IMG/VR virus record: IMGVR_UViG_3300028048_000080
Location: 60,581 to 124,580 of that record
DNA length: 64,000 bases
Source of the DNA: a virus
Taxonomy: Duplodnaviria; Caudoviricetes
Strand: one strand, 5' to 3'
Translations under genes and position numbers: made by a program
The notes under the pieces: model-generated
Told to the model about the DNA's origin: nothing
Databases searched by the model: none
Seen by the model: the letters and a program-made list of their open reading frames with translations, nothing else
In this document: one piece after another, positions 1 to 64,000 of the stretch
How the letters are laid out: each line of letters starts with the position of its first letter
How positions within the stretch are numbered: position 1 is the first letter of the stretch

Positions 1-392
1 CGGTCATGAGTAGGGATGATGTAAGAGCTCTGACCATAAAATGCATTTTGTTTAGCAGCCGTTTCCAGTATCTTGAACAGATAGTTAGGGCTGGTAAAGC
101 GTATAGAGAAGGTTCCTGATATCAGCCGCGAACCTACGTGGATCTCGTCCACCGTATAGGAGTTAAATCCGAAGATAGGAAGATTTTGCTGGTTGAGCGA
201 CCACTGTATATCGCATACATCTTCTACGTATTCATTGCCGAAATATAGTTCAGCGTCTATAGAAGAGTAGTAACGTTTCATAATGGCGTTGGGCTGTTCC
301 TTTATCCCATTGGCCGTCTTAGTTCGTTTATACCCCGTGACGAATGGCACGTACAGAGGCGTTTTATCCATGTATTTAGTTATGTCTGCCAT
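1..392 (-). CDS. Tail tube-like / baseplate-hub-like protein (truncated by window edge; not in ORF track)
   Basis: ATG at 392 with GGAGGT RBS at 404-409. Translates MADITKY...YYSSIDAELYFG...IQWSLNQQNLPIFGFNSY...GSRLISGTFSIRFT, matching the motif order of the tube protein at 3830-4516. Confidence 0.7.
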   Translation of the reverse strand, partial: MADITKYMDKTPLYVPFVTGYKRTKTANGIKEQPNAIMKRYYSSIDAELYFGNEYVEDVCDIQWSLNQQNLPIFGFNSYTVDEIHVGSRLISGTFSIRFTSPNYLFKILETAAKQNAFYGQSSYIIPTHD

Positions 393-2166
393 GATAAATG
401 ATTACCTCCATATCCATTTGGTCACGATAATAACTACGTTCGCCGAGATTGTTAAAAAATACGCGGCCGGAAGACTTGTGGCTATCCACGTCAACGGCGT
501 ATACGCAGCAGAAATCGGCGTTATCTATCCTAGTGCTTATGCCACTATCGCTATCGCTGGAAAGATATTCGCGGGAAACTACGTCGTTAAAAGCATCGTA
601 ACGTTCCACGCATAGCACGTAGCTGGCGCGATTGTTAGGGAAAGTCAGGCGATTTTCTGCGTAGTAAAACACCGGCGGTTCAGGGAAGAAGGTGGAATCA
701 TACAGACCAAGTTTCATCCAATTATCTTCCACGAAGAATAGTATGTTGCCTCTATCTCCGGCAATCTTTTGATTCTTGATAACACCCAGTATGATTTCAT
801 CGAAAACGTCCCGCGGATTTTTGGAAGAATCCGTACATAATGGTAGCGTAATATCGGCGAATACGTTATATGATTCACCAGCGCCGAAAACTTCGATAAA
901 GCCGTTGAGAAGCTGCTTAGAGTATTCCGCGAGCTCGACCTGATGCCGTTTTTCGCAGTATTCCTCGACATAATCGTCATCATCCGAAATAGAATAACGA
1001 GCGAATTTAGAAACTACGGTTCCTCGGCTGTCTTTAACGCAGACGATAATTTCGTCGTCCAGCATAGACTGCCTAGTGTCAATCTTCATAACGGGGGAAT
1101 TAATTAAGAAACGTAAATCAAAGTTTGCGTCGATACCCAAATCGTTTTCTACTATAGAGAGGTAATACTCATCGGTAGAAGCGGCGAGCATATCGTAATC
1201 CGGTATCGTTACAACTAGCACGGATGGGTCTAGTCCGCTGGCCACAACTTCCGGACGATCAATCATAATACTGCGCGGCATTGAGGCCCGTTCTTCGATT
1301 ATGCGCTGTTTGTCCTCGTGGGTGAGCTCTATTCCAGTATGAGCAAGTTCTGCGTCATCCATCATTTCCACTTCGATAGCTGCGTCAGAATGCTTACTTT
1401 GTTCCCAGAGATATGCCAAACCAAGCTCATTCAGCTGATAATGATAAAGGCTTACTACGAGTTCCGGGCCGCTATAAAAATCCATTCGATAAAAATGGCC
1501 TGGTATGAAGAACGGATGAATATCTCCCGGACCAATTTTTTGTGCGTAGACAAAGTTTGGTTTGTCTCCATCGTAAATGAATACGCTCATATGAGTAATG
1601 GAAACTGAAGGCGTTATCGAAAAATCTGGAGCGTAATGGCATACCATTTTGCTTAGATAGCCACGGTTTGCCGCCATAATCATAGTGTTTTCAAAATGTT
1701 CGGCTACGTTTATTAGCTGATAAAAACTGATTAGCTCGTAATCAGACGGAGACTTTATCTTAGAGAACTCTTTAAGTATCTGATGTGTATAGCTTACTTG
1801 CGCGTTATTAATTTTGCCGACCAGATTCTTTACGAAATTCTCGTCTTCGCAATCGTGTAAGTAGGATAGTATTTTTTGGAACACTGCTTTATCGCTGTCA
1901 CGCGTATAATAAAATTCGATAGCGGGAGACTGTGCTCCTCCGGGCGCGCTCAACCATACGCTATAACGGCCGGCGCCTTCCGGGAAATTCGTTATGACGA
2001 CTTCATCCCCTTCTAGGGCTATGCTATGCGTAATATCCGTTCCTACGAGAGAATAATTAAGTGTACTATAACCATAATGCCTGCCATTGGCTTTTACGTA
2101 GACTGCCGTATTTAATTGCTTAGAAATTGTCACGGGAAATAAAGATTGTTTTGGCAAGCGTATCAC
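376..2166 (-). CDS. Hypothetical tail-module protein (596 aa)
   Basis: Long ORF between tube-like paralogs; no motif recognised. Confidence 0.6.
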   Translation of the reverse strand: MIRLPKQSLFPVTISKQLNTAVYVKANGRHYGYSTLNYSLVGTDITHSIALEGDEVVITNFPEGAGRYSVWLSAPGGAQSPAIEFYYTRDSDKAVFQKILSYLHDCEDENFVKNLVGKINNAQVSYTHQILKEFSKIKSPSDYELISFYQLINVAEHFENTMIMAANRGYLSKMVCHYAPDFSITPSVSITHMSVFIYDGDKPNFVYAQKIGPGDIHPFFIPGHFYRMDFYSGPELVVSLYHYQLNELGLAYLWEQSKHSDAAIEVEMMDDAELAHTGIELTHEDKQRIIEERASMPRSIMIDRPEVVASGLDPSVLVVTIPDYDMLAASTDEYYLSIVENDLGIDANFDLRFLINSPVMKIDTRQSMLDDEIIVCVKDSRGTVVSKFARYSISDDDDYVEEYCEKRHQVELAEYSKQLLNGFIEVFGAGESYNVFADITLPLCTDSSKNPRDVFDEIILGVIKNQKIAGDRGNILFFVEDNWMKLGLYDSTFFPEPPVFYYAENRLTFPNNRASYVLCVERYDAFNDVVSREYLSSDSDSGISTRIDNADFCCVYAVDVDSHKSSGRVFFNNLGERSYYRDQMDMEVIIYHGRHN

Positions 2167-2169
2167 CTC

Positions 2170-3750
2170 TTATTGATTTTCAAAATATTTATCTACGTCT
2201 TGACGTCCTTTTTGCCAAGCTTTCTTGAGAGAAGCGTACCACTCCACGTATTGCCCTTGCGTAATGGCTCCGTTTTCTTTCGCTGACAATAACGTATTGC
2301 TTAAATTCTGTAGCGTGCTGTCGATGATAGCCAGACAATGATTCCGCCCTTTTTTTAAATCATCCTCGCTAATTATGAACGCTTGACTATAGTCAGGTTT
2401 GTCGGCCGTTACTTCCTGTTTGCTAGGCGTTTCTTGTGCGGGCAAATCAACGGGCGCTTCCTCTTTCGTGTCATCGTTGTCATGTTTCGGCTTTTCAGCG
2501 GCATGGCTTCCGCTCTTAGCGCCGCCATTGGAATCAACGTTTACCGTCAGATAATCCAAATCTTTAGCCATATACTGGAACGTATTTTCCGTATACATAT
2601 CCTGAACACTCATAGTCTGACCTTCCATGACGAAGGTGACGCCATATATAGCTAGGCGTGATTTGTCGCCGTACTCATTGCACATGGAAATAGTAATATT
2701 AATGGGCGGCAACTCATCCGTGAGAATATGCGCGTTACTGCCAACATGCCGTAAATACTCATCCATCATCTTATGGGCCCAGTGCCGGTCAAATACGGTA
2801 AACACCATGGAACCGGCGATGGTGCGGTTACCGAATACTACACTCTTCATATTCATGTCGCCTAATACGCGTACGGGCATTTTTTCGTTATACATGGAGT
2901 AGGAGATAGTCTGAAGCTCGCCGACAACATGTGTAATACTGCCTTTCTCGAGAGGAATTTCGAAGATGGCTACCATGTCATGTCCTGAGTATGAAGTATA
3001 TGTTTTGACATACTGAGAAGAAATGGTCATATTGGATGGCTTCTGCCAGTCAATTTTTTGCTCTCCTTTAGATGGAAGGCTCGGGGACGATGGAGTAGTA
3101 TTTTTAGGCGGAGCTTTTACCTTGGCGGGGGATTGTTTATTGTTTTCTGGGAGTTTGACGGGTGCCTCTTTTTTGTCCTCCGATTTATTCTCTTGAGGTT
3201 TTTCCCCTTGAGGCTTTTCTTGAGGTTTTTCTTCCTGAGGAGCATTTTCTTGAGGCTTCTCCTGAGGCTTTTCTTCCGAAAGGGGGTCTTGGGGAGGAGC
3301 CTGAGGAGGTTTATTTTCTTCCGGCTTTGTTTGGTTGCCCGTATTGCTGGGAGGAGGGCCGCTAACCACATCGGTATTGTTGGCGTTAGCCATTTCTTCT
3401 ATAGTAACGCCGTATGCATCACCGGCTTCTTTCCAGTAGGCGGTGCTTTCAGCACTACTTAACGGAGTGGGAGTTCCTCCAGCGTTAGCGTAATCTTTTC
3501 CTGCTTTTCGCAAGGCGTTTGTTTTACGGGCTAACATGATATTATATGCTGCCGCATCATAACCATTTTGCCACAACAATTCGCTAGTTATGGCAACATC
3601 AGCGCCGTATTGAGCTTGTATTTTCTTAATCACGGAGGCTTTGAGTGCTATCCAGCTGGCCGTGGTCTTGGTATAATCTATTTGTGCAGCCCTGAGCGCC
3701 GCTTCCGTTTCTTGCAATTTATCATTATTTGCCATATCGGGTTTGTTCAA
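2170..3750 (-). CDS. Tail tube-like domain protein with long low-complexity extensions
   Basis: Central KTYTSYSGHD...VGELQTISY...GNRTIAGSMVFTVFDR...DELPPINITISMCNEYG aligns with the 228-aa tube protein. EKPQ repeats in the N-terminal part. Confidence 0.8.
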   Translation of the reverse strand: MNKPDMANNDKLQETEAALRAAQIDYTKTTASWIALKASVIKKIQAQYGADVAITSELLWQNGYDAAAYNIMLARKTNALRKAGKDYANAGGTPTPLSSAESTAYWKEAGDAYGVTIEEMANANNTDVVSGPPPSNTGNQTKPEENKPPQAPPQDPLSEEKPQEKPQENAPQEEKPQEKPQGEKPQENKSEDKKEAPVKLPENNKQSPAKVKAPPKNTTPSSPSLPSKGEQKIDWQKPSNMTISSQYVKTYTSYSGHDMVAIFEIPLEKGSITHVVGELQTISYSMYNEKMPVRVLGDMNMKSVVFGNRTIAGSMVFTVFDRHWAHKMMDEYLRHVGSNAHILTDELPPINITISMCNEYGDKSRLAIYGVTFVMEGQTMSVQDMYTENTFQYMAKDLDYLTVNVDSNGGAKSGSHAAEKPKHDNDDTKEEAPVDLPAQETPSKQEVTADKPDYSQAFIISEDDLKKGRNHCLAIIDSTLQNLSNTLLSAKENGAITQGQYVEWYASLKKAWQKGRQDVDKYFENQ

Positions 3751-3762
3751 CTCTTTTCAAAT

Positions 3763-3802
3763 AAAAAATAGGAAGATGAGAAACAAATCTCATCTTCCTA
3801 TT
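3763..3802 (-). terminator. Intrinsic terminator after tail tube gene
   Basis: Perfect stem aataggaagatgaga/tctcatcttcctatt with an A-tract on its left (U-tract on the minus strand). Confidence 0.8.
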
Positions 3803-3829
3803 ACCATCCGTAGAATATGTAATTAGTAA

Positions 3830-4516
3830 TTACTTACTGTTGGACATAGGGACAGAACCGGCGTTTTCGATAGTGGAGCCGTTACGGTCAACCGGCTTCA
3901 TGTATTCAACGCGGCGAGCTACGAAGGAGCAAGCCTTCTCGCTCGTAACGTTATCGATGGAGAAGCCGGACTGTTCATCCAGAATCTCAACCGCGTACAG
4001 AACAATGGAAGCCTTCTGGCCATATTCGTTTGCGAACGAAATGGTGATATCGAACGGCGGGATTTCATCAGCATAACGCGGCGTAGCAGCCGAGCTGATA
4101 TTTTTTGTAATCTGCTGAGAAGCAGCGTCGGAGAATACGGAGGAATCCGTTTCAACGCCGTTCATAGCGATATCGGTCAGCTTAGCATCCCATTCATCAA
4201 CGGAGATGCGTTCGTATTCGAGCTCTTCGCCACCAATACGGTGGAACGTCTGTTCCTTTTTAACGTGTTCTTGCAGGGCGGCCAAAAGTGCGTCCCTATC
4301 GAACACCGTGAACACCAGACTGCCTGCCACTCCCCGCTTGCCTCTAGAGAAGGAACGCGGCTCCGGGCTACCCATGGTGTAAATGGGGGCCTTCTCTCTT
4401 TTGACGGCATAGGTGATAGCCTGCAATTCCCCGACGACTTTATCGCCGAAAGTTGCTACGATATCGCAGCCGCTAAAAGAGGTGTAGGTTTTTGTATATT
4501 CCGAGGATACGGACAT
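3830..4516 (-). CDS. Tail tube protein
   Basis: Directly downstream of the sheath; 228 aa; TYTSFSGCD...PIYTMGS...RGKRGVAGSLVF...DEIPPFDITISFANEYG. Confidence 0.8.
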   Translation of the reverse strand: MSVSSEYTKTYTSFSGCDIVATFGDKVVGELQAITYAVKREKAPIYTMGSPEPRSFSRGKRGVAGSLVFTVFDRDALLAALQEHVKKEQTFHRIGGEELEYERISVDEWDAKLTDIAMNGVETDSSVFSDAASQQITKNISSAATPRYADEIPPFDITISFANEYGQKASIVLYAVEILDEQSGFSIDNVTSEKACSFVARRVEYMKPVDRNGSTIENAGSVPMSNSK

Positions 4517-4596
4517 GTTTTTACACTCCTTTGTGGATATAACTAATAGCTCTCCGGCGGAATTATATCCGCCGGAAAACTAATGGTTTATATGAA

Positions 4597-7539
4597 TCAG
4601 GCACCGACGGTGGTCGTCGTGATAGCGTCAACCATCTTGATGCTATTGCGAACTTCGCGGATCTCGTAAATCGGAACGATCTGGTAGAAGATTTCGATGT
4701 AAGAGAACTTAGCGATAGTCGGGTCAGTGTTCATCTTGAAGTCGTAGTTTTCAATAAGAACGCCTATGATCTTATCAAGTTCGCTCTTAATAGCCGTATT
4801 CAAGGAGTTGCGGTTTGCCTGATGGTTTTCTTTACCGATGAACGGTTCAGCTGCGGCGCGAATCAGTTCTTCAACGCCACCGACGATACGGCTAGTGGAC
4901 AGGCGGCGGAAAATGGAATCTGCCGGAGCCATCGTGATACCATCGGTTACTACCGTGCCGCGCGTAAAGGAATCGCGGAACGTTACGATACCAGCTTTGG
5001 TCAGGTTGCCGAGCTGAGTCTTCGTGAACTGATAGCTGAGATCCGGGAGGGAAATCGGCTGACCAGTGGAGCTCTGATCCAGCGGCAGGGTGGTTACATA
5101 ACCAGCATAACCTGCGGCACCGTTGCTGATATAACGGTAATGGCTCTGACCTACCGTTACTACGTACTGGCCGAGAACGAGAGATACGTTCTTGCCGATC
5201 GGGTAGGGGAGGTCATTTGCGTCATGGATATTCTGACCGATAACGTTCTTCGCATACAGGTCGAAGTCACGGGAAAGAATATCGGATACGCGGTTAGCGA
5301 CTGCGGCCAGGCCAACGTTGGACATAATCTTGCAGCCCATAACACCATGGGTCGGGCCCGTGTGGTATTCAGTCTGCGTGCAGTGCTGAGCCAGCTGACG
5401 GAGGAAGTTATCGTTCGTACGGAACGGAATATACTTCGTGTAATCGTACGTAAGTACGCGGTCAGCTACGGCTACTTCTTCGGCCGGAACTGCGGCGATA
5501 GCAGCCTCGATAACGTTGCCGCTTTCATCCAATACGGCAGCTTTTGCTTCCTGAGCGAATGCCTGAGAAGCAAACTGAGCTTCATCAACGAAGTCATCTT
5601 TTTCAAGAGCGCCCTGCTCAGACAACTGCAGGCGGAACAGGCGATCCATTACGGCGTGATTGTTCAGGTCGTTAATGAGTTCGTCTACCGTCATGGTGTC
5701 GAACATATTGGAGCGAATAACTACGTGGTTAGTGATGCCAGCCAAGTTGGTAGCAGCAATCGTGAGTTTGTCAAGGTCTTCGCTGCCGAGCGTATTCAGG
5801 TCGCCGAGGTTTTTACCCGTCAGGGCGTCGAATACGAATACGCTGTCCATTACGTCAGCCAGGACATAATCCTTGGTCGGAACGACCGGAATCAATGCGC
5901 CCGTAGCGTCAGCGTCTTTGATGGATACAGAACCGTCCTGAGCAAATACCACGAACTTCATGCCATCTACTACAGCCGGAGCCAGTTCTTCGAACTTATC
6001 GCCGTTAACGCGTTCGATCTTGCCGTTGCTGTTAACGACCAGTGTGCCGATAGCGTAGTCCGTAGCAGCCAAGTTCGGATTGCGTTCAGCGACAATCTTA
6101 CGGATGTCATCTACGTCAACCTTCGTCATGTCGATTGCTTCGAGATCTTCCGGCAGGCGTTCGAAGGAGATTACGTAATCACGCGGAGCCTTCAAATCGT
6201 CGCGATCAACTACAGCCGTAGCGACAACGTCGCCTTTCAGGATTTCAGTGTCATTGGCTACTGCTGCGCGGAACTTATCGGCGCGCGGAAGCTTGCCATT
6301 GATGCTATCATCAGCATTCGCGCAGGTGAGTACGCGATACTTAGCGTTGGAGCTTTCCAGTACGGAATAGATACCGTCTTCGATAGCCATGATGTGGTTC
6401 GGATCATCCATAGCGGATTCCTTAATGCGCGGCGTAAGCTCGATTTCGTTACCGTTCTTATCTTTCTTCACGCGGCGAATAGCATGCGCCGTAATAGCAT
6501 AGCCGGAGCCGAGGCGTTCGTAGATGTCGAACTTGCTGAGACGCGTTTCTTCGTAGTCAACCGTATCGGGAATAAAGAGTTTGTCGGAAGCTTCGCCGAC
6601 TTCAAGGAAATCCCACTCCTCGGCCATCAGAACGGATGCCTTCTGGAAGTCAGCGGTCAGTTCTTTTTTACTGCCGAAAATCGGGTAAGCTACGGATACG
6701 TCCGTATTCTTGACGAGCTCGCGGTAATACTTGCCTTCGAATTTGCTATAGGGCTTCTGGTCTTCATTATTCACGTAAACGAAACGCGTCTTCGTTACGG
6801 CAGGAACCGTAGAAGCGGTGTTTTCGCGACCAATGAAATAAGCACCTTTGTAAAGCGCACCGATAGAAAGCTCGTAAGTTTCCGGAGAGCCCGTTACGTC
6901 ATTGCCGTTTTCATCGATAATGCTCATTAGCAATACGTTGTTGAACGGATGAGCGTTGAACTTATTAATCAAGTCTACCAGACGGTCGTTACGGGTCAGC
7001 CCCTGACCATACAGATTAATGGAGTTCTTGATAACGGTTTTGTTACCCGTAGCGACGCCGCGCATCTTTTCCTTAACCGTAGCACGATTGGTCGGCTTGT
7101 AGAAAGAGAGCGTTTCTGCGCCAGCGGAACCGCTGAACAGAACATAGCATTCCTTGCAGCCGTTCGAGGGGAACATGCTGCGGAGACGGAGCTTGTACTT
7201 GGAATCAACCTTGAAATTGAAATCTTTGTACACATCTTTGCCGCCGATACGCATGCAGTAGATAGTACGGCATCCACGATCCCAAGCATCTTTTACGCCC
7301 GGGATAAGAGTTGCTTCCTGACGTTTCTTGCTGTCATAAGCATCGCCAAACGTGTAGATGGCATGTTCAACGGAAAAAACTTTGGTAAGAACACCAGTCG
7401 GGCCGTCAAATGCCGTGCCGATAACAATTTCAGCGTCGGTAGTTCCGAAAAGAGAGCTATCGAAGCCGTAAGAGTAATCAGCCTCTACATGAGTGATGAC
7501 GCCAGGCAGATTCATGTCGTTTTCCAAAAAATTGCTCAT
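4597..7539 (-). CDS. Tail sheath protein with large central insertion (980 aa)
   Basis: N-terminal LPGV...VIGTAFDGP...FG. C-terminal sheath motifs (LTKAGIVTFR, DGITMA, FRRLSTSRIV, AEPFIGKEN, IVPIYEIREV). Confidence 0.9.
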   Translation of the reverse strand: MSNFLENDMNLPGVITHVEADYSYGFDSSLFGTTDAEIVIGTAFDGPTGVLTKVFSVEHAIYTFGDAYDSKKRQEATLIPGVKDAWDRGCRTIYCMRIGGKDVYKDFNFKVDSKYKLRLRSMFPSNGCKECYVLFSGSAGAETLSFYKPTNRATVKEKMRGVATGNKTVIKNSINLYGQGLTRNDRLVDLINKFNAHPFNNVLLMSIIDENGNDVTGSPETYELSIGALYKGAYFIGRENTASTVPAVTKTRFVYVNNEDQKPYSKFEGKYYRELVKNTDVSVAYPIFGSKKELTADFQKASVLMAEEWDFLEVGEASDKLFIPDTVDYEETRLSKFDIYERLGSGYAITAHAIRRVKKDKNGNEIELTPRIKESAMDDPNHIMAIEDGIYSVLESSNAKYRVLTCANADDSINGKLPRADKFRAAVANDTEILKGDVVATAVVDRDDLKAPRDYVISFERLPEDLEAIDMTKVDVDDIRKIVAERNPNLAATDYAIGTLVVNSNGKIERVNGDKFEELAPAVVDGMKFVVFAQDGSVSIKDADATGALIPVVPTKDYVLADVMDSVFVFDALTGKNLGDLNTLGSEDLDKLTIAATNLAGITNHVVIRSNMFDTMTVDELINDLNNHAVMDRLFRLQLSEQGALEKDDFVDEAQFASQAFAQEAKAAVLDESGNVIEAAIAAVPAEEVAVADRVLTYDYTKYIPFRTNDNFLRQLAQHCTQTEYHTGPTHGVMGCKIMSNVGLAAVANRVSDILSRDFDLYAKNVIGQNIHDANDLPYPIGKNVSLVLGQYVVTVGQSHYRYISNGAAGYAGYVTTLPLDQSSTGQPISLPDLSYQFTKTQLGNLTKAGIVTFRDSFTRGTVVTDGITMAPADSIFRRLSTSRIVGGVEELIRAAAEPFIGKENHQANRNSLNTAIKSELDKIIGVLIENYDFKMNTDPTIAKFSYIEIFYQIVPIYEIREVRNSIKMVDAITTTTVGA

Positions 7540-7569
7540 GTAAATTTTTCCTCCTGTATTTTTTGCTTA

Positions 7570-8232
7570 TTAGCGAACAGTAATGTCTCCAATCGTAGTC
7601 TCGAATCTCGTAAATAGCTTTTCGATATCTACGTCGTATTGGAGACTTCGCACTGAGCATTTTTGCCTATAGAGATCAAAATTGGAGTCAGTGATTCTGC
7701 GCAAGAAGCGTATATCTTTGACACCTTCTCGCTTAAAATAAGCTGTGTAGCTGAAGATTATATCTTCAAAAATTTTCATTACCTCAGTAACTTCGTTATA
7801 TCCCTCTGCGAAGATATTAAACTGAATGGAGTAGCGGAGCAGCTGTCCCCAGATATCACGGGGTTGAAGGAGCTCTTCTTCCCCATCTTTAATAGCCAAA
7901 TCTACGGCATCCTGACGGATACGGGGTTTTAACTCTTTTACTGGTTGGCAATTCGTAATAGTAAAGAAAATATAGGGGTGATCGATGGACTCAGCCTGAT
8001 CAACTTTGGGGCGTGCACCTTCGTCTGGCTTGAGCTCAACGTTCATCTTTTTCATTACCTTTTTGCAGACCTTAGATAACATCAAAATGAAGTCATCGAT
8101 AGAGGCATTTGCCTCTGACGTAAGGCGTTCCGGCGTACGAAAAGGTATGGAATCTACCACATTATCGTTAAGAGCTCTTTTTTGCCCTAAGAACTCTGCT
8201 AAACCATTGTCTAAGTTCTTGTCGTTAATCAT
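7570..8232 (-). CDS. Probable tail terminator/completion protein
   Basis: Position immediately upstream of the sheath; size; IQFNIFA strand pattern typical of tail terminators (inference). Confidence 0.5.
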   Translation of the reverse strand: MINDKNLDNGLAEFLGQKRALNDNVVDSIPFRTPERLTSEANASIDDFILMLSKVCKKVMKKMNVELKPDEGARPKVDQAESIDHPYIFFTITNCQPVKELKPRIRQDAVDLAIKDGEEELLQPRDIWGQLLRYSIQFNIFAEGYNEVTEVMKIFEDIIFSYTAYFKREGVKDIRFLRRITDSNFDLYRQKCSVRSLQYDVDIEKLFTRFETTIGDITVR

Positions 8233-9246
8233 TTAGAGTTCAACCTCCACGTTAAGAGAGCATCGTTCTAGACAGTTTACGGGCTGAACAGATATTCTAG
8301 CTACCAAAACTACTGCGCCGGGAACATCTCGGTACGCATCTAAGCTATTAATGGTATAGTCTACTATAACGTAACCTTTTATGCTGTCTAAGTACTTAAC
8401 CAAAGCCTGATTGAACAGCAGCTTCTGGTAAGAGGAGTAATTTCTGCCGCGAAATTGGGAAAAATCCATCTCTCTATGCAAGAATTTCAAGATGCGGTCA
8501 ATAAACACCACTTTTTCCGGGGCCAATTCCTGCGACATGTTCACGAGATTCTCTATCGTAGTCTCTCTAGCCGGATCTGAGCGGAAATATACCATGTCTC
8601 CAGGGGCATCCCAGGGGTCAATGCGGAAAATTGCCTTACCAAAGTCGTAAGAAATGGGATATTCGTTCAAATCGCCGGTACAAAGCGCCGCGGCGAGCGG
8701 AACAGAAGCCATTTTATAATTCTCTAAGTTGTTAGCCACGAAGATAAGGTTCTCTAAATTGGCTCTCTCCGAGCATCTATTCAAAAATGTCGACTGCACG
8801 GCACGCATATCGTTCAAGAAAGCGTCGATATCCTCGTAAAGAGAGGCATGTTTGTCCGTGACGATGAAAGTTGAGTCATGCTGTCGCCCGATATAGCCCA
8901 TAATATAGGCGAAAAACGAATGTATTTCGCCACCGTGACTGATATCTTGAAAGGAATCGGACAGAGTTAGGGTAGTGAATACGACGTAAGCGAAGTCATT
9001 TTGCTTAATAACTTCTAAGGCATCGAAATAGTCCTGATCTTTTTGGAGATTCATCAGAAATACGGCAGGGGCGCCAAGAAACTTGGCGTCCTGAAAAGCC
9101 ATAGCAAGGTCTGATTCACCATATTTAGCCAAAACTTCATCGGGATCTTCGGCGTAAACTACTTCTCCGCGGCCATAATTGGTAGCGGCCTTGCCAATAA
9201 TCAGCATATTGGTATGTTTATTAACGATTAGCTTATTAGCCATCAA
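8233..9246 (-). CDS. Second, minimal sheath-like protein (337 aa)
   Basis: LIIGKA...YGESDL N-terminus and FRGRN...YLDSIKG.VIVDY...ISVQPVNCLE C-terminus mirror the sheath core motifs. Confidence 0.65.
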   Translation of the reverse strand: MMANKLIVNKHTNMLIIGKAATNYGRGEVVYAEDPDEVLAKYGESDLAMAFQDAKFLGAPAVFLMNLQKDQDYFDALEVIKQNDFAYVVFTTLTLSDSFQDISHGGEIHSFFAYIMGYIGRQHDSTFIVTDKHASLYEDIDAFLNDMRAVQSTFLNRCSERANLENLIFVANNLENYKMASVPLAAALCTGDLNEYPISYDFGKAIFRIDPWDAPGDMVYFRSDPARETTIENLVNMSQELAPEKVVFIDRILKFLHREMDFSQFRGRNYSSYQKLLFNQALVKYLDSIKGYVIVDYTINSLDAYRDVPGAVVLVARISVQPVNCLERCSLNVEVEL

Positions 9247-9703
9247 ATCCCGCCTCTCGTAGAACTTCGGCGAGATTATTTAAGACTACTTGACGACTAA
9301 ATTTATATGGTGCGCACTCAATGCGCCAGAAAACTGTCTTTTGCTCATCGCTATGCTCGTAATATACGTCCTTTACGATATCGAGGCTTTCTCCGTCGTT
9401 AATCAGGTCACCCTCTTTAATATTGGTCTTGCTATGAGTATAGTAAACGGGGCCAATATTGATTTCGCCGAATCCAAGGCCGGGACCACGCATAGAGATG
9501 GTGCTATTTTGATGAGATGCATTTACGCGCGCCAACGTGATTTTTCGTCCGGTGCCTAAGCAGCTCTTGCAGTGTTTGTCTGCTTGTTTGGATACTGGGT
9601 CAACGCAAGTGCATTCAACCTCTTCATCTCGGATGATAAACCATACGGGATGACTAAAGAGGTCAATCGGCTTGTAAATATTTTTATCGAACCATTCAGC
9701 CAT
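9236..9703 (-). CDS. Head-closure/neck-like protein with Cys cluster
   Basis: CTC...CKSCLGTG motif; position in the head-tail joining block. Confidence 0.55.
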   Translation of the reverse strand: MAEWFDKNIYKPIDLFSHPVWFIIRDEEVECTCVDPVSKQADKHCKSCLGTGRKITLARVNASHQNSTISMRGPGLGFGEINIGPVYYTHSKTNIKEGDLINDGESLDIVKDVYYEHSDEQKTVFWRIECAPYKFSRQVVLNNLAEVLREAGFDG

Positions 9704-9709
9704 GTCTTA

Positions 9710-10369
9710 TCAACTCCATTGCGGCGAATTACGCGTAACGTCTTGAATAATCGTATCGAGATTGGTATAAGCGATTTCAGCATTCTGAGCGCTCTTAAGC
9801 CCGACACGAGTAGCTTTCGGTTTGGCGCGGCCTTCGTTGAAGTAGCCACGGATAGCATCCTGCCACTTCTGCAGTTCTTTTCCCAATCTATCTAAAAGCT
9901 GTTTAAACGCAGCGCTGTTAAGAGAGTCTTCATATTCTGCCGTATCTAATTTGTATTTAGAACCGCCGCCAGAATAAGTTCTGTCCATAAAAGAACGGGA
10001 TAAGCAATCATATATCGCTTTGGTGCGGGCAAACTGTTGTACGGCAAAATCGGTGGGGTCTGCCGTGCCGCCCGCTATGAAGTCAGCTTCTCTTGAAGCC
10101 TGTCGAATATACGACAAGAGAGCTTCCTCGTTAATGCTAAACGTATCTATAGCAAGCTTCAGTGAATCCACTGAGCAGTAGAGAGGAGAGTAGGGTGTAC
10201 GATATTCAATCGTAGTGTCGGGAATAGGTGTACCATCGGCTGACGTAAGCCCACTTATCGTAACGGTATAGATGGAATTATCTAAGAGTTTTTGATCTGG
10301 CGTTACGATAGCTGTTGTCTGGTCTTCGCTAAGAGAGATTGTTCCGACAATCGGTTTTTCTGTTGCCAT
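9710..10369 (-). CDS. Ig-like (Big_5-type) domain plus probable head-tail adaptor
   Basis: TAIVTPDQKLLDNSIYTVTISGLTSADG Ig-like strand pattern, then YCSVD and a helical adaptor-like region. Confidence 0.6.
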   Translation of the reverse strand: MATEKPIVGTISLSEDQTTAIVTPDQKLLDNSIYTVTISGLTSADGTPIPDTTIEYRTPYSPLYCSVDSLKLAIDTFSINEEALLSYIRQASREADFIAGGTADPTDFAVQQFARTKAIYDCLSRSFMDRTYSGGGSKYKLDTAEYEDSLNSAAFKQLLDRLGKELQKWQDAIRGYFNEGRAKPKATRVGLKSAQNAEIAYTNLDTIIQDVTRNSPQWS

Positions 10370-11241
10370 TATGAATCCCTCCGTTTAATCGTAACAGTTG
10401 CCTGGTCAATATTTATTGCACCGTCAAACACAAATTCGAAGGTTTGGGGGAGTTCATCACAATTAACTCGAGTATCGGAAACCAAAGTGGCTATAATTGC
10501 CTCTGAAGGCGTTTCTTCTTCTGGCGCGAATACTACAGGAGTATCGTCCTTGGTGTAATCCACTATTTCTGGAATACCCGGACGAGGTTTTGGTTCTGGC
10601 TGCGGATTAGGCACCGGAGCAGGCTTCTCTTTAGGAACCGTAAACGTAACTGCTTTAGACCACTGCCCGTAATCATCATCTTTGACAGCCCTAATACGAA
10701 CATAATATTGTTTAGCGGGCAATATGGTAGAAAATGACGGTGGGGTAGCCGGCTCGCATTCAATCATGTTATGAAGCACGATATCAAAGAAACCGCTATC
10801 GGTAGCCACTTGGAGTTCGTACTTATAGCAGAAATCTTCAGGTTTACCTTCTTCTTGCCAAACAATATTAACTTCCTGCCCCTGTTCGATAGCTTCGAAC
10901 GTAATGGGGCTGATTATTTTAACCGAGGTAGTTACGGCGCTTTCGAATACTACCTTAAGAGCTTTTAAGGGTTCAAGTTTATCGCCGACGACATCTTCGA
11001 TATCGGTAGTGGTAGTCAAGCGATAATCTGCGCCTACTTGTATCTCGGGTATGACGGATATAATGATTAATCTCCTATCACAACTGAGTGTGATAGGAAT
11101 CATTTTGGCTGAAGACGGAAGTGCCAGACATACACTGTCTGGCGTTACCGTATCTTCATCGATATCCGAAGAGCACTTAAGTATAATTGTTTTGTCTTTT
11201 AGATTCGTCTTTACGGACAATACCTGTATTCTGTGCTCCAT
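10369..11241 (-). CDS. Ig-like plus fibronectin type III domain virion protein
   Basis: YRLTTTTDIEDVVGDKL (Big_5-like); W...YELQVATD...YYVRIRAV...GQWS (FN3). Confidence 0.7.
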   Translation of the reverse strand: MEHRIQVLSVKTNLKDKTIILKCSSDIDEDTVTPDSVCLALPSSAKMIPITLSCDRRLIIISVIPEIQVGADYRLTTTTDIEDVVGDKLEPLKALKVVFESAVTTSVKIISPITFEAIEQGQEVNIVWQEEGKPEDFCYKYELQVATDSGFFDIVLHNMIECEPATPPSFSTILPAKQYYVRIRAVKDDDYGQWSKAVTFTVPKEKPAPVPNPQPEPKPRPGIPEIVDYTKDDTPVVFAPEEETPSEAIIATLVSDTRVNCDELPQTFEFVFDGAINIDQATVTIKRRDS

Positions 11242-11251
11242 GGGTTACTCC

Positions 11252-11743
11252 TTATTCTTTGTCGGCAGCTTTCTTGCGGCCACCCTTTTTACCGGCTTTT
11301 TTGGGTTTTTCCTCTTCTGCGGGAGCTTCTTCCTCGACTTCTTCTGCGGGTTCTTCAGCTTTTACTTCTTCCGTTTTGATCTCTTCGGGCTTAGCATCTT
11401 TTACGTCGCCGCCGTCTTCAACTTTTACGTTTTCTACGGGAGCTACGGCTTCTTCGAGCTTAACAGCTTCTTTGAATACCGGTTTGATTTCTTCCTGAAC
11501 ATTGGAAGCCAGTTTCAGCTTATCGCCAACCTTGACGATTTTAAACGGAGGAATTTCACCGCCGAGCGTACCGTCAACCAAACGAATTACGCCATCGCGT
11601 ACAGCACGACGCAGACGAGCGCAGTTGGTGCCGCTATATACATGAGCCGTCGGAGCACCGAGCGTCAAATGAATACGGGAAAGTTCATCGTAAAAACCTA
11701 CGCGGCCTGCGGCCAGTTTAATCGTTGCAATAACTTCTCTCAT
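11252..11743 (-). CDS. Small protein with acidic/Lys-rich tail, downstream of capsid
   Basis: Strong RBS; typical post-capsid position. Confidence 0.65.
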   Translation of the reverse strand: MREVIATIKLAAGRVGFYDELSRIHLTLGAPTAHVYSGTNCARLRRAVRDGVIRLVDGTLGGEIPPFKIVKVGDKLKLASNVQEEIKPVFKEAVKLEEAVAPVENVKVEDGGDVKDAKPEEIKTEEVKAEEPAEEVEEEAPAEEEKPKKAGKKGGRKKAADKE

Positions 11744-11763
11744 GAATTTATTCTCCTTACAAT

Positions 11764-11794
11764 AAAAATGGAGGCGACTATGAAAGCCGCCTCC
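11764..11794 (-). terminator. Intrinsic terminator after major capsid gene
   Basis: ggaggcg/cgcctcc stem with an A-tract on its left. Confidence 0.7.
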
Positions 11795-11811
11795 TGCTTA
11801 TCTGCTTACTA

Positions 11812-13068
11812 TCAGGGGTTTACAGTGCCAGCAGCAAGATTCGTGTCAATCGTAACCTTCGGCGGAACCGGATAGGTCGGAGCAACAGCGATATTCTTTG
11901 CAACCGTGATACCGCGACCATTGTCGAGGATACCAACGCCGTAGCGTTCCTTAACCTTGAGCATCCGCAGGTCGCGTTCCGGATCAACCCAGTTGTCCGT
12001 CTGCAGGCCTTCACGTTCAGCGATAACGCCGACGTTGTTGCGGTCGATGCAGTACATATCGAAGCGCTTGTTCTGCTTGTCGAACTTGACGAACGGGGAG
12101 AAGTTAACCGTGAGAGGAACAGGCAGACGACCCTGTACCTGGCCAGGATTCATGATAAGCTTCTGCGGGCCCTGTTCAGCGGAAAGACCAGCGAAGCCCG
12201 GCGTACCCTGCGTAGCACCCCAAGGATGAACCTGGTTGCCGCCAAATGCGCCATAAGACAGACCGTTGCCGATCATGGAGTTACGAGCGAAGATTACCCA
12301 AGTCAGCGGGTGCATGATGATATCCGTCGGAGTCTGGTCATTGCCCATCAGAGCGAGTACCAAATCAAGGAAATCTTCTACGCTGAACGTATCATTGAAG
12401 TTGCCATTTTCATCGCGGCCGGTCGTGCCCAGTTCCTTCTGCTGCTGACGGCGAGAGTTATCAAATACCGTCCAGCCATGCGTAGAGAAGCTGTTAAAGC
12501 ACCATTCTTCCTTGTAGCGTGCCATAGCGCGGCCCATCTTACGAACGTTGATGCCGTAGATATCCCAGCTGGCGTCAGAAATGGTTTCTTCGGAGATTTT
12601 TACCTTCAGACCGATCTTCTTAACACGGATCTCCAAACCACCGTTTTCGATCGTGTTAACATCGATGTAGTCTTCATTGTAACGGCCGCCCTCGCCGACT
12701 TCTCCTGCATGGAGTTCGCCGATTACGGGAACGACGTACGTTACACTGGAACCGCCGTCAACATGAACAACGCTCATGAAGCGGGTAGCCAGATATTCAG
12801 GTTCAGCAGCTTCACGCAGCTGGCCTTCGATAACTTTCGGAATGAGCTGGATAACGTCCGTAGACATCAGGCCTTCCTGAATGGTCGAACGACCCTTATC
12901 AAAGTTACCGTTGATATTCAGAACCATCTTTTCCATGAGGTCAAAAGTCTTGACGTCAACAGACGGTTTTTCTTTCGTTTTGCCTTCTTCAAAAGCCACG
13001 GCCTGCTTCTTAGCTTCTTCGCGGAGCTTCTGAATATTGGCCAAGGTTTCCTGTAAACTAATAGACAT
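11812..13068 (-). CDS. Major capsid protein (HK97 fold)
   Basis: LIPKVIEG...EVGEGG...KKIGLKVKISEETISD...PTDIIMHP...KERYGVGIL. Lies after the protease, shows high-expression codon bias and is followed by a terminator. Confidence 0.9.
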   Translation of the reverse strand: MSISLQETLANIQKLREEAKKQAVAFEEGKTKEKPSVDVKTFDLMEKMVLNINGNFDKGRSTIQEGLMSTDVIQLIPKVIEGQLREAAEPEYLATRFMSVVHVDGGSSVTYVVPVIGELHAGEVGEGGRYNEDYIDVNTIENGGLEIRVKKIGLKVKISEETISDASWDIYGINVRKMGRAMARYKEEWCFNSFSTHGWTVFDNSRRQQQKELGTTGRDENGNFNDTFSVEDFLDLVLALMGNDQTPTDIIMHPLTWVIFARNSMIGNGLSYGAFGGNQVHPWGATQGTPGFAGLSAEQGPQKLIMNPGQVQGRLPVPLTVNFSPFVKFDKQNKRFDMYCIDRNNVGVIAEREGLQTDNWVDPERDLRMLKVKERYGVGILDNGRGITVAKNIAVAPTYPVPPKVTIDTNLAAGTVNP

Positions 13069-13134
13069 TTAGTGTCCTCCCTTTATGGTAAGGGCTTTCC
13101 CTCCCATTCTAGGGAGGGGAGCCTCTTCACTATC

Positions 13135-14772
13135 TTATTTCGTGAGCAGAATCTTAACGGAACCGATGCAGCCGTCCCAATCCATGAAGGTCGGAACGCC
13201 AGCCATGCCACGCTTAGCGTAGCTCAGAACTACGTCTACGCCTTCAGCTTTGTCCTTCAGCAGTTCGTCAGCCTTATCCTTGTCGGCTACGGCGATAACG
13301 ATATAACCCTGTTCAGCGTTAGCGTACTTAACTACGAATGCACCGTCGCACAGCTTAGCACCTTCAACACAGTTAGCCTTAGCTTCGCCATTGATGGAGA
13401 TCTGCAGGTCTTCTACGTTAACATCCAAATTCTTGAAGAACATGTCAATGTAGTCCTTGCCGCCGGCATAATGGATCGTACCAGCTTTGAAATCAGGCTT
13501 CTGCGTCTTAACGGCGTTGTAACCATCGGTCAGACCCGGGATACCCAGATCACTGTACTGATATTCCGGATTCATGCGCGGATCGAACGTGTCGAGACGA
13601 GCCGTGGAAGCCAACATGTGCAGATCGTTATTGAGATAATTTTTGTCGTACGGATAGCCGTAAGGCTTACCTTCGCTGTTAAACGGAGAAGTATTAACAG
13701 CATCTTCGCCGCGACGGTTGTTCTTAGCGTAGAGGGCCGGATTGAATTCATCGCTCTTCAGACGATCTTCAAGAGCCCAAGTAGCCCACTTAGCAGCGCC
13801 TTCCGGTACGAGTTCGTGATTTACGCTGTAAATCTGGCCGATAACCTGCTGACGTTCCAATTCATATTCAGCGAGGGACATCGTAGCAACGATTTTCGGG
13901 AAGGACAGCGGGGAAAGAACGAAACGACCGTTTTCATCGGACTTAACGAGAGCGCCCGGGAAGAATGCGCCGTAAGCGGAACCCCAGAAGTTTTCTTCTG
14001 CTTTGTCCTTGTATGCGAACCAGGGCATTTCAACCATTGCGTCCGTAAGGAACGGGCCAGGCATGATGCCGTTGAACGCATCATCGTCACGAGTGTATTC
14101 GTTGCGTTCGAGCATACCAATCGGATGGTTGCCAACGCGTACGTTGTTAACAGTTACGCCATCTTTAGCTACTTTACCGGTAGCGGCATCAATTTCGAAG
14201 CCTGCTTCAGCGAGCTGATCAGCCGGAGCTTTGAATTCAACGCTTGCATTGCCAGCTACTTTAGCGAACGGACGATAGCAGGTATCGGAGTACGTGCCAT
14301 CTACGCCAGCCAGCGGAGTCCATTCTTTGTAAGCATTCAGGAGCTGCTTGCCCTGTGCTGCGGCGGATACGATTGCCTTATCCGGGTTGCCGCCGAAGGA
14401 CGGATACAGATCGCCAGCTTCACGCAGACGGACCGGAGCACCGCCGTTTGCCAGCGTTACCGTATTGAACTGCTTCTGGGATTCAAAATCAACGAGATCC
14501 ATATTCGGATCGGTTGCTACGATACGGCCTTTCGGGATAACAATCTGGTTAAAGCCCTGAGCAAAGCCATACTTGAAGAGTACCGGCAGACGATAGTCGA
14601 ACAGATATTTGATGTTCGGTACGTCATGCTGGGACGTATTCATGAAGTTCTGGGAGCGATTGATGCGGTCCGCACCATCACGGTAGCCCGGAAGATTCGG
14701 GTTAAAAATCTGACCACGAGCACCAGGCTGGAGGTGTTCGTTACTTGTATAATCTCTTGGAGCTAATGCCAT
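13135..14772 (-). CDS. Abundant capsid-associated structural protein (decoration/cement-like, 545 aa)
   Basis: Between protease/scaffold and capsid, with the same codon bias; VIPKGRIVA motif. Confidence 0.6.
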   Translation of the reverse strand: MALAPRDYTSNEHLQPGARGQIFNPNLPGYRDGADRINRSQNFMNTSQHDVPNIKYLFDYRLPVLFKYGFAQGFNQIVIPKGRIVATDPNMDLVDFESQKQFNTVTLANGGAPVRLREAGDLYPSFGGNPDKAIVSAAAQGKQLLNAYKEWTPLAGVDGTYSDTCYRPFAKVAGNASVEFKAPADQLAEAGFEIDAATGKVAKDGVTVNNVRVGNHPIGMLERNEYTRDDDAFNGIMPGPFLTDAMVEMPWFAYKDKAEENFWGSAYGAFFPGALVKSDENGRFVLSPLSFPKIVATMSLAEYELERQQVIGQIYSVNHELVPEGAAKWATWALEDRLKSDEFNPALYAKNNRRGEDAVNTSPFNSEGKPYGYPYDKNYLNNDLHMLASTARLDTFDPRMNPEYQYSDLGIPGLTDGYNAVKTQKPDFKAGTIHYAGGKDYIDMFFKNLDVNVEDLQISINGEAKANCVEGAKLCDGAFVVKYANAEQGYIVIAVADKDKADELLKDKAEGVDVVLSYAKRGMAGVPTFMDWDGCIGSVKILLTK

Positions 14773-14789
14773 TGAAAAATTCCTCCTAC

Positions 14790-16097
14790 TTATTTACGTG
14801 CGGACATAATGTCGCCAAAAATGTTTTTCAGTCCGGCTTTGAGATCGATCTGTTCAGTCTGTGCCGACTCTTTGAGCTCGGGAGCCTTAAGAGACGGATC
14901 TTGTACACTGCCTGCTGCCGCCGGATCAATAGCTGCTTTCGGCTCTTCTTTTTTGCTTGCCGCGCTTTTCTTGGACAGGGATTCTTTCATATCCAAGATA
15001 GAATATTTGAGCGCTTCCACCGGACGTTCTTTGATGGAGTCTACGTTTTCAACTTTGTCGCCCATCGCTTCGCGAAGAGTTACGTAAGTTTCCGTCATAG
15101 ATTCCTTAAGAGCCGCCTTAGTGTCAGCAATTTCTTTTTCCATGCTTTCTTTCAGCTCAGCAGCTTCTTTTGCCGCCGTTTCCAAAGCGCTTTTCTGCTC
15201 GGTAAGTTCGGTAACCTGCGCCGTCAGTTTTTCAACCGATTCGGTCAGTTCCACGACTTTGCTTTCAGAAGCCGTCTTTGCCTCGGTCAGTTCAGTGACT
15301 TTCGTCTCCAACTCAGAAACTTTAGCAGTTGCTTCTTCCAGCTTGGCCTTCATTTCTTCTGGCATGTGCTGTTCTCCTTTATTTTGCAAGTTTTTATCGA
15401 GGCTTTCCTTTAACTGAGGCTGATTGCTCGATTTCTTGTCCTGCGCAGGATAGTAGTCAGTGTTCTTGGCATACATATCGCTGGGGACATCAACATAGGA
15501 TAACTCTTTGGCTTCCATTGCGTGAACATCCCAGTAACAAATTTCGGAAGTGCCATCATCTTTCTGGCACGTCGAACCGCGTTCATGGCCATTGGGACAT
15601 CCTTCTTCAACGTCCGTAATGGGTTCACCACAAATGGAACAACGAACATCATGGGCAATAACGCCTACGGAAGTGGTGGAGAGAAGCCCGTTTTTTACTC
15701 CTTCGATTGCCGCCTGGTCAGGAACGTTGACGGTAAACTTAAGAGCCGGCGTACCAGAGCGCGTATCACGGGTTACATATTCCGCCGCGATAATACGACC
15801 GATGGGCTCTCCATTTTCTTCGTTATGATGTTTAAGAAGTGGTCTGCGATATGGGTTGGTCCATGAAGGCACGGAGGCTTTCAAAGCTTTCGCCGTATAT
15901 CGCGTAAAGTTTCTAGTGGCAAACGGAACTGCGTGAAGTCCTTCGATTTCAACCATCAGGCTGTTCGGATCCAACGCATCCACATTGCTTTTAGGGGCTT
16001 TGGCGCCTTCAGTCAGACTGACCGGCGCATGATAATCGCTTACCCGCTTAGCAAAGCTTTTGCCGTTTTCCACAAACTCTCTAATCATGATTGCCAT
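14790..16097 (-). CDS. Prohead protease fused to coiled-coil scaffold
   Basis: HHN...PIGRI, TTSVG, CSICG..CPNGH insert, KELSYVDVPSD; C-terminal heptad-rich region. Confidence 0.85.
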   Translation of the reverse strand: MAIMIREFVENGKSFAKRVSDYHAPVSLTEGAKAPKSNVDALDPNSLMVEIEGLHAVPFATRNFTRYTAKALKASVPSWTNPYRRPLLKHHNEENGEPIGRIIAAEYVTRDTRSGTPALKFTVNVPDQAAIEGVKNGLLSTTSVGVIAHDVRCSICGEPITDVEEGCPNGHERGSTCQKDDGTSEICYWDVHAMEAKELSYVDVPSDMYAKNTDYYPAQDKKSSNQPQLKESLDKNLQNKGEQHMPEEMKAKLEEATAKVSELETKVTELTEAKTASESKVVELTESVEKLTAQVTELTEQKSALETAAKEAAELKESMEKEIADTKAALKESMTETYVTLREAMGDKVENVDSIKERPVEALKYSILDMKESLSKKSAASKKEEPKAAIDPAAAGSVQDPSLKAPELKESAQTEQIDLKAGLKNIFGDIMSARK

Positions 16098-16102
16098 TTT
16101 TT

Positions 16103-18223
16103 TTACTTCACCTGCCTTTTAGTTCCCAGTGTGCATCTACAATATGGATGAAACGCCGGGATGTCATCCAGGCTGAAGTTTTTGGTGTGGATTACTTTAT
16201 TATGCTCTTTTTTGTCGTCGGAGCTATTAAAGTCCACGTAAACCTGTTTGATTCCTAGTGCGGCGCATGTTTTAACATACGCATACCACTGGGCTTTGGC
16301 CGCTACTTGGTCGGCCAGGAATCGGAGCCTGTACTCGGAAGAATTAAAAGCCGCTTCTTTCTCTTCCTTGTTTTTAGCCCCTTTGAGCTTCGTTTGAATA
16401 TCTTTAAACATATCGTTTAAATGCTTATCGATACGAGACTCAATGACGGACGACCCGATATTTGGCTGCGTTTCCGGTATTTCGCCAACATCCTTAATCG
16501 CTTGAGCGTAGCCCGTAAGAGCTTCTTTCTTTACGTAACGCTTAAGACTACCGGCAAGATCGTCACGGATCAGCGGAAGCACGATGTAGTCATTTTTCGC
16601 GCCGTCTTCACATAATTCATTACGCACTGAATTATATTTTTTGTAAACTGCGCCGAATTTTTTCCTGTAGTCTTCGATATTAGCGTCCGTTATTTTCTGC
16701 CGTTCCTTAACGGTACTTTCTTTTAAATCGATTTGAGCGTTCTCTTTTATATGCGCAGAACTCGTTCCATGCTGGTTTTTGGGGGCCATGGTATTGGAAG
16801 CGGAGCCATTTGGCTTGGCCGATTTTGCCGGGCCACTGTTGCCGTTGCCGGATGCGCCCGTAGTAGCAGCTTTAGCCTGAGTAAGTGCAAGTTCAGCCGG
16901 CGTAACAATCATATTCTGGTACAGGCGGGATTCATCCACCGTATCGCTGCGAAGGCCCATTCGTGTACGGTATTCGTCATAGGTAATACCGTTACCCTGC
17001 AGAATATTAAGAGCGTGGGTTTCCATCTTAACTTTGGTATCCAGATTGATTTCTTCGAACTTGAAATGTACCTGGTCCTGTACATTGGTAATAGGATCAT
17101 AACCACCTTCCAAGAGAAGTTCTAAGATAACAAAATTCTCCATGAAAGTGCTTATAGTCCGCTGATAAAACTTGACGGCATCATGCGTCTGTTCTTCCAT
17201 AGAGTCGGCATCCTGCTTTGCGCCGCCACGACCGCACTGAGCTGGAGACAAGGATAACGCGGAGAATACGCGCGCCTCGTGATATTTTAGATAGGGTACT
17301 AAATCGATAGCATGACCATCAGCGCCGATTATATTGAATTCTGTGCGTTCATTGGTAATCAGGATGCCATCATCGGCCAGACGTTCTACTTCTTTTTGGG
17401 CGTCTTTAATTTCCTGATTGGTAGCCATCATGCCGGCCTGTGGAATGCCGACCTTCATCTGATAGAGGGGAGCGGCGTAGCGATAACCCAATTTTAAGGC
17501 GAGGCCTTCCAGCTTGCGGAGAATCTTGACGTCTTCCAAGGCCGCCTCGATACGAGGCGTGCCGAACGCGGCGCCGCCTTTCTTGTCGATATAAAAGTGG
17601 ATTACGTCTTCTGGCTTGTAAGCCTTCTTATCGTTGCCAACCTGCTGCTGATAATTTTTAATCGTACCGTTCTTATCACGCTTAATCTGAATAGTGGTGG
17701 GGTCTACCCGGAAATAGCCGGCTACGGGTTTCTGAGATAAAGCACCTTTTGCCTGCACGGACGATACTTTCACTTTGTCGTCGCGGCTAATAAGCAGGAA
17801 TGCATTGGAGTAGGCGACCAAATCATCGGCGATTCCTTGTAAGAGAATGTCCATAGGGGTGCGGGTAGTAAAGCTCATCAGGTTGAAGCGTTGCTGGATA
17901 TATTCCGCCGCCGCGTCATTATCGGATACGATGTGATAACCGGCTTTAAATATAAGCTGGGAATATTTAGATACGGCGAGCTTTACGTAAGAATCGGCGC
18001 CGATAGCGTCACGGATTTCGCCCAAGTCAGATTCAGGGGGAGCGAAATCGTTATTGCCGCCGGTATCAATGTTACCAACGGCTTTTACGACGAAGTTCTT
18101 AACGTTTTGCGGCGAAATATTTAAGCTTCCGCCCGCTTCATTTATATTGACGGGAGCCTTGGGGGTAGTTTTAGCTACGCCGAGGTTTTCTAAGTACCCC
18201 CGTATCTTCGCGATAGGATTCAT
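16103..18223 (-). CDS. Portal protein with C-terminal MuF/SPP1-gp7-like domain
   Basis: NAFLL, RVDPTTI, YKPEDVIHF, FGTPRI, ITYDEYRTRMGL portal motifs; C-terminal IPAFHPYCRC. Confidence 0.85.
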   Translation of the reverse strand: MNPIAKIRGYLENLGVAKTTPKAPVNINEAGGSLNISPQNVKNFVVKAVGNIDTGGNNDFAPPESDLGEIRDAIGADSYVKLAVSKYSQLIFKAGYHIVSDNDAAAEYIQQRFNLMSFTTRTPMDILLQGIADDLVAYSNAFLLISRDDKVKVSSVQAKGALSQKPVAGYFRVDPTTIQIKRDKNGTIKNYQQQVGNDKKAYKPEDVIHFYIDKKGGAAFGTPRIEAALEDVKILRKLEGLALKLGYRYAAPLYQMKVGIPQAGMMATNQEIKDAQKEVERLADDGILITNERTEFNIIGADGHAIDLVPYLKYHEARVFSALSLSPAQCGRGGAKQDADSMEEQTHDAVKFYQRTISTFMENFVILELLLEGGYDPITNVQDQVHFKFEEINLDTKVKMETHALNILQGNGITYDEYRTRMGLRSDTVDESRLYQNMIVTPAELALTQAKAATTGASGNGNSGPAKSAKPNGSASNTMAPKNQHGTSSAHIKENAQIDLKESTVKERQKITDANIEDYRKKFGAVYKKYNSVRNELCEDGAKNDYIVLPLIRDDLAGSLKRYVKKEALTGYAQAIKDVGEIPETQPNIGSSVIESRIDKHLNDMFKDIQTKLKGAKNKEEKEAAFNSSEYRLRFLADQVAAKAQWYAYVKTCAALGIKQVYVDFNSSDDKKEHNKVIHTKNFSLDDIPAFHPYCRCTLGTKRQVK

Positions 18224-18237
18224 ATATATTCTCTCCT

Positions 18238-20517
18238 TTAAGAGCTGAGTTCAGCCAGCTCTTTCATCAGTTTGCTACGGTTACGACTGGCTTTGACCAA
18301 TTCGTTATGACGCAACGTGGAATGTCCGGTTTCTTTTCTCTCTTTTTTGATATCAGCCAACTGCGCATCCAGCTCGGCGATATCTTGCTTAATCTGTGCT
18401 ACGCGCTTTTTGCGCTGAATCAGTTTGTCATCATTTTCATAGTCTATGCGATTGTATTCCGGATATTTTTTCTGGGCATCTTTTTCATGGGCGTCTTTCT
18501 TTTGGGATTCAACTTTTTTACTGCTGTTTTGTTGAACTATGACTTTTGAAAGCGCGTTAGTGACGCCCTTTTCAAGATCTTTGCTGATATTCCCGATAGC
18601 TTTTTGCGCCACATCATTTATAGTTTTATCTACAGACTTAGTGTCGATAATTTTACCCAGTATGTTGTTACCGGCAATGGCACCGGTAAGTTTACCAATA
18701 GGATTCTTGAGAGCGGACGAAGCCAGTTCACTCCAAAGACCTGCGGTAGAGGTAGAGCCGGAAATGATGCTGTTGGCAGTAGTGGACTTTTTGTCCTCCT
18801 GTGCTTTTTTAGCTTCTTCCTTCTTAGTCTCTTCCTTCTTGGAGTCTTCTGCCTTGGCTTCTTCTTTCTTGCCTAAGCGATCTTTGTACTGAGGTAACTT
18901 GGCCAATTCAGCATCGGCGGCAGCTTTATCATAGCCTTGATCCATAAGATATTTAATGTCATTTTCATACTGCTCATCAGAAGCCTGCTCAGTTTTGTCG
19001 CTATCAGTAGATTCGTCATCTTTTTTGTCCGCATCTTTTTTGTCCGCATCTTTTTTGTCGTCTTTGTTTTCACTTGCGTCTTTATCGAAGCCGGAACCTT
19101 TTCCGTCGCCGAGCTGTCCGGCGTCGGTAGCCAATTTAGCAAATTCAGCTTCAGACTGATCAAACGCATAAATATCGACGTTATTCTTTAAGAGCTCTGC
19201 CTTGGCCTGAGCTTCTTTGGTGGTCAAATCAAGTATGTCATTAGTAATCATTACCGAGGAGTTCAAGTATTTGTACATATCGTATAAGCTGGCTTCATAC
19301 GCATTGTCGTACGTTGCACGCGATTCTCTAAGCAATGAATTGCTGTGCGACTCAGTAAAATTAGTGGAATCCTTGTATTCCTCGGAGTAATAGCGTTTTC
19401 GTTGCTCATTGGCCGCGTGCCATGAACGCATATGCATAAGAGTTTTGTCCGTAGAGTGCGTCTTATGAAACATACGAGAAATCTGATTACGTTGCACCTG
19501 AGAACGTACGATATAATCTCTTAAATGTTCTAGGCCTTTATTAGCGGGCACTTGAACGTAATCGCCGTCAAAGTCTTTCGTCAGATCATCAATAGAACTC
19601 ACGCCGCAGTCAGCCATGATGGCCATCATCTGCTGAAAATATTTCTGCATTATGGTTTGAAGTTTCTGCACGTAGTATTTATCCAATTCAATCTGATCTT
19701 TAGCGTAGCTATCCTGAATAAGCTGTACCAGAGTTTTAGGTTGTTCGACTTTAAGCACTATATTGCTCATTTGAGGAAATAGCTGAGGCAACTGATCTAA
19801 ATCAGGGTTATCGTTAATAGCCGTATCGTAAAAATTGATAATATCGGGAAGTGTTCCGGGTGTATATCCAGACTGCCATCCATCTTCGATGTTTGGGACA
19901 TGAGATTGTACGTGCCGTTCGATGATCCCTGGTTTTTCCACTATGGGCTCTTCCGACGGTCCGTATTCGCGCTCTCTAGGCTCCCAGGGGTAATGCCGAG
20001 TTGGGCCTTGGGTTCCTTTAGTGGTAGAGCCAGGGGTGTAGGTATGTGGTTTTGGCCCTCCGCCTTTATTCGTTCCAGGAGTATAGGTTCCGGGAGTATG
20101 GGATCCAGGCTCGTACGTTCCTCCATGAACATACGGGCCTTCGGTATACGTACCCGGCTGATAGGGGGTGGGCGGATTCCCACTTTCTTCAGGAGGAGTT
20201 GTCTCTGGAGAGGTGGGGTCCGTAGGCGGCTCATAGGTAGAAGGTACATACACCCCCGGAGGAAAAGCTATAATTACCCGCTGTTTTATTTTCTTAATGC
20301 TTTCCTTCATATGCTGAACATCTTCGGGAAGCAGGTGGTATATTTCTTCTATCTCCTTTAGATCATCTACGATTTGAGTCGGAGAATCGTCTAACGGTTC
20401 CTCAAGTGGCTCAGGGGGCACGAGAGGGAAGTATGTTATTTCGCCGTCGGAAAGATATTCTCTTTCTGGACGTAGCTTGGGACGATATAAAAGTTTGTCT
20501 TTATCTAAATCGTTCAT
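18238..20517 (-). CDS. Large hypothetical protein with low-complexity repeats (759 aa)
   Basis: Between TerL and portal; YxPG(T/S) and DKKDA repeats flank a helical core. Confidence 0.7.
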   Translation of the reverse strand: MNDLDKDKLLYRPKLRPEREYLSDGEITYFPLVPPEPLEEPLDDSPTQIVDDLKEIEEIYHLLPEDVQHMKESIKKIKQRVIIAFPPGVYVPSTYEPPTDPTSPETTPPEESGNPPTPYQPGTYTEGPYVHGGTYEPGSHTPGTYTPGTNKGGGPKPHTYTPGSTTKGTQGPTRHYPWEPREREYGPSEEPIVEKPGIIERHVQSHVPNIEDGWQSGYTPGTLPDIINFYDTAINDNPDLDQLPQLFPQMSNIVLKVEQPKTLVQLIQDSYAKDQIELDKYYVQKLQTIMQKYFQQMMAIMADCGVSSIDDLTKDFDGDYVQVPANKGLEHLRDYIVRSQVQRNQISRMFHKTHSTDKTLMHMRSWHAANEQRKRYYSEEYKDSTNFTESHSNSLLRESRATYDNAYEASLYDMYKYLNSSVMITNDILDLTTKEAQAKAELLKNNVDIYAFDQSEAEFAKLATDAGQLGDGKGSGFDKDASENKDDKKDADKKDADKKDDESTDSDKTEQASDEQYENDIKYLMDQGYDKAAADAELAKLPQYKDRLGKKEEAKAEDSKKEETKKEEAKKAQEDKKSTTANSIISGSTSTAGLWSELASSALKNPIGKLTGAIAGNNILGKIIDTKSVDKTINDVAQKAIGNISKDLEKGVTNALSKVIVQQNSSKKVESQKKDAHEKDAQKKYPEYNRIDYENDDKLIQRKKRVAQIKQDIAELDAQLADIKKERKETGHSTLRHNELVKASRNRSKLMKELAELSS
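19017..19060. repeat. 15-bp tandem repeat x3 (catcttttttgtccg) encoding DKKDA
   Basis: Units start at 19017, 19032 and 19047. Confidence 0.9.
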
Positions 20518-20537
20518 TAATTTCTCCTGTAATAATC

Positions 20538-20564
20538 AAAAATGCCGGCACAGAGCCGGCATTT
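20538..20564 (-). terminator. Probable intrinsic terminator after terminase
   Basis: aaatgccggc/gccggcattt stem with an A-tract. Confidence 0.6.
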
Positions 20565-20618
20565 AAACGGGAAAGGGGATATATAATAACGGGTGGAGAG
20601 AAATGAAGCATCCCGTTA

Positions 20619-22385
20619 CTACCACATAGAGCGGCCCGAAAAACCTCCGGAACGTTTGCCCCAGAAATTATTAGAGCCTGATTTCCGTGAACTGCTGCCC
20701 ATAGGAACTTTCACCCATTGCTGATAGTCGCCGGGGCGTTCGCCCGGACCTTTACCTATTTGGGTCGGCGCCGGCCGTTTTTTCCACGGATTTATAGGAT
20801 TGGATATGTCGCGGAGAACGGCATTTTCGCGGCGCGTAATAGCATCGCCATGCAATTGCTTGATTTCGGTGCTAAACTGTACCGTCTTAATAGCTGCCGT
20901 TATATCCGGGAATTTTAATACGAATGCCAAGTGAGCAAGCCCTAACGCATCGACAAAATGCTCGTTTTTACTGGTGTATACGGGCATACCGTTGGCCGAG
21001 ATATGATCTACCTCGTAATCAATAAGCTGTTTGTGTAAGGTTTCGTCGAACGGAGACAATATGAGTCGGTCACGTTCGATATCCAGCTTTAACTGATTGA
21101 CCATGAATTGTTTGAGCGGTTCTTTTCGCATCTCTTTGGTGACCGGATCCATGATATCCAAGGATTCTTTGAACTGATAGCCAACTACTTTATTGCGCAA
21201 ATTGGTTTCAGGGTGCTCATCACCATAAATATGCAAACGCTCAATCTGATAGTCACCGTATCCACGGTCGCAGAAGATCCATGCCGGATTGTAAATCTTA
21301 TTTAATCTAATAACCCAGTTAACGGCGTTATCCAGGGTGTACTCGCCGCGCGGAACTTCTACTCTTTTCATTACCTTGAAACATCTTGTTTTCATATCGA
21401 AATCTAAGACTAGTAAAGAAGACCCGGCTGCATAAGCGTCCCAGTCAATCCCGATTGCGCGGAAGGGGTTATATGGAGCAGGATTGCTTTCATCATAGAT
21501 AAGGCGTTCTGGATGCCTTCCCGATTCTTCTAATCGACGCTGTTCGGTAGGAGTTAACTCGTTGTAGAGATAATACTCGCGCTTCATGGCGGCATCTAAT
21601 TTATCCTTATCGAATACACCCGCTTCTTCAGTGCCGAATTCAGCCAGGATTTCATGCTCATACTGGATTTCAGTAAGCTCGGCGCGGAACTGGTCTTCCA
21701 TCTCCTGGCACCAGTTCGGGTTATGCATGGACGGATGATAATGTTCGTGGTAGCCGAAGGACTCATCCATGCACATGCGGTAGAACGTACCGCGTTTACC
21801 GGTTGGGGTAGAAGAAGCCGTAATGCCGATTTCCACACGTTCGCCGGCAATAGCTGCTACGGTGGAGTAGTCAAGCTCGCCCATGTAGTCAATTTCGTCC
21901 ATATAGATCCAGTCTGCTTTCTGTCCGCGGACTGAAGCTGCGCCAGAACCTGATGAAGCGCCCGTAGTAAAGCCCATTATAACGGAGCCATTAGAGAACT
22001 CGACGGTATAAGGAGAGTTTTTCATTTTAGTAATTTGAGCTTTTAAAAGCGGGCTGTCTGCTATAATCTCTCTTATACGCATAAAAATCAAGTTAACCTG
22101 TGTTTCGTAAGGGGTGACGTAAAGAATACGGAAATTTTTATTTGTGGAAGCCTTATGAAGACCGCCGACAACCATTGATTCGGTTTTGCCGCAGCGTCTT
22201 CCTAGACGGTAAACTACTCGTGTACCGTTATCTCTTAGCATTTCTTCCTGATAATCTCGAGCGGACCATGGTTCGAGCTTCTTAGTCTTAGGATTATTAA
22301 TCCGAAGAAAAGCCCTGGCCCATAATACGGGATCTGCCATTATCTTTTGTAGTTTAGCTTGTTCTATGGGAGATAATTTTGCCAT
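20619..22385 (-). CDS. terL: Terminase large subunit
   Basis: YQ motif, GRRCGKT Walker A, VRGQ..WIYMDE Walker B, SSTPTG coupling motif, IGIDW nuclease Asp, EHFVDAL. Confidence 0.95.
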   Translation of the reverse strand: MAKLSPIEQAKLQKIMADPVLWARAFLRINNPKTKKLEPWSARDYQEEMLRDNGTRVVYRLGRRCGKTESMVVGGLHKASTNKNFRILYVTPYETQVNLIFMRIREIIADSPLLKAQITKMKNSPYTVEFSNGSVIMGFTTGASSGSGAASVRGQKADWIYMDEIDYMGELDYSTVAAIAGERVEIGITASSTPTGKRGTFYRMCMDESFGYHEHYHPSMHNPNWCQEMEDQFRAELTEIQYEHEILAEFGTEEAGVFDKDKLDAAMKREYYLYNELTPTEQRRLEESGRHPERLIYDESNPAPYNPFRAIGIDWDAYAAGSSLLVLDFDMKTRCFKVMKRVEVPRGEYTLDNAVNWVIRLNKIYNPAWIFCDRGYGDYQIERLHIYGDEHPETNLRNKVVGYQFKESLDIMDPVTKEMRKEPLKQFMVNQLKLDIERDRLILSPFDETLHKQLIDYEVDHISANGMPVYTSKNEHFVDALGLAHLAFVLKFPDITAAIKTVQFSTEIKQLHGDAITRRENAVLRDISNPINPWKKRPAPTQIGKGPGERPGDYQQWVKVPMGSSSRKSGSNNFWGKRSGGFSGRSMW

Positions 22386-22390
22386 ATTAA

Positions 22391-23926
22391 TTAAATTTGT
22401 GAGCTGTATAAATCACTGTTAGAACGTCTACCTCTTGAATCTGAAAGGGCTAATACGGATGCGCCGGCTACTCCGAGCATTGCTCCGCTTGCCGCCCGAT
22501 TACCTAGCATATAATTAGCGATGCCTGGGCCGTCAGCTATTCTCTTATCGAAGTGAGCGTTGATATTCTTCTCTAACTCTGCGCCGCTCATACCTTCCTT
22601 ATAGTTAATACCGGTTTCTTCCATTAGCTTGGAGAAAGCTTCCTGATCTTTAGCCCCTTGCATTTTAGCCATTAAGTTTTGATAATCTTGTGCTACGCTC
22701 TTATGGAGATGCTTATTGGCGCCGGCTTCTATCCAGTTCATATTCTCGGTGTCGACGGCGCCGGTATATTTGCCGCCCGCAAACTTGTTAACCATTTCCG
22801 TAGTTTGCTGTTGAAACTCGGTAGGAGTATTGGAATATTTAGCCTTAAAACCTTCGATAGCTTCTTCAGCCTGGCCGACTTTGTTTGTTACAGAGGATTT
22901 AATTCCACCAACGGTTTCTGTTGCCTGATTGATTTTTTCCGCAGCAGTTGCTTTAAGGTTACTGATAGATGATTTGACGCTATTAAAGAATCCTTTGCCA
23001 TCTTTACGAGAACCGGTTACTTCGCCTTGTCCAGCCATACGGGCTTTTGCTTCGGCTGTTTCGGCTTCGCGAGAAGCTTGCGTACCGAGAGGGTTAGCGG
23101 CATCTACCTCGGACTGAACAGAACTTCCTGAAACAGAAGAATCGTTTTTGATTCTAAAATCATCTAGGTGCTTGCTTTGCTTGAACCGATAAACATCTTT
23201 AGGCGAATCAGGCGTGTTGTCAGGATTATACGCGCTCTGATGAGGTTCTTCTGGAGCTGGCTCGATTATTGGCTCAGGTTTTGGCTTTGGTTCCTCAGGA
23301 ATTTCTACGGGTTGCTCTACGACAGGCTCTTCTTTAGGCAATTCCCTTGGCTGTTCTACAGCGGGTTCTTCCTTAGGAATTTCCTTGGGAATTTCTGCTG
23401 GCTGTTCGACAGGAGGGGGAGCCGCAGGTTTTGGAGGTGCAGGTTTGGGAGCCGAAACGGAAGGGGCTTCTTCAGCCATTCTACTCCCTTGGCTATAAAG
23501 CGAAAAGCTACCTTTCTTGACGATATTGCCATTAACGTCGATAGAAGCCGGTACGATACTGCGTATTTGGTCTGGACTGTATACGTGTCCACCTTTAAAG
23601 TCGGAATCAAAAAAATATCCCCCGCCTGCGTAATCATGCACATCGCCGATATACCCGCCTCTTAAGGTGCCATGGGGAATAATATCGTACCCGCCACTCT
23701 TATTTGGGAGCCCTAAAAAACTTGCGTCACCAGTAATATTTTCACCCGTTATGGCCAGTTTTGGAGCCAATTCGGGATGGTTTATTCTTTGAGTGGAGTT
23801 AGTAGTCTGGAACGCAACCACGCCATATTTTTTTTCTAGGTCTCTGGCTACTGCGGTTCGTTGCATTTTTGCCGCTTTGGACATTTCAGACAATATTGTT
23901 TCAAATATTTTAGATGTGCCTGCCAT
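22391..23926 (-). CDS. Hypothetical, possibly internal virion protein (511 aa)
   Basis: PKEEP repeats; C-terminal hydrophobic Gly/Ala segment ASGAMLGVAGASVLAL. Confidence 0.65.
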   Translation of the reverse strand: MAGTSKIFETILSEMSKAAKMQRTAVARDLEKKYGVVAFQTTNSTQRINHPELAPKLAITGENITGDASFLGLPNKSGGYDIIPHGTLRGGYIGDVHDYAGGGYFFDSDFKGGHVYSPDQIRSIVPASIDVNGNIVKKGSFSLYSQGSRMAEEAPSVSAPKPAPPKPAAPPPVEQPAEIPKEIPKEEPAVEQPRELPKEEPVVEQPVEIPEEPKPKPEPIIEPAPEEPHQSAYNPDNTPDSPKDVYRFKQSKHLDDFRIKNDSSVSGSSVQSEVDAANPLGTQASREAETAEAKARMAGQGEVTGSRKDGKGFFNSVKSSISNLKATAAEKINQATETVGGIKSSVTNKVGQAEEAIEGFKAKYSNTPTEFQQQTTEMVNKFAGGKYTGAVDTENMNWIEAGANKHLHKSVAQDYQNLMAKMQGAKDQEAFSKLMEETGINYKEGMSGAELEKNINAHFDKRIADGPGIANYMLGNRAASGAMLGVAGASVLALSDSRGRRSNSDLYSSQI

Positions 23927-23934
23927 TTAATCAC

Positions 23935-24372
23935 CTACTTCCTCATGTAACGGGCTTCGTTGCCCATCATCGCTTGTTGCATGTTATATCTACTTCTTTC
24001 GGCTATAGCCATACCTGCCTGACGCATAGTAAAAGCTTGCTGGGTGTCATCGAAGTGAGCGTTAACGAATGCTCTATTGGATGATGCCTTAGCCATATTA
24101 CGCTGATAAGTACCTATAGCATCTGAAGCAGTTACGGCGAGTTCAGGTAATTCCGTCGCCGCGAAATATGCCGCGTATGCCGGAGCACCTAACACGAAGG
24201 GGAGGGCGGCATCCACTACCGCGCCGGCCGCGGCGCCTAATTTGCTTCCGCCTTCTTCTCGGGCAGTTTGGTAAGAGTCAATACCCGCCCAAGCAGACAC
24301 GCCTACGTTAAAAGCCGTCATCTTATGATGTTTGGCGACATTGCCCAAGGCTTTACCTACCGCTCTTAACAT
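23935..24372 (-). CDS. Ala/Gly-rich hypothetical protein
   Basis: ORF with RBS; hydrophobic GAAAGAVV..LPFVLGAP segment. Confidence 0.7.
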   Translation of the reverse strand: MLRAVGKALGNVAKHHKMTAFNVGVSAWAGIDSYQTAREEGGSKLGAAAGAVVDAALPFVLGAPAYAAYFAATELPELAVTASDAIGTYQRNMAKASSNRAFVNAHFDDTQQAFTMRQAGMAIAERSRYNMQQAMMGNEARYMRK

Positions 24373-24388
24373 TTATATGTTCACCTAC

Positions 24389-24985
24389 TTATCCAAATCT
24401 ATTATTGTGAAGGGCAAAAACCAAGTCTCCCGTCGCGCCGCAATTATTAGCGTAAGAGGGAGTTTTTGCCGGCTCATAGTTAGGAGTAGCCGTTACTACG
24501 TTGCTGTCTACGGGGCCGACGCGGTTATCTTCATACTTCTGCGCGCCGCCTACTACGCCCGCAGCAAGAGCCGGCCCGAATAATGCCGCTTTGCCGAAAG
24601 TGCCTAACTTAAAGTGGGCATCTGTATGTTTTAGCTGTCCCGTTAAAGGATTGTAAACATCTTTAGCTTTCTCCCAGTCGCCCATGCCTTTAACCATAGC
24701 TTTGCCCATATGAACGAACTGGCCTACGGCATTGCGGGCACCTTCTTCATTGCGCGCCGCGTAAGCATCTTTTACGACCGCGGCAGTGCCTTTAGCTACG
24801 CCTTCGGCCGCATAAGCCGTTCCTTTAAGAGCGGCTTTGCCACCGTAATAAGCTACGGTGCCTATACCGCCCGCCGTTGCTTTGCCGACTTGATAGGCAC
24901 CTTTAGCCGCTGTGCCGACGACCGCTTTGGTTCCTTCCCACGCGGCAATCCTCGCCGCCGTGCCAATAGCTCCTAGTAACCCCAT
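24389..24985 (-). CDS. Ala/Gly-rich amphipathic repeat protein
   Basis: Roughly 11-residue GxAxKG repeats; RBS present. Confidence 0.7.
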   Translation of the reverse strand: MGLLGAIGTAARIAAWEGTKAVVGTAAKGAYQVGKATAGGIGTVAYYGGKAALKGTAYAAEGVAKGTAAVVKDAYAARNEEGARNAVGQFVHMGKAMVKGMGDWEKAKDVYNPLTGQLKHTDAHFKLGTFGKAALFGPALAAGVVGGAQKYEDNRVGPVDSNVVTATPNYEPAKTPSYANNCGATGDLVFALHNNRFG

Positions 24986-24997
24986 CTCTTATACCTC

Positions 24998-25483
24998 TTA
25001 GTCATCGTCGGAAAGTACGCCGTAAGCACCTAAGCCTAATCCGGCCGCGACGCCAGCTATGCGCCCCTCAGAGAGCATACCGGTTTCGCCTGAGTAAAAC
25101 AGACTTGCGCCGCGGCTAAGATAGTGGTTTTTGCTATTAAGAGCTTTGTTAAACCCGTTAGAAACAAAGTTTTGTGGTGCGACACCAGTCCTCTTGCTTA
25201 TAATACCGGCTTTTCTGGCATCTGCGTACTCGCCCGCGGCTTGGCTATAAGCCGAAACCCTACTGTCAGCCTGGCCCATAATTGCTTTTCTTTCTGCAGG
25301 AGTATATCCAGCTGTAATAGCTCTGTTTCCGTCCATTACGGTGTGCCCTTTAGCTATTTCGTCCACTGCTTTTGTGACACGATTATTTCTAATGGCTGTT
25401 GCCCGGCCGGATATACTTTCCGCGGCAGCGAGGGTTTTATTAATCAGCGTTTTGCCGCCATCTAATAGTCCCATATTTATCAC
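24998..25483 (-). CDS. Hypothetical protein with C-terminal glycine zipper
   Basis: GRIAGVAAGLGLGAYGVL at the C-terminus. Confidence 0.7.
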   Translation of the reverse strand: MINMGLLDGGKTLINKTLAAAESISGRATAIRNNRVTKAVDEIAKGHTVMDGNRAITAGYTPAERKAIMGQADSRVSAYSQAAGEYADARKAGIISKRTGVAPQNFVSNGFNKALNSKNHYLSRGASLFYSGETGMLSEGRIAGVAAGLGLGAYGVLSDDD

Positions 25484-25623
25484 CTGTATTCTGCCGGGGG
25501 AAGTTTTTCTCCCGGATAATGTTAAATAAATTCTACGTCGGGAAATTTTCTATTCGAGAAAGGCGCCGTCGCCGTCTGCGGGGCAGAACGGCTTCCGCCC
25601 TTCGGGCGGGGCGTATCCATTTC

Positions 25624-26319
25624 TCATACTGAAATTCCCGAGCTGTCAATTACATCACGTAAAGTATCCGTAAGACTCTGCGTATCGTCGTCCTGGCCGG
25701 AATTCTTCTTATCCTTACGGGTAAGCATTAAGAGCTGATAAGTCTGGTCACGTTTCTTAGACACTTTCTCGTATGCTTCCCATGCTTTAGAGACGGCAGG
25801 TTGACGTACTTCATTGCCGTCCTGGTCAATGCCGATAGCCATGTCGATAACGGGAGTACCGTCTTTAGCCAGTAAAGCCTTACATCTCTCTAACATGACA
25901 TCCAGCATGATAAGTTCACTCATTAGATTACGATCCGTAAAAGAAGCGTTGTCATAATCGATATCCTGCGCATAGCGCGTGGCGCGATATTGAATCTGCC
26001 CGATTTCCCATGCGCAGTAGCCACCGACCTGTGCTCTTCCGTTAGGAAGCAGGATGCACTGCTCGGCGTACGGGCATTCATCGCCTTTACATACGAGAGG
26101 TACCCGGCTATACATGCCATTAGTCATAGCGATGCCGGCCATAGACAGGCGTACGGCATCCAACCCCTTGTAATCAAGTCCCCAAACATTCCCGCTTTTC
26201 TGCATGTTGGCGATAATCTGATTGGTTTCCGCTTCAAGTTCTTCACGCGTAATCTCTTCAGGATCTTCGATAAGCATCGAATCGATATCTGTAGATTTCT
26301 CTTTATTTTCTTCAGCCAA
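25624..26319 (-). CDS. Probable terminase small subunit
   Basis: DGNEVRQPAV..AW...YQLLMLTRKDK resembles the helical-hairpin end of TerS proteins; near the start of the late operon; CxxxxCPYxxxC motif. Confidence 0.5.
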   Translation of the reverse strand: MAEENKEKSTDIDSMLIEDPEEITREELEAETNQIIANMQKSGNVWGLDYKGLDAVRLSMAGIAMTNGMYSRVPLVCKGDECPYAEQCILLPNGRAQVGGYCAWEIGQIQYRATRYAQDIDYDNASFTDRNLMSELIMLDVMLERCKALLAKDGTPVIDMAIGIDQDGNEVRQPAVSKAWEAYEKVSKKRDQTYQLLMLTRKDKKNSGQDDDTQSLTDTLRDVIDSSGISV

Positions 26320-26602
26320 CGTATTTCACTTCCTTTAAGTTGTCCGCCATGCCGAAAGCCTTGGCCGTAAAAGAATACAGGACGTAATCTTCTTCGGAGC
26401 CAAAAGCTTCCTGATACACGCGGATACCGCTCAATAAATAGCGTTCGTTTTCTATAGTGCTAATCTCCGGGAGATACCCCGAAGCCGTCTTAAACTGGCC
26501 TTCAATGGTCATAAGAGGCGGATTCTTCGTCGTATCGTAATCGATAGAGAACGAGAACTCGCCTTCAACCATAAAAGAGCCGTTGATGCATACCTTAGAC
26601 AT
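26312..26602 (-). CDS. Hypothetical protein (96 aa)
   Basis: AAGGAG RBS; overlaps the next gene. Confidence 0.7.
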   Translation of the reverse strand: MSKVCINGSFMVEGEFSFSIDYDTTKNPPLMTIEGQFKTASGYLPEISTIENERYLLSGIRVYQEAFGSEEDYVLYSFTAKAFGMADNLKEVKYVG

Positions 26603-26632
26603 TTTCTCTCCTTTTCGTAGAATACTTACCGT

Positions 26633-26842
26633 TTATCTTCTGAGATTTAGAGGATTATTCATGTTAAGAGCCGTCGAGCCTGCGACTGCTCCCATACCAG
26701 CCAATCCAGCCACGGCCACGCTCTGAGTAGCGCTATCTGCCTGATTAAAAGCCGCCTTGTATTCATGCGCCGCGCTTTTCATGATATCGGCGCCGGTTTT
26801 TCCTAACCCTGAAATCTGATTATAAATGGAACCTATACCCAT
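26633..26842 (-). CDS. Small Gly/Ala-rich protein; first gene of the leftward operon
   Basis: AAGGAG RBS; VAVAGLAGMGAVAG segment. Confidence 0.7.
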   Translation of the reverse strand: MGIGSIYNQISGLGKTGADIMKSAAHEYKAAFNQADSATQSVAVAGLAGMGAVAGSTALNMNNPLNLRR

Positions 26843-27141
26843 ATCGTAAACATCTCCTTATGGAATTTAAGTTGTTCATCAAAATATATTACCGCCGCGT
26901 ATGCGGCAATAAAATATGCCCCTCATTGCCATTTTGTAGATTACTTTATATAGGCGATAAAGGGCATAAAATATATAATTTGGTGCGAATTGTCTGACAA
27001 TTTCCTATAGGGCGTGAAAAATGTAAAAAATTTTTCGGGGTACCAGGTGTAAATGGGGAAAAAGCGGGAGGCAGAAATCGAGCCCCCACCCCCAGTTTCC
27101 CGGCACAAAGGTGACCGGGACATGATGAGGAGGAAAACATC

Positions 27142-27642
27142 ATGAAAAATATTATAAAAGCTATCGCTATTGTTATGAGCAGCTTGCTGCTCATGATTTT
27201 CTTTGCACCAGAGTGCTTGGTGCAAATGACCAAGCCCTTCATGGGCAAAAACTACCAGAATCTCGTCCTGGTAGACAGCTGGGACGAGAAAAATAATGAG
27301 GACATGTTCTACCTGTACCTTTCAAGGGACGGGAAAACTGCCCATGTGATTTTCCATGGGGGCCCCAATGGAGAAACCCATTGGGGCGATGCTCGTGGAG
27401 CAGTCGAAGAAATCTGGCTGCATCACGAGGAAGAGATGGAACACGTAGACACAGTCGTGTTCCATTGCTGCTATCCGGCAGCACAGCCTTCTCTCTTCTT
27501 CGTAAGAGGAGGAAAGGTGGCGGTAATGCGCGGGGAACGTAAGGCCTGCGCGTATTACCGCAACACACGGAGTGATGGGTTCTCCATTACTCCGGACCCG
27601 CAGAGCCTGGTAAAGGAAACTTTACTGGGCTTTGTACACTAA
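27142..27642 (+). CDS. Signal/membrane-anchored protein, possible caspase-like His-Cys fold
   Basis: GAGGAGG RBS; N-terminal hydrophobic helix; VIFHG and VVFHCCY motifs. Confidence 0.55.
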   Translation: MKNIIKAIAIVMSSLLLMIFFAPECLVQMTKPFMGKNYQNLVLVDSWDEKNNEDMFYLYLSRDGKTAHVIFHGGPNGETHWGDARGAVEEIWLHHEEEMEHVDTVVFHCCYPAAQPSLFFVRGGKVAVMRGERKACAYYRNTRSDGFSITPDPQSLVKETLLGFVH

Positions 27643-27689
27643 AAGCCCCTGTCAGCAGGGGCTTGGCCACCAGAAAGGAAGTGACAAAG

Positions 27690-27926
27690 ATGATCTGGTT
27701 AGCAGATCAGACCGTTATTGAGGTTATGGCACGCGCGCAGAAAGCTGTCCGTAACAGCCATAGTACGGTCGAAATTGAAAAGGAGCCGTCCTCAACACTG
27801 ACCAGTGTGTACCTGGTCAGAAAGGACGGTTCCCATGATCTGTACCGGCGGTTCAACACACGCCTAACCGGTGCAGAAATCGCCGCATGCATTGAGCATG
27901 CGGAAAGAAAAATTATGGGGGTATAA
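27690..27926 (+). CDS. Hypothetical protein
   Basis: AAAGGA RBS before ATG 27690. Confidence 0.65.
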   Translation: MIWLADQTVIEVMARAQKAVRNSHSTVEIEKEPSSTLTSVYLVRKDGSHDLYRRFNTRLTGAEIAACIEHAERKIMGV

Positions 27927-28043
27927 CCCCTTCCTCGCCCTAGTTGACACTAGGGCATGCCGGAGAGCTGGTGCTACCAACACTGGCTCTCAAGTTTATT
28001 TGTCAACGCCCCTATAAAAGAGGGGCGAAGGAGGCTAATTACT

Positions 28044-28232
28044 ATGTTTACTGAAGTTATTATTCTGTTCGCTGTTGTTTCTATCGTTGTTGCTCCCCTG
28101 GCTATGTTTATGAGCTTCTGCGACTGGGCTCATGATAACCACCGTGTGCCATTCTTTGTGAAATTGTATCGCACATGGAGCCGCAACAAAGGCGAGCGCA
28201 TTGTCGCTGACGCCAAGGAAACCGTTCGTTAA
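28044..28232 (+). CDS. Small membrane protein
   Basis: AAGGAGG RBS before ATG 28044; MFTEVIILFAVVSIVVAPLAMF. Confidence 0.7.
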   Translation: MFTEVIILFAVVSIVVAPLAMFMSFCDWAHDNHRVPFFVKLYRTWSRNKGERIVADAKETVR

Positions 28233-28354
28233 TTCTATGTCCTGTCATAAGACGTTAAACTGGGCAGCCCACTAGTAGGGGTATAAGGACTACTAGGGTC
28301 TTCAGGAAGGGCTAGGACCAACCAAGCCCTTCACCAAAGAAAGGAGTTGGTATA

Positions 28355-28432
28355 ATGCTGAGCAAGCTCAAAGCTATCCTTGAAGTTGTCTGGCTGATAA
28401 TCGAGATTACCGAGACATTCTTTAAAGACTGA
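28355..28432 (+). CDS. 25-aa hydrophobic peptide (type I toxin-like)
   Basis: AAAGGAG RBS; MLSKLKAILEVVWLIIEITETFFKD; not in the ORF track. Confidence 0.55.
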   Translation: MLSKLKAILEVVWLIIEITETFFKD

Positions 28433-28502
28433 TTAGGAGGATAGCGTAAGACGGGGTGGAGAGGAGTGACAGCTCCTCTCTGCTCTTGTTGCTCATGCAT
28501 AT

Positions 28503-28531
28503 ATTATACTCCACTTGGTTTTCTATGTCCA
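28503..28531 (-). promoter_or_regulatory. sigmaA-type antisense promoter
   Basis: TGGACA-17bp-TATAAT on the minus strand, pointing into the peptide ORF. Confidence 0.7.
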
Positions 28532-28558
28532 TTGTTAGTTTTTTAGGAGGCAAAGAAA

Positions 28559-30601
28559 ATGAAAAAGAATCGTTATTTAACCGACGTCAACGCTGTTGTG
28601 GAGATGGCTCGCGCCCATAAGCGCGTAGTCATTTCTAATCAGCAGGATTTTCAGGCGGTTACTCACCGTCTGACATCAAAGGCTGGTAAAATGTTCAGCG
28701 TTATGTCGCTGAATTATAACCAGTCTACCGGTTGGTTCTCGCCGATGGCGGTGAAAGTTCCGGTTTCACTGGAAACGGCGGAGCTGGAAGGTACGGTGCG
28801 CGCCGAAAACGCGCACATCAATAGCATCACTATGATGCCTATTGAACGATTCTCTCGGGCATACATTAATGTATGCTGCGGCGACAATCCGGACCTTTTA
28901 GACTTGCTGTTGCTCGACGGCAAGATTTATTGCGTCCTGAAAGTGGGCGCCAATGGGAAGAACGTGAAAGAATCGTTCTTCGTTCAGAGCGAAAAGGAAG
29001 GCGTTGCTCTGAATATCACCAATGGCAAGGAATGCCCGTTCACCGCCTTCGATAGGGAAGACGTACACGTACATGTGTACGGGCTTCTCGGGGTGTCTTC
29101 TCCCGGCCAGCAGAAACAGGGGGAAATCTCGCTTTATTGCGAGAATCTGGATGGTTTTGATGCCGTAGACCATCTGGACAACATGACTCACGGCATGTAT
29201 CGGCTTATCGCCAAGCATTATGCTGGGCAGCATGATAAGCTGAAAACCCTGGCACAGATTTCGACCCGTATCAGCCAGTTTAAAGCTGGCATGGTTCGGA
29301 CGAAACCTATCCAGGGTATTGCCATCTCTATGTTCAAAGTCAAGGATGTCCTTGACAATGAATGGATGGATGGTCTGCAGCTGTTCTCGGCCGAAGGTGT
29401 TGCCCGCGCTTTCAGCGACGATCAGTTTACGGTACTTCCGAGTGCCGTGGACGGAGCTGCCGCACAAGCTAGACCTCTTATCGTGAACAAAGGTTTGGGT
29501 TTGTGCATGCCGACTCAGTGCATCTTAACCATCTTAAGAGCGCTGGGGTGTGAGTTTGAATTCCTTGCTCAGGATGAACTCACGGATGAACAGTTTAAGA
29601 GCTACCAAAAGGCAGTTCTTAAAAAGTCCGGCGACTACAAGGGCAAAACGCTGGTTATTCTTCCGACTTTCAAGAAGGAAGATGGCAGCATTATGAGCGA
29701 CGAAGAGAAACTCATGCATATCGATGCGTGGGTGGATCTGAACGTACACAAAACTGTGTGCGATATTCGCCGCCCATTCACGGGATTCAATGTCATGGGC
29801 TTTGACCATGGCAAGAAAACCGTGGAGGAGGAAGCCAATACCTCCAATCAGTTATTGGCATCTGCGCTGTACGCTGATACTCCGCGTACTCTTGAGTATA
29901 TGCTCAATTGCACGAAGAAAGAGGCAGACAGCATTATGGCTAATGCCGTCCGCATGGATGGCCGGCGCCTGACAGCTAAAGACCTCTTAGGGGATTTGGC
30001 TATGGCTTCGCAGACAGCTTATCCAGAATTTGCCGTGCGCCATTGGGCGCCGTACTTCCAGGATAATCTGAATAAGGCCCTGGAAGGATTCGGTACGCGT
30101 CTTGAGAAACTGTCAGTTTCCACTGACGGTATCTATCTTAAGATTATTCCGGATCTTAGCCATTTCTTCGGTATCAACCTTCTCCAGTACGATGCCGAAG
30201 AGGGGGTATGCGAAGTGTTAGCACCGCAGCTTTCGAAAGAAGGCAAACGGCGCGCAATCGCTATCAAATACCCGAAGATGGCGACGGACGAATTCGCCAA
30301 GATTATTCCGGTTGCTCCGGAAGACTTGGTAGAACGTGCTCGCTACCATCTGGAGAATGGGGAAATCACCGAGGAACAGTTCGATGTACTGCAGCATCTG
30401 TTCTATATGCTTCATGACGGTATCATCATGGTGCCGGCTATCGAAGAATTGAAGAATATGCTTGCGGGCATGGACTTCGATGGTGATGCGCTTGTTGCTT
30501 ATTGTGATGAGACTTTGGTCGACATCATTTGGGCAATCAAACCCGTGGCAACTACTATTATGAAGGATAAAGACTTCGCCGTCTTTCAAGCTTCAAATTA
30601 A
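28559..30601 (+). CDS. Two-barrel RNA polymerase, cellular-RdRP/YonO-like, catalytic (N-terminal) part
   Basis: AGMDFDGDALVAYCD (DxDGD at 30473-30487). Upstream motifs in RdRP order: SSPGQQK, TRISQF, MDG, AQAR...KG, SNQ, IIPD, KYP. Confidence 0.85.
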   Translation: MKKNRYLTDVNAVVEMARAHKRVVISNQQDFQAVTHRLTSKAGKMFSVMSLNYNQSTGWFSPMAVKVPVSLETAELEGTVRAENAHINSITMMPIERFSRAYINVCCGDNPDLLDLLLLDGKIYCVLKVGANGKNVKESFFVQSEKEGVALNITNGKECPFTAFDREDVHVHVYGLLGVSSPGQQKQGEISLYCENLDGFDAVDHLDNMTHGMYRLIAKHYAGQHDKLKTLAQISTRISQFKAGMVRTKPIQGIAISMFKVKDVLDNEWMDGLQLFSAEGVARAFSDDQFTVLPSAVDGAAAQARPLIVNKGLGLCMPTQCILTILRALGCEFEFLAQDELTDEQFKSYQKAVLKKSGDYKGKTLVILPTFKKEDGSIMSDEEKLMHIDAWVDLNVHKTVCDIRRPFTGFNVMGFDHGKKTVEEEANTSNQLLASALYADTPRTLEYMLNCTKKEADSIMANAVRMDGRRLTAKDLLGDLAMASQTAYPEFAVRHWAPYFQDNLNKALEGFGTRLEKLSVSTDGIYLKIIPDLSHFFGINLLQYDAEEGVCEVLAPQLSKEGKRRAIAIKYPKMATDEFAKIIPVAPEDLVERARYHLENGEITEEQFDVLQHLFYMLHDGIIMVPAIEELKNMLAGMDFDGDALVAYCDETLVDIIWAIKPVATTIMKDKDFAVFQASN

Positions 30602-30669
30602 GTTGTCAATGCCGTATGTACAGAAAGCCCCCGATTATGCGGGGGCTAATTGTTTAGGAGGAGTCTATT

Positions 30670-32856
30670 ATGGAAAAGAAAGTTATCAATGCCCTGAATG
30701 CTATCGTTACCGGCAAAAACTACCCCATCGATGAACGGGTAGTTTGGACGTATTTCTATACGTACCAGAAAAAACAGATTGACCCGGTTGGGATGGTTAC
30801 GAAAGATTTCTGGCCATTTCAAGCCATTATGTACGCTGTTGATATGTACAAGATGGTGCAGAGCTGGGAAGAGTCCCCGGCAAAGACGGCTTGGCTCAAA
30901 GAGTTGAGCATGTCTTTGGACATCGCTTTTAAGTGGCTCAGAAATGAGCTGCTCGTCGGTACGGAATACACTGACAAGAAAAGCAATTACAAAGTATTCC
31001 GCGCACCCATCTCCGAGAAAGAGATGACCGGCGCTCCGAAAGTGAGCGCCATCTGCGTACGCGCTGGCCGCAAGGCCATTAACCGTGCGCGCAAAATGTT
31101 CTTTGCGCCGCTGAGCCAGCAGGAAATGGCTAAGAGCCATGAGCTTAGCGAAGAAGAACTCCTGACCTTGGATAATGTCATGGCATTCTGCAAGGTCATG
31201 GAAAAAGTGGGTCGTATGAGCCAGGAAGGCACTATCGACTCCACCAAGAGCGGTGACGCTCCGAAAATCCTGCAGTACGTCGTCAAGACGGAAGCAGGGA
31301 AGAACGGACTCCGTGAGGTAACCCTTATGGAGGCTCTTAGCCGTGTCAGCTTGCTTAGCCGTAAATCCGAGAAGTTTGGCGTACAGCTGAACTTCGAAGC
31401 AGGCGAAGTCGAGGTTAATCATAATAAACGTATCTCTTATCAGGAGAAGAAACGTTACGTGATTGCCGATATGTTGGATAAAATCCGCATTAACGGCCTC
31501 GACAACGCTATTCCGGCCGATGTATCGGAGAAGGTATTCGCCGTAAAGCAGGCACTCTCCGATGAGCAGATGGCGATCTGCAGCCGTCTTGCTGAACAAG
31601 GTGTATACGCAGACGCTATTCGTGTTCTTATGAACATTTATCGCAACCTGCGTGATACCCAGAAAGCAGATATGCGTCAGGCAATCAAGGATGCCGGCAA
31701 GAATGAGGAAGCTCAGAAAGCCGGTATTGCCGTAGCCAAGGAACAGACCAAGGTAGCGTACAATGCGCTGTCCAATACGGTGCGTTCCCTGGTGAAAGGT
31801 ATGAGCCATGAACAGCTCATTCAGCTCGTACTTGGAGTAACGTTCAAGTATATGGGCAAGGACGCAAAACGTCCGAGCTCTTTCGCCGGGATTATCCTGG
31901 CCGAGGAGTTCTTCGAATACATCATGAGCTTGTATTCGGAAAACGAGGAATTCGCACTTACCCGCGATGAACTCGCTGCGTGCGACGCAGAGGACGGAGA
32001 AGTGGTAGAGTTTGTCGGCGGCGTAGTACCTGGTCGTGCTATCTTCTCTCAGGAGAGAAACGCTATCCCCGATGGCGTGTACACCGTTCGTAAGAATGGC
32101 AAACATGCTTGGGTAGAGGCCAGTGTACGTGATCGTATCGAAGCTCGTTTAAACGATGCTTATAATCCGGAAGAACTCATCTTCCAGACTGGTACGATTG
32201 CCACCGAGAAAGAAGCCGATGCTCTGCTGGATGCTATTAACGGCGCCAACGAGGTAGTTCTCGCTTCTCGGATGCATAATCCGAATGGTGGCAAAGATCT
32301 CTTCGACGTAGTTTTAGCTGACGGCAAAGCTGTCGCTCATTATCAGACCAAGGTGAAGAACATGGTCAAGAACGATAAGGGCGAATTGGTAGCCAACAAG
32401 GTCAACGGCAAAGACGATTATACGATTTCGCAGGCTCTTCGTAAGTTCTACTCCGGTAAAACTGGCGAGGTTGCGTTCGCGCATAAGCTGTCTTTCGGCG
32501 AAGGCAATAAGACTCAGTATGCCGTCATCGTAGTACTGAAAGGTACTAAGCAGATGCGCGCCAATGCTGTAGTTAAAGCTGCCGCCGAAGCCGTTGTTAG
32601 CGCCGATTTCGGAGTAGAGAAGAAAGCTGCTCCTAAAGCGTCCGTTAATAGCCGTCTTGCCGCTCTTAAGGCAAAGGCTGCGGACAGTGAAAAGGAAGAA
32701 GCTCCTGCTCAGCCCGAAGAAGCAGAAGAAGCTCCTCAGCTTACCTTAATGCAGCGCCTGATGGCGAAACGCAACAAGGTAGCCGAGAAGCCCGTTACTG
32801 ATAAGAAGCCCAGCCGACTCGCTCGCCTGCGCAAAGCTGGTGCTGACATTCAGTAA
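30670..32856 (+). CDS. Probable C-terminal part/second subunit of the RdRP/YonO-like RNA polymerase
   Basis: PVGMVT and SQEGTIDSTKSG match the G-x-I-x-N and (A/T)(V/I)D-x-x-K-x-G motifs that follow DxDGD in this family; own AGGAGG RBS. Confidence 0.7.
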   Translation: MEKKVINALNAIVTGKNYPIDERVVWTYFYTYQKKQIDPVGMVTKDFWPFQAIMYAVDMYKMVQSWEESPAKTAWLKELSMSLDIAFKWLRNELLVGTEYTDKKSNYKVFRAPISEKEMTGAPKVSAICVRAGRKAINRARKMFFAPLSQQEMAKSHELSEEELLTLDNVMAFCKVMEKVGRMSQEGTIDSTKSGDAPKILQYVVKTEAGKNGLREVTLMEALSRVSLLSRKSEKFGVQLNFEAGEVEVNHNKRISYQEKKRYVIADMLDKIRINGLDNAIPADVSEKVFAVKQALSDEQMAICSRLAEQGVYADAIRVLMNIYRNLRDTQKADMRQAIKDAGKNEEAQKAGIAVAKEQTKVAYNALSNTVRSLVKGMSHEQLIQLVLGVTFKYMGKDAKRPSSFAGIILAEEFFEYIMSLYSENEEFALTRDELAACDAEDGEVVEFVGGVVPGRAIFSQERNAIPDGVYTVRKNGKHAWVEASVRDRIEARLNDAYNPEELIFQTGTIATEKEADALLDAINGANEVVLASRMHNPNGGKDLFDVVLADGKAVAHYQTKVKNMVKNDKGELVANKVNGKDDYTISQALRKFYSGKTGEVAFAHKLSFGEGNKTQYAVIVVLKGTKQMRANAVVKAAAEAVVSADFGVEKKAAPKASVNSRLAALKAKAADSEKEEAPAQPEEAEEAPQLTLMQRLMAKRNKVAEKPVTDKKPSRLARLRKAGADIQ

Positions 32857-32932
32857 TATCATTATATGCCCTGGCAGACGGCCTGTAAATAGTCTGCCTT
32901 ATTTTTATGTCTATTTTTAGGAGGTATTTTAT

Positions 32933-33190
32933 ATGCTCAAATTCGATAAAGAAGGTTCACCTATGTGGATCTGGAAATTTCGTCTCTTGATAGACGAAAA
33001 GCCTTATGAAGCGCTCATACATTCTTTTAGCCGAGAAGGAGCGATCAAAAGGCTTAACATAATTGCCCGCAAAGGCGAATTACATGCACATTATATCAGA
33101 GATATTCAAGATGTGCAAGTGGAAGATGATTTATATGACGATACCAATCCGGCGCACAAGGAATATCTTGTACGCTTTTTTGCTTATTGA
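32933..33190 (+). CDS. Hypothetical protein
   Basis: AGGAGGT RBS. Confidence 0.7.
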   Translation: MLKFDKEGSPMWIWKFRLLIDEKPYEALIHSFSREGAIKRLNIIARKGELHAHYIRDIQDVQVEDDLYDDTNPAHKEYLVRFFAY

Positions 33191-33208
33191 GATTAGGAGG
33201 AAAAGAAA

Positions 33209-34600
33209 ATGAAAATAACAGAGTTAGAACTCATCGCCAGTGTGTGCGACGACTATGAATACGATACTATGTCATCCAATGAAGGCATGTGGTGCTTGGA
33301 TGTATATAAATACGACAAGGCGCCGCATGGAACCATTGCGTTTTATTCGGATGATAATATCCGATACGGGCTGACCTTCGACTATACGTTTGACGACGTA
33401 ACAAAGCTCCTGCAAGTTATGCAGGAGATGAAGGAAAAAGATGATTACCATGATGTGCAGTTCCCATTTGATGAACATGGTATCGATTTGGACGACTTTG
33501 AGTGGGTACCCATGCCCGCAAGATGCAAGGGACGGCATATCAATGCTGAAGAAGTCGAAGAAGTGAAGGTTGAAGAGTTGAAGGAAATCGCTATGAAAAC
33601 TATGACTATTGCTAACCAGAATAAAATTGCTGCCGCTATCAACAATGTTACTGCTAAAGCTGAGGAGGAAAAAGCCATGAAGAAGAATAATCGTTACGTT
33701 GTTGCTATGGTAATTGGTTCTGTCGTAAACATGACGCAGATTAACGCCGTTAAAACTTGGCTGACTAAGAACGCTAAAGCCAGCGTGGATATCATCGTTA
33801 GCGGCAATCCCATTCGCGTACAGAAGCTTGGCTGCGTCATTAACGAATTAAAGACTCCTATCCGCATGATTGGTTGCGGCGTAAAGAATAATGACATTTT
33901 TGCTTATACACATCAGGATGAACATCCTTGCGTATGGGCCATTAACCATAGTGACGTAGTGTTCACCATCGGCGATGGTATGGTAGTTACCGAAGCTAAA
34001 AAGTATGCCTTTAAGACCAACCGTAGCTACTATAGCTATGGCCGTCAATTCGTAGAATCCATTTGCAAGGGCCATTACGATAAAGCCGTTATTACGCGCG
34101 CCGATATCGTAACCACCAACGAGGCAAAGGCTATTAAGGCTGAAGAAGTCAAAGTTGTCGCCAAGCCCAAGGTAGACCTCATCGCCGTAGCCAAGGCCGA
34201 GATGGATGCCGCAAAGAAAGTGTATGATGCCGCCAAAGCTAAGTACGACAAGCTGGTAGCTGAATCCAAACCGGTAGCTAAGAAAGAGGTTGTCGGCCGC
34301 GGCAAAGAACTCTTCGTCGACGTTGAGCTCAGCTCCAATATGGGTGATATTACGAAGTCCTTTACGGAAGAGCAGAAGAAAGCCGAAGAAGAAGCGGTTG
34401 ATGAAGTCGTAGAAGCTTTTATGGCTAAAGAAGAATCCATGGCAGAACCTGTTAAAGCCGACTTCACCTTCGAAGGTAAGGGTTACAACGTGATAGTCAA
34501 AGAAGCTTTTGATGTAGAACTCTTTAACAGCTGTGATGCCGAGACTCAGAAGATGGTTATCGAAGAGTCTATGGCAGCGGGCCATATCGTAGCCGCATAA
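33209..34600 (+). CDS. Multi-domain hypothetical protein with possible SLOG-like domain
   Basis: RBS; internal in-frame RBS and ATG at 33677; NHSDVVFTIGDG...AKKYAFK. Confidence 0.65.
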   Translation: MKITELELIASVCDDYEYDTMSSNEGMWCLDVYKYDKAPHGTIAFYSDDNIRYGLTFDYTFDDVTKLLQVMQEMKEKDDYHDVQFPFDEHGIDLDDFEWVPMPARCKGRHINAEEVEEVKVEELKEIAMKTMTIANQNKIAAAINNVTAKAEEEKAMKKNNRYVVAMVIGSVVNMTQINAVKTWLTKNAKASVDIIVSGNPIRVQKLGCVINELKTPIRMIGCGVKNNDIFAYTHQDEHPCVWAINHSDVVFTIGDGMVVTEAKKYAFKTNRSYYSYGRQFVESICKGHYDKAVITRADIVTTNEAKAIKAEEVKVVAKPKVDLIAVAKAEMDAAKKVYDAAKAKYDKLVAESKPVAKKEVVGRGKELFVDVELSSNMGDITKSFTEEQKKAEEEAVDEVVEAFMAKEESMAEPVKADFTFEGKGYNVIVKEAFDVELFNSCDAETQKMVIEESMAAGHIVAA

Positions 34601-34656
34601 GATAATAGATAAGAGGGGCGCGCATGACGCCCCTCGTTATATTTAGGAGGTAAATT

Positions 34657-35169
34657 ATGAACAAGGATTTATCTGTTCGCCAGCTCAATGCTTTTAAGGT
34701 TGGCGCATGCAAGCTGGGCATGCGCACGAGTTCTGATTACGTCAGAACTATTGGCGCATTCTTTGACGATTACAAGTTAAAAGAGTGCGAATATGACGGC
34801 AAGCTCTGGGAGATCATTGTGATGTTTGTGTTGGGAGTGTTCAAGGCATCCATGAAAGAACGTGGCATAAATTTCTGGATAGTCGTTGATTCCAGCTTGG
34901 ATATCGCCCAGATTGACCTGGAAATAAATCACCGTCCGATACAGCTGAAGTATGATTTTTCAGCGTTAGCCATTACCGCCATACAGGATGTTCTGTCTTG
35001 TAGCGGCATCACCGTTGTAGGAGCCAAGAAAGGAGATGACCCAATAGATATTTTTCGCGACATACTAAAAGCGGCCGGACTCTCCGAAGAGGAGATCGAC
35101 CGCGAGATTGATATTAATCCTGGTTTTGACGCCGCCTGTGAAGTGTGGGATTGGTTCACAGGCAATTAA
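34657..35169 (+). CDS. Possible PD-(D/E)xK nuclease-fold protein
   Basis: GKLWE...LDIAQIDLEINHRPIQLK. Confidence 0.45.
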   Translation: MNKDLSVRQLNAFKVGACKLGMRTSSDYVRTIGAFFDDYKLKECEYDGKLWEIIVMFVLGVFKASMKERGINFWIVVDSSLDIAQIDLEINHRPIQLKYDFSALAITAIQDVLSCSGITVVGAKKGDDPIDIFRDILKAAGLSEEEIDREIDINPGFDAACEVWDWFTGN

Positions 35170-35172
35170 TGA

Positions 35173-35424
35173 TTACCAGGTGTGTTTTTTGACGGGAGCA
35201 CTATTTAATGCCCGTAGCACGCTATCCCTAGTAGGAGCAGATTCCTTACCGTTGCACAGCACGATGTCCCATCCTTCGCTGCATGAAGTTCCTGGCTGAA
35301 CTGCTAAGATTTCCTGATAGATCTCTTCCACGAGATTAAAGACGGACTGTTCCTTCGTCTTGTAAGCATTAAATGCGCTTACGCATTTGGGAGTAATGGC
35401 GGCGGCAAATTCATCGGTAAACAT
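35173..35424 (-). CDS. Lone antisense-oriented hypothetical protein (83 aa)
   Basis: AAGGA RBS before ATG 35424; has its own promoter. Confidence 0.65.
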   Translation of the reverse strand: MFTDEFAAAITPKCVSAFNAYKTKEQSVFNLVEEIYQEILAVQPGTSCSEGWDIVLCNGKESAPTRDSVLRALNSAPVKKHTW

Positions 35425-35457
35425 CAGGCATTCCTTCTTTCTCTTAATTGTAACTAC

Positions 35458-35486
35458 ATTGTAACACATATAGTTGATTAAGTCAA
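35458..35486 (-). promoter_or_regulatory. sigmaA-type promoter for the lone minus-strand gene
   Basis: TTGACT-17bp-TACAAT, with TG immediately upstream of the -10 (extended -10). Confidence 0.7.
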
Positions 35487-35520
35487 GAGAAAGTTTCCCC
35501 TACGGGGTTACCGTCCCTGC

Positions 35521-35709
35521 TCACATCCTACCCTTGTCGTCCATGCCCTCAACTCATCATACCTACCAACAAACTCACTTACTACTCACTCATCATTCGT
35601 CGCACAGCTCATCATATCCACTCATAAACTTACTATCTACTTACTCACCATACGTCGTCCTACTTCCTACTTCCAACATACTACCTACTCATTCCTACTA
35701 TCTACCTTC
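35521..35709 (+). repeat. G-depleted CTAC/CATC low-complexity tract 1
   Basis: About 8 G in about 189 nt; shares words with 39767-39881. Confidence 0.85.
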
Positions 35710-35718
35710 GTCGTATAT

Positions 35719-35980
35719 ATACGCCCGTTGATAGCGGAGGCATTCGTACCTCTTATTGGCAGTATCCATTTAGGAATACCTACGGTGCAAGTTAGTACCG
35801 TTTATTTGGATACTTCTAATCTTACGTCGTACGATAAGCCCTTTGGTAGCGGAGGTGGCTGTTAAGCAGTTACTTTCGCTACCAAACCGTCACTACGCAG
35901 TAGGTACTACCATCCACATCATTGGGTGGTTATAGGTAATACCTACCTTCGTCGTACGGATAAACCCCTTAATAGCGGGG
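35719..35980 (+). promoter_or_regulatory. Three copies of a 21-bp motif ATAMRCCCNTTNRTAGSGGRG (candidate phage-RNAP promoter or RNA repeat)
   Basis: Copies at 35719, 35834 and 35960, each preceded by CGTCGTA; a fourth at 39867. Confidence 0.55.
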
Positions 35981-36063
35981 AAACAGGTAATACCCGCAAA
36001 TCAAGTTCATGTGTATTGGCTGTCAACAGAAAGAGACAGCCAGGAAGGAAAAGGTGAATCACT

Positions 36064-36879
36064 ATGGCTAACACGGTATTTGTAAACGAACGTAACTACG
36101 ATGTAGCAATCATCGGCGCTACCGACACGAAAGGTCACGGCCGTCTGGGCTGGATTAACAATGAGGCCGGCGAGATGGTATTGGCTAAGAAGGAGTTTAC
36201 CTTCGAGGCAGGTCAGAACAACGAGCATCAGGCCGCTTGCGCTACTCTTGCCGCCGAGAAATTGGTAGGCATGGTCAGCTCGGGCGCCGTAAAAGAAGGC
36301 ACCAACGTACTGCTGGTACTGCCCGACTCCTTGGCACCGCGTTTCTTCGAAGCCCGTAAAGTCATGAATCAGCATGACCTCAGCTCCGATGACGCAATCG
36401 AGGCTGCCGTCGATGACGTTATCAGCACTATCAGCAAAGACTGGATGTCCGAGTATTGGCTCAATGCTTTGGCTGATTTGGCTTGCGCTTACGGCGCTGC
36501 TCTCGGAGCTGGAGCCAATGTCGGCGCCGTAAAGAAGAGTGAGATTTATGAGCGCGAGCTCGTAAGCACTCTCGATGGCGGTGCTATGGCTGAAGATGAG
36601 GCTATTAAAGAAGGCGCCAAAATCACCGTCGACAAAGACGGCAACATCGCCGAGACTGAACTCTACAAAGCTCAGTATCTCCGCGCTGGTACGTACACGG
36701 TCATTGACCGTAGCTACGATACCAAGAAAGGCAAGGTATTGTCTTTCAGCGTTAACCGTTGGGAAGCTATGGACGAGAAGTTCATTCCTAACGCCGTCGC
36801 CAACCTGATGGACCTCAACAAGGCTGTCAGCGACGCATTGCCGAAGGCTAAGCGCCTTACGGTCAGTGCCGAAGCATAA
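36064..36879 (+). CDS. Hypothetical protein (271 aa), weak RNase H-like pattern
   Basis: AAGGTG RBS; QNNEHQA...LLVLPDS. Confidence 0.75.
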   Translation: MANTVFVNERNYDVAIIGATDTKGHGRLGWINNEAGEMVLAKKEFTFEAGQNNEHQAACATLAAEKLVGMVSSGAVKEGTNVLLVLPDSLAPRFFEARKVMNQHDLSSDDAIEAAVDDVISTISKDWMSEYWLNALADLACAYGAALGAGANVGAVKKSEIYERELVSTLDGGAMAEDEAIKEGAKITVDKDGNIAETELYKAQYLRAGTYTVIDRSYDTKKGKVLSFSVNRWEAMDEKFIPNAVANLMDLNKAVSDALPKAKRLTVSAEA

Positions 36880-36954
36880 GAAGTTAAGGGAGCGCTCCTC
36901 GTAGGGGCGCTCCCGTTATAAGTTAATTCGTGAATTACAAAGGAGAAGATAGAT

Positions 36955-37290
36955 ATGTTTGACGCAAAATTAAGTGTAGAAGACCAGGCTAAAATCGCTC
37001 GTGTATCGGGTTCTTTCTTAGCTGGATTGTGCCGTGGTACGGCTACTGCCCTGAAGGGCACGGGCTTCGTGCTGGATAAGTCTACCTCTATCACGGGTAG
37101 TGCGCTGCACGCTATCGCCAACGGTATCGAAACTGCCGGCGCTGTCAGCTCGGGTGCCTGCTATGCCGGAGCCAAGTACATGGAAGACAAGGCTGAAGGC
37201 TATGACCTCTCGGATATCACCGATGAGCAGCTCAAAGCAGCTTTGGCAGCAGAACAGGAAGAAATCGTCGTTGAAGGTCAGCCGGCTTAA
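36955..37290 (+). CDS. Ala/Gly-rich hypothetical protein
   Basis: AAGGAG RBS. Confidence 0.75.
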   Translation: MFDAKLSVEDQAKIARVSGSFLAGLCRGTATALKGTGFVLDKSTSITGSALHAIANGIETAGAVSSGACYAGAKYMEDKAEGYDLSDITDEQLKAALAAEQEEIVVEGQPA

Positions 37291-37323
37291 CAGCTCGGCT
37301 TACACAGGAAAGGAAGTCAAGTC

Positions 37324-37545
37324 ATGAAAGTTGGAATGGATTGTCATAAAGATTATTCTCATATCATGGGCAACTCCCAGAATATCTCTCATGGTGACGT
37401 AACGTTGGTAATCAACGGCGTTACTATCGAGATACCTATCGGCTTCTACACTAAGAAAGGGCATTTACGGAAGAAGTATATGTCCGTGGTGGCAGAAGCT
37501 ATTCTCCAGGCGCGCGGCAAACGTCGCGTAGTCATCGCTGCTTAA
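37324..37545 (+). CDS. Small basic hypothetical protein
   Basis: AAAGGA RBS; ends before a terminator. Confidence 0.7.
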   Translation: MKVGMDCHKDYSHIMGNSQNISHGDVTLVINGVTIEIPIGFYTKKGHLRKKYMSVVAEAILQARGKRRVVIAA

Positions 37546-37593
37546 TCCATGAAAGTTCTTACTACCTAAGTTACCTCCTAAATATATATAGAT

Positions 37594-37640
37594 AATGGGC
37601 TGTCATCCTGCTTCGGCGGGATACAGCCCATTCTTTTTTC
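37594..37640 (+). terminator. Intrinsic terminator
   Basis: aatgggctgt/acagcccatt stem enclosing a cTTCGg loop hairpin, followed by cttttttc. Confidence 0.85.
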
Positions 37641-38620
37641 TAGTTAAGTTATTTCCCGGGAAAGGTAAGCAGTGGACAATAAGTCCAGTTCTTTTTTCGA
37701 GGCATAAGATAAGCCATTGATTTATTTGGTAGTGTTATTAGCCTAGTTAATTTTCTACTAGCACTACCAGATACATCAATGACTTTGAGAGGGGATAACG
37801 ACCCTTCTTATTCTCGCGGCGCATACCCTCAAACTATTTCCTCGACCCTACCACTACCTAAGGGACGCTTCCAGTATATCCAGACATATAGGGGAGCGAA
37901 GCGACCGACTGAAGCGTAAGCGTAAGGAGGGAGCTGTTAAGAAGAATGGTATATATCATAGAGTTAACATTCTTCTTTTACCCGTAGGGTTATTCTTATT
38001 AATAACGTACTATAACCCTCCAACCTAAAAAAGGGTATACTACGGGCTTTTATAATCTTTTTTATCGGTATCTCGAGGTTACGTTATTTTCGCGGCGGAG
38101 AAAGCTTACACTCTGTATACGGTTCTCTCAGTAACTCTATATGGGAAGTTCTTCTGCTGCGTCCTATCCAAGAGTGCATTGCCCGACTTGCGACGAGGGT
38201 TTTCTTGAGTTATCCGCGGCACTTCGCACTGGATCGCCTGGAACCTCGAGAGACATTCAAGACTCTCGCCAAAACCTATTTACTCGTGGAAGGTTGCCGC
38301 GATTGATTAATGCTGCCGATCATAAGTAAGTTTTGGCGGCAACCGTAGAGGATTGGGGTGCATACTTTCTTTAAAGAGAAAATATCTGTCATCGTATATC
38401 TAAGATAACAGATACAAAAGAGAAAAAACTGTCATAGATCACATAAGCTCGTACCCGAAGGTCGCCAAACTTCGTTTGGCTCTGAACAACTCCGGGTACG
38501 AGCCGCGTATCTCAGATCTCATATCGATCTTACGATGAATCTATTACCGCCTAAAAATAGCTATATTACATTCCGTAGAAAATTTTTTATAAATTTTTTT
38601 TCGTAGAAGCTCTTAGACCC

Positions 38621-38649
38621 TTGCAGGCTCTTAAAGAAGATAGTATACT
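38621..38649 (+). promoter_or_regulatory. sigmaA-type promoter with AT-rich UP element
   Basis: TTGCAG-17bp-TATACT; A/T tracts at 38578-38601. Confidence 0.7.
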
Positions 38650-38690
38650 GATTAAGAGATTTTAGTTAAGACTAAAGGAGAATATTCATT

Positions 38691-38876
38691 ATGGCCAAAT
38701 GTCCGAATCCATTGCGTAACCTAAAGAAGTCGGCGGCGAAGAACCATTCTTACCAGCCGCGCACTTACTATAAAGGCATAGATATAACAGAGTATAACTA
38801 CCGTCCTCCTACGGACGAGGAACTGGATACCTTCTTGAGACGAGTAGGTTTTCTTCCTAAGAGCATAGTATGGTAA
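38691..38876 (+). CDS. Small hypothetical protein
   Basis: AAAGGAG RBS downstream of the promoter. Confidence 0.65.
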   Translation: MAKCPNPLRNLKKSAAKNHSYQPRTYYKGIDITEYNYRPPTDEELDTFLRRVGFLPKSIVW

Positions 38877-38904
38877 CGTTATACACTATTACAATAGAAG
38901 GAAA

Positions 38905-39099
38905 GTGAATAAGATCATGACTACTATCCATTTCGCGGGCAAAGAATACCGGTTGTCGCCGGCAACGCCTTCTTATCAGCCCGTCGACCCCAGTGAAATA
39001 GTAATTAATGAATATGAGACTATTAACGGTGCTACGGAAGATACTAATAACGTTATTTCTTTTAAGAGATTGTACGGATATGAGCGTACGCAGCCTTAA
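38905..39099 (+). CDS. Small hypothetical protein
   Basis: AAGGA RBS, GTG start. Confidence 0.55.
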   Translation: MNKIMTTIHFAGKEYRLSPATPSYQPVDPSEIVINEYETINGATEDTNNVISFKRLYGYERTQP

Positions 39100-39422
39100 A
39101 TTACGATTATGCTTCTAGAGCTTCTCAGACGTTAATCGTTTTAACCCTACGGGTACCTACCCATGCTTCATATAAGAAACTCATCTGAGAGCTTCTAAAT
39201 GGTTAAATCTATAAAACGTAGAACGTTAGCATTATAGCCCAGTTTTATCTCTAGCGATTAAGATGAATGAAATCACGCTTGTCAGTGATAAGAGCCATTT
39301 TAACTCGTAGAAAGAGCGTACGTGGAAATTAGAGACGGTTTTGAACCCGTAGGGACGTTTTGACGAAAACGCTTAAAATTCATGAGTTTTTATACATGGA
39401 CCAGGTTTATACGGAGAATAAG

Positions 39423-39494
39423 AAGGTTAATTGGATAGCTTTGGAAGGTTTGTAGGGCTCATATAAAGGTTTATTGGATAGTTTTGGAAGGTTT
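39423..39494. repeat. 29-bp direct repeat x2 (2 mismatches, period 43)
   Basis: aaggttaattggatagctttggaaggttt at 39423; aaggtttattggatagttttggaaggttt at 39466. Confidence 0.85.
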
Positions 39495-39766
39495 ATTCAC
39501 GCCCGTTTCAACGATTTGAGCATCAGCGGGCGGCAAATACCTCACGTTAACAGCCTTCCGACCGGATAGAATCTATATTCTATAAGAAAAACCACATTTC
39601 TCGCCACGTACGCTGCTTCTAGGAGCGTTCTTGGATGGATATAATAAGTTACCCTCTAACACGAGCTATATAACGTTAGAGGCCGTTATAAGACTACTAC
39701 TACCGTCCTCACGATCATAACCAAAATGACGGATAAAGGGAAGGAGGGGGTAGGGGGAGGATAGGG

Positions 39767-39887
39767 CTAATCAACTCATACTACCTACTTTCACCCATCA
39801 TACCTACTAACTCATCATTTTTCAATTTATCTACTAAACCGTTACTACCTACTTTCCATCCTACCAATAAACCCCTTTATAGGGGGC
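39767..39887 (+). repeat. G-depleted tract 2 ending in the 21-bp motif
   Basis: One G in 39767-39881; ATAAACCCCTTTATAGGGGGC at 39867. Confidence 0.85.
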
Positions 39888-39928
39888 AGGGTAAGAGATA
39901 GAAAGATAGAAAAAGGAGCATACTTATT

Positions 39929-40141
39929 ATGGCTAATGAATATTTCGTGACCTACTTCGATAAAGAAAAGAATAAGAAAGTTGATTTAGGTCCCAGGAAG
40001 TTTTACGGGGATGACTGGAAAGAAGACGAAGGTTTCTCCAGTAAGGATGAGGCAGAACTGGCTATGGGCGCCGCGAAAAAAGCTGCCGTAACGCATCATG
40101 CCTACGGCGGCAATACCCATTTTATTATCACCCGTAGGTAA
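39929..40141 (+). CDS. Hypothetical protein
   Basis: AAAGGAG RBS. Confidence 0.7.
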   Translation: MANEYFVTYFDKEKNKKVDLGPRKFYGDDWKEDEGFSSKDEAELAMGAAKKAAVTHHAYGGNTHFIITRR

Positions 40142-40198
40142 GTAATAAGAGAGATAAAAGAGGGAGAAAATTAAGAACAGGAAAGGTGACAGAATATT

Positions 40199-40543
40199 AT
40201 GCCTATAACTTTAGCGGAAAGAATAGATGAGCTTAACGACTTAATCGAAAGAGTTAAGTCGAAGCAGGAAAGTTTAAAAGCCGCCGCCGAAAAGATGGAA
40301 ACGCTGCAGCGCGCAATTGACTATCTGGATAAAGAGGTGGAAGGCGAAGAAATTCCGGTTAGTACTACTGAATACGGATATCAGGGAGTGGGCGGCTACT
40401 GGGTATGTGATGACCTTCCCGTTTCTAAAGAGGGCTTTATTGAGTTCTTGAAGAAACAGAAAGAAGAATACCGCGCCGCCGCCGAAAAACTGGTTAATGA
40501 ACTGAATGAGGCCATGGATGGTAACAGTTATAAGGAAAGTTAA
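40199..40543 (+). CDS. Coiled-coil hypothetical protein
   Basis: RBS; heptad pattern. Confidence 0.7.
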   Translation: MPITLAERIDELNDLIERVKSKQESLKAAAEKMETLQRAIDYLDKEVEGEEIPVSTTEYGYQGVGGYWVCDDLPVSKEGFIEFLKKQKEEYRAAAEKLVNELNEAMDGNSYKES

Positions 40544-40567
40544 GCAAGAAAAAAGGAAGTAAGGAAA

Positions 40568-41125
40568 ATGGAAGAAGAAAAGAAAGTCATAAAGGAACTT
40601 AAGAGACTGGAACGTAATACGAAGAAAACCTATTCATTAAAGGAACTGGAGAAGATCAAGGTAGACGATATCCCCTTTCGGCTGGAACGTACCAGAGAAT
40701 GCGTCAAGCATAATAAAGGAGAGAACGCTAGGGACGTAGCCTTAATGCTGCCGGGTTACTTCATGACTTGGGGCGCTTATATATTAAGAGATGTATGGCG
40801 CACGTTCTTTTATCATTATGGCCGCGACTTAATGGAAACCCACTGGAGAGAGTACGGTAGAAGATACTGGCATATAACCGGTTTAGGTATAGAGCAGGCT
40901 AGAGCTATTAAATGCTTCGATGAAGGTACTAAGTTCGAGCCTATGCCTTACGAGCTGTTCGAATTATACGGTGAAGTATGGAAACATCAGCACGTATTGG
41001 ATGAAATGTCCAGATTAGGGGTGGAGGCGATGACTAAGCCCGCCACCGAGCTAGAGAAATCCATCAAGAAAGTGAAAAGATGGTGCGAAGATAACGACTA
41101 TCATAATGGACTGAGATACCTATGA
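40568..41125 (+). CDS. Hypothetical protein
   Basis: RBS; part of an operon. Confidence 0.7.
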   Translation: MEEEKKVIKELKRLERNTKKTYSLKELEKIKVDDIPFRLERTRECVKHNKGENARDVALMLPGYFMTWGAYILRDVWRTFFYHYGRDLMETHWREYGRRYWHITGLGIEQARAIKCFDEGTKFEPMPYELFELYGEVWKHQHVLDEMSRLGVEAMTKPATELEKSIKKVKRWCEDNDYHNGLRYL

Positions 41126-41454
41126 CGTTAAGAGAATACTACAAATATAACGTAAGGAATAGGATAAAGAGAAGAAGAGAAGAATATAACTACAGGAAGT
41201 ATAAGCCGGGACATGGCATGGAGACAAGAGGGAGACACTACGGTTTTGCCGCCCAAATAAGATTATGCTATATGAACATTGACCGGATACGGGAAATTGG
41301 TGAAAGACACGGTGATATATCCACGATGACCAGGCCATTAACTATCGCTGAGTGGAACGCCAATCTGGAAAGATTGATGAACGAAGTGTCGAGAGAAGCG
41401 GCATTCTTCAGAAACGTACCACGCTTCGTAAACGAAGATTTAGACGGGAACTGA
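41122..41454 (+). CDS. Basic hypothetical protein
   Basis: ATGA overlap with the upstream gene. Confidence 0.65.
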   Translation: MTLREYYKYNVRNRIKRRREEYNYRKYKPGHGMETRGRHYGFAAQIRLCYMNIDRIREIGERHGDISTMTRPLTIAEWNANLERLMNEVSREAAFFRNVPRFVNEDLDGN

Positions 41455-41480
41455 AAAGAGAGAGAGGGGGTCGTGGGAGA

Positions 41481-41843
41481 GTGACTTTAACCGAGTATTT
41501 TATCGTTAACAAGATCAATACGGAAGTTCAGTGTTACAGAGGAATAGACCTTCAATGTGTGCCGCGAACGGATTATCATAAGTATAAGGCTAAGCTGTTT
41601 AAATTGAACGGTACCGATTACTCTATCTGGATACCTAATAGACACTTGGATAAGGACGGTACGTTATTTTGCGGCGAAGATATCGATTACGTATTTAGAA
41701 GTGAGCGAAATAGAGAAGCCATCATCCGCGCCGGAATTAATCCGCATATATTCGACAGGGTGCATGACATGTATCCCCGCCGCCGCGGTATCCGGGAATG
41801 GGATGAATGGGTAGACTGGGCTAACATAACAATGAACGATTGA
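41481..41843 (+). CDS. Hypothetical protein
   Basis: GTG start after a G-rich RBS; start position uncertain. Confidence 0.65.
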   Translation: MTLTEYFIVNKINTEVQCYRGIDLQCVPRTDYHKYKAKLFKLNGTDYSIWIPNRHLDKDGTLFCGEDIDYVFRSERNREAIIRAGINPHIFDRVHDMYPRRRGIREWDEWVDWANITMND

Positions 41844-41861
41844 ATAGAGGAGGAGTTAATT

Positions 41862-42182
41862 ATGATGGGACAGCAGATAATGGTATATTTAGTAGTGGCG
41901 TCCTGCCATCAGCATGAAATAGGAGAATGGATGGGCTCTGCTGAGCATGAGCACGAAATATCCACTTCCATATTGGCTATAGGTCAATCCCGTAGCTGGG
42001 CAGAGCAATTTGCCCGCGAATACGTGGAAGAACTAGGTCTGGAAGACCTGGAAGTATCAGGCTCCTATTACGAAGGAGAGCGAAATGGCGCTCGAATAGA
42101 GATAAACGTGGTGGAAGCGCCGATGGGCGACTGCCATCACCTGGAACTTCGCCGCGAGTTCGTGTCGTATCAGATAGACTGA
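41862..42182 (+). CDS. Acidic hypothetical protein
   Basis: GAGGAGGAG RBS. Confidence 0.7.
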   Translation: MMGQQIMVYLVVASCHQHEIGEWMGSAEHEHEISTSILAIGQSRSWAEQFAREYVEELGLEDLEVSGSYYEGERNGARIEINVVEAPMGDCHHLELRREFVSYQID

Positions 42183-42203
42183 TATACGGGAGGGTAAGCC
42201 AAT

Positions 42204-42599
42204 ATGATTGACCGCAAGGAAGTCAAAAGATATATAGAAAAGGCCCATAACAAGGAGCTGTTAAAGATCCTGTTATGGGTAGTAATGGAAATGGTATGGC
42301 GCTGGGATGAAGAAGACGACGATAAGAAGGAAGAAGAAGTTATATCGGCGCCGGAAATCCCGCTAGAAGACCTGGATATCAGCGTACGTACCTTCAACTG
42401 CTTAAAAAGAGCGGGCGTGGAAACGTTGGAACAAGCTTGTCTGTTGCCGCCAGAGCAGTTATGGAACATAAGGAATTTGGGGCGCCGCAGCGCCATCGAA
42501 ATAGTGCAAGTCATGAAACAAAATGGCTATGACTACGAAGGGCGCTGGAATATCGACGCAGAAAGTTATGAAAGACCTACGGTAGAAAGGAAAGATTGA
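42204..42599 (+). CDS. Stand-alone RNA polymerase alpha-subunit C-terminal domain protein
   Basis: LEDLDISVRTFNCLKRAGV...L..IRNLGRRSAIEI is the canonical alpha-CTD signature; no alpha-NTD. Confidence 0.9.
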   Translation: MIDRKEVKRYIEKAHNKELLKILLWVVMEMVWRWDEEDDDKKEEEVISAPEIPLEDLDISVRTFNCLKRAGVETLEQACLLPPEQLWNIRNLGRRSAIEIVQVMKQNGYDYEGRWNIDAESYERPTVERKD

Positions 42600-42793
42600 A
42601 ACAAAAGATGATGAACGTAATTAACAGTTTTAAGAGATTAGCTTATAGAGTACAGCCTATTTCTCATATTAGAAAGTGAGGGGCGCGTAAGGAAGGTCAG
42701 GAACGTCGCGACCAGTATTACGCATTCGAGGAACAGCTCAAGAGTGCCCGCAAGGAATTCGGTTACGAGAGCAATAGAGACTGGAAACTGTAA
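42596..42793 (+). pseudogene. Small ORF interrupted by one in-frame TGA (42677-42679)
   Basis: The frame continues protein-like after the TGA: GARKEGQERRDQYYAFEEQLKSARKEFGY. Confidence 0.45.
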
Positions 42794-43079
42794 GAGAACT
42801 CAGGGGCGGCTTACGCCGCTACCCATAAACCATATCATACCTACCAATCATGAATCCCGTTTAACGTTTACTGATACGAACGTTAGGCGGGATATCGTTT
42901 ATATTTACGAACATTGTAATGTGAAATAGCTTTTAAAAAGAGGTATAGCCTAAATAAAGCGGCGAGAATGTGAGAAAAACCGACCGTTATAACGCGCTCA
43001 GTCCTTGACATATAAGGCTTAAAGCGTATTTCGTTTTTCTTGACATTCTCCCATGATTCTTATTAAGGAGGAGCCAATC

Positions 43080-43319
43080 ATGACTAGAGAACGTGCCTGC
43101 AAGGAATTGTTTCACTTATGGGGATATGCCTATATGAGTGGCTTCCCCGAAGCCGTAAAAGAAGCCAAGATGATGGAAAAGGAGTATAGCCTTATATTGT
43201 CGCCGCGCGAAATGCGTACCATCCGTGAATGGGGATACGGCGACAGCTATGAAGCATACGTAGGAGGATTATCGGGTTATACCGAGAACGATATGCTGCG
43301 CGACGTAATGTGCGCTTAA
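43080..43319 (+). CDS. Hypothetical protein
   Basis: AAGGAGGAG RBS before ATG 43080. Confidence 0.7.
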   Translation: MTRERACKELFHLWGYAYMSGFPEAVKEAKMMEKEYSLILSPREMRTIREWGYGDSYEAYVGGLSGYTENDMLRDVMCA

Positions 43320-43333
43320 GGAGACATGAGAGG

Positions 43334-43549
43334 ATGGATAAGATTAAGAAACTGCTGCCCATGCTTTTAATAGCCATAGTTATAGGCCAAGGATATGTTC
43401 CTCAAGGAACTACCACGGCTCAAGGCAGATTGCTTGCCCGCCGCGCGGCTATAGTGGATGTCTGTCACCAGTTGGGTGGAAGCCGAGGCATCCAGATATT
43501 GGATGAGTCATTTGACGGCAAGACCTACACGGTCAAAGCCGTAAGATAA
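43334..43549 (+). CDS. Small secreted/membrane protein
   Basis: MDKIKKLLPMLLIAIVIG signal-like N-terminus. Confidence 0.6.
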   Translation: MDKIKKLLPMLLIAIVIGQGYVPQGTTTAQGRLLARRAAIVDVCHQLGGSRGIQILDESFDGKTYTVKAVR

Positions 43550-43590
43550 AGTGTTATATGTTGAGCGAAAGAAATAGGAGGAAAATCACC

Positions 43591-43971
43591 ATGGAAATGA
43601 ACGTTAACGTAAGCAAGAAAGTATTGGTTCGCTACGCAGAAGTTGTCTGCCGCATCGCCGACGAGAAGATTGACCTGGAAAAAGAAGTATGGAATAAAGA
43701 ACTTCAGGGCGATGTTAAGAAGGGGCCGTTCGCATTACGCATGTATGAATCCGTACATGAGGAAAATCGTACGGTGCATTTCGCTTACGGCCTGAACGAT
43801 GAATTCATTATGGACGTACTGGATATCGTAGATAAGCACAGCGACAGCCTGAAGTCCATCGTTAAAGGCTTTGTGGCTATCTATAAAGGTACTAAAGGTT
43901 TCGTGGCAGGCTTCACCAAGGATGTTAAGGAAGCAGCCAAGAAGTATAATGCGCCGCGAAAAGCCGCTTAA
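43591..43971 (+). CDS. Hypothetical protein
   Basis: AGGAGG RBS; ends RKAA. Confidence 0.75.
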   Translation: MEMNVNVSKKVLVRYAEVVCRIADEKIDLEKEVWNKELQGDVKKGPFALRMYESVHEENRTVHFAYGLNDEFIMDVLDIVDKHSDSLKSIVKGFVAIYKGTKGFVAGFTKDVKEAAKKYNAPRKAA

Positions 43972-44019
43972 TTAATTGATTAAGTCAAGTATATAGAATA
44001 ATCAGAGGAGGAGTTCACC

Positions 44020-44172
44020 ATGAAGAAGACTTACATATCTGAAGTATGGGGAGTAAAGCGTTCCCGGTTTTTCCGTTTTATCGGCTGCAAGAAAGCTATC
44101 TTACTGGTGGCTTCTTCTCGCCGCCGCGAAATGGAAAGAAGACTGGATGCCCGCGAGGCAGCAGTCGCGTAA
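44020..44172 (+). CDS. Small basic protein (50 aa; not in ORF track)
   Basis: GAGGAGGAG RBS; MKKTYISEVWGVKR... Confidence 0.6.
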   Translation: MKKTYISEVWGVKRSRFFRFIGCKKAILLVASSRRREMERRLDAREAAVA

Positions 44173-44192
44173 GAGAGAGGAACAAGAAGATT

Positions 44193-44642
44193 ATGAGCAA
44201 GAAGTATACTATTCAGGATTTCATGACGGGCTATAAATATGCCTATATCGCCACCGCCCGTGGTAAAAAGGATATCGTTAAATTCCAGAACACGAAAATC
44301 TGGTTTTTAAAAGCCCTGTCCGACGCCTTGGAAAAGACGGTAACGGAAGAAGAACTTTCGCGCCGCATGTTTAAGCGAGCCAAAGTAGTTCTCTCTTACT
44401 ACGTTCTGTACGAAACGGATTACGCCCGTAAGAGATATCTCATGAGTATCATGGATAGATGGACATATATGGACGCCATGTTCAATGGCGTACTGTCGCT
44501 GGAATCCATGAAACGCTGCGCTGACACACGTATGCGTAAATTGCGGGCCGACGACGCGAAAATTAAAGATTGCTTCGCGCGCTGCTTAAAGAAGGGCATG
44601 GACGTGGAAGATATTAAGAGAGCTATCAGAAAAGCTGCTTAA
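44193..44642 (+). CDS. Basic hypothetical protein
   Basis: RBS before ATG 44193; ends RKAA. Confidence 0.7.
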   Translation: MSKKYTIQDFMTGYKYAYIATARGKKDIVKFQNTKIWFLKALSDALEKTVTEEELSRRMFKRAKVVLSYYVLYETDYARKRYLMSIMDRWTYMDAMFNGVLSLESMKRCADTRMRKLRADDAKIKDCFARCLKKGMDVEDIKRAIRKAA

Positions 44643-44657
44643 GAGAAGAAAAAGTGC

Positions 44658-44687
44658 TTGCGCTAAGAGAGACGAATGTGCTAGAAT
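44658..44687 (+). promoter_or_regulatory. sigmaA-type promoter, extended -10
   Basis: TTGCGC-18bp-TAGAAT with TGn. Confidence 0.55.
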
Positions 44688-44752
44688 AATCCTTGTACGG
44701 TAAGGATTTGTTCCACTTTCGCCTCTCTTATTTTCTCTATATCTAAAAGAGG

Positions 44753-45034
44753 GTGTTGACTATGAAAAAATTAGTCTTAACTATTTTGATGTTATGCTTA
44801 CTGCAGGGCGTATGCCTGGCATCCGACTGGAGTCTTAAAGAAGAAATCTATACGGTCAAAGCTGGCGACACTATGGAAAGCATAGCCCAAGAATACATGA
44901 AAAAGAATACTTACGGCCCCAGGGAATCCCACGAGTTCATCGAAGGTATCCTGGAACTGAACAATATGAGTGTGGCCGACATTCATGTCGGCGACAAATT
45001 AAGAATCAATTATTGGATTAAGAAGGGGAAATAA
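44753..45034 (+). CDS. LysM-domain protein with signal/anchor (YneA-like architecture)
   Basis: YTVKAGDTMESIA...ILELNNM...IHVGDKLRI. Confidence 0.85.
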   Translation: MLTMKKLVLTILMLCLLQGVCLASDWSLKEEIYTVKAGDTMESIAQEYMKKNTYGPRESHEFIEGILELNNMSVADIHVGDKLRINYWIKKGK

Positions 45035-45037
45035 GAG

Positions 45038-45217
45038 ATGTTTGAGACGGTGAAAGTAAAGACAGGTGTTTGCCCCGTATGCGGTCACGCACACGGCTAC
45101 GAGAAAGAAATCAACAACGGGATGCTGGTAAATGAATACTCCGAATGTACCTGCCACAAGGCTACGTACGAAAAAGATGTGTATAAAATGCATCAGGAAT
45201 CACTGAGAAATTTTTGA
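45038..45217 (+). CDS. Small Zn-ribbon-like protein (not in ORF track)
   Basis: CPVCGH...CTC. Confidence 0.6.
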   Translation: MFETVKVKTGVCPVCGHAHGYEKEINNGMLVNEYSECTCHKATYEKDVYKMHQESLRNF

Positions 45218-45233
45218 TGGAGGAGGAACTATC

Positions 45234-45392
45234 ATGGTGAAAAAAGTAAAGAAGCCCGCCGGTAGTTACCAGACAGATAGAGCGATCAGCAAGGGCTTTA
45301 GCGCCGCCTATCTTTTAACAGCCTTGATGGGGACGGGTTCCAAGCAGGTTTCCATTGCCCGCAACTTGTGGAACCTTTTCGGTAGAAGATGA
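45234..45392 (+). CDS. Small basic protein (not in ORF track)
   Basis: GGAGGAGG RBS; ATGA overlap with the primase. Confidence 0.6.
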   Translation: MVKKVKKPAGSYQTDRAISKGFSAAYLLTALMGTGSKQVSIARNLWNLFGRR

Positions 45393-46471
45393 ATTACAAC
45401 GGTTGGATAGCAGAGTTCGGCGGGAAATCATCGGAGGGATTCTTCCGCCGAAACATCTACTGCTTGCATGATGAGAGTTATTTATCCAATAAATGGAGCT
45501 TTATCAAGGAATGCCAGAATACCGATGTTTACGAATGCGCTTACAAGTATGAAGATACCAATTACGGCACCTGTCGTATGATTGGCGAGCCATACTTAGA
45601 TTTCGATATTGATGACATAGAAGACGAGGCAAATTACCGCAGATTGGTAAGGGCCGTCAAATATGCCGTCAATTATATCGAAAATGCTATGGCCATACCG
45701 GCCGAACAGCTAAGGCTGTACTTCTCGGGAAAGAAAGGTTTTCACGTAATCATCCCGGGAGAAATAGTAGGCATCGAACCATCGGAAAAGCTTAACGAGG
45801 ATTTTAAGCATTTCGCGCTGGGCATGGCATTCCTGCAGTGCGGTCGCGACGTAGCGAAAACCGCTAAGACTTTATTGGATACGGGCATTTACGACAGAAA
45901 AAGGCTGTTCCGTATCGTAAACAGCATCAACTCTAAGTCCAATCTTCGTAAAGTACCTATCAGTATAGATCAGTTATACGATTTTTCTTACGAGGATATA
46001 AAGGAGTGGGCCAGCAAGTCTCATACAGTCCTGCCCAAAGCCAATAGTTTTAATATGAAGGCTAAGAGAGGCTACGAGACGATAATGGAAGTTGGCCGCG
46101 AATATATCATGCTGCGCGACGGCGTAGTCAAGAGGCATAGCAACAGGAGAATAAAGCTAAAAGAAGGAGAACTCTTAGAGCTTTTGCCCTGTACCAAGAA
46201 TTTATTGGAAACGGGCGCCATTAAAGGTTTCCGCAACCACGCTTTATTCGCCTTGGCGTCAAGCCTGGCGCAATCCGGTTATAAGCCGGACGATATTTAC
46301 CAGATGGCTGACGAATGGAACAGTCGTAATGAAGAACCGCTGGCAGAACGGGAAATACAGACTACGGTCAACTCAGCTATTAACAGCTATGAATCAGGTA
46401 TGACCGTCGGCTGCGGCAAGTATAAGGACTTGGGTTACTGCCAGGACAACTGCAAGTTATTGGAGGACTGA
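45389..46471 (+). CDS. Archaeo-eukaryotic primase (primase-polymerase) with PriCT-like domain
   Basis: YLDFD, FSGKKGFH, DTGIYD..RLFR; RNHALF...WN...PL.EREI..TVNSA; terminal Cys cluster. Confidence 0.9.
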   Translation: MNYNGWIAEFGGKSSEGFFRRNIYCLHDESYLSNKWSFIKECQNTDVYECAYKYEDTNYGTCRMIGEPYLDFDIDDIEDEANYRRLVRAVKYAVNYIENAMAIPAEQLRLYFSGKKGFHVIIPGEIVGIEPSEKLNEDFKHFALGMAFLQCGRDVAKTAKTLLDTGIYDRKRLFRIVNSINSKSNLRKVPISIDQLYDFSYEDIKEWASKSHTVLPKANSFNMKAKRGYETIMEVGREYIMLRDGVVKRHSNRRIKLKEGELLELLPCTKNLLETGAIKGFRNHALFALASSLAQSGYKPDDIYQMADEWNSRNEEPLAEREIQTTVNSAINSYESGMTVGCGKYKDLGYCQDNCKLLED

Positions 46472-46476
46472 TTGAT

Positions 46477-46662
46477 ATGTACGCGATTATTAAGGGAAAT
46501 CCTGACGACGAGAATTATAACGTAGTATGTGACCCGAGCACGGGTGACCCCATGCTTTTCGACGATATGCTCGACGCAGAAACCTTCGCCGAAGATTACG
46601 GCTTTACCGGCCCGGACGTACAGGTACTGGATATCGACCCCGATAAATTGAAGGAGGCGTAA
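46477..46662 (+). CDS. Small acidic protein
   Basis: GGAGG RBS. Confidence 0.65.
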   Translation: MYAIIKGNPDDENYNVVCDPSTGDPMLFDDMLDAETFAEDYGFTGPDVQVLDIDPDKLKEA

Positions 46663-46668
46663 TGGACA

Positions 46669-47049
46669 ATGCTGAATGCTATTGAAAAAGATAAAGAGTT
46701 TCAGGAAAAGCTGGAAGAACTCGATGCACTGATGAGCTACTTCCAGCAGAAGTTTAAGGATCTTAATAAAGAACAGCAGGAATGCGATAAGACCATTAAC
46801 GACCTGTATCATGATATCGAACTATCAGACCTTTCGGGTCCGGAACTCATGCGCGACGTGGTAATGCTGCGCGACACGCTTCGCCGTCGCCGCGTAACTA
46901 AAGAATGTGGCCCACTGGCCGCTGGTCTTCTTCCACGCCTGCAGTCTGTAAGAGACATCATCAAGAGGATTATGGGTATCACGTACCATTACAACCCGAG
47001 AATTCTTCAAGGGCTGGATTACGGCAAGAAAAAGAAGGAAGTGGCTTGA
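46669..47049 (+). CDS. Coiled-coil phage protein
   Basis: D...DLYHDIE...LRRRR..K pattern; RBS. Confidence 0.7.
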   Translation: MLNAIEKDKEFQEKLEELDALMSYFQQKFKDLNKEQQECDKTINDLYHDIELSDLSGPELMRDVVMLRDTLRRRRVTKECGPLAAGLLPRLQSVRDIIKRIMGITYHYNPRILQGLDYGKKKKEVA

Positions 47050-47319
47050 TTGTATCTGTGGACACAAAAGGCGGAAGATGATTTCCGCGCAAGACATCCT
47101 CATATCCGAGAAAAAGACGTTTGGCGGCGCGCGGGAGAACCTGCCACTTATGATGGCGCGCCGCTTAAGACGGGAGAAGTATCCCGCGCTTTTCAAATGC
47201 GCGGCTGGATAACTTCAGCCAAAGACAAGAAGAAAGAAAAGGCCAAGAAGAAAGAACAGCTCCTCTGGAGCCAATGGCAAAAACGTATCAACGAGAAACA
47301 GATTATACTGGAGGCTTAA
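47050..47319 (+). CDS. Hypothetical protein
   Basis: TTG start, within an operon. Confidence 0.6.
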   Translation: MYLWTQKAEDDFRARHPHIREKDVWRRAGEPATYDGAPLKTGEVSRAFQMRGWITSAKDKKKEKAKKKEQLLWSQWQKRINEKQIILEA

Positions 47320-47325
47320 TAATCA

Positions 47326-48027
47326 ATGTACACTAATTTTTTTGACGTAGGCGATAAAGTTTATCACAATAGCTATGGCAGCGGAAAAATCATAGAAATG
47401 GATGATACCGTTTCACCTCCGCGTTATGAAATTGTTTTTGACCGTTATCCGAATAAGAAAATTACTGTAGTCGGCCATAATGACCTGGTGCTTCCTATTG
47501 AACCAGAAATATTAGCCAAGAAACTTTTCAGCGGGCTTAATGAAGATTTGGTTCGCTCGCTGAACAAGAAGCTTAGCAGTGACAAAGCGACTAAAGAAGT
47601 TAAAGATAGCAAGGAGAAAAAAGATACGATGGCTATGAATGAACGGAAACTTTCTTTGGACAATAACGGTAACGTAGTAGGTGGCGCGGTATTCAGCGAT
47701 AGTATGCATACACATCCTGCCAGCAAGAAGTCTGAGCCGGAAAGTGTTGCCCGCCACCGTAAAATCGTGATGGGGCTTAACGAGCTCTATGCTAAAAAGA
47801 ACGCCGACTATGGCGACAGCTTCCATGAAACTTTTAAAGAGGAAGGTATGGCTATGGCCCGTATCCGTCTTAGCGATAAACTCAATCGCTTTAAGAGCCT
47901 TACTCGCGGCAAGAGTCAGCAGATTGCTGACGAAAGCATTCGCGATACCCTTCTCGATTTGGCTAACTACGCCGTCATGACGGTTATCGAAATGGATAGA
48001 GAAGCTGGCGCGAAGGCAGGTGCTTAA
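47326..48027 (+). CDS. Tudor/SH3-like domain fused to DUF1599 (nucleotide-modification-associated) domain
   Basis: FDVGDKVYHNSYGSGKI; KKNADYGDSF...RLSDKLNR...ESIRDTLLDLANYA. Confidence 0.8.
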   Translation: MYTNFFDVGDKVYHNSYGSGKIIEMDDTVSPPRYEIVFDRYPNKKITVVGHNDLVLPIEPEILAKKLFSGLNEDLVRSLNKKLSSDKATKEVKDSKEKKDTMAMNERKLSLDNNGNVVGGAVFSDSMHTHPASKKSEPESVARHRKIVMGLNELYAKKNADYGDSFHETFKEEGMAMARIRLSDKLNRFKSLTRGKSQQIADESIRDTLLDLANYAVMTVIEMDREAGAKAGA

Positions 48028-48029
48028 TA

Positions 48030-48371
48030 TTGGAACCAATTATTAGCCCATGGATTGTTTACGGTATCGACGTGATAAGCAAGCTATCCATAGTAGCCTT
48101 TCTCATGGTCATCGGATCTCTCATAGGCATGCTCGTATTCGCTATGAATGACTCAGCATACGGAAACGACGAGAAGGAAAATAAGGTTCTCAAGATATTG
48201 CTCATTGTTTTTATCGTGGCTGTAGTATTTTTAGTAATACTACCTACTAAGGATACCATGCTTACTATGCTGGCACTTTACTACGTAACGCCCGACAATA
48301 TTCAGGCGGTGCAAGGCAATATAGTAGACTTTGTAAGTCAAATTGCGAGTGCTGTTAAAGATGCGAAGTAA
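48030..48371 (+). CDS. Two-TM membrane protein, paralog 1
   Basis: Two hydrophobic helices; ends near-identical to the next gene. Confidence 0.8.
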   Translation: MEPIISPWIVYGIDVISKLSIVAFLMVIGSLIGMLVFAMNDSAYGNDEKENKVLKILLIVFIVAVVFLVILPTKDTMLTMLALYYVTPDNIQAVQGNIVDFVSQIASAVKDAK

Positions 48372-48409
48372 TGAGAACGAATGTGTAAAGCAGAAAGAGT
48401 GATAAAAAA

Positions 48410-48739
48410 ATGGAACCGATTATTAGCCCGTGGATTGTCTACGGAGTAACTGTATTAACTAAACTAGGAATCGCTATTCATGCGTTAGCAATTTTGTCTT
48501 TTATAGCATTATTATTTACAATTCCTGTACTGGACGTTAAGGATGCAGAAAAATGGCGGAAACGATTTGCTATAGGTGTGCTTGTATTTGGCCTTTTAGA
48601 CATTCTTATGCCGGACAAAGACACTATGTTGACTATGCTTGCCCTGCAGTATGTGACTCCTGATAACATTCAGGCTGTACAGAGCAATATCGTAGACTTT
48701 GTAGGCCAGATTGCAAATGCTGTTAAGGATGTGAAATAA
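48410..48739 (+). CDS. Two-TM membrane protein, paralog 2
   Basis: Shares MEPIISPWIVYG...KDTMLTMLAL.YVTPDNIQAVQ with paralog 1. Confidence 0.8.
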   Translation: MEPIISPWIVYGVTVLTKLGIAIHALAILSFIALLFTIPVLDVKDAEKWRKRFAIGVLVFGLLDILMPDKDTMLTMLALQYVTPDNIQAVQSNIVDFVGQIANAVKDVK

Positions 48740-48743
48740 GCAA

Positions 48744-49472
48744 ATGTTTAATCCTGGAGATATTATCGGCGGGCATACCATCTGTCTAAAAGCATTGGTG
48801 GGCAGCCACAATTACAACCTAAATACGTCAGAGTCTGATAAGGACTACAAGTATTTTGTATGGCCAACGTTCGATGACCTTTACGAAAACAAGATGTTTC
48901 ATAAAGAAGTCGTGACGGATATCGAGGACTACACTATCCACGATGTCCGCATGCTGCCCACACTTTTTTGGAAAGCCAACCTGAACTTCCTGGAAATCCT
49001 GTATTCTCAGGAACTGGAAGGCGATAAAGCACTGATTGATTATCTGATGGAACACAGGGAAGAGCTTTCTACCATGAATATGCATGGACTTTATGCGGCA
49101 GCCATGGGCATGTCGCATGAGAAAGAAAAGCTTATGACCAAGGATTCGCCGGCGCGTCATGAAGCCATCGAAAAATATGGCTATGACCCTAAAAGTGCTT
49201 GTCATGCATTAAGAGTCGTTGATTTTCTCATAAAATACCATGAGACACATGATATGGCGAAAACATTCTGGTATTCAGACGAACAGGAACGAGAGCGAAT
49301 GTTGAACGTCAAAAAGGGCGGCGACTTAATGCTTTCCGAAATCAGGATATTCCTGGGCGCCGCCCGTGAAAGAGCAAGATACCTCGAAGATTTTGACAAA
49401 CCACAAAACAAAGGCGCATATGAAGCCTTTCAGTATTGGCTGAAAGAAGCTGTGCGCACTAAATTGGACTGA
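48744..49472 (+). CDS. Pol-beta-superfamily nucleotidyltransferase (RlaP/YcgL-like)
   Basis: GSHNYNLNTSESDKD; KANLNFLEILYS; YDPKSACHALR. Confidence 0.85.
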   Translation: MFNPGDIIGGHTICLKALVGSHNYNLNTSESDKDYKYFVWPTFDDLYENKMFHKEVVTDIEDYTIHDVRMLPTLFWKANLNFLEILYSQELEGDKALIDYLMEHREELSTMNMHGLYAAAMGMSHEKEKLMTKDSPARHEAIEKYGYDPKSACHALRVVDFLIKYHETHDMAKTFWYSDEQERERMLNVKKGGDLMLSEIRIFLGAARERARYLEDFDKPQNKGAYEAFQYWLKEAVRTKLD

Positions 49473-49487
49473 TGGAGGCATTAAATT

Positions 49488-50597
49488 TTGAAGATTTTAG
49501 AGATTGATAACGAGACATATAGAGTATTCGGTGACAGCCTGGTTATTGAAGAAAAATTGAAGCCCGCCGTATATACGGTAGTTTTTGTTCCAATGCAGGG
49601 TTTCTTCCTGAAAAAGCATTCACCTCTCATCGTAGAGGAAAAGCTTTACGGCAAGCATGAGCAGAAAATCAACAAGCTCCTGAAGGCGTATGAGCATTTT
49701 GAACGTCCGATGGGCGTCATCTTCAGCGGCGACAAAGGCATCGGCAAGAGTATTGCCGCCCGCATGCTTTGTCAAAAATCCGTTGAAAAAGGTCTGCCGG
49801 TTATCCTGGTAGAGGAAAGTTTTGACGGACTGGCTCAGTTTCTGAATAGCATCGAGCAGGAGTGCGTAGTGCTCTTCGATGAGTTTGAAAAGAACTTCAA
49901 AAAGGTTTATGACCGCGATGGCGACGAAAAGGACAACGCCCAGGACTCTCTGCTGTCCCTGTTTGACGGTACGGGCAACAACGTCAAGCGCCTGTATCTC
50001 ATCACTTGTAATGATACGTATCAGCTCTCTGATTTCATGGTAAATCGTCCGGGGCGGTTCCATTATCATATCCGTTGGGAATACCCGACACAGAAAGAGA
50101 TAACGGAATATCTTAAGGATAAGGTAAAACCGGAGTACCATGACCAAATTGAAGAGGTTCTGAAATTCACGGCATATCAGGAACTTAATTACGACTGCCT
50201 TCGCGCTATTGCCTTTGAGCTGAATATGGGGCAAAAATTCATTGAGGCATTGGAAGATCTGAATATCAAAAATGATACCAATGAGCGTTATGACCTTACT
50301 GTTCAGTTTAGAAATGGCGAAGAAGCAACTTCGCATAATGACCGCATCGACTTGTTTAGCGATTGCAGGGAAATTTATATTGAAAACAGTATGGTTAGCG
50401 GATATCTTGAATTCAATCCGCGCAAAGCCAAAGTTTCTAGCGATGGCGTGTTCGAACTGGATCTAAAAACAACCAGATTACAACTGGATAGTTCCAGCAG
50501 AGAAAGAACCAAAGGCAAAGATATGAGCATCATTCGTGCATATCTTAAGAAAAACAAAGCAGAAGATACATACAGCTATAAGTTTACAACACTATAG
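49488..50597 (+). CDS. AAA+ ATPase
   Basis: GDKGIGKS, VVLFDEFEK, ITCN, NRPGRFHY. Confidence 0.9.
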   Translation: MKILEIDNETYRVFGDSLVIEEKLKPAVYTVVFVPMQGFFLKKHSPLIVEEKLYGKHEQKINKLLKAYEHFERPMGVIFSGDKGIGKSIAARMLCQKSVEKGLPVILVEESFDGLAQFLNSIEQECVVLFDEFEKNFKKVYDRDGDEKDNAQDSLLSLFDGTGNNVKRLYLITCNDTYQLSDFMVNRPGRFHYHIRWEYPTQKEITEYLKDKVKPEYHDQIEEVLKFTAYQELNYDCLRAIAFELNMGQKFIEALEDLNIKNDTNERYDLTVQFRNGEEATSHNDRIDLFSDCREIYIENSMVSGYLEFNPRKAKVSSDGVFELDLKTTRLQLDSSSRERTKGKDMSIIRAYLKKNKAEDTYSYKFTTL

Positions 50598-50727
50598 CTT
50601 AATAGGAAGGGCGGTTGAACATAATGTCCACGGTTGAGATTTCAGTATTTCTGACCCTGGGCATTTTGTTTCTCACTTTTATTTGCGCAGTGACTGGATT
50701 ACTGATGTACGGAAGGGAGAAATAAAA

Positions 50728-51240
50728 ATGCCTAAGTTTAGTGTTGGTGATAAAGTTTGCTTTATCGAAGATGAAAAGGAGCGTATTTATACGGTAGATT
50801 TTATTTTTAGCGATGGGAAAATCGAGCTTAAAGAATTTGGGATGACATCCTTTCCACCGGAGATGCTTAAGTTGGTAGAGAGGTGCCCATATCAGTTGGG
50901 CGATCAAGTAAAACTAACAGCAATTTACTGGCTCGAAGAGAAAAAATGTTTTGAAACATGTGAAGTTGTAGGCAAAGTAGACAACAATGGCTGCATTGAA
51001 TTCGACGAGCGTGTTCATGACCATTATGGCGTATCGGTAAATCGCTTGAACACCGTACGTACTGCCGATATGGCAGGCGTAGATTATGATTGTGCTTTCT
51101 GCGAACCTGACGAAGATAACATCCGTAAAGTAAAACTGGAGTATCTTCGCATGATGACTAATAAAGTGGAAAGTCTTAAGGAAGACTATGACGCTGCCAA
51201 TAGTCAGCTAATGGCTATGCGCCAGCAGATTGGAGGGTAA
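50728..51240 (+). CDS. Hypothetical protein with SH3/KOW-like N-terminus
   Basis: KFSVGDKV; RBS before ATG 50728. Confidence 0.65.
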   Translation: MPKFSVGDKVCFIEDEKERIYTVDFIFSDGKIELKEFGMTSFPPEMLKLVERCPYQLGDQVKLTAIYWLEEKKCFETCEVVGKVDNNGCIEFDERVHDHYGVSVNRLNTVRTADMAGVDYDCAFCEPDEDNIRKVKLEYLRMMTNKVESLKEDYDAANSQLMAMRQQIGG

Positions 51241-51243
51241 GAT

Positions 51244-52510
51244 ATGCCACCGGAAGACTGTAAAGAGAACTGGCAAGATATACCCATGAAAGTATATCTT
51301 GGCAATAAGGAAATAGGAGTAACTACGAGCGATGTCACTATGACAATCAGCATGGGATATCCTACTAAGGGAAAACGACATCGTATGATAACGCGCGCCG
51401 CAAAACTGCTATGGCGCCATATGCGCAATTTAAGCGGTAAAGGCACTCTTGTGTTGAAAGAGGGACACTGATGAATAAGAATGAATTTGTATGGCTCGGC
51501 GGCTGTGTGTATGTACCATACAACGATATCACTTTGCTTACCGTTTATGGCGACAGTCAGACCAAGAAACTGGTAAATAAGGCCAAAGCCGAAGATAAAT
51601 TTTATGATTATTCCCATGGTCGTGGCAAAGAAACTGTTGCCCTGCTTAAAAGCGGAATAGTTATCGCGACCGATACGGATATAGTTAACGTATTGAATAC
51701 GTTTAGAGGGGGAAGCGACAATGAGGTACGTTATAGCTTATGAAGGCAAAGGCGTCAGAGCTATCGAAGTTGTCGAAGCGGATAACGAAGATGAAGCGAA
51801 AGAAAAATGTATCGCCGCCAATAAAGAGCTGAATATCACCATCACTAGCGTAACAGCGGAGGGATAACCCATGTTTAACGAAGAATTGCTTCATGAATTG
51901 GATGTCCGCGCCAAAGCACATATGAAATACTATCGTGATGATTGGCTTAGACATGACCGCCCGCGAGTTGCTTTAAGCAATCCGCACGATAAGTTTATTG
52001 TAGGTTTTCACAAAACAGGCAGCGCAATTTTATTTATCAGCGGACGATACAAACAATATACCAACTGGGATTATTTCCGGGCAAGTTTTTTGTGCAACGA
52101 CAAAATATGGTACTGCCTTTATGATGGCGCCAGAATTCAACCGATAAACGACACAGTAGTTGAACGGACAATAAAACAAGTTCGAGAATCATTTCCTGAA
52201 GAGTATGTAGAAGATTGTGACCGTCGCTTGAAAGAGAGATGGAAAAACTTTTCAGAAGAACCTCGCGAATTAACCGAAAACGAATGGAAAAACCTTCAAT
52301 TAAAAGAAAGGGGCCTTTAAGATGAAAAAGTACAATGTATATTACAAAATTAAGGGTGTAGAAGAAGGTGTAACCTGCATTGAAGCTGACAGCGATATCG
52401 AAGCGGAGAATATCCTCTTCGATGAATACTGCCGGGAATATCCTTATGAAGACATAGAGATTCAGCAGGTTACACGAGCATATAACCATCGCAACGAGGA
52501 TGATGACTAA
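51244..52510 (+). other. Run of small hypothetical CDSs: 51244-51471, 51471-51743, 51721-51867, 51871-52320, 52322-52510
   Basis: Abutting or overlapping ORFs with RBSs; no recognisable family. Confidence 0.65.
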
Positions 52511-53229
52511 TGCTAACTAAAGATGATTTAACCATCATGGTCTTTGCGTACAGATATGCTGTGGGACGTATGACCTACGCTCCCAGCCTTGTCTGTGATT
52601 ATATCGCAAGCAAAATTCCAGAAATGACTGACCAACAGGTAGAAGAAGTCTTAGACGAAGTTAAGAAAACGCTGCAGTATGGCGACTATGCCGACGATAT
52701 CGCGCTTAACGAAGTTAGTAAGCTTTTATGCCGATTACGTCACGGCAATATCCATGTTGATAATTGGTTTTACGACGTTGCGGGTAGCGAACAGATATGG
52801 GCGCGTGTTGTCCACAATAATCGTTATTGCTACTGGGGCTGCAAAACAAAAGATGTTTTTCCTAATAGCCAGGATTTTTACGATGGTTGTGAACAGGGGA
52901 GTAAATTGTTGCTGGACAAAATCCTTCGTGATGGTTTTGACCCGGCCAAGCTTCCGCACATTGAGGACGCTTCGCCGGCTATGCAGTATCTTTGGTACAA
53001 CATTACAGACAGCAATAACTGCATGTGGTTTGTCGACAATGATGAATTCGAGTTTAGCAGCTATTATGAAGACCTGAAACTTACCAAAGAAGAATTTCAG
53101 AAACAGGTTGATGCTGATATTAAGAAGTATCATCTGAAAGATGTCATTACAAAATATGAGGATGCAACAGCAATGTACACCTGTTATGGTGACTTGCAGA
53201 GTAAATTCTCGGGGAGTGACACCATATGA
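52510..53229 (+). CDS. Hypothetical protein (239 aa)
   Basis: AYRYAVGRMTYAP N-terminal motif; within an operon. Confidence 0.7.
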   Translation: MLTKDDLTIMVFAYRYAVGRMTYAPSLVCDYIASKIPEMTDQQVEEVLDEVKKTLQYGDYADDIALNEVSKLLCRLRHGNIHVDNWFYDVAGSEQIWARVVHNNRYCYWGCKTKDVFPNSQDFYDGCEQGSKLLLDKILRDGFDPAKLPHIEDASPAMQYLWYNITDSNNCMWFVDNDEFEFSSYYEDLKLTKEEFQKQVDADIKKYHLKDVITKYEDATAMYTCYGDLQSKFSGSDTI

Positions 53230-53438
53230 ATAAATTCGACAGACAGGTTATGGTGAACGCTTTAGGCGCTATCCAGAATATCTGCGAGAAAAATTATGAA
53301 AAGAAAAATGGCTGTGTCAATTGCCCCGCCAACGGGAGAGGAAAACTCTGTCATTCAGGTTCAATCTCCTGTTGCGCACCGCATGGTTGGTACGGCTTCA
53401 ATGAAGCAGAAGAACTGAAAAAAATAAAAAGGAAGTGA
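53226..53438 (+). CDS. Small Cys-rich protein
   Basis: C....CxxCP...C...P..W pattern. Confidence 0.65.
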   Translation: MNKFDRQVMVNALGAIQNICEKNYEKKNGCVNCPANGRGKLCHSGSISCCAPHGWYGFNEAEELKKIKRK

Positions 53439-53443
53439 AATAG

Positions 53444-53956
53444 ATGGCAGAGACTGCTGTCTCATTGAGACTAGAAGACTGGAGTCAACTATTGGTCAAG
53501 CTTAAAAACGCTGTTGGTTTAGAAAAAGCCGATAGCTTTATCAAAGAAGCTGATATTGTACTGACTCCCAAGAAACATCCCAAGATGATTACGCTTCGGT
53601 GGATTGATTTTGACCTAAGCATGCCAGATACAGAAGCGCAGGATAGCTTCAGAATGTTCTTGGAGTCTTATAAACATAATGCCATCAGCATACCGGATTA
53701 TGTTGAAGGCATTACGGAAAACTACGATTACCGTGACGAGGTGGACGATTTTAACTGGCAATGGCCGATGATCGTACTGCCGACAAAAGAAGCTTATATG
53801 CGTGAGCTTGAGCGTATCCTGCCTAAAGTCATCAAGCTGGCAATGGATGCGGGCATTACTAAAGAACAGCTACTTCCGGTATTTGAAAATGCTTTGGATT
53901 GGCGTAAAAACAAAGAAGAAGTGCTTGATGCATACATTGAAAAAAGTAAACATTAA
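53444..53956 (+). CDS. Hypothetical protein
   Basis: RBS; within an operon. Confidence 0.7.
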   Translation: MAETAVSLRLEDWSQLLVKLKNAVGLEKADSFIKEADIVLTPKKHPKMITLRWIDFDLSMPDTEAQDSFRMFLESYKHNAISIPDYVEGITENYDYRDEVDDFNWQWPMIVLPTKEAYMRELERILPKVIKLAMDAGITKEQLLPVFENALDWRKNKEEVLDAYIEKSKH

Positions 53957-53985
53957 ACAGGACTATTGAAGGAGGAATTTACATT

Positions 53986-54744
53986 ATGGCAAATGAATTG
54001 ACTGTGGTAAACGAACAGGAACGTGGTATTTTGTTGGCTGTAGTGGGCGGCAGACTGGCTCAGGAAATTGAATTTACCCAGCTGGATAACGCAATCGAGA
54101 AGATTGCAGCACATACTCACGATATGAGTGACAATGAACGTGAGGGCGCATCCAATCTTATCGATAAATTCGAAGAACGTGTGGTTGTCGCTATCAATAA
54201 CAAAACTGAAGCACTGAATGGCTTTGCGTCCGCTCTGAAGATGACACCGAATGTTTCCTATGATACCTTGACTTACCGACTGAAAGAGTATGGTCAGCAG
54301 ATTCATGCGGTACTCGTCAGTCAGGGCGTAACGGAACTCGATAAAGAACTTACAAAGATTGAAGAGACCATCGAAAAAATCAAGGAATACAAAGAAGAAA
54401 ACGAACCGGAAGCACCGTTCGCCGATATCGAGGTCATGTCTCCGATTGAGGTAGCAGAACTGAAAATGGAACATGAAATGGCAATGGCTAAGTTCAAAAA
54501 TGAAGTGCATAAAAAAGAATATGTCGCACGTCGTATGTTCCACGATTTTCAGGTAGCAGCGCGTAAAGACAAGAAGATTAAGCGATTCATCAAGATTCTG
54601 AACGAACAGGCTAAGGCTGCCGATCAGGCAAGAGCAATTGTGGCTGAAAAGGCTGAGGCCGCCAAGATGGCAATTCTTATCGGCGATGCAGATATTCGTG
54701 AAGCTTTAAAAGAGTTTCACGACTTCGCTACGACAGCACTGTAA
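53986..54744 (+). CDS. Helical/coiled-coil protein (252 aa)
   Basis: Strong AAGGAGG RBS; high-expression codon bias. Confidence 0.8.
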   Translation: MANELTVVNEQERGILLAVVGGRLAQEIEFTQLDNAIEKIAAHTHDMSDNEREGASNLIDKFEERVVVAINNKTEALNGFASALKMTPNVSYDTLTYRLKEYGQQIHAVLVSQGVTELDKELTKIEETIEKIKEYKEENEPEAPFADIEVMSPIEVAELKMEHEMAMAKFKNEVHKKEYVARRMFHDFQVAARKDKKIKRFIKILNEQAKAADQARAIVAEKAEAAKMAILIGDADIREALKEFHDFATTAL

Positions 54745-54762
54745 GAGATAAATAGGGCCAAG

Positions 54763-54796
54763 AATACTCAAACGGTATAAAAACCGTTTGAGTATT
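54763..54796. repeat. Perfect 14-bp inverted repeat (terminator or operator)
   Basis: aatactcaaacggt-6nt-accgtttgagtatt. Confidence 0.75.
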
Positions 54797-54839
54797 GCTA
54801 CGTTTTATTTATCGAAAACATACAAGGGGGAAATGAAAA

Positions 54840-55985
54840 ATGAACAATAGAGAGAAAATGGATATGGTAATTGGAGATTCGAGAAACTGCTTACCTTTGT
54901 ATATTATTTATACTATGCAATATCTTGAAGGCGTACCAGAAGATATGATGCCTCCTGAAGTAAAGAAAATGAAAACAGGATGCGCGGCATTTCTTAATAG
55001 CTTTCTTAAAACTTTAGACGAAGAAGTTGACTCACAAAGGGGAATAATAAAGCGTTTTAGCGATTATATTTTTTACCCTAATGGTATGGCTTATCGATAT
55101 GATTATCTCGACCTTGGGTTAAAACCTTGGACGCCAAGTAAGAAGTCTCAAGAAGAATACAATAAGTTAAAATCAGGGGCTAAAACAGTAGCCGAAATAA
55201 AAGCTGAAGAGAGTAAAAAATCTGCCAAAAACGAGGCGGCAAAGCTTAAACGAGAAAAGGCCAACAAAAAAGGACATGTTCGTCTTGGAGATATTAAGAA
55301 ACTTTGCGTACCCGTGTATTGGCAGTTAAAGAAAATTACAAGTAAAAATTTCAAATTCCCTGTCAACAATGGTCCATCACTGGCAACTCTGGTATCTCAA
55401 TTGGAAAAATGTAATAGTATTATCAGGGACAAAGACATTACTGAGCAAAAAAGAAAAATAATGGAAAAATTGTCCTATAAGTACAGCGAAACAATAGATG
55501 ATAGTATAAAACCATATATCGGCAGTAGCGATAATATATATACTCAAGGTTACGGTATACATGTTAAGGATTTCGGATATGCTACAGAATATGAAATACG
55601 CTGTTCCAGTACCTGGTTCAACATTATTCCTGGTAAAGAAAAAAAATTTTTTAACATATTCAAGAACTTGGCAGCAAAAGCTTATCAACATAACCAATCT
55701 CATAACCGTCGTTATGGCAAAATTTCACAAAGCGACATCATGGAAATGATTATGCGTAATTTAATGAATCCTGATAGTTATGGCTACAACATGAGTAAGG
55801 ATATAGGAATTTATTCAGATATTGTATCTGCCGTCCAACTCTTGGAGCGCAGTAAATACGTAGACGAAGCCATTAAAAGCAATAATCCTAACCAGGAGGG
55901 TTTGACGCCGTTTATGCATGATTTCCTGATTAAAGCGAACTTTGTTGATGCCAAAGAAAAAACAGCAGAATCAGAGCAAAAATAA
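54840..55985 (+). CDS. Lys-rich hypothetical protein (381 aa)
   Basis: Long AT-rich ORF with RBS. Confidence 0.75.
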   Translation: MNNREKMDMVIGDSRNCLPLYIIYTMQYLEGVPEDMMPPEVKKMKTGCAAFLNSFLKTLDEEVDSQRGIIKRFSDYIFYPNGMAYRYDYLDLGLKPWTPSKKSQEEYNKLKSGAKTVAEIKAEESKKSAKNEAAKLKREKANKKGHVRLGDIKKLCVPVYWQLKKITSKNFKFPVNNGPSLATLVSQLEKCNSIIRDKDITEQKRKIMEKLSYKYSETIDDSIKPYIGSSDNIYTQGYGIHVKDFGYATEYEIRCSSTWFNIIPGKEKKFFNIFKNLAAKAYQHNQSHNRRYGKISQSDIMEMIMRNLMNPDSYGYNMSKDIGIYSDIVSAVQLLERSKYVDEAIKSNNPNQEGLTPFMHDFLIKANFVDAKEKTAESEQK

Positions 55986-55998
55986 GGAGTATAAGAAA

Positions 55999-56752
55999 AT
56001 GAAAAAAATAACTTGCTGGTATATGCAGAACAAAGATGGCTCATGGAGCTATAATCATTTTTCTGATGACTGGAAAGTAGATATCTTTCCACGAGCAATA
56101 AACAAAACCCAAAAGGCAAACTGGAGAACACACAAATGGAAACATGCGTATGCGTATATGACTGATGACGGCCTGATAAGCGAAGCTGCTTTTAGGATAC
56201 CCGCGAGCGTAGCCCTTGAAGAACATGAAGATCATTATGGGCCAATTGCAAAACAACTATATCTGATTGAACCGCGCTGCCCGTATGGAGGATTTGTTAA
56301 TGACTAAACAAGAATTTTGGACATTAGTGGGCGGAATGGTTGCAGAGTTCAGTTATACAAGATTGGATTGCAGAGAGTGCCCAGTTTTCAGAATGTACGG
56401 GACAAAAGTATGCAATGCTTATGACGAATGTGATAAGAAATTGCAAGAAGCGTATTCCAAGTTGGAAGACCAAGAAAAAACCTATAAAATTGATGAAGTA
56501 CTGTGTTATCTAGAAAAGAAAGCAGGGAAGAGATAAATGATGGCGGAAAACAAAATGGAAGCAGTAGCCCAGTTATTTGGGAAGAAGCTGAACGAAGAAT
56601 TTAAGATTTTAACGCCAAAAGGAAGAATTAGAAAGGTTAAATTTACAGCCGATAGAGGTCTGTTGTATTATGACGATTTTGAACACGAATGGAATAAGAA
56701 CTTTGGTTTTCTTAACTTTTTATGTGAAGGTAAGGCGGAGATTATAGAATGA
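55999..56752 (+). other. Small hypothetical CDSs: 55999-56307, 56300-56536, 56537-56752
   Basis: RBSs and overlapping start/stop codons. Confidence 0.65.
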
Positions 56753-57096
56753 TTTACACGAGTTATTTTGCTAAAATACGTAAGATGACACCCGAGCAGC
56801 AGGCTAAATGCGTAAGTATCGCCCGTTTTACGCCGAAAGGAGTAAATATTCCGCAGGCTGTTTACTTGGCGCCCGCAAAAGACATCCTGCTCCGTTATAA
56901 ACAGGATGGCAACGAGGAGGCATATGCTAAAGCGTACAATTCGTATCTGAATACGCTGGACTATGCTCTGGTAGCCAAGAATCTGCAGAGCAAAATTCTC
57001 TGCTGCTACGAGAAGTCAAGTGATTTCTGTCATAGGCATCTTATAGCCGAATGGTTAAGAAACCACGGCGTTGAATGTGAGGAACTTATATTATGA
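56749..57096 (+). CDS. DUF488-family protein
   Basis: MIYTSYFA...SIAR..P...LAP...LCCYEK...FCHRHLIAEWL. Confidence 0.85.
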   Translation: MIYTSYFAKIRKMTPEQQAKCVSIARFTPKGVNIPQAVYLAPAKDILLRYKQDGNEEAYAKAYNSYLNTLDYALVAKNLQSKILCCYEKSSDFCHRHLIAEWLRNHGVECEELIL

Positions 57097-57541
57097 GTGC
57101 TTTTGGTAGTTACGAAGCCTGTTCAACGGTATGTCAATGTCACGATTGCAGACTGCAGAATAATAATATTCCTTGTAATCCTTGTATTTGTTGCGAAGGA
57201 ATACATGAAAGCAAGCTAACTGATTATGACATAGAGTGCGGCAGTTGTGGTTATAAGTTACACAACGAATACTGTGAAACGAGAGAGAGGGAGAAACGAT
57301 GAAATGCATAATTAGTAGTGTAAGGTACTGGGATACGGAAACTTTTGTTGATGAATATGCACGAACAATACTCAAAGCCGGTTTCGAGTTAGAACGCTCT
57401 GATAGTGGAGAGTTTTGTATTACACTTTATTCTCTTGAAGACCTGAAGAAATTGAGCGAAGCAGTAGAAAACGATATTATTTTTGAATCGGGAGAAAGAA
57501 GGTATCCCACGCTTACCATCTATGATGATTATGTGGAGTGA
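57093..57541 (+). other. Small CDSs: Cys-rich 57093-57302; acidic 57299-57541
   Basis: ATGA-coupled ORFs. Confidence 0.65.
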
Positions 57542-57547
57542 TTTGCA

Positions 57548-57829
57548 TTGAAAAAGTTATTTGCCGTGATATTGTTAACAGCTACTATTCTTTGTGCTGG
57601 ATGTGGCGGAGACAAGAAGCTGGCCGACAACGGAAAAACGACGGTCATTGACTTGCCTGAAGGAGAAAAGCTAGTAAATTTTGCTGGCGACCATAACTAC
57701 AAATACATTGTCCGAAGAAAAAGGCGTACCGACGAAAAGCCTGAAGATTATATGATTGATAGAATCAATTCTGATGGTTGGGGTGGCTATGAGCAAACAG
57801 ATGAATATTTCATCGTTCGTGAACATTAA
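57548..57829 (+). CDS. Putative lipoprotein
   Basis: Signal peptide with lipobox-like CAGC. Confidence 0.7.
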   Translation: MKKLFAVILLTATILCAGCGGDKKLADNGKTTVIDLPEGEKLVNFAGDHNYKYIVRRKRRTDEKPEDYMIDRINSDGWGGYEQTDEYFIVREH

Positions 57830-57835
57830 GAAAGG

Positions 57836-60417
57836 ATGATAATCATGAAAGTTTATAACGTAATCGCTATTCATGAAGAAGACATTAAAAGGGGCAAGTT
57901 ACCCATTTCTTCAAATATTTTCGCCAATCTCGAAGACGCGCAGGATAATTTCAATGATTGGTGGGATCATTTAGTATCAAATGAAAATGTTATCGAAGAA
58001 GAGATGGAAGAATTTGACAAAGGCCATGCTTATGTAAAAATCGATAACGACGGCGAAATTATCCAGCTGTATCTTTGGGAACAGGTTGTATTGTAAGGGT
58101 GATATTGTGTCTCTTGACAAAGCTATTAAACATGGTAAGGAACACCGTAAACCTTACCGCGGTGCCAAAGCCGTAGACCATACCTGCCGTAACCATGGTA
58201 GTTGTGAACACTGTAAAAGTAACAGATTACATAAGTTCAAAAAAGACGAACCGATAGAGGAAGAATCTTCGAATTGGAAGAGTTGTCAGAGATAAGGAGG
58301 AAAGAGATGAAATACTATGTCGCAAAAGATATCGACAAGCATTTCTTGTTCGCTAAAGAAATAGCTGAACTAGTATTTGCTAAGTTTGGAGTTGCGTCAT
58401 TGGCAGGAAGACCTCACGAAAAATGATTAAGGCTCTCCTCGACGCAAATATCGACGATGTAAAAGGCGAACACCTGTTTTACCTTACCCGTAATGGTATG
58501 CGGGAGGTATATCCCAATGCTGCCATTGCTCTTAGGAAATATTGGGCGGGATATATCCATAAAGACGGCATTTATAGCATACGTATCGCTGGTAAGTGGT
58601 GGAAATATCGTATTGTAGAAGGAGAAAAGAATGATGACAGATAAAAGCGCAATAAAAATAGCTTTGACGGAATTGCGCAATGATGTAAAACTGATAGCTC
58701 GAATAGCATTCATGATAGCAATTGGTATATTTATAGGCGCATTGTTCGCTCTACTGGGCAGCATTATCCTGCAGACATGCTTTGACGTATCCGTAGAAAT
58801 GGCGCACAATGTTGGCCAGATTGTTATGGGTGTAATCGGAATACTGATTGCTCTTTTTCTAATCGAATACGATATTGCTAGGGGGACAATGTAATGCATA
58901 AAAAGCCTATTGATAATTTAGAACGTTTTTATGCTAAATTTAATTCAGAGATAGATATCGCTGATATTATCGCCTTTAATGGCAAACAGCTGAAGAAGTT
59001 GTTAAAAGAAGGATACTATATACACTCTTTGTCCGAACTTTGGTACGACGGCGAAGAGGGGCTCAGTTATAATAACTGGATTGAAGAGTATGAGGAAGGT
59101 ATCTGGGGCATGTCCCAGAAAGATGTGGAAAAAGCAGCTAAAGATGCTGTTCGCAAATTTTCGCATCTTACGCGCCGTTCCAATCAGAAGGTTATTCCGC
59201 GAGCATATAAAACAACGCGCGGCATGTTTACGATGATTTATCTTTATGCGAGAGACCGTATTGACACTGACTATGCAATTTTTTTAAGAAAAAGAGGCGA
59301 ATACAATGACTCTTGAGGAAGCAATTTGTATATTGAATAAGCTTAATTTCGCAATTACTTTCTTGTGCGAAGATGATGTTGAAGATAACAACGAGTCCAT
59401 TCTTGTTGAGTCTCCTAATGGGCATAGTAAATATTTGCCGTCATATGAGGCGCTTATTGCATTTGCGGAAGAAAAGGAGGCAAAATGAAAATCTATGGAG
59501 TCATTATGGCTAGCAACACGGCACAGGCAGATGCCATCCTGATGGATTTAGTCAACGAAAACATTTTGGATTATTATGAGCTGAATGGCCGTGAAGATAT
59601 GTCTTCCGATGAAATCAATGAAAGGTATAATGCTGTAGTTGACAACGAAGGCTGTCTTACATTGGATGAAGATTTTATAGGCAATTTAAGTGATTTGATA
59701 TATCGTGGCCGCGATATGCACACATTCGGTTTCGAAGCTGAATATTTGGAGGGCTGACTATGTTTGGTTGGCTTTTTAATGGTAAGGATGACGACAGTCA
59801 GGATCCAGTCAGAAAGAAAATCTTGGAAGATGTCGAAAGACTAAAAGAAGGCGTTCTGCAGTCGCCGCCCGAAATAAAAGTAATCTCACCGCCGTCATGC
59901 TCTATGTTCCTCATTAAGACAGAAATCGGCACATTTACCAACGCACAGCTAAAAAGCGTTTACAGCAGTGGTCCGTTCATTGAACTAAGATTTCATGATG
60001 CAAATTACACGTTCAAATGTCAAAAGACCAAAGAAACGTATGATGCTATCGTTAAAGCTATAGCAGATGCGGCGGCAAAACTTGTGCCATGCGTTATCAA
60101 TGAAGCGCCGACGCCTTATGGAATGTTCTCTTATCACGAGAATCCATATCCCGGGCCAACAGGTGAAGACCTTATTGTAGATATTGACTCTATTGTAAAA
60201 GAAGTGAGGACTTAACATGCAAAACGCAGATCGTATCAGAAGTCTGTCCAATGAAGAGCTGGCACAATTCGTCAGGAATATCAAATTACTTGGTTGTGGC
60301 GCTACATGCGCTTATGCAGAATATTGTAAACACGATGGCGTAGAAGAAGATTTTTGCCAATTGGGCACAAGATTGTGGGTTGAGCAAAAATATGAGGGAG
60401 AAGAAAATGCGTTGTGA
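57836..60417 (+). other. Run of small hypothetical CDSs: 57836-58096, 58107-58295, 58307-58426, 58423-58644, 58631-58894 (2 TM), 58894-59316, 59306-59488, 59485-59757, 59760-60215, 60217-60417
   Basis: Contiguous coupled ORFs; 58107-58295 has a CRNHGSCxxC motif. Confidence 0.65.
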
Positions 60418-60586
60418 AAATTGCAAAAATGCGTTAATAGGCAGAAGCAGAATTGTAGAGCCCATTAGCGCGTCAGAACGATTTACTACGGACTGAAGTA
60501 TCGTAAGTATAGACTGCAAGTGCAATCATAAGACCGATATGTATGGCGAAGTGAATTGCCAGGACTACCAGGAGGATACGAAATGA
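60407..60586 (+). pseudogene. Cys-rich small ORF interrupted by one in-frame TGA (60494-60496)
   Basis: MRCENCKN...TTD*SIVSIDCKC...NCQDY; the final stop overlaps the next ATG. Confidence 0.5.
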
Positions 60587-60975
60587 GTTATTTAAATGAA
60601 GACACTCTGGCTGAATTTAAGGGCCAGCTTATCGATACTTTAGAAGATTATCTTGAGGAACATGGCGTTACGCCCAGCATGCTACCGAACGAAGACCGCG
60701 ACGATGACGATGAATGCGTCGCCATTATCTACGGCTGGCATTATGACATGGTTGGTGACAATATCGAACATGAGTTACGTATTCATGACTTGGTTAACCA
60801 AAGTCCTGTCAGCAACCCGCATACCATTACCGATACCGTCAATCATATCTTTGAGGCTTATCAGGAGATACTAGATATGATCGGCCCGGAATTTATCAAC
60901 TTTGACGATGACGATGAGCGTCGTCTAAAGAATGCGGTTCGACAGATTTTCGTAAACTGGGAGGTATTCGCTTGA
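60583..60975 (+). CDS. Acidic hypothetical protein
   Basis: AGGAGG RBS before ATG 60583. Confidence 0.7.
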   Translation: MSYLNEDTLAEFKGQLIDTLEDYLEEHGVTPSMLPNEDRDDDDECVAIIYGWHYDMVGDNIEHELRIHDLVNQSPVSNPHTITDTVNHIFEAYQEILDMIGPEFINFDDDDERRLKNAVRQIFVNWEVFA

Positions 60976-61334
60976 AAAAAGCATTTGTCGCATTAACCTT
61001 AATAGCCTTTGCTTTCACGCTTAGCGGTTGCCAGCAGGACGCTCGCCGCATGGGTGGCACAACCACCATCGATGTCGCCCCTGGCATGCGTATTATTCCG
61101 TATACGGTACAGTGGGATAGAAATGCTGATATATGGTATCTTACCGAAGAAGCGCCAGCCGATTATAAGCCTAAGACCTACGTTTTCAAGGAATCGTCTA
61201 ATATGGGCGTGATGGAAGGCGAAGTTATCATCGTCGAGCATAAAATCGGCGATACGGTAAAAGTTGGCAAGCGCGACACGAATGAAACCGCTGCCCAGGC
61301 AAAGAAAATTTTGGAGCAGGGACAAAACAAATAA
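60972..61334 (+). CDS. Putative lipoprotein
   Basis: Lipobox LSGC; GGTTTIDV..G...WYLT...PKTYVFKES. Confidence 0.75.
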   Translation: MKKAFVALTLIAFAFTLSGCQQDARRMGGTTTIDVAPGMRIIPYTVQWDRNADIWYLTEEAPADYKPKTYVFKESSNMGVMEGEVIIVEHKIGDTVKVGKRDTNETAAQAKKILEQGQNK

Positions 61335-61357
61335 TCGGATCATGAAGAGATAGGGGA

Positions 61358-64000
61358 GTGATAGATATGTCAATTAAAGAAAATGAGCCTGTATATAAAA
61401 ATTACGACGCAGGAAAAGCGGAGATTAATCGAATTACTTATGTATTGCTTCGAGGAGCTACCGGCAGCGATTATGCGTGGGATGTTGTGGATAGCATTTT
61501 CGAGGATGTCGTTGAAGATGTGTTTATGGCTTCAGCGGTAGATGAAACCCACGACTGCTTAGACTTCAATACGGACGATGTGAGACTGGCAATCGGCCGT
61601 GTTCTGACAGAGCGTTTGGAGGTTCAATCATGAAGGTAGTAGAACTGATTGATATCTTGAAGAAATACCCGGATGATATGGAAGTTGTTGCGCGCATCGC
61701 CACCAAGACCAACCCTTATCAATATGTGGAGGAACAAGAAGAGGTCGGCTTTAGCGTATGGGAAGAACGAGACAATAAAATTGCTATTGACGTAGAGGGG
61801 GTGTATTTTCATTGATGCATATCACGCGCCAAGAGACGGCAAAAAATCTAGAACAGGGCCAGTAAATAAGGAGGTATTTGCATGACGAACAAGGATAAAG
61901 CTTTTGGCTGCGGCATAGTAATGGCTATTCTAGCTTTTTTGTCTGAAAACTTCAATACCACGATTGCTGCAGTATTGTATTTTATTAGTTTCATTTCGTT
62001 TGTCAGCTATTTCTTTTTTAAAGACGAGGAAGAATAATCAATGTTTATCGTAACTAGAGACGGTAAGAAAATCCGTTTGAACGAGGAAGACGTAAAGGCC
62101 GCTGAAAATGAATATGGCGGCATCAATTTTATTGGAAAACCTGTAGCAGTATGCAATGAGGGTGACCAGATGAGAAAAATCTGGATTGTTACCGTAGAGC
62201 AAGATAAAAAAGCCCATAACTACCGCAGCTATAACGGCGAAATGGACTTGGAATTCTTGGCTGAAATGAAATTTGATCATGAGCCAACCCAGGAAGAGCT
62301 TCTGTATGTTATCTCTGCTCACGGCGTAGGGCTTTACGAGACGGTCGTGCGTGTGGATACTGCTTACGAATGGACAACGGTGTATAACGATTAACGGGGA
62401 GAGACATGACAGAAAAAGTTTTAAAATCGCTGACGTTTAACTTTGAAAATGTATCCGGCATTAAAATTCCAGCTCGCTATATTGAGGCGTTAAGAATTAG
62501 CGGAATTACGTCAACCATGTTTAAATATTGGAAATGCGACAATGCGTTACAGGAACGCAAAGTTTGCAATTATTTCCTCGTTAAGATTAATCCTCGGGCT
62601 AACAAAAAAGAGTTTTGGATCCAAGATTATTTCCGAGAAGAAGGTAAGGCGCCTTTTGAACGCATCCAGAAACGTAAAGATATTTGTAGCGTCACTCTCG
62701 AATACGAAGGTGGGTTTGACGAAGAAATATACATGGAATGGGATGGCCCGTCGGAAACGAACAACCGACAGACAAGCGGTTATGAGAAAGGCGGCCCGTT
62801 CTTCATTAAAATTGGCAAAGCTGGTTTGTAAGGAGTCCGTCAGATTTTAGGAGAAATTGTTATGGCAAAAAGTCAACGAGAATTGTGGTTGCTTGATTTA
62901 GGTGGCGATTATACCTTCACAAAAGGCACAGAAGAAGAAATCAGGCAATTCCTGGAAAAAGTAGTCGAGAATGAAACGACGAACTGTAATTATTGTTGGT
63001 GTGATGGCGTTGAAAAATGCAAAGATAAATATCTGTGTGCAGTTGTATTTTATGAAACTAGCTTTGAAGATTGTCCGACAATTGATTTTAGGGCTACTCC
63101 ACTTAGAAATATAGCTTCAGAACCTATAGAAGAATTGATGAAGGCATGCAAAAAAAGAGGAGCATAAAAAATGAAATACGAAGTACATTGGGTAAAAGCA
63201 TGGATGATGTGCACGCCGCCGTATAAAATTGAGCGACATGGTACATTTGATAATTTAGAAGAAGCGCAGCAGTCCGTAAGAGATTGGTGGCAGAAAAACG
63301 ATTACAAGCCGCGCTATGTCCGCCAGATGGCCGATGATAAAGGCAATATTTGGTGGGACTACGGGCTTCACAGTTCATTCTATGTGTTTTTAGAGGTAAA
63401 AAATGAAAAAATCATTTCGGATTAAAGACCATCAGCAACTATGTAAGCTTAAAAAGAAAGAAGCTCGCGGCGAAATGCTTAAACATCACGAAAAGAACAT
63501 CCTGGCCATTACGAGAATGCATTTTGGTAATCGCCGCATTAAAATGGGTACACGGGCAATGCATCTGCTGCCTCGCGAGTTGATGAATAAGAAACTTAAA
63601 AGAGGCCTTGCTACAATGGGCTTACTGGATGCCATTGAACGATTATGCGAAGACAGAGGTATAAAGTTATGGAATACGGCAAAAAACTAGAGCTCATGCG
63701 CAGTGAAGTGCGCCGGCTCGTAAAAGAATACAATGATAGCGAACTCTGCTGGGAAGAAATGGCTGCTGATGTCCATCTTGACCCGCGTCTTGATTTACTG
63801 TCGCAGGTTAACGTGTTTGCCGAAGTTTATCATCGGATTCAAGGTGACACTGTCGAACGCCATGAACACGAAGATATTGATGATGACTATTATCTCGGAA
63901 CCTATGGTGTAGATATGGGAGAGAGTTATGGAAATTAAGAATGCTTTCGCTATCGAAGTAGATTTTGATGGCGATATTCGTAGCAAAGCTGCAGGCTTTC
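61358..64000 (+). other. Run of small hypothetical CDSs: 61358-61633, 61630-61815, 61882-62037 (membrane), 62041-62394, 62406-62831, 62862-63167, 63171-63425, 63403-63690, 63669-63938, 63928->64000
   Basis: RBSs and tight packing; no recognisable family. Confidence 0.65.

Follow-up and report, generated by a model that had tools for sequence, protein, structure and literature searches.

Two adjacent genes in a cattle-gut phage

The large uncultured cattle-gut phage IMGVR_UViG_3300028048_000080, whose record of 124.6 kb has an estimated completeness of 54% and whose genome is probably jumbo-sized, encodes an RNA polymerase in two adjacent genes. Both are located in the window, the 64,000-nucleotide stretch of this record that was analysed, and are separated by a gap of 68 nt:

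28545..28550, plus strand: Shine-Dalgarno sequence AGGAGG of ORF1, 8 nt upstream of the ATG, read from the sequence
28559..30601, plus strand: ORF1 (680 aa), the catalytic half, composed of an N-terminal domain, DPBB-B, a helical connector and DPBB-A
30626..30647, plus strand: intergenic G+C-rich hairpin of 8 bp, 7 of them G-C pairs, followed by a weak T run
30656..30661, plus strand: Shine-Dalgarno sequence AGGAGG of ORF2, 8 nt upstream of the ATG
30670..32856, plus strand: ORF2 (728 aa), the putative second subunit continuing the polymerase chain, with a candidate bridge helix, an insertion, a candidate trigger loop and a C-terminal region

The paired reading frames, the spacer of 68 bp with its hairpin, the AGGAGG ahead of ORF2 and the series of motifs described below are all present as claimed in the original prediction. 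The gap folds with an energy of -21.8 kcal/mol (z = -2.8), and hairpins with sequences unrelated to that of the window are found at the same place at loci L001 and L003. A TAG located four codons upstream of the ORF2 ATG closes the ORF2 frame.

The genes for the sheath, major head, portal and terminase are carried by the minus strand, and a primase gene by the plus strand; ORF1 and ORF2 belong to the non-structural plus-strand region and are oriented away from the structural cluster that runs from terminase to sheath. Sigma-70-like sites do not exceed the frequency seen in shuffled sequence, and no promoter motif for the ORF1/ORF2 enzyme was established, the candidate 20-mer having just two copies in the window.

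Fold and catalytic residues of ORF1

Along ORF1, the motifs SSPGQQK (residues 180-186), TRISQF (236-241), MDG (270-272), AQARPLIVNKG (302-312), SNQ (429-431), IIPD (529-532), KYP (570-572) and GMDFDGD (637-643) follow one another, and the chain ends 37 residues past D643, close to the predicted distance of about 38 aa. These motifs, and those of ORF2, are on sequence evidence not chance matches. In a family alignment of 60 sequences with 19-87% identity to ORF1, the residues R237, D271, G272, R305, K311, D393, K398, P572, P626, D639, D641 and D643 are invariant, Q303 is kept in 59 sequences, and position 570, a lysine in ORF1 itself, is lysine in 43 and arginine in 17. The aGxDxDxD motif is found in every family member aligned over that region. 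The elements of the pair of double-psi beta-barrels (DPBBs) are the following:

29306..29818, plus strand: DPBB-B, the beta-like barrel, residues ~250-420 (approximate, from the strand pattern of the model and the invariant columns)
29465..29491, plus strand: Q303-A-R305-P-L-I-V-N-K311, product-/NTP-binding basic residues of DPBB-B (compare Q736, R738 and K743 of QDE-1)
30116..30568, plus strand: DPBB-A, the beta-prime-like barrel, residues ~520-670, matching the DPBB of Rpb1, beta-prime and A-prime subunits
30266..30274, plus strand: K570-Y-P572, equivalent of the R-x-P 'Pro-gate' loop, R962-x-P964 in QDE-1 (PMC9508822)
30473..30487, plus strand: D639-F-D641-G-D643, the metal-binding aspartate triad, with all three Asp in 60 of 60 sequences

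DPBB-B, which holds D271, Q303, R305, K311, D393 and K398, is interrupted by an insertion at residues ~320-390. Eight residues are invariant across two-barrel polymerases, in QDE-1 D709, R738, K743, R962, P964, D1007, D1009 and D1011 (PMC2919709). Their equivalents in ORF1, assigned by motif order and spacing together with global structural alignment and not by residue-level superposition, are D271, R305, K311, K/R570, P572, D639, D641 and D643, and all eight are kept in the 60 sequences. The spacing of the D..Q-x-R..K series also matches that of D709/Q736/R738/K743 in QDE-1 (PMC9508822).

The AF2 model of ORF1, obtained with the 60-sequence alignment as input, has a pLDDT of 92.8 and a pTM of 0.89. 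Its best solved match by VIA-align is QDE-1 (7y7p_A; Z 19.6, rmsd 4.0, 437 aligned residues), with model residues 41-670 aligning to QDE-1 residues 488-1036, which span both QDE-1 barrels. Maize RDR2 (Z 13.7), P74-26 gp62 (Z 11.7), P23-45 gp96 (Z 10.8) and phi14:2 gp66 (Z 9.1, over 446 residues) are also matched; the largest-subunit DPBB of cellular and viral multisubunit RNAPs aligns with model residues 518-669 only (Z 7.2-9.0). Foldseek likewise returned QDE-1 (E 3.7e-11), RDR2 (E 1.4e-8) and gp66 (E 2e-4), and in sequence both RDR2 (E 0.1) and QDE-1 (E 0.7) show weak collinear similarity at the SASQ / RxxQ / DG and DxDGD motifs. The alignment of the model with both QDE-1 barrels places ORF1 in the two-barrel superfamily, whose two DPBB domains face one active site. 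By its predicted structure, ORF1 has the two double-psi beta-barrels of a QDE-1/RDR-type polymerase together with its catalytic DxDxD.

The fold search also bears on whether the two genes are pieces of a diverged multisubunit phage RNAP of the phiKZ/AR9 kind, in which ORF1 would be the N-terminal and ORF2 the C-terminal half of beta-prime, with beta-like genes elsewhere in the genome. The probable jumbo size of the genome, the presence of relatives on contigs of 196-260 kb, the use of DFDGD as a beta-prime motif too, and a break just after DPBB-A that recalls the split beta-prime of jumbo phages would all suit such an origin. However, the barrels are not on separate polypeptides, as both are found in ORF1, where the beta-like barrel also has its Asp and basic residues, and the nvRNAP chains of phiKZ and AR9 match DPBB-A alone (Z 7.6 and 6.8), against the Z of 19.6 over 437 residues for QDE-1. 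This origin is contradicted by the fold search and is extremely improbable.

ORF2 and the division of the chain

ORF2 contains the motifs PVGMVT (residues 39-44) and TIDSTKSG (188-195), in which V40, G41, V43, T188, D190 and K193 are invariant among 11 ORF2 homologues and T44 and I189 nearly so. Three regions of the protein can be delineated:

30787..30855, plus strand: candidate bridge helix, ORF2 residues 40-62, including the invariant V40, G41 and V43
31234..31248, plus strand: I189-D190-S-T-K193, candidate NTP contacts of the trigger loop, with the V/I-D-x-x-K pattern
32587..32853, plus strand: Ala/Lys/Glu-rich C-terminal tail, residues ~640-728, poorly conserved, with few conserved columns

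Profiles of ORF2 found no match in the PDB, Pfam, PHROGs or the ESM Atlas. Two fused homologues, P0055 (E 2.5e-12) and P0052 (E 2.1e-9), resemble ORF2 in the region that follows their ORF1-like part; about 45 fused single-chain homologues with an ORF2-like region after the ORF1-like region are detected by hmmsearch; and distant split homologues of ORF1 are followed by a gene homologous to ORF2 (hhalign E 3e-29, 7e-13 and 9e-17). The sequences show ORF2 to be a homologue of the fused enzymes' distal half and a continuation of the same enzyme. Together with the two barrels of ORF1, this bears out the split QDE-1/RDR-type polymerase originally proposed.

The bridge helix and the trigger loop are probably carried by ORF2, an assignment that is based on motifs, collinearity and a model of the complex; neither the ORF2 profiles nor an hhalign comparison of YonO with ORF2 gives a match. 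The candidate bridge helix starts ~76 residues past DxDxD, compared to ~71 in QDE-1, and the V/I-D-x-x-K pattern recurs in QDE-1 (V1115/D1116/K1119) and in YonO (T-I-D-F-A-K). In the complex model, the VG-VT helix 40-62 and I-D-x-x-K 189-193 are placed at the active-site face of ORF1; residues 39-62 of ORF2 make contacts mostly every 3-4 residues, and the contacted positions of ORF1 include 572-578 and 628-634. The model scores 0.86, against 0.00 for the best of three controls. Of 80 solved complexes 58 attain such a mark, as do 2 of 110 mismatched pairs (counts that hold only roughly, because own alignments were used), and the halves of a split gene can pass because they resemble solved single-chain structures, for instance QDE-1. 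At least 77% of contacts are common to the runs, and the partner pLDDT is at least 79. The model supports the expected binding of the ORF1 and ORF2 proteins to each other but does not show it.

The ORF1 family, which is large, unnamed and so far metagenome-only, consists of 251 sequence clusters, and four tblastn searches gave no match in 50,697 deposited phage genomes. The chain stops shortly past DxDxD, like ORF1, in 53 of its 90 near-full-length representatives, and 31 are fused chains of 1,200-1,500 aa, the second half of which matches ORF2. The split point is conserved, and rather than being peculiar to this phage, the split is the commoner state of its family.

Alternatively, a recent mutation, or an error in sequencing or assembly, could have broken a single gene, or the halves could be rejoined by frameshifting, readthrough or protein splicing, and the functional product would be one chain. 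The fused homologues are compatible with this, as is locus L003, where the halves share one frame and are separated by one TAA and 20 sense codons. Against it, the break falls at the same place in the 53 representatives, relatives at ~55% identity are also split (696+737 aa and 707+701 aa), and so are the distant loci L005-L007, where each ORF2 has its own start. In the window, a strong ribosome-binding site and the TAG that closes the frame precede ORF2, and the frame offset between the halves varies across loci (2, 1, 0, 2, 1, 2). Contigs from three other studies span the ORF1/ORF2 junction with no indel, and the split is therefore natural, as the original prediction had argued. In fused forms just ~20 residues separate the ORF1-like and ORF2-like homology blocks, too few to accommodate an intein. 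A broken or rejoined gene is thus very unlikely.

The long extension of ORF2, originally suggested as a possible source of promoter specificity, is also found in fused members (aligned to ORF2 position ~600-675); it is therefore not a specificity module peculiar to split forms, and nothing points to its having been acquired as such on account of the split.

A probable two-subunit polymerase and its relatives

ORF1 and ORF2 are very probably the two subunits of one phage two-barrel RNA polymerase of the single-chain QDE-1/RDR/YonO class, naturally divided right after the second barrel, with a composite active site and most likely acting as a non-virion DNA-dependent transcriptase. ORF1 would supply the whole metal- and phosphate-binding centre, with D271, Q303, R305 and K311 from the beta-like barrel and K570-Y-P572 and D639/D641/D643 from the beta-prime-like barrel. 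ORF2, translated from its own ribosome-binding site, would dock on ORF1 and contribute two elements in trans, the bridge helix (~40-62) and the trigger loop (I189-D190-x-x-K193), which would position the template and the incoming NTP; it would also add its C-terminal region to the enzyme. By analogy with YonO and P23-45 gp64, the most likely role of the heterodimer would be that of a non-virion, DNA-dependent, rifampicin-insensitive transcriptase of later phage genes.

It does not follow from the fold that the template is DNA, because the closest solved relatives also, or mainly, copy RNA, and no sequence feature examined discriminates between DNA and RNA templates. The same heterodimer might mainly use RNA templates, like QDE-1/RDR2, for example to make double-stranded or antisense RNA in infection, and not transcribe phage DNA. 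This would agree with the closest solved structures being RNAi polymerases and with the retention of Q303-x-R305 in the family, where YonO has M-V-R; Q736/R738 of QDE-1 are typical of RNAi-related RdRPs, compared to a Lys in Pol II (PMC9508822). However, QDE-1 is a DNA-dependent enzyme as well (PMC9508822), YonO, phi14:2 gp66 and P23-45 gp64, the phage members that have been characterised, are reported to transcribe DNA, and a dsDNA phage more obviously needs a transcriptase than an RdRP, and a mainly RNA-copying enzyme appears improbable.

A further-reaching reading, speculative and rather unlikely, is that among viruses of prokaryotes it is this metagenome-only family, and not YonO or the crAss enzymes, that stands nearest to the eukaryotic RNAi polymerases, and that two subunits can make up a working minimal two-barrel polymerase, with the bridge helix and trigger loop in trans. 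The kinship draws on the common Q-x-R product-binding signature, the V/I-D-x-x-K trigger loop and QDE-1 as the best solved match. If true, splitting and fusion would have recurred at least ~7-9 times, and the catalytic and NTP-loading halves could be separately regulated or exchanged.

The eukaryotic RNAi polymerases QDE-1 and RDR2 (PF05183) give the best structural match, which extends across both barrels and the connector, with the same order of elements. The QDE-1 equivalents are D709, Q736, R738, K743, R962-x-P964 and D1007/1009/1011 for ORF1 and, probably, V1115/D1116/K1119 for ORF2. Sequence identity is 11-13%; neither ORF1 nor ORF2 matches PF05183 at E up to 1, and the distant family members P0104 (19.6 bits) and P0040 (12.3 bits) score under its gathering threshold of 23.8 bits. 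While eukaryotic-type RdRPs carry the barrels, bridge helix and trigger loop on a single polypeptide, ORF1 and ORF2 are two phage-encoded polypeptides from genes with separate starts. They also differ from QDE-1 in the DPBB-B insertion (~320-390), in the stretch of ORF2 from the candidate bridge helix to the candidate trigger loop, which has ~115 extra residues, and in the region past the trigger loop, where ORF2 is ~270 residues longer.

YonO of Bacillus phage SPbeta is likewise a phage-encoded, non-virion two-barrel RNAP of the single-chain class and shares the motif series SSAGQ / DG / R-x-P..K-G / R-x-P / DxDGD / T-I-D-x-x-K, but it is one chain of 839 aa, compared to 1,408 aa in two chains, and lacks the Gln of Q-x-R. 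By hhalign, YonO 342-554 is marginally similar to ORF1 418-658 (probability 58%, E 1e-4, 206 columns including DxDGD, in the DPBB-A region only), and BLASTP of YonO against the DNDGD-bearing family member P0074 is not significant. Of the kinship originally proposed, that to QDE-1/RDR is strong and that to YonO weak.

The virion RNAPs phi14:2 gp66 (crAss-like) and P23-45 gp96 (Thermus phage), which are parts of giant virion proteins, and the non-virion P23-45 gp64 / P74-26 gp62, compact chains of ~590 aa, belong to the same two-barrel single-chain class; gp66, gp96 and gp62 are structurally more distant from ORF1 than QDE-1. In the solved enzymes, both barrels, the bridge helix and, where described, the trigger loop are on one chain. 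The split beta-prime of the jumbo-phage multisubunit RNAPs (phiKZ, AR9) resembles the present case in a chain break downstream of the DxDxD barrel, which yields an N-terminal piece with the Asp triad. The bridge helix and trigger loop of jumbo-phage beta-prime are on the C-terminal piece, and a similar gamma/beta-prime split exists in cyanobacterial RNAP. In phiKZ and AR9, however, one barrel is on beta and the other on beta-prime, and the enzyme requires additional subunits, whereas here both barrels are on ORF1.

Two adjacent genes and their surroundings

The virus record to which the window belongs is 124,580 bp long and has a completeness estimate of 54%. The tail sheath, major head protein, portal and large terminase are encoded on the minus strand in the first 26 kb of the window, and non-structural genes, a primase among them, are found on the plus strand beyond about 27 kb. 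ORF1 and ORF2, the two proposed halves of the polymerase, are the earliest large genes in this plus-strand block, each with an AGGAGG 8 nt ahead of it:

28559-30601, plus strand: ORF1, 680 aa
30626-30647: 8-bp G+C-rich hairpin within the 68-nt gap between the genes
30670-32856, plus strand: ORF2, 728 aa

The motifs on which the original prediction of a split two-barrel RNA polymerase was built are all present, in the order and at the places quoted. The hairpin is followed by a T-rich stretch, an arrangement that recurs between the polymerase genes of two relatives (L001:8102-8126 and L003:7169-7193), loci with only about 55% protein identity and with hairpins of mutually unrelated sequence, and that L006 and L007, which are more distant, do not have. 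One possible role is to set the ratio of the two subunits, by attenuation or by stabilising the RNA. Downstream of ORF2, the window (32933-34600) and its ~55%-identity relatives (L001:10441-12183; L003:9478-11868) share two genes, one small (70-85 aa) and one large (463-720 aa), a pair not seen in the distant loci L005-L007. Neither the window's conserved pair (85 and 463 aa) nor the neighbouring small genes match Pfam or PHROGs, and these searches gave no evidence for any of them as extra subunits. An IS-type transposase pair (HTH_Tnp_1, rve; L007:3454-4709) lies immediately upstream of the ORF1 homologue of L007. Upstream of the window itself is a 2960-aa ORF (L009:148-9030, minus strand; ~43447-52329 of C1, the genome containing L009), in which profile comparison by hhalign detects no likeness to the ORF1 family (E 0.22).

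Fold and catalytic residues of ORF1

As single sequences, ORF1 and ORF2 have no match in Pfam, PHROGs or PDB sequences. An AF2 model of ORF1 from 13 close sequences only reached a pLDDT of 43.5, and the diverse homologues of the profile search were needed for a confident model, which was obtained from a 60-sequence alignment (A3) with a pLDDT of 92.8 and a pTM of 0.89. This model was compared with PDB structures by Foldseek and with 48,161 chains by VIA-align.

Structural matches of the ORF1 model
QDE-1: Foldseek E 3.7e-11; VIA-align Z 19.6, rmsd 4.0, 437 residues, model 41-670 on chain 488-1036
RDR2: Foldseek E 1.4e-8 (Arabidopsis) and 4.9e-8 (maize); VIA-align Z 13.7
Crass-like phi14:2 gp66: Foldseek E 2e-4; VIA-align Z 9.1
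P23-45-type gp64/gp62: Foldseek E 5e-3 and 1e-2
P74-26 gp62: VIA-align Z 11.7
P23-45 gp96: VIA-align Z 10.8
Largest subunits of cellular, ASFV, vaccinia, phiKZ and AR9 RNAPs: VIA-align Z 6.8-9.0, model 518-669 only

Because of these matches, ORF1 is placed as the bearer of both barrels of a QDE-1-like enzyme, as had been proposed. Split large subunits are familiar among multisubunit RNAPs, and a fragment of a beta-prime subunit was considered as an identity for ORF1; it was rejected, since ORF1 holds both barrels and, in the model, beta-prime likeness is limited to the second. BFVD returned proteins of uncultured gut phages, two already labelled "RNA-dependent RNA polymerase", together with the 1218-aa protein A7KVB1, crAss-like phage proteins and P23-45 gp64.

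Eight residues are invariant in all two-barrel polymerases, in QDE-1 D709, R738, K743, R962, P964 and D1007/1009/1011 (PMC2919709), and to these a study of QDE-1 adds Q736, the D1AH helix and the bridge helix L1082-R1091 (PMC9508822). In alignment A3, D271, R305, K311, P572, D639, D641 and D643 of ORF1 are kept in 60/60 sequences and Q303 in 59/60, and position 570 is K in 43/60 and R in 17/60. Order and spacing are similar in ORF1 and QDE-1: the Q-x-R is identical, D and Q are 32 residues apart compared with 27, and R and K 6 compared with 5. We infer the equivalence of these residues from motif order and the global structural alignment. At the profile level, the family aligns weakly and collinearly with RDR2 on the SASQ, RxxQ and DG motifs (E ~0.1) and with QDE-1 on DxDGD (E ~0.7).

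Split and fused forms across the family

No match was found by tblastn with ORF1 and the diverse family members P0061, P0091 and P0046 against 50,697 deposited phage genomes, nor by a scan of IMG/VR with the close alignment. Word-indexed searches returned 14 relatives of ORF1 and 10 of ORF2, all of matching size and some of them encoded on 254-260 kb contigs. A search of 1.84 billion cluster representatives with a profile built from 13 ORF1 relatives then found 251 proteins at E <= 1e-3 (58 at E <= 1e-30), so that the ORF1 family comprises at least 251 clusters at 50% identity; it is without any Pfam or PHROG model. The motif aGxDxDxD is kept by all members aligning over it, and two size classes are found: ORF1-like proteins of ~640-760 aa, which end 30-70 residues past the motif, and proteins of 1,100-1,500 aa, which run 550-850 residues beyond it. 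By profile comparison, the long members are ORF1-ORF2 fusions. In P0055 (1427 aa), residues 228-730 match ORF1 and 750-1207 match the ORF2 family (hhalign 97.7%, E 2.5e-12), P0052 shows the same order (E 2.1e-9), and an ORF2 HMM found ~45 fused proteins.

One continuous ORF therefore exists among homologues, yet the split state prevails: among 90 near-full-length representatives placed on a quick maximum-likelihood tree, 31 are fused, 53 are split and 6 are intermediate. ORF1 is placed in a well-supported clade of 10, all split; split members dominate one half of the tree (47/55) and fused members the other (27/35). The tree requires at least 9 state changes, with 7-9 forced by well-supported branches, counts that are approximate since some metagenomic "split" calls could be errors. 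The split point, which the original prediction proposed to check in homologous phages, is conserved. The ~55%-identity relatives are split (696+737 aa, gap 70 nt; 707+701 aa, gap 60 nt), and distant split homologues of ORF1, at 25-30% identity, are each followed by a homologue of ORF2: in L005 (E 3e-29), L006 (7e-13) and L007 (9e-17).

In the window, the natural origin of the two genes is upheld by ORF2's own AGGAGG and by contigs of three other studies (X3 record 11; X2 records 6 and 7; X8 record 28), which span 30601-30670 without indels. The metagenome runs X3 and X8 come from bovine gut, as does the run with nearly all of the stretch; no RNA run was among those listed. Fusion by frameshifting or readthrough was rejected: a TAG shuts ORF2's frame four codons before its ATG, and the two halves are offset in frame by 2, 1, 0, 2, 1 and 2 at six loci, a variation that argues against a conserved recoding device. 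A split intein was likewise rejected, because only ~20 residues separate the homology blocks in fused forms. In this large, uncharacterised family the split is both common and conserved, and it is not peculiar to the window's phage.

Several loci depart from the simple arrangement. In L005 (2099-2643) the halves lie 545 nt apart with a 58-aa ORF (2307-2483) in between, which may be left over from an insertion that created the split or made it wider. In L003 (7155-7220) they share one frame and are parted by a single TAA and 20 sense codons, which may be chance, given the other offsets elsewhere. P0045 joins an ORF1-like part to the bridge-helix segment and P0080 to the bridge-helix and trigger-loop segments, and P0087 and P0094 start at the second barrel and continue through the ORF2-like part; in these four the gene may be naturally split at another point, or the gene call may be truncated. 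In the distant fused member P0154 (1858 aa), the polymerase region, with DLDGD at 1476, is preceded by a MYG1-type exonuclease domain (PF03690, E 5e-31, residues 452-727).

ORF2, the paired enzyme and its relatives

That ORF2 continues the enzyme is upheld by the fused homologues, but not by direct comparison: its profile gave only chance-level matches to PDB sequences, its profiles did not match YonO, and the ESM Atlas held no usable match. A further protein search from the ORF2 alignment added one fragment only. The long ORF2 extension noted in the original prediction is present; it is not confined to the split version, as it occurs in fused forms too. Across 11 homologues, down to 21% identity, ORF2 residues V40, G41, V43, T188, D190 and K193 are invariant. 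The trigger loop of QDE-1 spans 1102-1136 and includes V1115, D1116 and K1119 (PMC9508822); the I-D-x-x-K of ORF2 resembles its V-D-x-x-K, as well as the T-I-D-F-A-K of YonO. The VG-VT helix starts ~76 residues after DxDxD, counted via the ORF1 tail, compared with ~71 in QDE-1, and the stretch between VG-VT and I-D-x-x-K is ~115 residues longer in ORF2. The bridge helix and trigger loop probably lie on ORF2.

A complex model of ORF1 41-680 with ORF2 1-360 scored 0.86, against 0.00 for the best of three controls, in line with the interface that had been expected. In a benchmark, 0.86 was reached by 58/80 solved complexes and 2/110 mismatched pairs, counts that apply only roughly to the present pair, whose alignments were built separately for this analysis. 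Contact agreement between runs was at least 77% and partner pLDDT at least 79. The modelled contacts include those joining ORF2 16-34 to ORF1 180, 190, 192 and 231-235, and ORF2 124-129 to ORF1 664-668; the interface also lists ORF2 39-62 and 178-195, and ORF1 572-578 and 628-634. The model supports binding of the two proteins but does not show it, since the pass may mirror the likeness of these split-gene halves to solved single-chain enzymes.

The position of the genes outside the structural module makes a non-virion enzyme likely. Given its identity as a polymerase, a heterodimeric DNA-dependent transcriptase for later phage genes seems a fairly probable role, favoured by this position and by the literature, in which the characterised phage members of the two-barrel single-chain class transcribe DNA. 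RNA-templated synthesis by the ORF1-ORF2 enzyme is the main alternative. Two near-identical 20-mers (ATAAACCCCTT-W-ATAG-S-GGG) lie ahead of plus-strand genes (35960-35979 and 39867-39886, plus strand). The window holds no more copies at <= 3 mismatches, two being too few for a promoter class, and sigma-70-like sites are no commoner in it than in shuffles; neither count establishes a promoter for the enzyme.

Single-chain two-barrel RNAPs (YonO, crAss gp66, P23-45 gp64/gp96 and QDE-1) serve as minimal models of the universal transcription machine and are also investigated as possible ancestors of eukaryotic RNAi polymerases. In most members of the present family, a catalytic two-barrel subunit is accompanied by a subunit probably bearing the bridge helix and trigger loop. 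The family is thus a natural experiment on which active-centre parts need covalent linkage, yields split and fused pairs for biochemistry, and contributes new data to the question of a phage origin for RNAi polymerases. Its novelty is limited by gut-virome proteins of the ORF1 fold that UniProt already names "RNA-dependent RNA polymerase": the class is known, and what is new is the family and its two-subunit architecture.

Of the QDE-1/YonO-type assignment, the QDE-1/RDR likeness stands, and the YonO part holds at most distantly, and for ORF1 only. In hhalign, YonO 342-554 aligns with ORF1 418-658 (probability 58%, E 1e-4), placing R-S-P on K-Y-P and DNDGD on DFDGD, which suggests a distant relative belonging to a different family. 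The enzyme is more QDE-1/RDR-like than YonO-like, and QDE-1 is the solved-structure neighbour of ORF1, with a Z score above that of every phage enzyme.

Follow-up and report, generated by a model that had tools for sequence, protein, structure and literature searches.

A conserved non-coding motif of a cattle-gut giant phage as a candidate promoter for a phage-encoded RNA polymerase

An uncultured giant phage from the cattle gut, represented by a contig of 124,580 bp (54% completeness), carries a short block of non-coding DNA several times over, which raises the question of what reads it. In the 64,000-nucleotide stretch analyzed here (the window, to which all positions refer), four plus-strand sequences of 21 bp had been proposed as promoters of the phage RNA polymerase, and all four are present as quoted at 35719, 35834, 35960 and 39867. 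When the G of a conserved TA|G is numbered +1, the plus-strand copies extend over 35704–35739, 35819–35854, 35945–35980 and 39852–39887 (copies 1 to 4), which places the putative start-site G (+1) at 35734, 35849, 35975 and 39882, respectively. The sequence also bears out the spacing of copies 1–3 (115 and 126 bp), the (T)CGTCGTA ahead of each of these, and the distances of 83 and 41 nt from the motif to the ATG codons at 36064 and 39929. A degenerate pattern allowing up to three mismatches finds exactly four sites, against 0.06 expected from shuffles. In a weight-matrix scan of the whole contig the four copies score 28–33 bits and the next-best site 13.7 bits, the level of shuffled sequence (mean maximum 13.6 bits, largest 18.0), leaving no fifth site above the null in 124.6 kb. 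Two weaker matches of the original prediction, at 28262 and 37876, are not the same motif: neither outranks chance in the matrix scan, and the latter is part of a different conserved non-coding block, common to the related lineages L013 and L001, that has only a TATA|GGGG end in common with the motif.

The copies were accepted as non-coding. This includes copy 1, which is overlapped by an 85-aa TTG open reading frame (35474–35731), because this frame sits on a G-poor repeat tract of varying length among relatives. The copies adjoin replication genes and lie in that 4.5-kb region of the contig which is poorest in genes, and no copy stands ahead of any structural operon in the 124.6-kb contig. 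The report that the two operon-leading genes lack a σA promoter also held, in that no plus-strand σ70-like site was found before either. No plus-strand match to σ70 −35/−10 hexamers with a 16–18 bp spacer was detected at or near any copy, and by eye the TGGTAG/TAATAG of the motif is without the A2 and T6 of a −10 hexamer.

The repeated unit is real, but 21 bp is too short a length for it. Identity between copies within a genome is at background (about 25%) outside −30 to +6 and reaches 65–72% at −15 to +5, with a sharp 3′ edge at +5/+6, giving a block of ~36 bp (about −30 to +6). Sequence between the copies does not recur from one to the next, and since identity falls to background outside the block, the array is not a duplicated RNA unit. 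Among 26 copies collected from eight lineages, the anchor bases are A−15 (25 of 26), T−2 (24), A−1 (25) and G+4 (23). The layout is an A/T-rich part with the almost invariant A−15, a C run from −10 to −8, T(−5)..T(−2)A(−1), and then G(+1).G(+3)G(+4), while the part from −30 to −16 differs lineage by lineage. Comparison of the copies revealed no conserved hairpin upstream of +1, the −30 to −1 part being G-poor.

The arrangement is conserved among the relatives examined. In every one, across eight lineages, an array of two to four copies stands ahead of the same 271-aa gene, down to 36–37% protein identity and with a wide, variable spacing of 78–126 bp. The array lies a few genes after a split two-barrel RNA polymerase in all seven lineages whose contig reaches there; a check for absence of the motif from relatives with the polymerase thus found it present in 7/7 polymerase-carrying lineages. 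Single copies also occur in unrelated places, one in L005 and one in L011, the latter preceding an unrelated 73-aa gene by 55 nt. In L001 and L013 copy 4 lacks a counterpart, and σ70-like sequences occur near that position. The core is 72% identical among copies of one genome versus 56% for orthologous copies across genomes. Such concerted evolution is expected of sites that are read by one lineage-specific factor, and gene conversion could be another source of it.

The motif is also associated with unusual DNA upstream. Only two stretches of the 64-kb window have 6% G or less per 100 nt, and these are directly upstream of copies 1 and 4. The first (35520–35718, plus strand, about 6% G) carries 55-nt repeats with CTCATCAT and (T)CGTCG words, and a third copy of this repeat family lies at 39772–39824 in the second tract (39758–39866, plus strand). 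Both tracts carry a CAACTCAT...TACCTAC repeat. Upstream of the first copies in relatives the G content is 5–12%.

Downstream of +1, conserved RNA structures begin. A hairpin starting at +1 to +3 is found in 18 of the 26 copies, against 44% of control TAG sites, and the hairpin count peaks at shifts of 0 to +2 relative to +1; this is a modest enrichment (p about 0.008) among copies that are not independent of one another. Copy 1 is followed on the plus strand by a structured non-coding RNA (35736–35820), in which a 5′ hairpin with the invariant loop ATTCGTAC precedes a long irregular stem enclosing a short hairpin and U-rich internal loops. Its 26 pairs are paired in 93.5% of cells, with five changed on both sides, values reached by 0–1 of 500 shuffles, and its many G-U pairs point to plus-strand RNA. 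From +1 of copy 2 runs a G-U-rich 5′ hairpin of 13 bp with covariation (35849–35879, plus strand; four pairs changed on both sides), lengthened to 35842–35886 in this genome only (L008, a 97% relative, lacks the added part); the next ~70 nt are non-coding and less conserved. The plus-strand leader of the 271-aa gene (35975–36063) has two hairpins, one at the copy-3 +1 (GCGGG...CCCGC, 35975–35997; GCGGT/ACCGC in L001) and a conserved one just ahead of the ribosome-binding site (36017–36042; eight pairs, three changed on both sides, seven lineages). No 5′ hairpin follows copy 4, whose leader consists of purines alone as far as the ribosome-binding site. The covariation and G-U pairs indicate that the plus strand is transcribed through these segments.

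The original prediction had offered as an alternative that the motif is the repeat unit of a small-RNA array. Copies 1 and 2 do precede conserved structured non-coding RNAs, but only the block upstream of these RNAs is repeated. We rejected a tandem array of this kind, since whole units are not repeated and the structures of unit 1, unit 2 and the leader differ from one another. No tRNA or tmRNA was found in the window, and a comparison with Rfam 15 found nothing at gathering scores across the window, nor any hit up to E = 5 within 35100–40100.

We lean, with guarded confidence, towards the motif being a ~36-bp promoter that is read by a phage-encoded RNA polymerase, probably by the split enzyme. 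The proposal is supported in part, and every point open to sequence comparison speaks for a promoter: the motif is conserved, co-oriented, concerted and sharp-edged, and hairpins follow from the proposed G. In line with what is generally looked for in promoters of phage polymerases, it occurs far above chance and is confined to non-coding DNA, stands shortly upstream of genes or RNAs, in their orientation, at more than one independent locus, and is both present in polymerase-carrying relatives and variable between lineages. From these patterns we infer a promoter role, a start site and the identity of the reading polymerase. Transcription would start at the G of the conserved TA|G, with the three tandem copies firing in one direction. 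Copies 1 and 2 would each produce a structured non-coding RNA, and copies 1–3 would all feed a plus-strand operon of three genes (271, 111 and 73 aa; 36064–37545), closed by what reads as an intrinsic-terminator-like hairpin and T run (37597–37639, plus strand), an element also present in L013. The 271-aa protein that always follows the array has a model with a pLDDT of 90 and a weak match to an RNase H/NurA-like fold. Copy 4 would head a long plus-strand operon of many small, early-type genes and replication genes. Its first part (39929–46471) includes the genes for an RNA polymerase α-CTD protein (42204–42599) and a primase (45389–46471), and GC skew stays positive throughout from 40 kb to the end of the window. 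Most copies would give transcripts whose first bases fold into a hairpin from +1, which may protect the 5′ end or help in peeling the RNA off the template.

As the reading enzyme, the best candidate is the split two-barrel polymerase encoded 3–7 kb upstream of the motif (ORF1 and ORF2, 28559–32856, plus strand; ORF1 has DFDGD near its C-terminus), which is syntenic with the array in seven lineages. Its operon has no motif ahead of it, carrying instead its own very conserved upstream element and a σ70-like match, and the structural operons carry a different motif, GGTAATA-N8-9-TAG; the motif is at best one promoter class of several. No σ70 family gene was found in the contig, and a search of the 124.6-kb contig for a T7-like polymerase gene (PF00940) gave no match, with control genomes giving no signal either. 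The unseen half of the genome could encode another polymerase or factor.

The foremost rival, which we nonetheless judge unlikely, is that the motif is a promoter, but one read by a putative tail-fused virion polymerase, or by host RNA polymerase with an unrecognized phage factor, and not by the split enzyme. The sequence evidence for a promoter is silent on the enzyme, and the genes after copy 4 look early, with many small open reading frames and the α-CTD protein; early-type genes of other jumbo phages are read by virion polymerases. The α-CTD protein, together with a weakly matching CarD/TRCF-like domain, also hints at dealings with the host polymerase. Against this rival, the motif has no σ70 hexamer match and no sigma gene is present in the visible 54% of the genome. 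The absence of the motif before the polymerase operon, with its separate signals, is consistent with a cascade that begins with production of the split enzyme, which would then recognize the motif.

A promoter of either kind has to be weighed against RNA processing, in which the 600-nt gap would be one leader or precursor from an upstream start, the motif and hairpin would mark nuclease cuts, and the pieces would be stable, their 5′ ends protected by hairpins. We consider this quite improbable. The plus strand is indeed transcribed through units 1–3, as G-U pairs and covariation indicate, and endonuclease sites are usually found where a single-stranded stretch containing A/U is immediately followed by a hairpin. 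A G-depleted RNA would moreover be unstructured and accessible, and the gene always found after the array may encode a nuclease-like fold. However, a 36-nt signal with a lineage-specific upstream part and concerted evolution is unusual for a processing site, the −30 to −1 part takes part in no structure, and the sequence upstream of copy 1 yielded no plus-strand promoter. Copy 4 and the one in L011 are isolated sites ahead of genes and lack an RNA module upstream, copy 4 even lacking a hairpin.

It is very unlikely that the copies are sites for a DNA-binding protein, such as replication-origin iterons, regulator operators or terminase recognition sites. Direct repeats in one orientation, in gene-poor DNA beside replication genes, with concerted evolution and further short repeats in the upstream tracts, would suit such a role, but the copies are widely and variably spaced and number from two to four, each of them is directed towards a gene or RNA that follows it, the block stops exactly where the transcribed hairpins start, and the L011 and L005 single copies are in unrelated places. 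The notion that the motif is itself a small hairpin of C run and G run, acting as a minus-strand terminator or structural element, was already disfavoured and is exceedingly improbable: most copies have C at −10 to −8 and G at +3 to +5, and copy 4 reads as terminator-like on the minus strand, but a search for a minus-strand intrinsic terminator (G+C-rich stem of at least 5 bp plus a T run in all copies) flagged copy 4 alone, the stems have only 3–5 bp, their pairing register varies between lineages and is missing in L003, and the G run pairs with downstream sequence through compensatory changes (GCGGG/CCCGC versus GCGGT/ACCGC).

When the motif is compared with known phage promoters, the candidate promoter recalls several systems. 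The promoters of T7, T3 and SP6, read by Pol I-like single-subunit polymerases, are gap-free sequences of ~20 bp: A/T-rich at the far end, then a part that sets specificity, TA, and a G start followed by G or A. The motif has a similar A/T-rich far part, TA before the proposed start, and G then G/A; the outline of the T7/T3 layout fits, but the block reaches −30 and its −9 to −5 bases differ from the T7-group consensus. Copies in L005 carry ATTAACCC(T/C), one of them matching exactly the first nine bases of the T3 promoter. Three tandem copies about 120 bp apart at an operon head likewise recall T7 A1–A3, three tandem early promoters that are read by the host polymerase. Unlike in T7, T3 and SP6, the candidate enzyme has a different fold. 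In phage N4, a hairpin upstream of the start is the recognition element for the virion polymerase. A small promoter set for a phage polymerase, as proposed here, and the involvement of a hairpin are N4-like, but the G-poor −30 to −1 part cannot fold, ahead of the proposed start the motif lacks the 5–7 bp hairpin, closed by a 3-nt loop, that typifies N4-type promoters, and its hairpins lie in the predicted transcript from +1.

Two further systems have two-barrel enzymes. Thermus phage P23-45 has two non-canonical two-barrel polymerases, gp96 (virion) and gp64 (non-virion). Its start sites were mapped by ONT-cappable-seq and its enzymes located by ChIP-seq; ahead of each class of start sites stands a separate conserved, contiguous motif, identified through comparison and common to relatives carrying the enzyme (PMC10770324). 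The motif described here is similarly contiguous and conserved in relatives with a two-barrel enzyme, and was found by sequence comparison. It differs in that the polymerase is divided between two genes, the motif shows no sequence relationship to those of P23-45, judging by the text of PMC10770324, and tandem arrays, +1 hairpins and G-depleted upstream tracts are features here. YonO of the Bacillus prophage SPβ, a single-chain two-barrel polymerase, has a single promoter, its sequence not determined in that study, which serves an operon of 37 genes, and a non-coding RNA follows shortly after the start (PMC5467207). The candidate promoter resembles it in the very small number of promoters, the very long operon and the non-coding RNA directly downstream of the proposed start, whereas the YonO promoter has no tandem array and its enzyme is not split.

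A bolder form of the promoter reading, which we hold to be unlikely, is that the motif suffices by itself as a promoter for split, QDE-1-like two-barrel phage polymerases that form a new family, with a T3/T7-like layout reached by convergence, an obligatory +1 hairpin and functional structured RNAs. In its working form the G-depleted upstream tract would serve as a landing tract, a minimal enzyme lacking lid and rudder could need the +1 hairpin to strip the RNA off the template, and abundant structured non-coding RNAs, themselves functional, would arise from the tandem copies.

To our knowledge, only very few of the non-canonical two-barrel phage polymerases have a known promoter. The motif offers a defined sequence, validated by comparison and furnished with predicted start sites, for an unstudied family of split polymerases, and it makes this family directly testable in vitro, with A−15, C−10 to C−8, T−2, A−1 and G+1 as the predicted critical bases. 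It also brings to light new non-coding features, namely conserved structured RNAs and the G-depleted tracts associated with the motif. At least three classes of signal seem to be present in the contig (the element of the polymerase operon, the motif, and GGTAATA-N8-9-TAG before structural genes), which together suggest a transcription programme for a phage known only from metagenomes.

The 21-bp motif is present on the plus strand at 35719, 35834, 35960 and 39867, each copy with the sequence given in the original prediction. When the window was searched with a degenerate pattern allowing up to three mismatches, these four copies were the only matches, against 0.06 expected from shuffled sequence. 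The window makes up the final 64 kb of a virus contig of 124,580 bp (CheckV completeness 54%), and in a scan of that contig with a weight matrix built from the motif copies of the window and its near relatives, the four copies scored 28-33 bits; the next-best site reached 13.7 bits, no more than shuffled sequence gives. The same scan excluded as members the weaker matches at 28262 and 37876 given in the original prediction. The remaining geometry was as predicted: spacings of 115 and 126 bp between the first three copies (hereafter the array), a CGTCGTA prefix, and motif-to-ATG distances of 83 and 41 nt for copies 3 and 4. Positions 37876-37940 are occupied by a conserved non-coding block (GACATATAGGGGAGCGAAGCGACCGAC...GGAGGGAGCTGTTAAGAAGA) that is distinct from the motif and has counterparts in two loci of relatives from metagenome assemblies (L013, 5075-5135; L001, 18295-18345); the block could represent a further start site or an RNA.

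Left of approximately 26.8 kb the window carries structural genes on the minus strand, with the plus strand used from 27142 onward. ORF1 of the split two-barrel RNA polymerase, the candidate reader of the motif, lies at 28559-30601 (+) with its DFDGD close to the end, and is followed by ORF2 (30670-32856), three further genes, one short minus-strand gene and then a 594-nt gap that contains copies 1-3. The operon after the array encodes proteins of 271, 111 and 73 aa and is bounded on its 3′ side by a terminator-like hairpin (37597-37639); some 2.3 kb of gene-poor DNA separates this hairpin from copy 4, at the head of a long plus-strand operon whose genes, many of them small, include those for an alpha-CTD protein and a primase. 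No non-coding gaps in the contig are longer than those within 35.4-39.9 kb. Searches of Pfam, PHROGs and PDB sequences with the proteins neighboring the motif gave nothing, and the 271-aa protein (36064-36879) likewise had no match in any of the three. Its structural model is confident (pLDDT 90), and the best matches of the model are RNase H-fold proteins of ~130-320 residues (NurA nuclease, RNase HI), which are weak (TM ~0.45 on the target).

Several other features of this region were recorded. The alpha-CTD protein of the copy-4 operon (42204-42599) is a stand-alone 131-aa protein that carries PF03118, the C-terminal domain of the bacterial RNA polymerase alpha subunit (E 3e-17), and a 233-aa DUF1599 protein (47326-48027) gives weak matches (E 0.001-0.008) to the PcrA/UvrD tudor domain and to the RNA polymerase-interacting domain of CarD/TRCF. 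Mini-hairpins of the C(UACG)G tetraloop type, CCCTACGGG, occur in the gene-poor region only (35498 and 39145 on the plus strand, 37981 and 39346 on the minus strand), and in each relative the gap with the array starts with one or two of them. A 29-nt repeat, TTACC.CCTAA...(G)CTATAT.AC, also occurs three times in the gene-poor region (37571, 38544 and 39649). The palindrome TTGATTAAGTCAA is found at 35474-35486 and ~43976-43988; the former copy, which looks like an operator, overlaps a TG-extended 10/12 sigma-70-like promoter of the 98-aa gene on the minus strand (35173-35469).

Relatives of ORF1 in metagenome assemblies share 54-95% identity with it, and in every locus fetched, whether via ORF1, the 271-aa protein or a profile of the latter, a motif array stands ahead of the 271-aa homolog. 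There are three copies in L008/L012, L010/L013, L005/L006/L009, L001/L002 and L003, four in L016, and two in L014/L015 and L011, where protein identity is no more than 36-37%. In the seven lineages with contigs long enough, the array is found a few genes 3′ of the split polymerase; the L013 contig begins within ORF2. L011 has an additional copy 55 nt upstream of an unrelated 73-aa gene. Neither L001 nor L013 has a counterpart of copy 4, and the contigs of close relatives stop short of the region. A DNA search of a phage database returned no match, IMG/VR yielded no relatives with ORF1 or the 271-aa profile, and the four IMG/VR matches to a two-copy motif pattern were all unrelated coding tandem repeats. 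In L005, a good extra copy with a +1 hairpin (ATAAACCCTTACATAGCGG, 4203-4221, minus strand) points in antisense direction into an early gene of 76 aa that lies upstream of the polymerase, and is a possible promoter of an antisense RNA in that relative.

When 26 copies are aligned on the G of the conserved TA|G, taken as +1, the most constant positions are A-15 (25/26), T-2 (24/26), A-1 (25/26), G+3 and G+4 (23/26 for G+4), together with C-10 to C-8 and T-5. Identity between copies within a genome is 65-72% from -15 to +5 and ~50% from -30 to -16, and is at background (~25%) beyond -30 and +6; the repeated unit is therefore ~36 bp long and the sequence between copies is unrepeated, which rules out a duplicated RNA unit. 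Copies in one genome are 72% alike in the core and 57% upstream, and orthologous copies across genomes 56% and 43%. Such a pattern would be expected if the sites were all read by a single factor drifting along with its lineage; gene conversion could contribute as well.

The 3′ edge of the block coincides with the onset of RNA structure. In minimum-energy folds of +1 to +45, a hairpin starts from +1 to +3 in 18 of the 26 copies, compared with 44% of control TAG sites, and the count is maximal at a shift of 0 to +2. The segment after copy 1 has a conserved fold, in which a 5′ hairpin, whose loop ATTCGTAC is invariant, is joined by a long stem around a short hairpin, with 26 pairs, 93.5% of cells paired and five pairs altered on both sides; these values were reached by 0-1 of 500 shuffles, and slid controls were 37-50% paired. 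Copy 2 is followed by a 13-bp hairpin from +1 with four compensatory pairs and abundant G-U pairs. In this genome that hairpin extends by 7 bp into the motif, which we regard as incidental because the extension is absent from a 97% relative. After copy 3, the +1 hairpin is GCGGG/CCCGC here and GCGGT/ACCGC in L001, and a second conserved hairpin, with three compensatory pairs across seven lineages, lies directly ahead of the ribosome-binding site. The G-U pairs indicate that the plus strand is transcribed downstream of copies 1-3. No +1 hairpin follows copy 4 or two of the L011 copies. Rfam scans at gathering and permissive thresholds gave no match, a tRNA scan found none, and the RNA pattern of unit 1 was not found in bacterial or archaeal genomes.

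Only two stretches of the window have ≤6% G per 100 nt, and each ends in a motif copy: 35520-35729 in copy 1 and 39758-39888 in copy 4. The sequence upstream of the first array copy in each relative has 5-12% G. Within the tracts are repeats of 55 nt that include CTCATCAT and words of the CGTCG type, and in L011 AACTCATCAT stands at about -39 to -32 of each motif copy. Possible explanations for the tracts are an extended region for recognition or landing, promoter copies that have decayed, and an insulator.

Judged on sequence, several features point to a promoter: a gap-free, orientation-specific block that precedes genes or RNAs at multiple independent loci, a 3′ edge at the onset of transcribed hairpins, concerted evolution within genomes and co-travel with a phage polymerase. 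We therefore consider it probable that the motif is a promoter of some kind, and give somewhat better than even chances to its being the core of a ~36-bp promoter for a phage-encoded polymerase. It does not fit the sigma-70 hexamers, and neither a sigma-70 family gene nor a T7-like polymerase gene was found in the contig (124,580 bp, 54% complete). T7 and T3 promoters have a distal part rich in A/T, a part that confers specificity, TA ahead of the start and a G start; the motif resembles this layout in outline, which is not a claim of membership. One L005 copy contains ATTAACCCT, the nine bases with which the T3 promoter begins. The possibility that copy 4 replaces a sigma-70-type promoter seen in L001 and L013 was dropped as support, as the positions are not cleanly homologous.

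The low number of sites is no objection to a promoter, given two precedents: P23-45 has virion and non-virion two-barrel polymerases with one motif of their own apiece (PMC10770324), and YonO serves a 37-gene operon from a single promoter, with a non-coding RNA just past the start (PMC5467207). The main alternative to a promoter is that the motif is a processing signal acting at the RNA level. Iterons, operators or packaging sites are a poor fit, as the copies are widely and variably spaced and point towards genes. A hairpin between the C run and G run of the motif, or a minus-strand terminator, was rejected: the register is not conserved, the pairing is missing in L003, and the G run pairs with downstream sequence.

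If the motif is a promoter, its reader may be the split polymerase, made first and then reading the array motif. The motif is not present ahead of the split-polymerase operon itself. The divergent gap there has an element at 26988-27012 in which TCCTATAGGG comes after the perfect inverted repeat AATTGTC.GACAATT; this element is near-identical in L005, L001 and L003, its conservation exceeding that of the proteins, overlaps a weak 9/12 sigma-70-like match, and has TATA|GGG in common with copy 4. A second promoter-like motif, GGTAATA-N8-9-TAG, which also ends in TAG, occurs after terminator hairpins and ahead of minus-strand structural genes, for example at 26890-26910 (-) in the window and, elsewhere in the contig, at -8175, -17213, -41379, -41846 and -48626 relative to the window start. 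The positions of the three elements fit such a cascade; a tail-fused candidate virion polymerase or a modified host enzyme is also a possible reader. The tandem arrays, +1 hairpins, structured non-coding RNAs and G-depleted tracts are further features attached to the motif, and in practice the motif offers a substrate on which an unstudied family of polymerases can be tested.

Follow-up and report, generated by a model that had tools for sequence, protein, structure and literature searches.

What, if anything, is the function of two long stretches of phage DNA in which one strand is almost devoid of G, and which lie at the upstream edge of predicted promoter clusters and new operons? They occur in a 64,000-nucleotide stretch of DNA (the window), part of a 124,580-bp contig from an uncultured jumbo myovirus of ~255 kb. 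The TerL of this phage is closest to those of Moorella and Bacillus jumbo phages, and its host probably belongs to the Bacillota. The original prediction described three related G-depleted tracts—a repeated cis module unable to self-pair, each tract leading to a motif or hairpin and a new operon—and offered three mechanisms: a Rho-utilisation (rut)-like insulator, a single-strand loading site for the phage polymerase, or a protein-binding array.

Tract 1 (35521–35722, plus strand, C-rich) contains 8 G in the 189 nt from 35521 to 35709 (binomial P ~1e-12), and tract 2 (39767–39881, plus strand) contains 1 G in 115 nt (P ~3e-12), exactly as first counted. The contig's five longest G-free runs all lie inside these two tracts, and elsewhere no 60-nt segment of the contig, on either strand, has two or fewer G. 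None of 50 shuffled genomes contained a 100-nt stretch with fewer than 5 G or C, compared with an observed minimum of 1. The tracts are 32–37% C and 3–5% G. Folded as RNA, the plus strand of each has a minimum free energy (MFE) of 0 kcal/mol, in agreement with the proposed inability to self-pair.

The third tract does not share this character. ‘Tract 3’ (42820–42851, plus strand), which includes a single ATCATACCTACCAA word, is a G-free run of 32 nt; by composition a 33-nt G-free run is expected ~46 times per genome, and the run is ordinary in this respect. It is tied to tracts 1 and 2 only by a 14-mer word and its position. In the relative L127, ATACCTAC of this run is kept. A GC hairpin without a U tail, GCGGC-TTAC-GCCGC (42805–42819, plus strand), directly precedes it, and L127 has GCGGC-TTC-GCCGC at the same position. 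As predicted, the run leads into a long G-U-containing hairpin (42854–42893, plus strand; 16 pairs including G-T, with a T-rich tail), which shows compensatory changes in L127 and is a predicted intrinsic terminator or attenuator ahead of the next operon.

Tracts 1 and 2 are non-coding. Tract 2 has no start codon in any open frame, and the sole start in tract 1 is a TTG without a Shine–Dalgarno sequence. The corresponding tracts of L130 and L131 do hold an ORF with a Shine–Dalgarno sequence and ATG; its peptide is not conserved. Base periodicity in the tracts is near 4, period 3 and helical phasing being absent. With no conserved ORF or frame and no 3-nt periodicity, a protein-coding role is ruled out. 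A known RNA family or tRNA is likewise rejected: Rfam gave no match at E <= 1 between 34000 and 44000, and ARAGORN found no tRNA in the window.

On the left, the module is bounded by a host sigma-A/sigma-70-type promoter on the minus strand (35457–35486, TTGACT-17-TACAAT with TG), kept in L122/L123 as TTGACT-17-TATAAT. It would drive a divergent small minus-strand gene with a likely start codon at 35424 and the ribosome-binding site GAAGGAA. Next to tract 1 lies a CCCCTACGGGG hairpin of the C(UACG)G tetraloop type, without a U tail (35497–35507, plus strand), and this element also bounds the tract on its left side in L122, L123, L118, L120, L130, L131, L146 and L140. The contig contains 21 copies of CCTACGG, against ~11 expected, and 9 of these fall within 35.5–42.6 kb. 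Tract 1 itself consists of three degenerate 55–61-nt units (35542–35602, 35603–35657 and 35658–35713), composed of the words CTCATCAT and ACCTACY and each closed by CGTCG. Tract 2 abuts a G-rich polypurine tract with runs of GGG to GGGGG (39736–39766, plus strand), which is also found, in another relative position, in L126 and L118, and which shows no specific pairing with tract 2 (z = -0.29). The 46-nt core of tract 2 (39774–39819) contains two CAT..ACCTACT words 19 nt apart.

The exact words said to be common to the tracts are present: CATACTACCTACT at 35677 and 39777, ATCATACCTAC at 35556 and 39797, and ATCATACCTACCAA at 35556 and 42834. Allowing up to two mismatches, the window holds 9 matches to CATACTACCTACT where 1.0 would be expected, with 6 of the 9 in tracts, all on the plus strand. 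Such same-orientation direct repeats might form an array for a separate factor: a repressor or activator (for example the product of the small minus-strand gene), a partition (centromere-binding) protein, or an RNA-binding protein with a preference for CAUACUACCUACU-type words. The regulator-sized gene, divergent from a host-type promoter beside tract 1, would suit this idea, as would the resemblance of the tract word ACCUACUUUC to ACCUCCUUUC, the anti-Shine–Dalgarno tail of 16S rRNA. However, L118, L130 and L131 retain the tract and lack the small gene, DNA-binding and partition families were not found among the neighbouring proteins, and the repeats have no helical phasing; this explanation is very improbable.

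Tracts 1 and 2 each lead directly into a motif of the form TATAAACCCC-N5-6-G-rich segment, as had been proposed. The core pattern has six matches in the contig, four of them with the full motif (35709–35745, 35825–35860, 35950–35985 and 39862–39889; P1–P4). All four copies in the 124 kb lie on the plus strand ahead of plus-strand genes. With its upstream element P1 (35700–35745) reads CTACC-N12-ATATACGCCC-gttgata-GCGGAGG. A terminator-like hairpin, ACGG..CCGT then TTTATTTGG (35782–35810, plus strand), occupies the spacer between P1 and P2; its stem covaries in L122 and L118, and the spacer folds with z = -3.8. P2 spans 35816–35860, and RNA from its TAGCGG onward would open with a 16-bp 5' hairpin (z = -5.3). 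P3 (35941–35985) reads ACCTACC-N12-ATAAACCCC-ttaata-GCGGGG and lies upstream of a conserved 271-aa gene (36064–36879), whose ribosome-binding site is immediately preceded by a leader hairpin, GGCTGTC..GACAGCC (36018–36041, plus strand; z = -4.1), which covaries to GGCTGGC/GCCAGCC in L118 and GGCTGAT/GTCAGCC in L120. P4 (39847–39889), ACCTACT-N13-ATAAACCCC-tttata-GGGGG, lies 40 nt before the ATG at 39929.

The arrangement CCTACC/CTACC-N12-13-ATAAACCCC holds in 8/8 copies of the window's clade (P1–P4 of the window, P1–P3 of L122 and P4 of L126) and in P3 of L118; in P4 of L126 the N12 spacer differs in sequence and has the same length. The more distal tract words have no fixed distance to the promoter core. 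Across 28 motif copies, the frequency of G drops to 0.08 over the 30 nt that precede the core and rises sharply to 0.44 immediately past it. The 80 nt upstream contain on average 6.6 G for the first copies of a cluster and 12.6 for inner copies, where ~20 are expected (Mann–Whitney P = 4e-4, for copies and classes picked by eye in relatives that are phylogenetically non-independent). The inner copies P2 and P3 have no G-depleted tract, which indicates that a promoter as such does not depend on one. RNAs predicted to start at the G-run carry stable 5' hairpins and a GGAGG-like polypurine stretch, and the motif varies clade by clade along with the polymerase. Position, orientation, 5' hairpins and clade-specific variation together suggest that the phage polymerase uses the motif as a promoter and starts at the G-run. 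For a general phage promoter, four copies per half genome would be a low number.

That polymerase is probably a split RdRP/YonO-like two-barrel enzyme (ORF1 and ORF2). The sequence GMDFDGD is invariant in 10 homologues, and the nearest language-model clusters carry PF05183 RdRP (score 0.96). Comparison with YonO by hhalign gave a probability of 2.9%, the AF2 model has a pLDDT of 48, and a PDB profile search with the polymerase returned no RNAP match. The three giant ORFs showed no RNAP family match and no DxDGD motif, and no T7-like RNAP was found in the phage. Short conserved motifs ahead of early genes are also described for phages with a non-canonical two-barrel RNAP, namely P23-45 gp96/gp64 (10.1101/2022.12.01.518664) and SPbeta YonO (PMC5467207), whose promoter is still undefined. 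SPbeta shares the placing of the polymerase gene a few kb upstream of the promoter region and a long non-coding block, and has no detectable sequence similarity to the window module. By contrast, a base-depleted upstream tract is not mentioned in the passages covered for either P23-45 (10.1101/2022.12.01.518664) or YonO (PMC5467207).

Three tandem early promoters are also a feature of the N4 virion RNAP (PMC4496689), and several motif copies have the potential for a 5-bp stem closed by a 3-nt loop (CCGTT-GAT-AGCGG, CCCTT-TAT-AGGGG). An N4-type hairpin promoter, with a 5–7-bp stem and 3-nt loop in every copy and a T7-like virion RNAP, is nevertheless rejected: the L120 and L146 copies lack hairpin potential, wobble pairs favour the non-template strand, and the polymerase is not T7-like. 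Another parallel in layout is the left end of T7, where the tandem early promoters A1, A2 and A3 come after a short-repeat array of no known function, SRL. In both cases strand-asymmetric short direct repeats lie directly upstream of three tandem strong promoters, spaced by ~115–125 bp, where an early gene block begins. However, the T7 array adjoins the terminal repeat and its promoters are host-type, whereas the window promoters look phage-specific, the repeats are promoter half-copies and no contig end lies there: contigs of 124, 196 and 254 kb all carry the module internally, although their ends may not be physical genome ends.

The properties of related polymerases raise the possibility of a single-strand entry zone. 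The related polymerase gp66 of a crAss-like phage works efficiently on single-stranded or denatured DNA, does not transcribe double-stranded M13 DNA and is only weakly active on its native double-stranded genome, and QDE-1 works on ssDNA with RPA (10.1101/2020.03.07.982082). The tract would open under negative supercoiling, neither strand folding back, and load an ssDNA-preferring polymerase or replisome, with the first C-run of the template setting the start. Zero folding energy of the plus strand and the sharp rise in G at the presumed start fit this scheme, and the window tracts are among the 0.7–1.4% least stable 100-bp duplex segments. Low duplex stability is not conserved, however: the tracts of relatives range from the 0.1 to the 21 percentile, that of L131 being 52% G+C, and P2 and P3 have no such zone. 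The cumulative GC-skew minimum falls near 27 kb, away from the tracts, and no initiator gene lies beside them, the primase gene (45389–46471) being 10 kb away. An entry zone of this kind, for which the support is indirect, is quite improbable. Given stability that is not conserved and no skew switch or initiator gene nearby, a DNA unwinding element or replication origin is not supported. Among eukaryotic elements, the c-myc CT element and FUSE are upstream sites which bind single-strand-binding KH-domain proteins. They resemble the tracts as pyrimidine-rich, G-free direct repeats upstream of a promoter and work when melted; they differ in being eukaryotic, and no KH-domain protein was identified in the window phage.

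The layout recurs in 12 related metagenomic phage loci with polymerase identities of 98% to 23%: small CCCCTACGGGG-type hairpins or terminators, a G-poor tract, two to three tandem motif copies and then genes. The position of the tract is thus kept in relatives. Their tracts are mostly C-rich (C 25–48% and G 2–7%, against backgrounds of 20–25% C and 21–28% G) and 50–205 nt long, with YC doublets at 1.5–3 times background in most tracts measured. In L118, L131 and L126 the tract is the most G-depleted place of the locus on either strand. ACACCTACTAACTCA, a related tract word, occurs in L140 (polymerase identity 37%), and in L152 and L131 the tract consists of degenerate copies of the upstream half of the clade's own motif. 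In L120, L130 and L131 the words differ and G depletion and C enrichment remain; this outlasting of the words looks like a single-strand compositional constraint rather than protein sites.

Composition kept while sequence turns over is also what a rut-like insulator would show. Here the tract in read-through RNA would be a Rho site, and transcription would stop before the promoter cluster, with trimming back to a stable CCCCUACGGGG hairpin. The tracts share with rut sites such as lambda tR1 rutA/rutB a C-rich, G-poor, unstructured and untranslated sequence of at least 60–80 nt at an operon boundary; the tract directly follows the end of the polymerase operon and stable U-less hairpins, and strand asymmetry points to a single-strand function. 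Yet the tracts are far more G-depleted than rut sites, and the A-rich tract of L152 is only 25% C. Words are kept across relatives of 37–98% identity and the tract 2 core at 45 of 46 positions, which is unexpected of rut sites. Release by Rho would also have to fall within the promoter cluster, as the tract borders directly on the first promoter. In L118 and L152 canonical hairpin-plus-T-run terminators stand immediately 5' of the tract, and its retention behind them argues against a need for transcription from upstream. The probable host is a further difficulty, as Rho plays a lesser role in Bacillota. The insulator is therefore upheld in composition and leaves sequence conservation and persistence behind terminators unexplained; we regard it as possible, albeit unlikely.

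Tract words (ACCTACY, CTCATCAT, CTAACTC) correspond to the motif's upstream half, and tract units align with motif units, the motif's CGTCG ending all of them. One unit of ~59 nt is present in the window and L137 and missing in L122/L138, indicating tandem expansion of tract 1. The tracts could on this basis be a neutral by-product, left by decaying tandem promoter duplications and by slippage within a quasi-tetranucleotide simple sequence (CTAC/CTCA/TCAT); their lack of G would then simply be inherited from the duplicated upstream half. Periodicity near 4 without helical phasing agrees with this, as do the G residues gained and lost between the window and its 98% relative. Nevertheless a G-poor tract stands at the same place in clades with unrelated tract sequences, it is the most G-depleted place of the locus in three relatives, and the 46-nt core stands out from much less conserved flanks: its identity of 45/46 in L126 is found within an alignment that averages 73% with large indels. 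Tract 2 and P4 are present together in the window and L126, and both are missing at the syntenic spot in L118. Absence of any function of its own is rather improbable.

A protein-binding array linked to the phage polymerase appears the best supported of the three mechanisms first proposed, since the words are those of the motif's upstream half, the N12–13 spacing is fixed in the window's clade and the 46-nt core is near-invariant. Tentatively, and at somewhat less than an even chance, the tracts may be arrays of start-less, G-purged promoter half-sites that act at the DNA level in front of the first promoter in a cluster. They would be the upstream portion, incapable of initiation, of promoter clusters that serve the phage two-barrel polymerase: degenerate, tandemly duplicated upstream halves which lack the G-rich start segment and whose non-template strand is kept G-free. 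Such DNA may bind the polymerase or a specificity factor and allow no start. The array would then supply or buffer the first genuine promoter (TATAAACCCC-N5-6-G-run), and would also separate the cluster from the terminator hairpins before it by a buffer zone free of structure and of starts.

In two tracts of the window the plus strand is depleted of G to the degree originally predicted, with 8 G in 189 nt at 35521–35709 (tract 1) and 1 G in 115 nt at 39767–39881 (tract 2). The five longest G-free runs of the whole contig all lie inside these two tracts, and shuffled genomes never approach depletion at this level. The C content of both is raised (32–37%) and the folding energy of their plus-strand RNA is 0 kcal/mol, unlike the spacers that separate the downstream motif copies, where structure is strong (z from −3.8 to −5.3). 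The shared words of the original prediction were also recovered: CATACTACCTACT, with two mismatches or fewer, occurs nine times against 1.0 expected, six of the nine lying in the tracts, all on the plus strand. The proposed third tract (42820–42851) stands only in part; it carries one 14-mer copy, but its 32-nt G-free run is ordinary by composition. It is flanked on one side by a GC hairpin and on the other by a long terminator-like hairpin, which covaries in the related metagenomic phage locus L127. Just before it, at 42204–42599, lies a gene whose product is the C-terminal domain of RNA polymerase alpha as a stand-alone protein (PF03118, E = 3e-17).

Coding tracts are ruled out by an ORF and frame check together with base periodicity. 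The tracts match no known RNA family of the Rfam type and no tRNA, and no helical phasing of their words was detected. On the minus strand at 39797–39825, the complement of the CATCATA words reads TATGAT, giving −10-like hexamers; one of these, inside tract 2, forms a leftward 10/12 match to a sigma-70-type promoter (TTGAAA-17-TATGAT), the −35 part of which is not kept in locus L126.

Tract 1 consists of three degenerate units of 55–61 nt, every one terminating in CGTCG. Next come three units of 115–126 nt, each comprising a full motif, CTACC-ttcgtcgtaNNN-ATAAnCCC-N6-7-GCGGRG, and a structured spacer; a fourth motif copy (P4) closes tract 2. Tract 1 is bordered on its left by a CCCCTACGGGG hairpin and by a divergent promoter of host type (TTGACT-17-TACAAT). 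To the right of the motif units, a covarying leader hairpin precedes the ribosome-binding site of a gene for a conserved protein of 271 aa. This hairpin (36018–36041), immediately 5′ of that site and covarying in L118 and L120, is probably an mRNA stabiliser or translational control element. Apart from the alpha C-terminal domain protein, no informative family was obtained for the 271-aa product or the small proteins nearby.

The spacer between the first two motif copies, P1 and P2 (35746–35815), is a candidate conserved structured RNA. Within its outer stem, GTATCCA/TGGATAC (in L118, GTTACCA/TGGTAAC), sits an ACGG..CCGT hairpin with TTTATTTGG after it, and P1 may therefore mainly yield a short RNA of about 70–80 nt. 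Mini-hairpins of the CCCTACGGG type, with a UACG tetraloop, occur on the plus strand at 35497–35507 and 39144–39154 and in the minus-strand sense at 37980–37990, 39345–39355 and 40130–40138. They are concentrated in the early non-coding region, nine of the contig's 21 CCTACGG sites falling inside a 7-kb stretch, and at the module's left edge such hairpins recur in relatives with as little as 27% polymerase identity. A phage-specific terminator or an RNA-end stabiliser is a possible role. Directly 3′ of one of them is a possible fifth, divergent motif copy (39155–39195; ACCTACC-N12-AAGAAACTC-atct-GAGAG), which lacks a long G-free tract. A plus-strand run of Gs, G-quadruplex-like or polypurine, is conserved in the same non-coding block (39736–39766 in the window, 2872–2910 in L126, 19565–19585 in L118), its placement relative to tract 2 varying among relatives. 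Pairing between this run and tract 2 is no better than in shuffles.

Position is conserved in relatives. Twelve informative loci were recovered via the polymerase and via a downstream protein, with polymerase identities to the window phage of 98% (L137), 88% (L138), 87% (L122), 80% (L123), 57% (L118), 55% (L120), 54% (L130 and L131), 44% (L143), 37% (L140), 27% (L146) and 23% (L152); L143 and L140 appear to be one phage type. The region of tracts 2 and 3 was compared through L126 and L127. One order is found in all loci recovered: CCCCTACGGGG-type hairpins or terminators, a G-poor tract of 50–205 nt, the TATAAACCCC-N5-6-G-rich motif two or three times over in a form specific to the clade, and then genes. 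In L118, L131 and L126 no place on either strand of the locus is as depleted of G as the tract. Across 28 motif copies the frequency of G is 0.08 over the 30 nt that precede the core and 0.44 right after it. The upstream 80 nt contain a mean of 6.6 G for the first copies of a cluster and 12.6 for inner copies, with about 20 expected (P = 4e-4), the copies not being phylogenetically independent and the two classes being assigned by eye. The number of tract units varies in close relatives, one of about 59 nt in the window and L137 being missing from L122 and L138. Neutral duplication and slippage would account for how the tracts arise, but they offer no account of their retention at the same place in all clades. 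A pure unwinding element is likewise not supported as the property conserved: in the window the tracts rank with the least stable duplex DNA, in the relatives they do not. A variant in which the polymerase would enter on single-stranded DNA stays attractive because a related crAss-like phage enzyme prefers single-stranded templates (10.1101/2020.03.07.982082).

In L131 (9887–10078) and L130 (11899–12165) the G-poor tract is crossed by an ORF that begins upstream of the hairpins, at an ATG with a good Shine-Dalgarno sequence; conservation of this ORF is limited to the first 14 residues (MEFxRxRPLRGPGA). Relatives also have in common a conserved non-coding block of approximately 0.6–0.8 kb, starting CCAGGAGGAATTTT..TAGTTCACCCT, which looks like a large structured RNA (L126 1540–2150; L118 18630–19250; L131 13430–13930; L120 about 20640–21370); the window has small ORFs in its place. 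A non-coding gap of similar size follows yonO–yonN in phage SPbeta, but the SPbeta yonN–yonK region has no sequence similarity to the window region.

The tract words match the upstream half of the motif, which from its sequence and setting is a candidate promoter, with predicted starts at 35733, 35848, 35974 and 39882 (each to about 3 nt). Its upstream element, ACCTACC/CTACC, lies 12–13 nt before the core in every copy in the window's clade; L126 differs in the sequence of the 12 nt between them but keeps their length. A 46-nt core of tract 2 (39774–39819) is identical to L126 at 45 positions, with diverged flanks and large indels, and resembles the L120-type promoter (ATACTCACTAACTCTTTTGTGG) with its start Gs replaced. 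ACACCTACTAACTCA is found again in L140, and in L152 and L131 the tract is composed of degenerate copies of the upstream half of the clade's own motif. Tract 2 and P4 are jointly present in the window and L126 and jointly missing in L118. Tentatively, the tracts may be promoter half-sites without starts, arrayed in front of each cluster's first promoter. Bacillus Chi is AGCGG; Chi within the motif was rejected, this sequence not being conserved in L122, L118 or L120, as was an obligatory hairpin promoter of the N4 type, its hairpin not being conserved.

The tract RNA could instead be an entry site for Rho, a rut-like insulator from which the RNA end would be brought back to the CCCCUACGGGG hairpin. 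Tract composition and position after U-less hairpins fit such a role, whereas the conserved words and the intrinsic terminators ahead of the tract in L118 and L152 do not, and we consider it less likely. On sequence-level evidence, a promoter-linked element, acting on DNA or by sequence-specific recognition, is favoured.

The window comprises bases 60581–124580 of a 124,580-bp viral contig with an estimated completeness of about 54%; metagenomic relatives reach 254–260 kb. DNA of the phage or its relatives occurs in runs or samples such as SRR8442993, SRR29936317 and ERZ27274622–24. As far as about 27 kb into the window the minus strand carries structural genes, a tail sheath and a large terminase among them, and genes lie on the plus strand from there onward. 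The large terminase is closest to those of Moorella phage MTATph1 and Bacillus jumbo phages, and the host is presumably a member of the Bacillota. No similar DNA was found in GenBank phages; in IMG/VR a 14-mer scan gave chance matches only and protein-seeded searches found no relatives. Just upstream of the window (contig 34831–59030) are three consecutive giant minus-strand ORFs of 2829, 2960 and 2195 aa, of which the first alone matched a family, one region of it resembling PHROG ‘endolysin’ family 20474. A conserved TTATGCCCTTTATCGCCTATATA(A/G)AGTAATCTAC (minus strand, 26950–26990) precedes the first minus-strand structural gene, with counterparts at about 4911 in L118 and about 3829 in L122. 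It is a candidate late promoter, and GCCCTTT is common to it and the plus-strand motif.

A candidate split RNA polymerase is encoded on the plus strand by ORF1 (28559–30601), which ends in an invariant GMDFDGD, and ORF2 (30670–32856). The nearest language-model clusters to ORF1 are viral ‘RNA-dependent RNA polymerase’ clusters carrying PF05183 (score 0.96), and we infer an RdRP/YonO-like enzyme, YonO being the two-barrel RNA polymerase of SPbeta. A PDB profile search gave no RNAP match, hhalign against YonO returned 2.9% probability, tblastn found no homologue in GenBank phages and the AF2 model (pLDDT 48) is too low to use.

For such an enzyme, start choice might not depend on a classical closed promoter alone. 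The polymerase would first be captured on disarmed promoter copies, a G-free ‘landing pad’ with a template strand devoid of C, and RNA synthesis would then begin at the first template C-run past the TATAAACCCC core. We regard this mechanism as a long shot. If true, base composition over 50–200 bp would be part of start-site definition by a two-barrel polymerase, a first handle on promoter finding by YonO-class enzymes. Earlier work on YonO left its promoter recognition open (PMC5467207), and no upstream motif was common to the early transcripts made by the crAss-like phage polymerase gp66 (10.1101/2020.03.07.982082). In this phage family the candidate promoter is defined and conserved and comes with an unusual tract upstream that is depleted of one base, both being short enough for direct in vitro testing. 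A tract that acts on the polymerase would amount to a new type of promoter architecture, and one that lets Rho enter would be a natural insulator of unusual purity; in either case it would be a useful genetic part.
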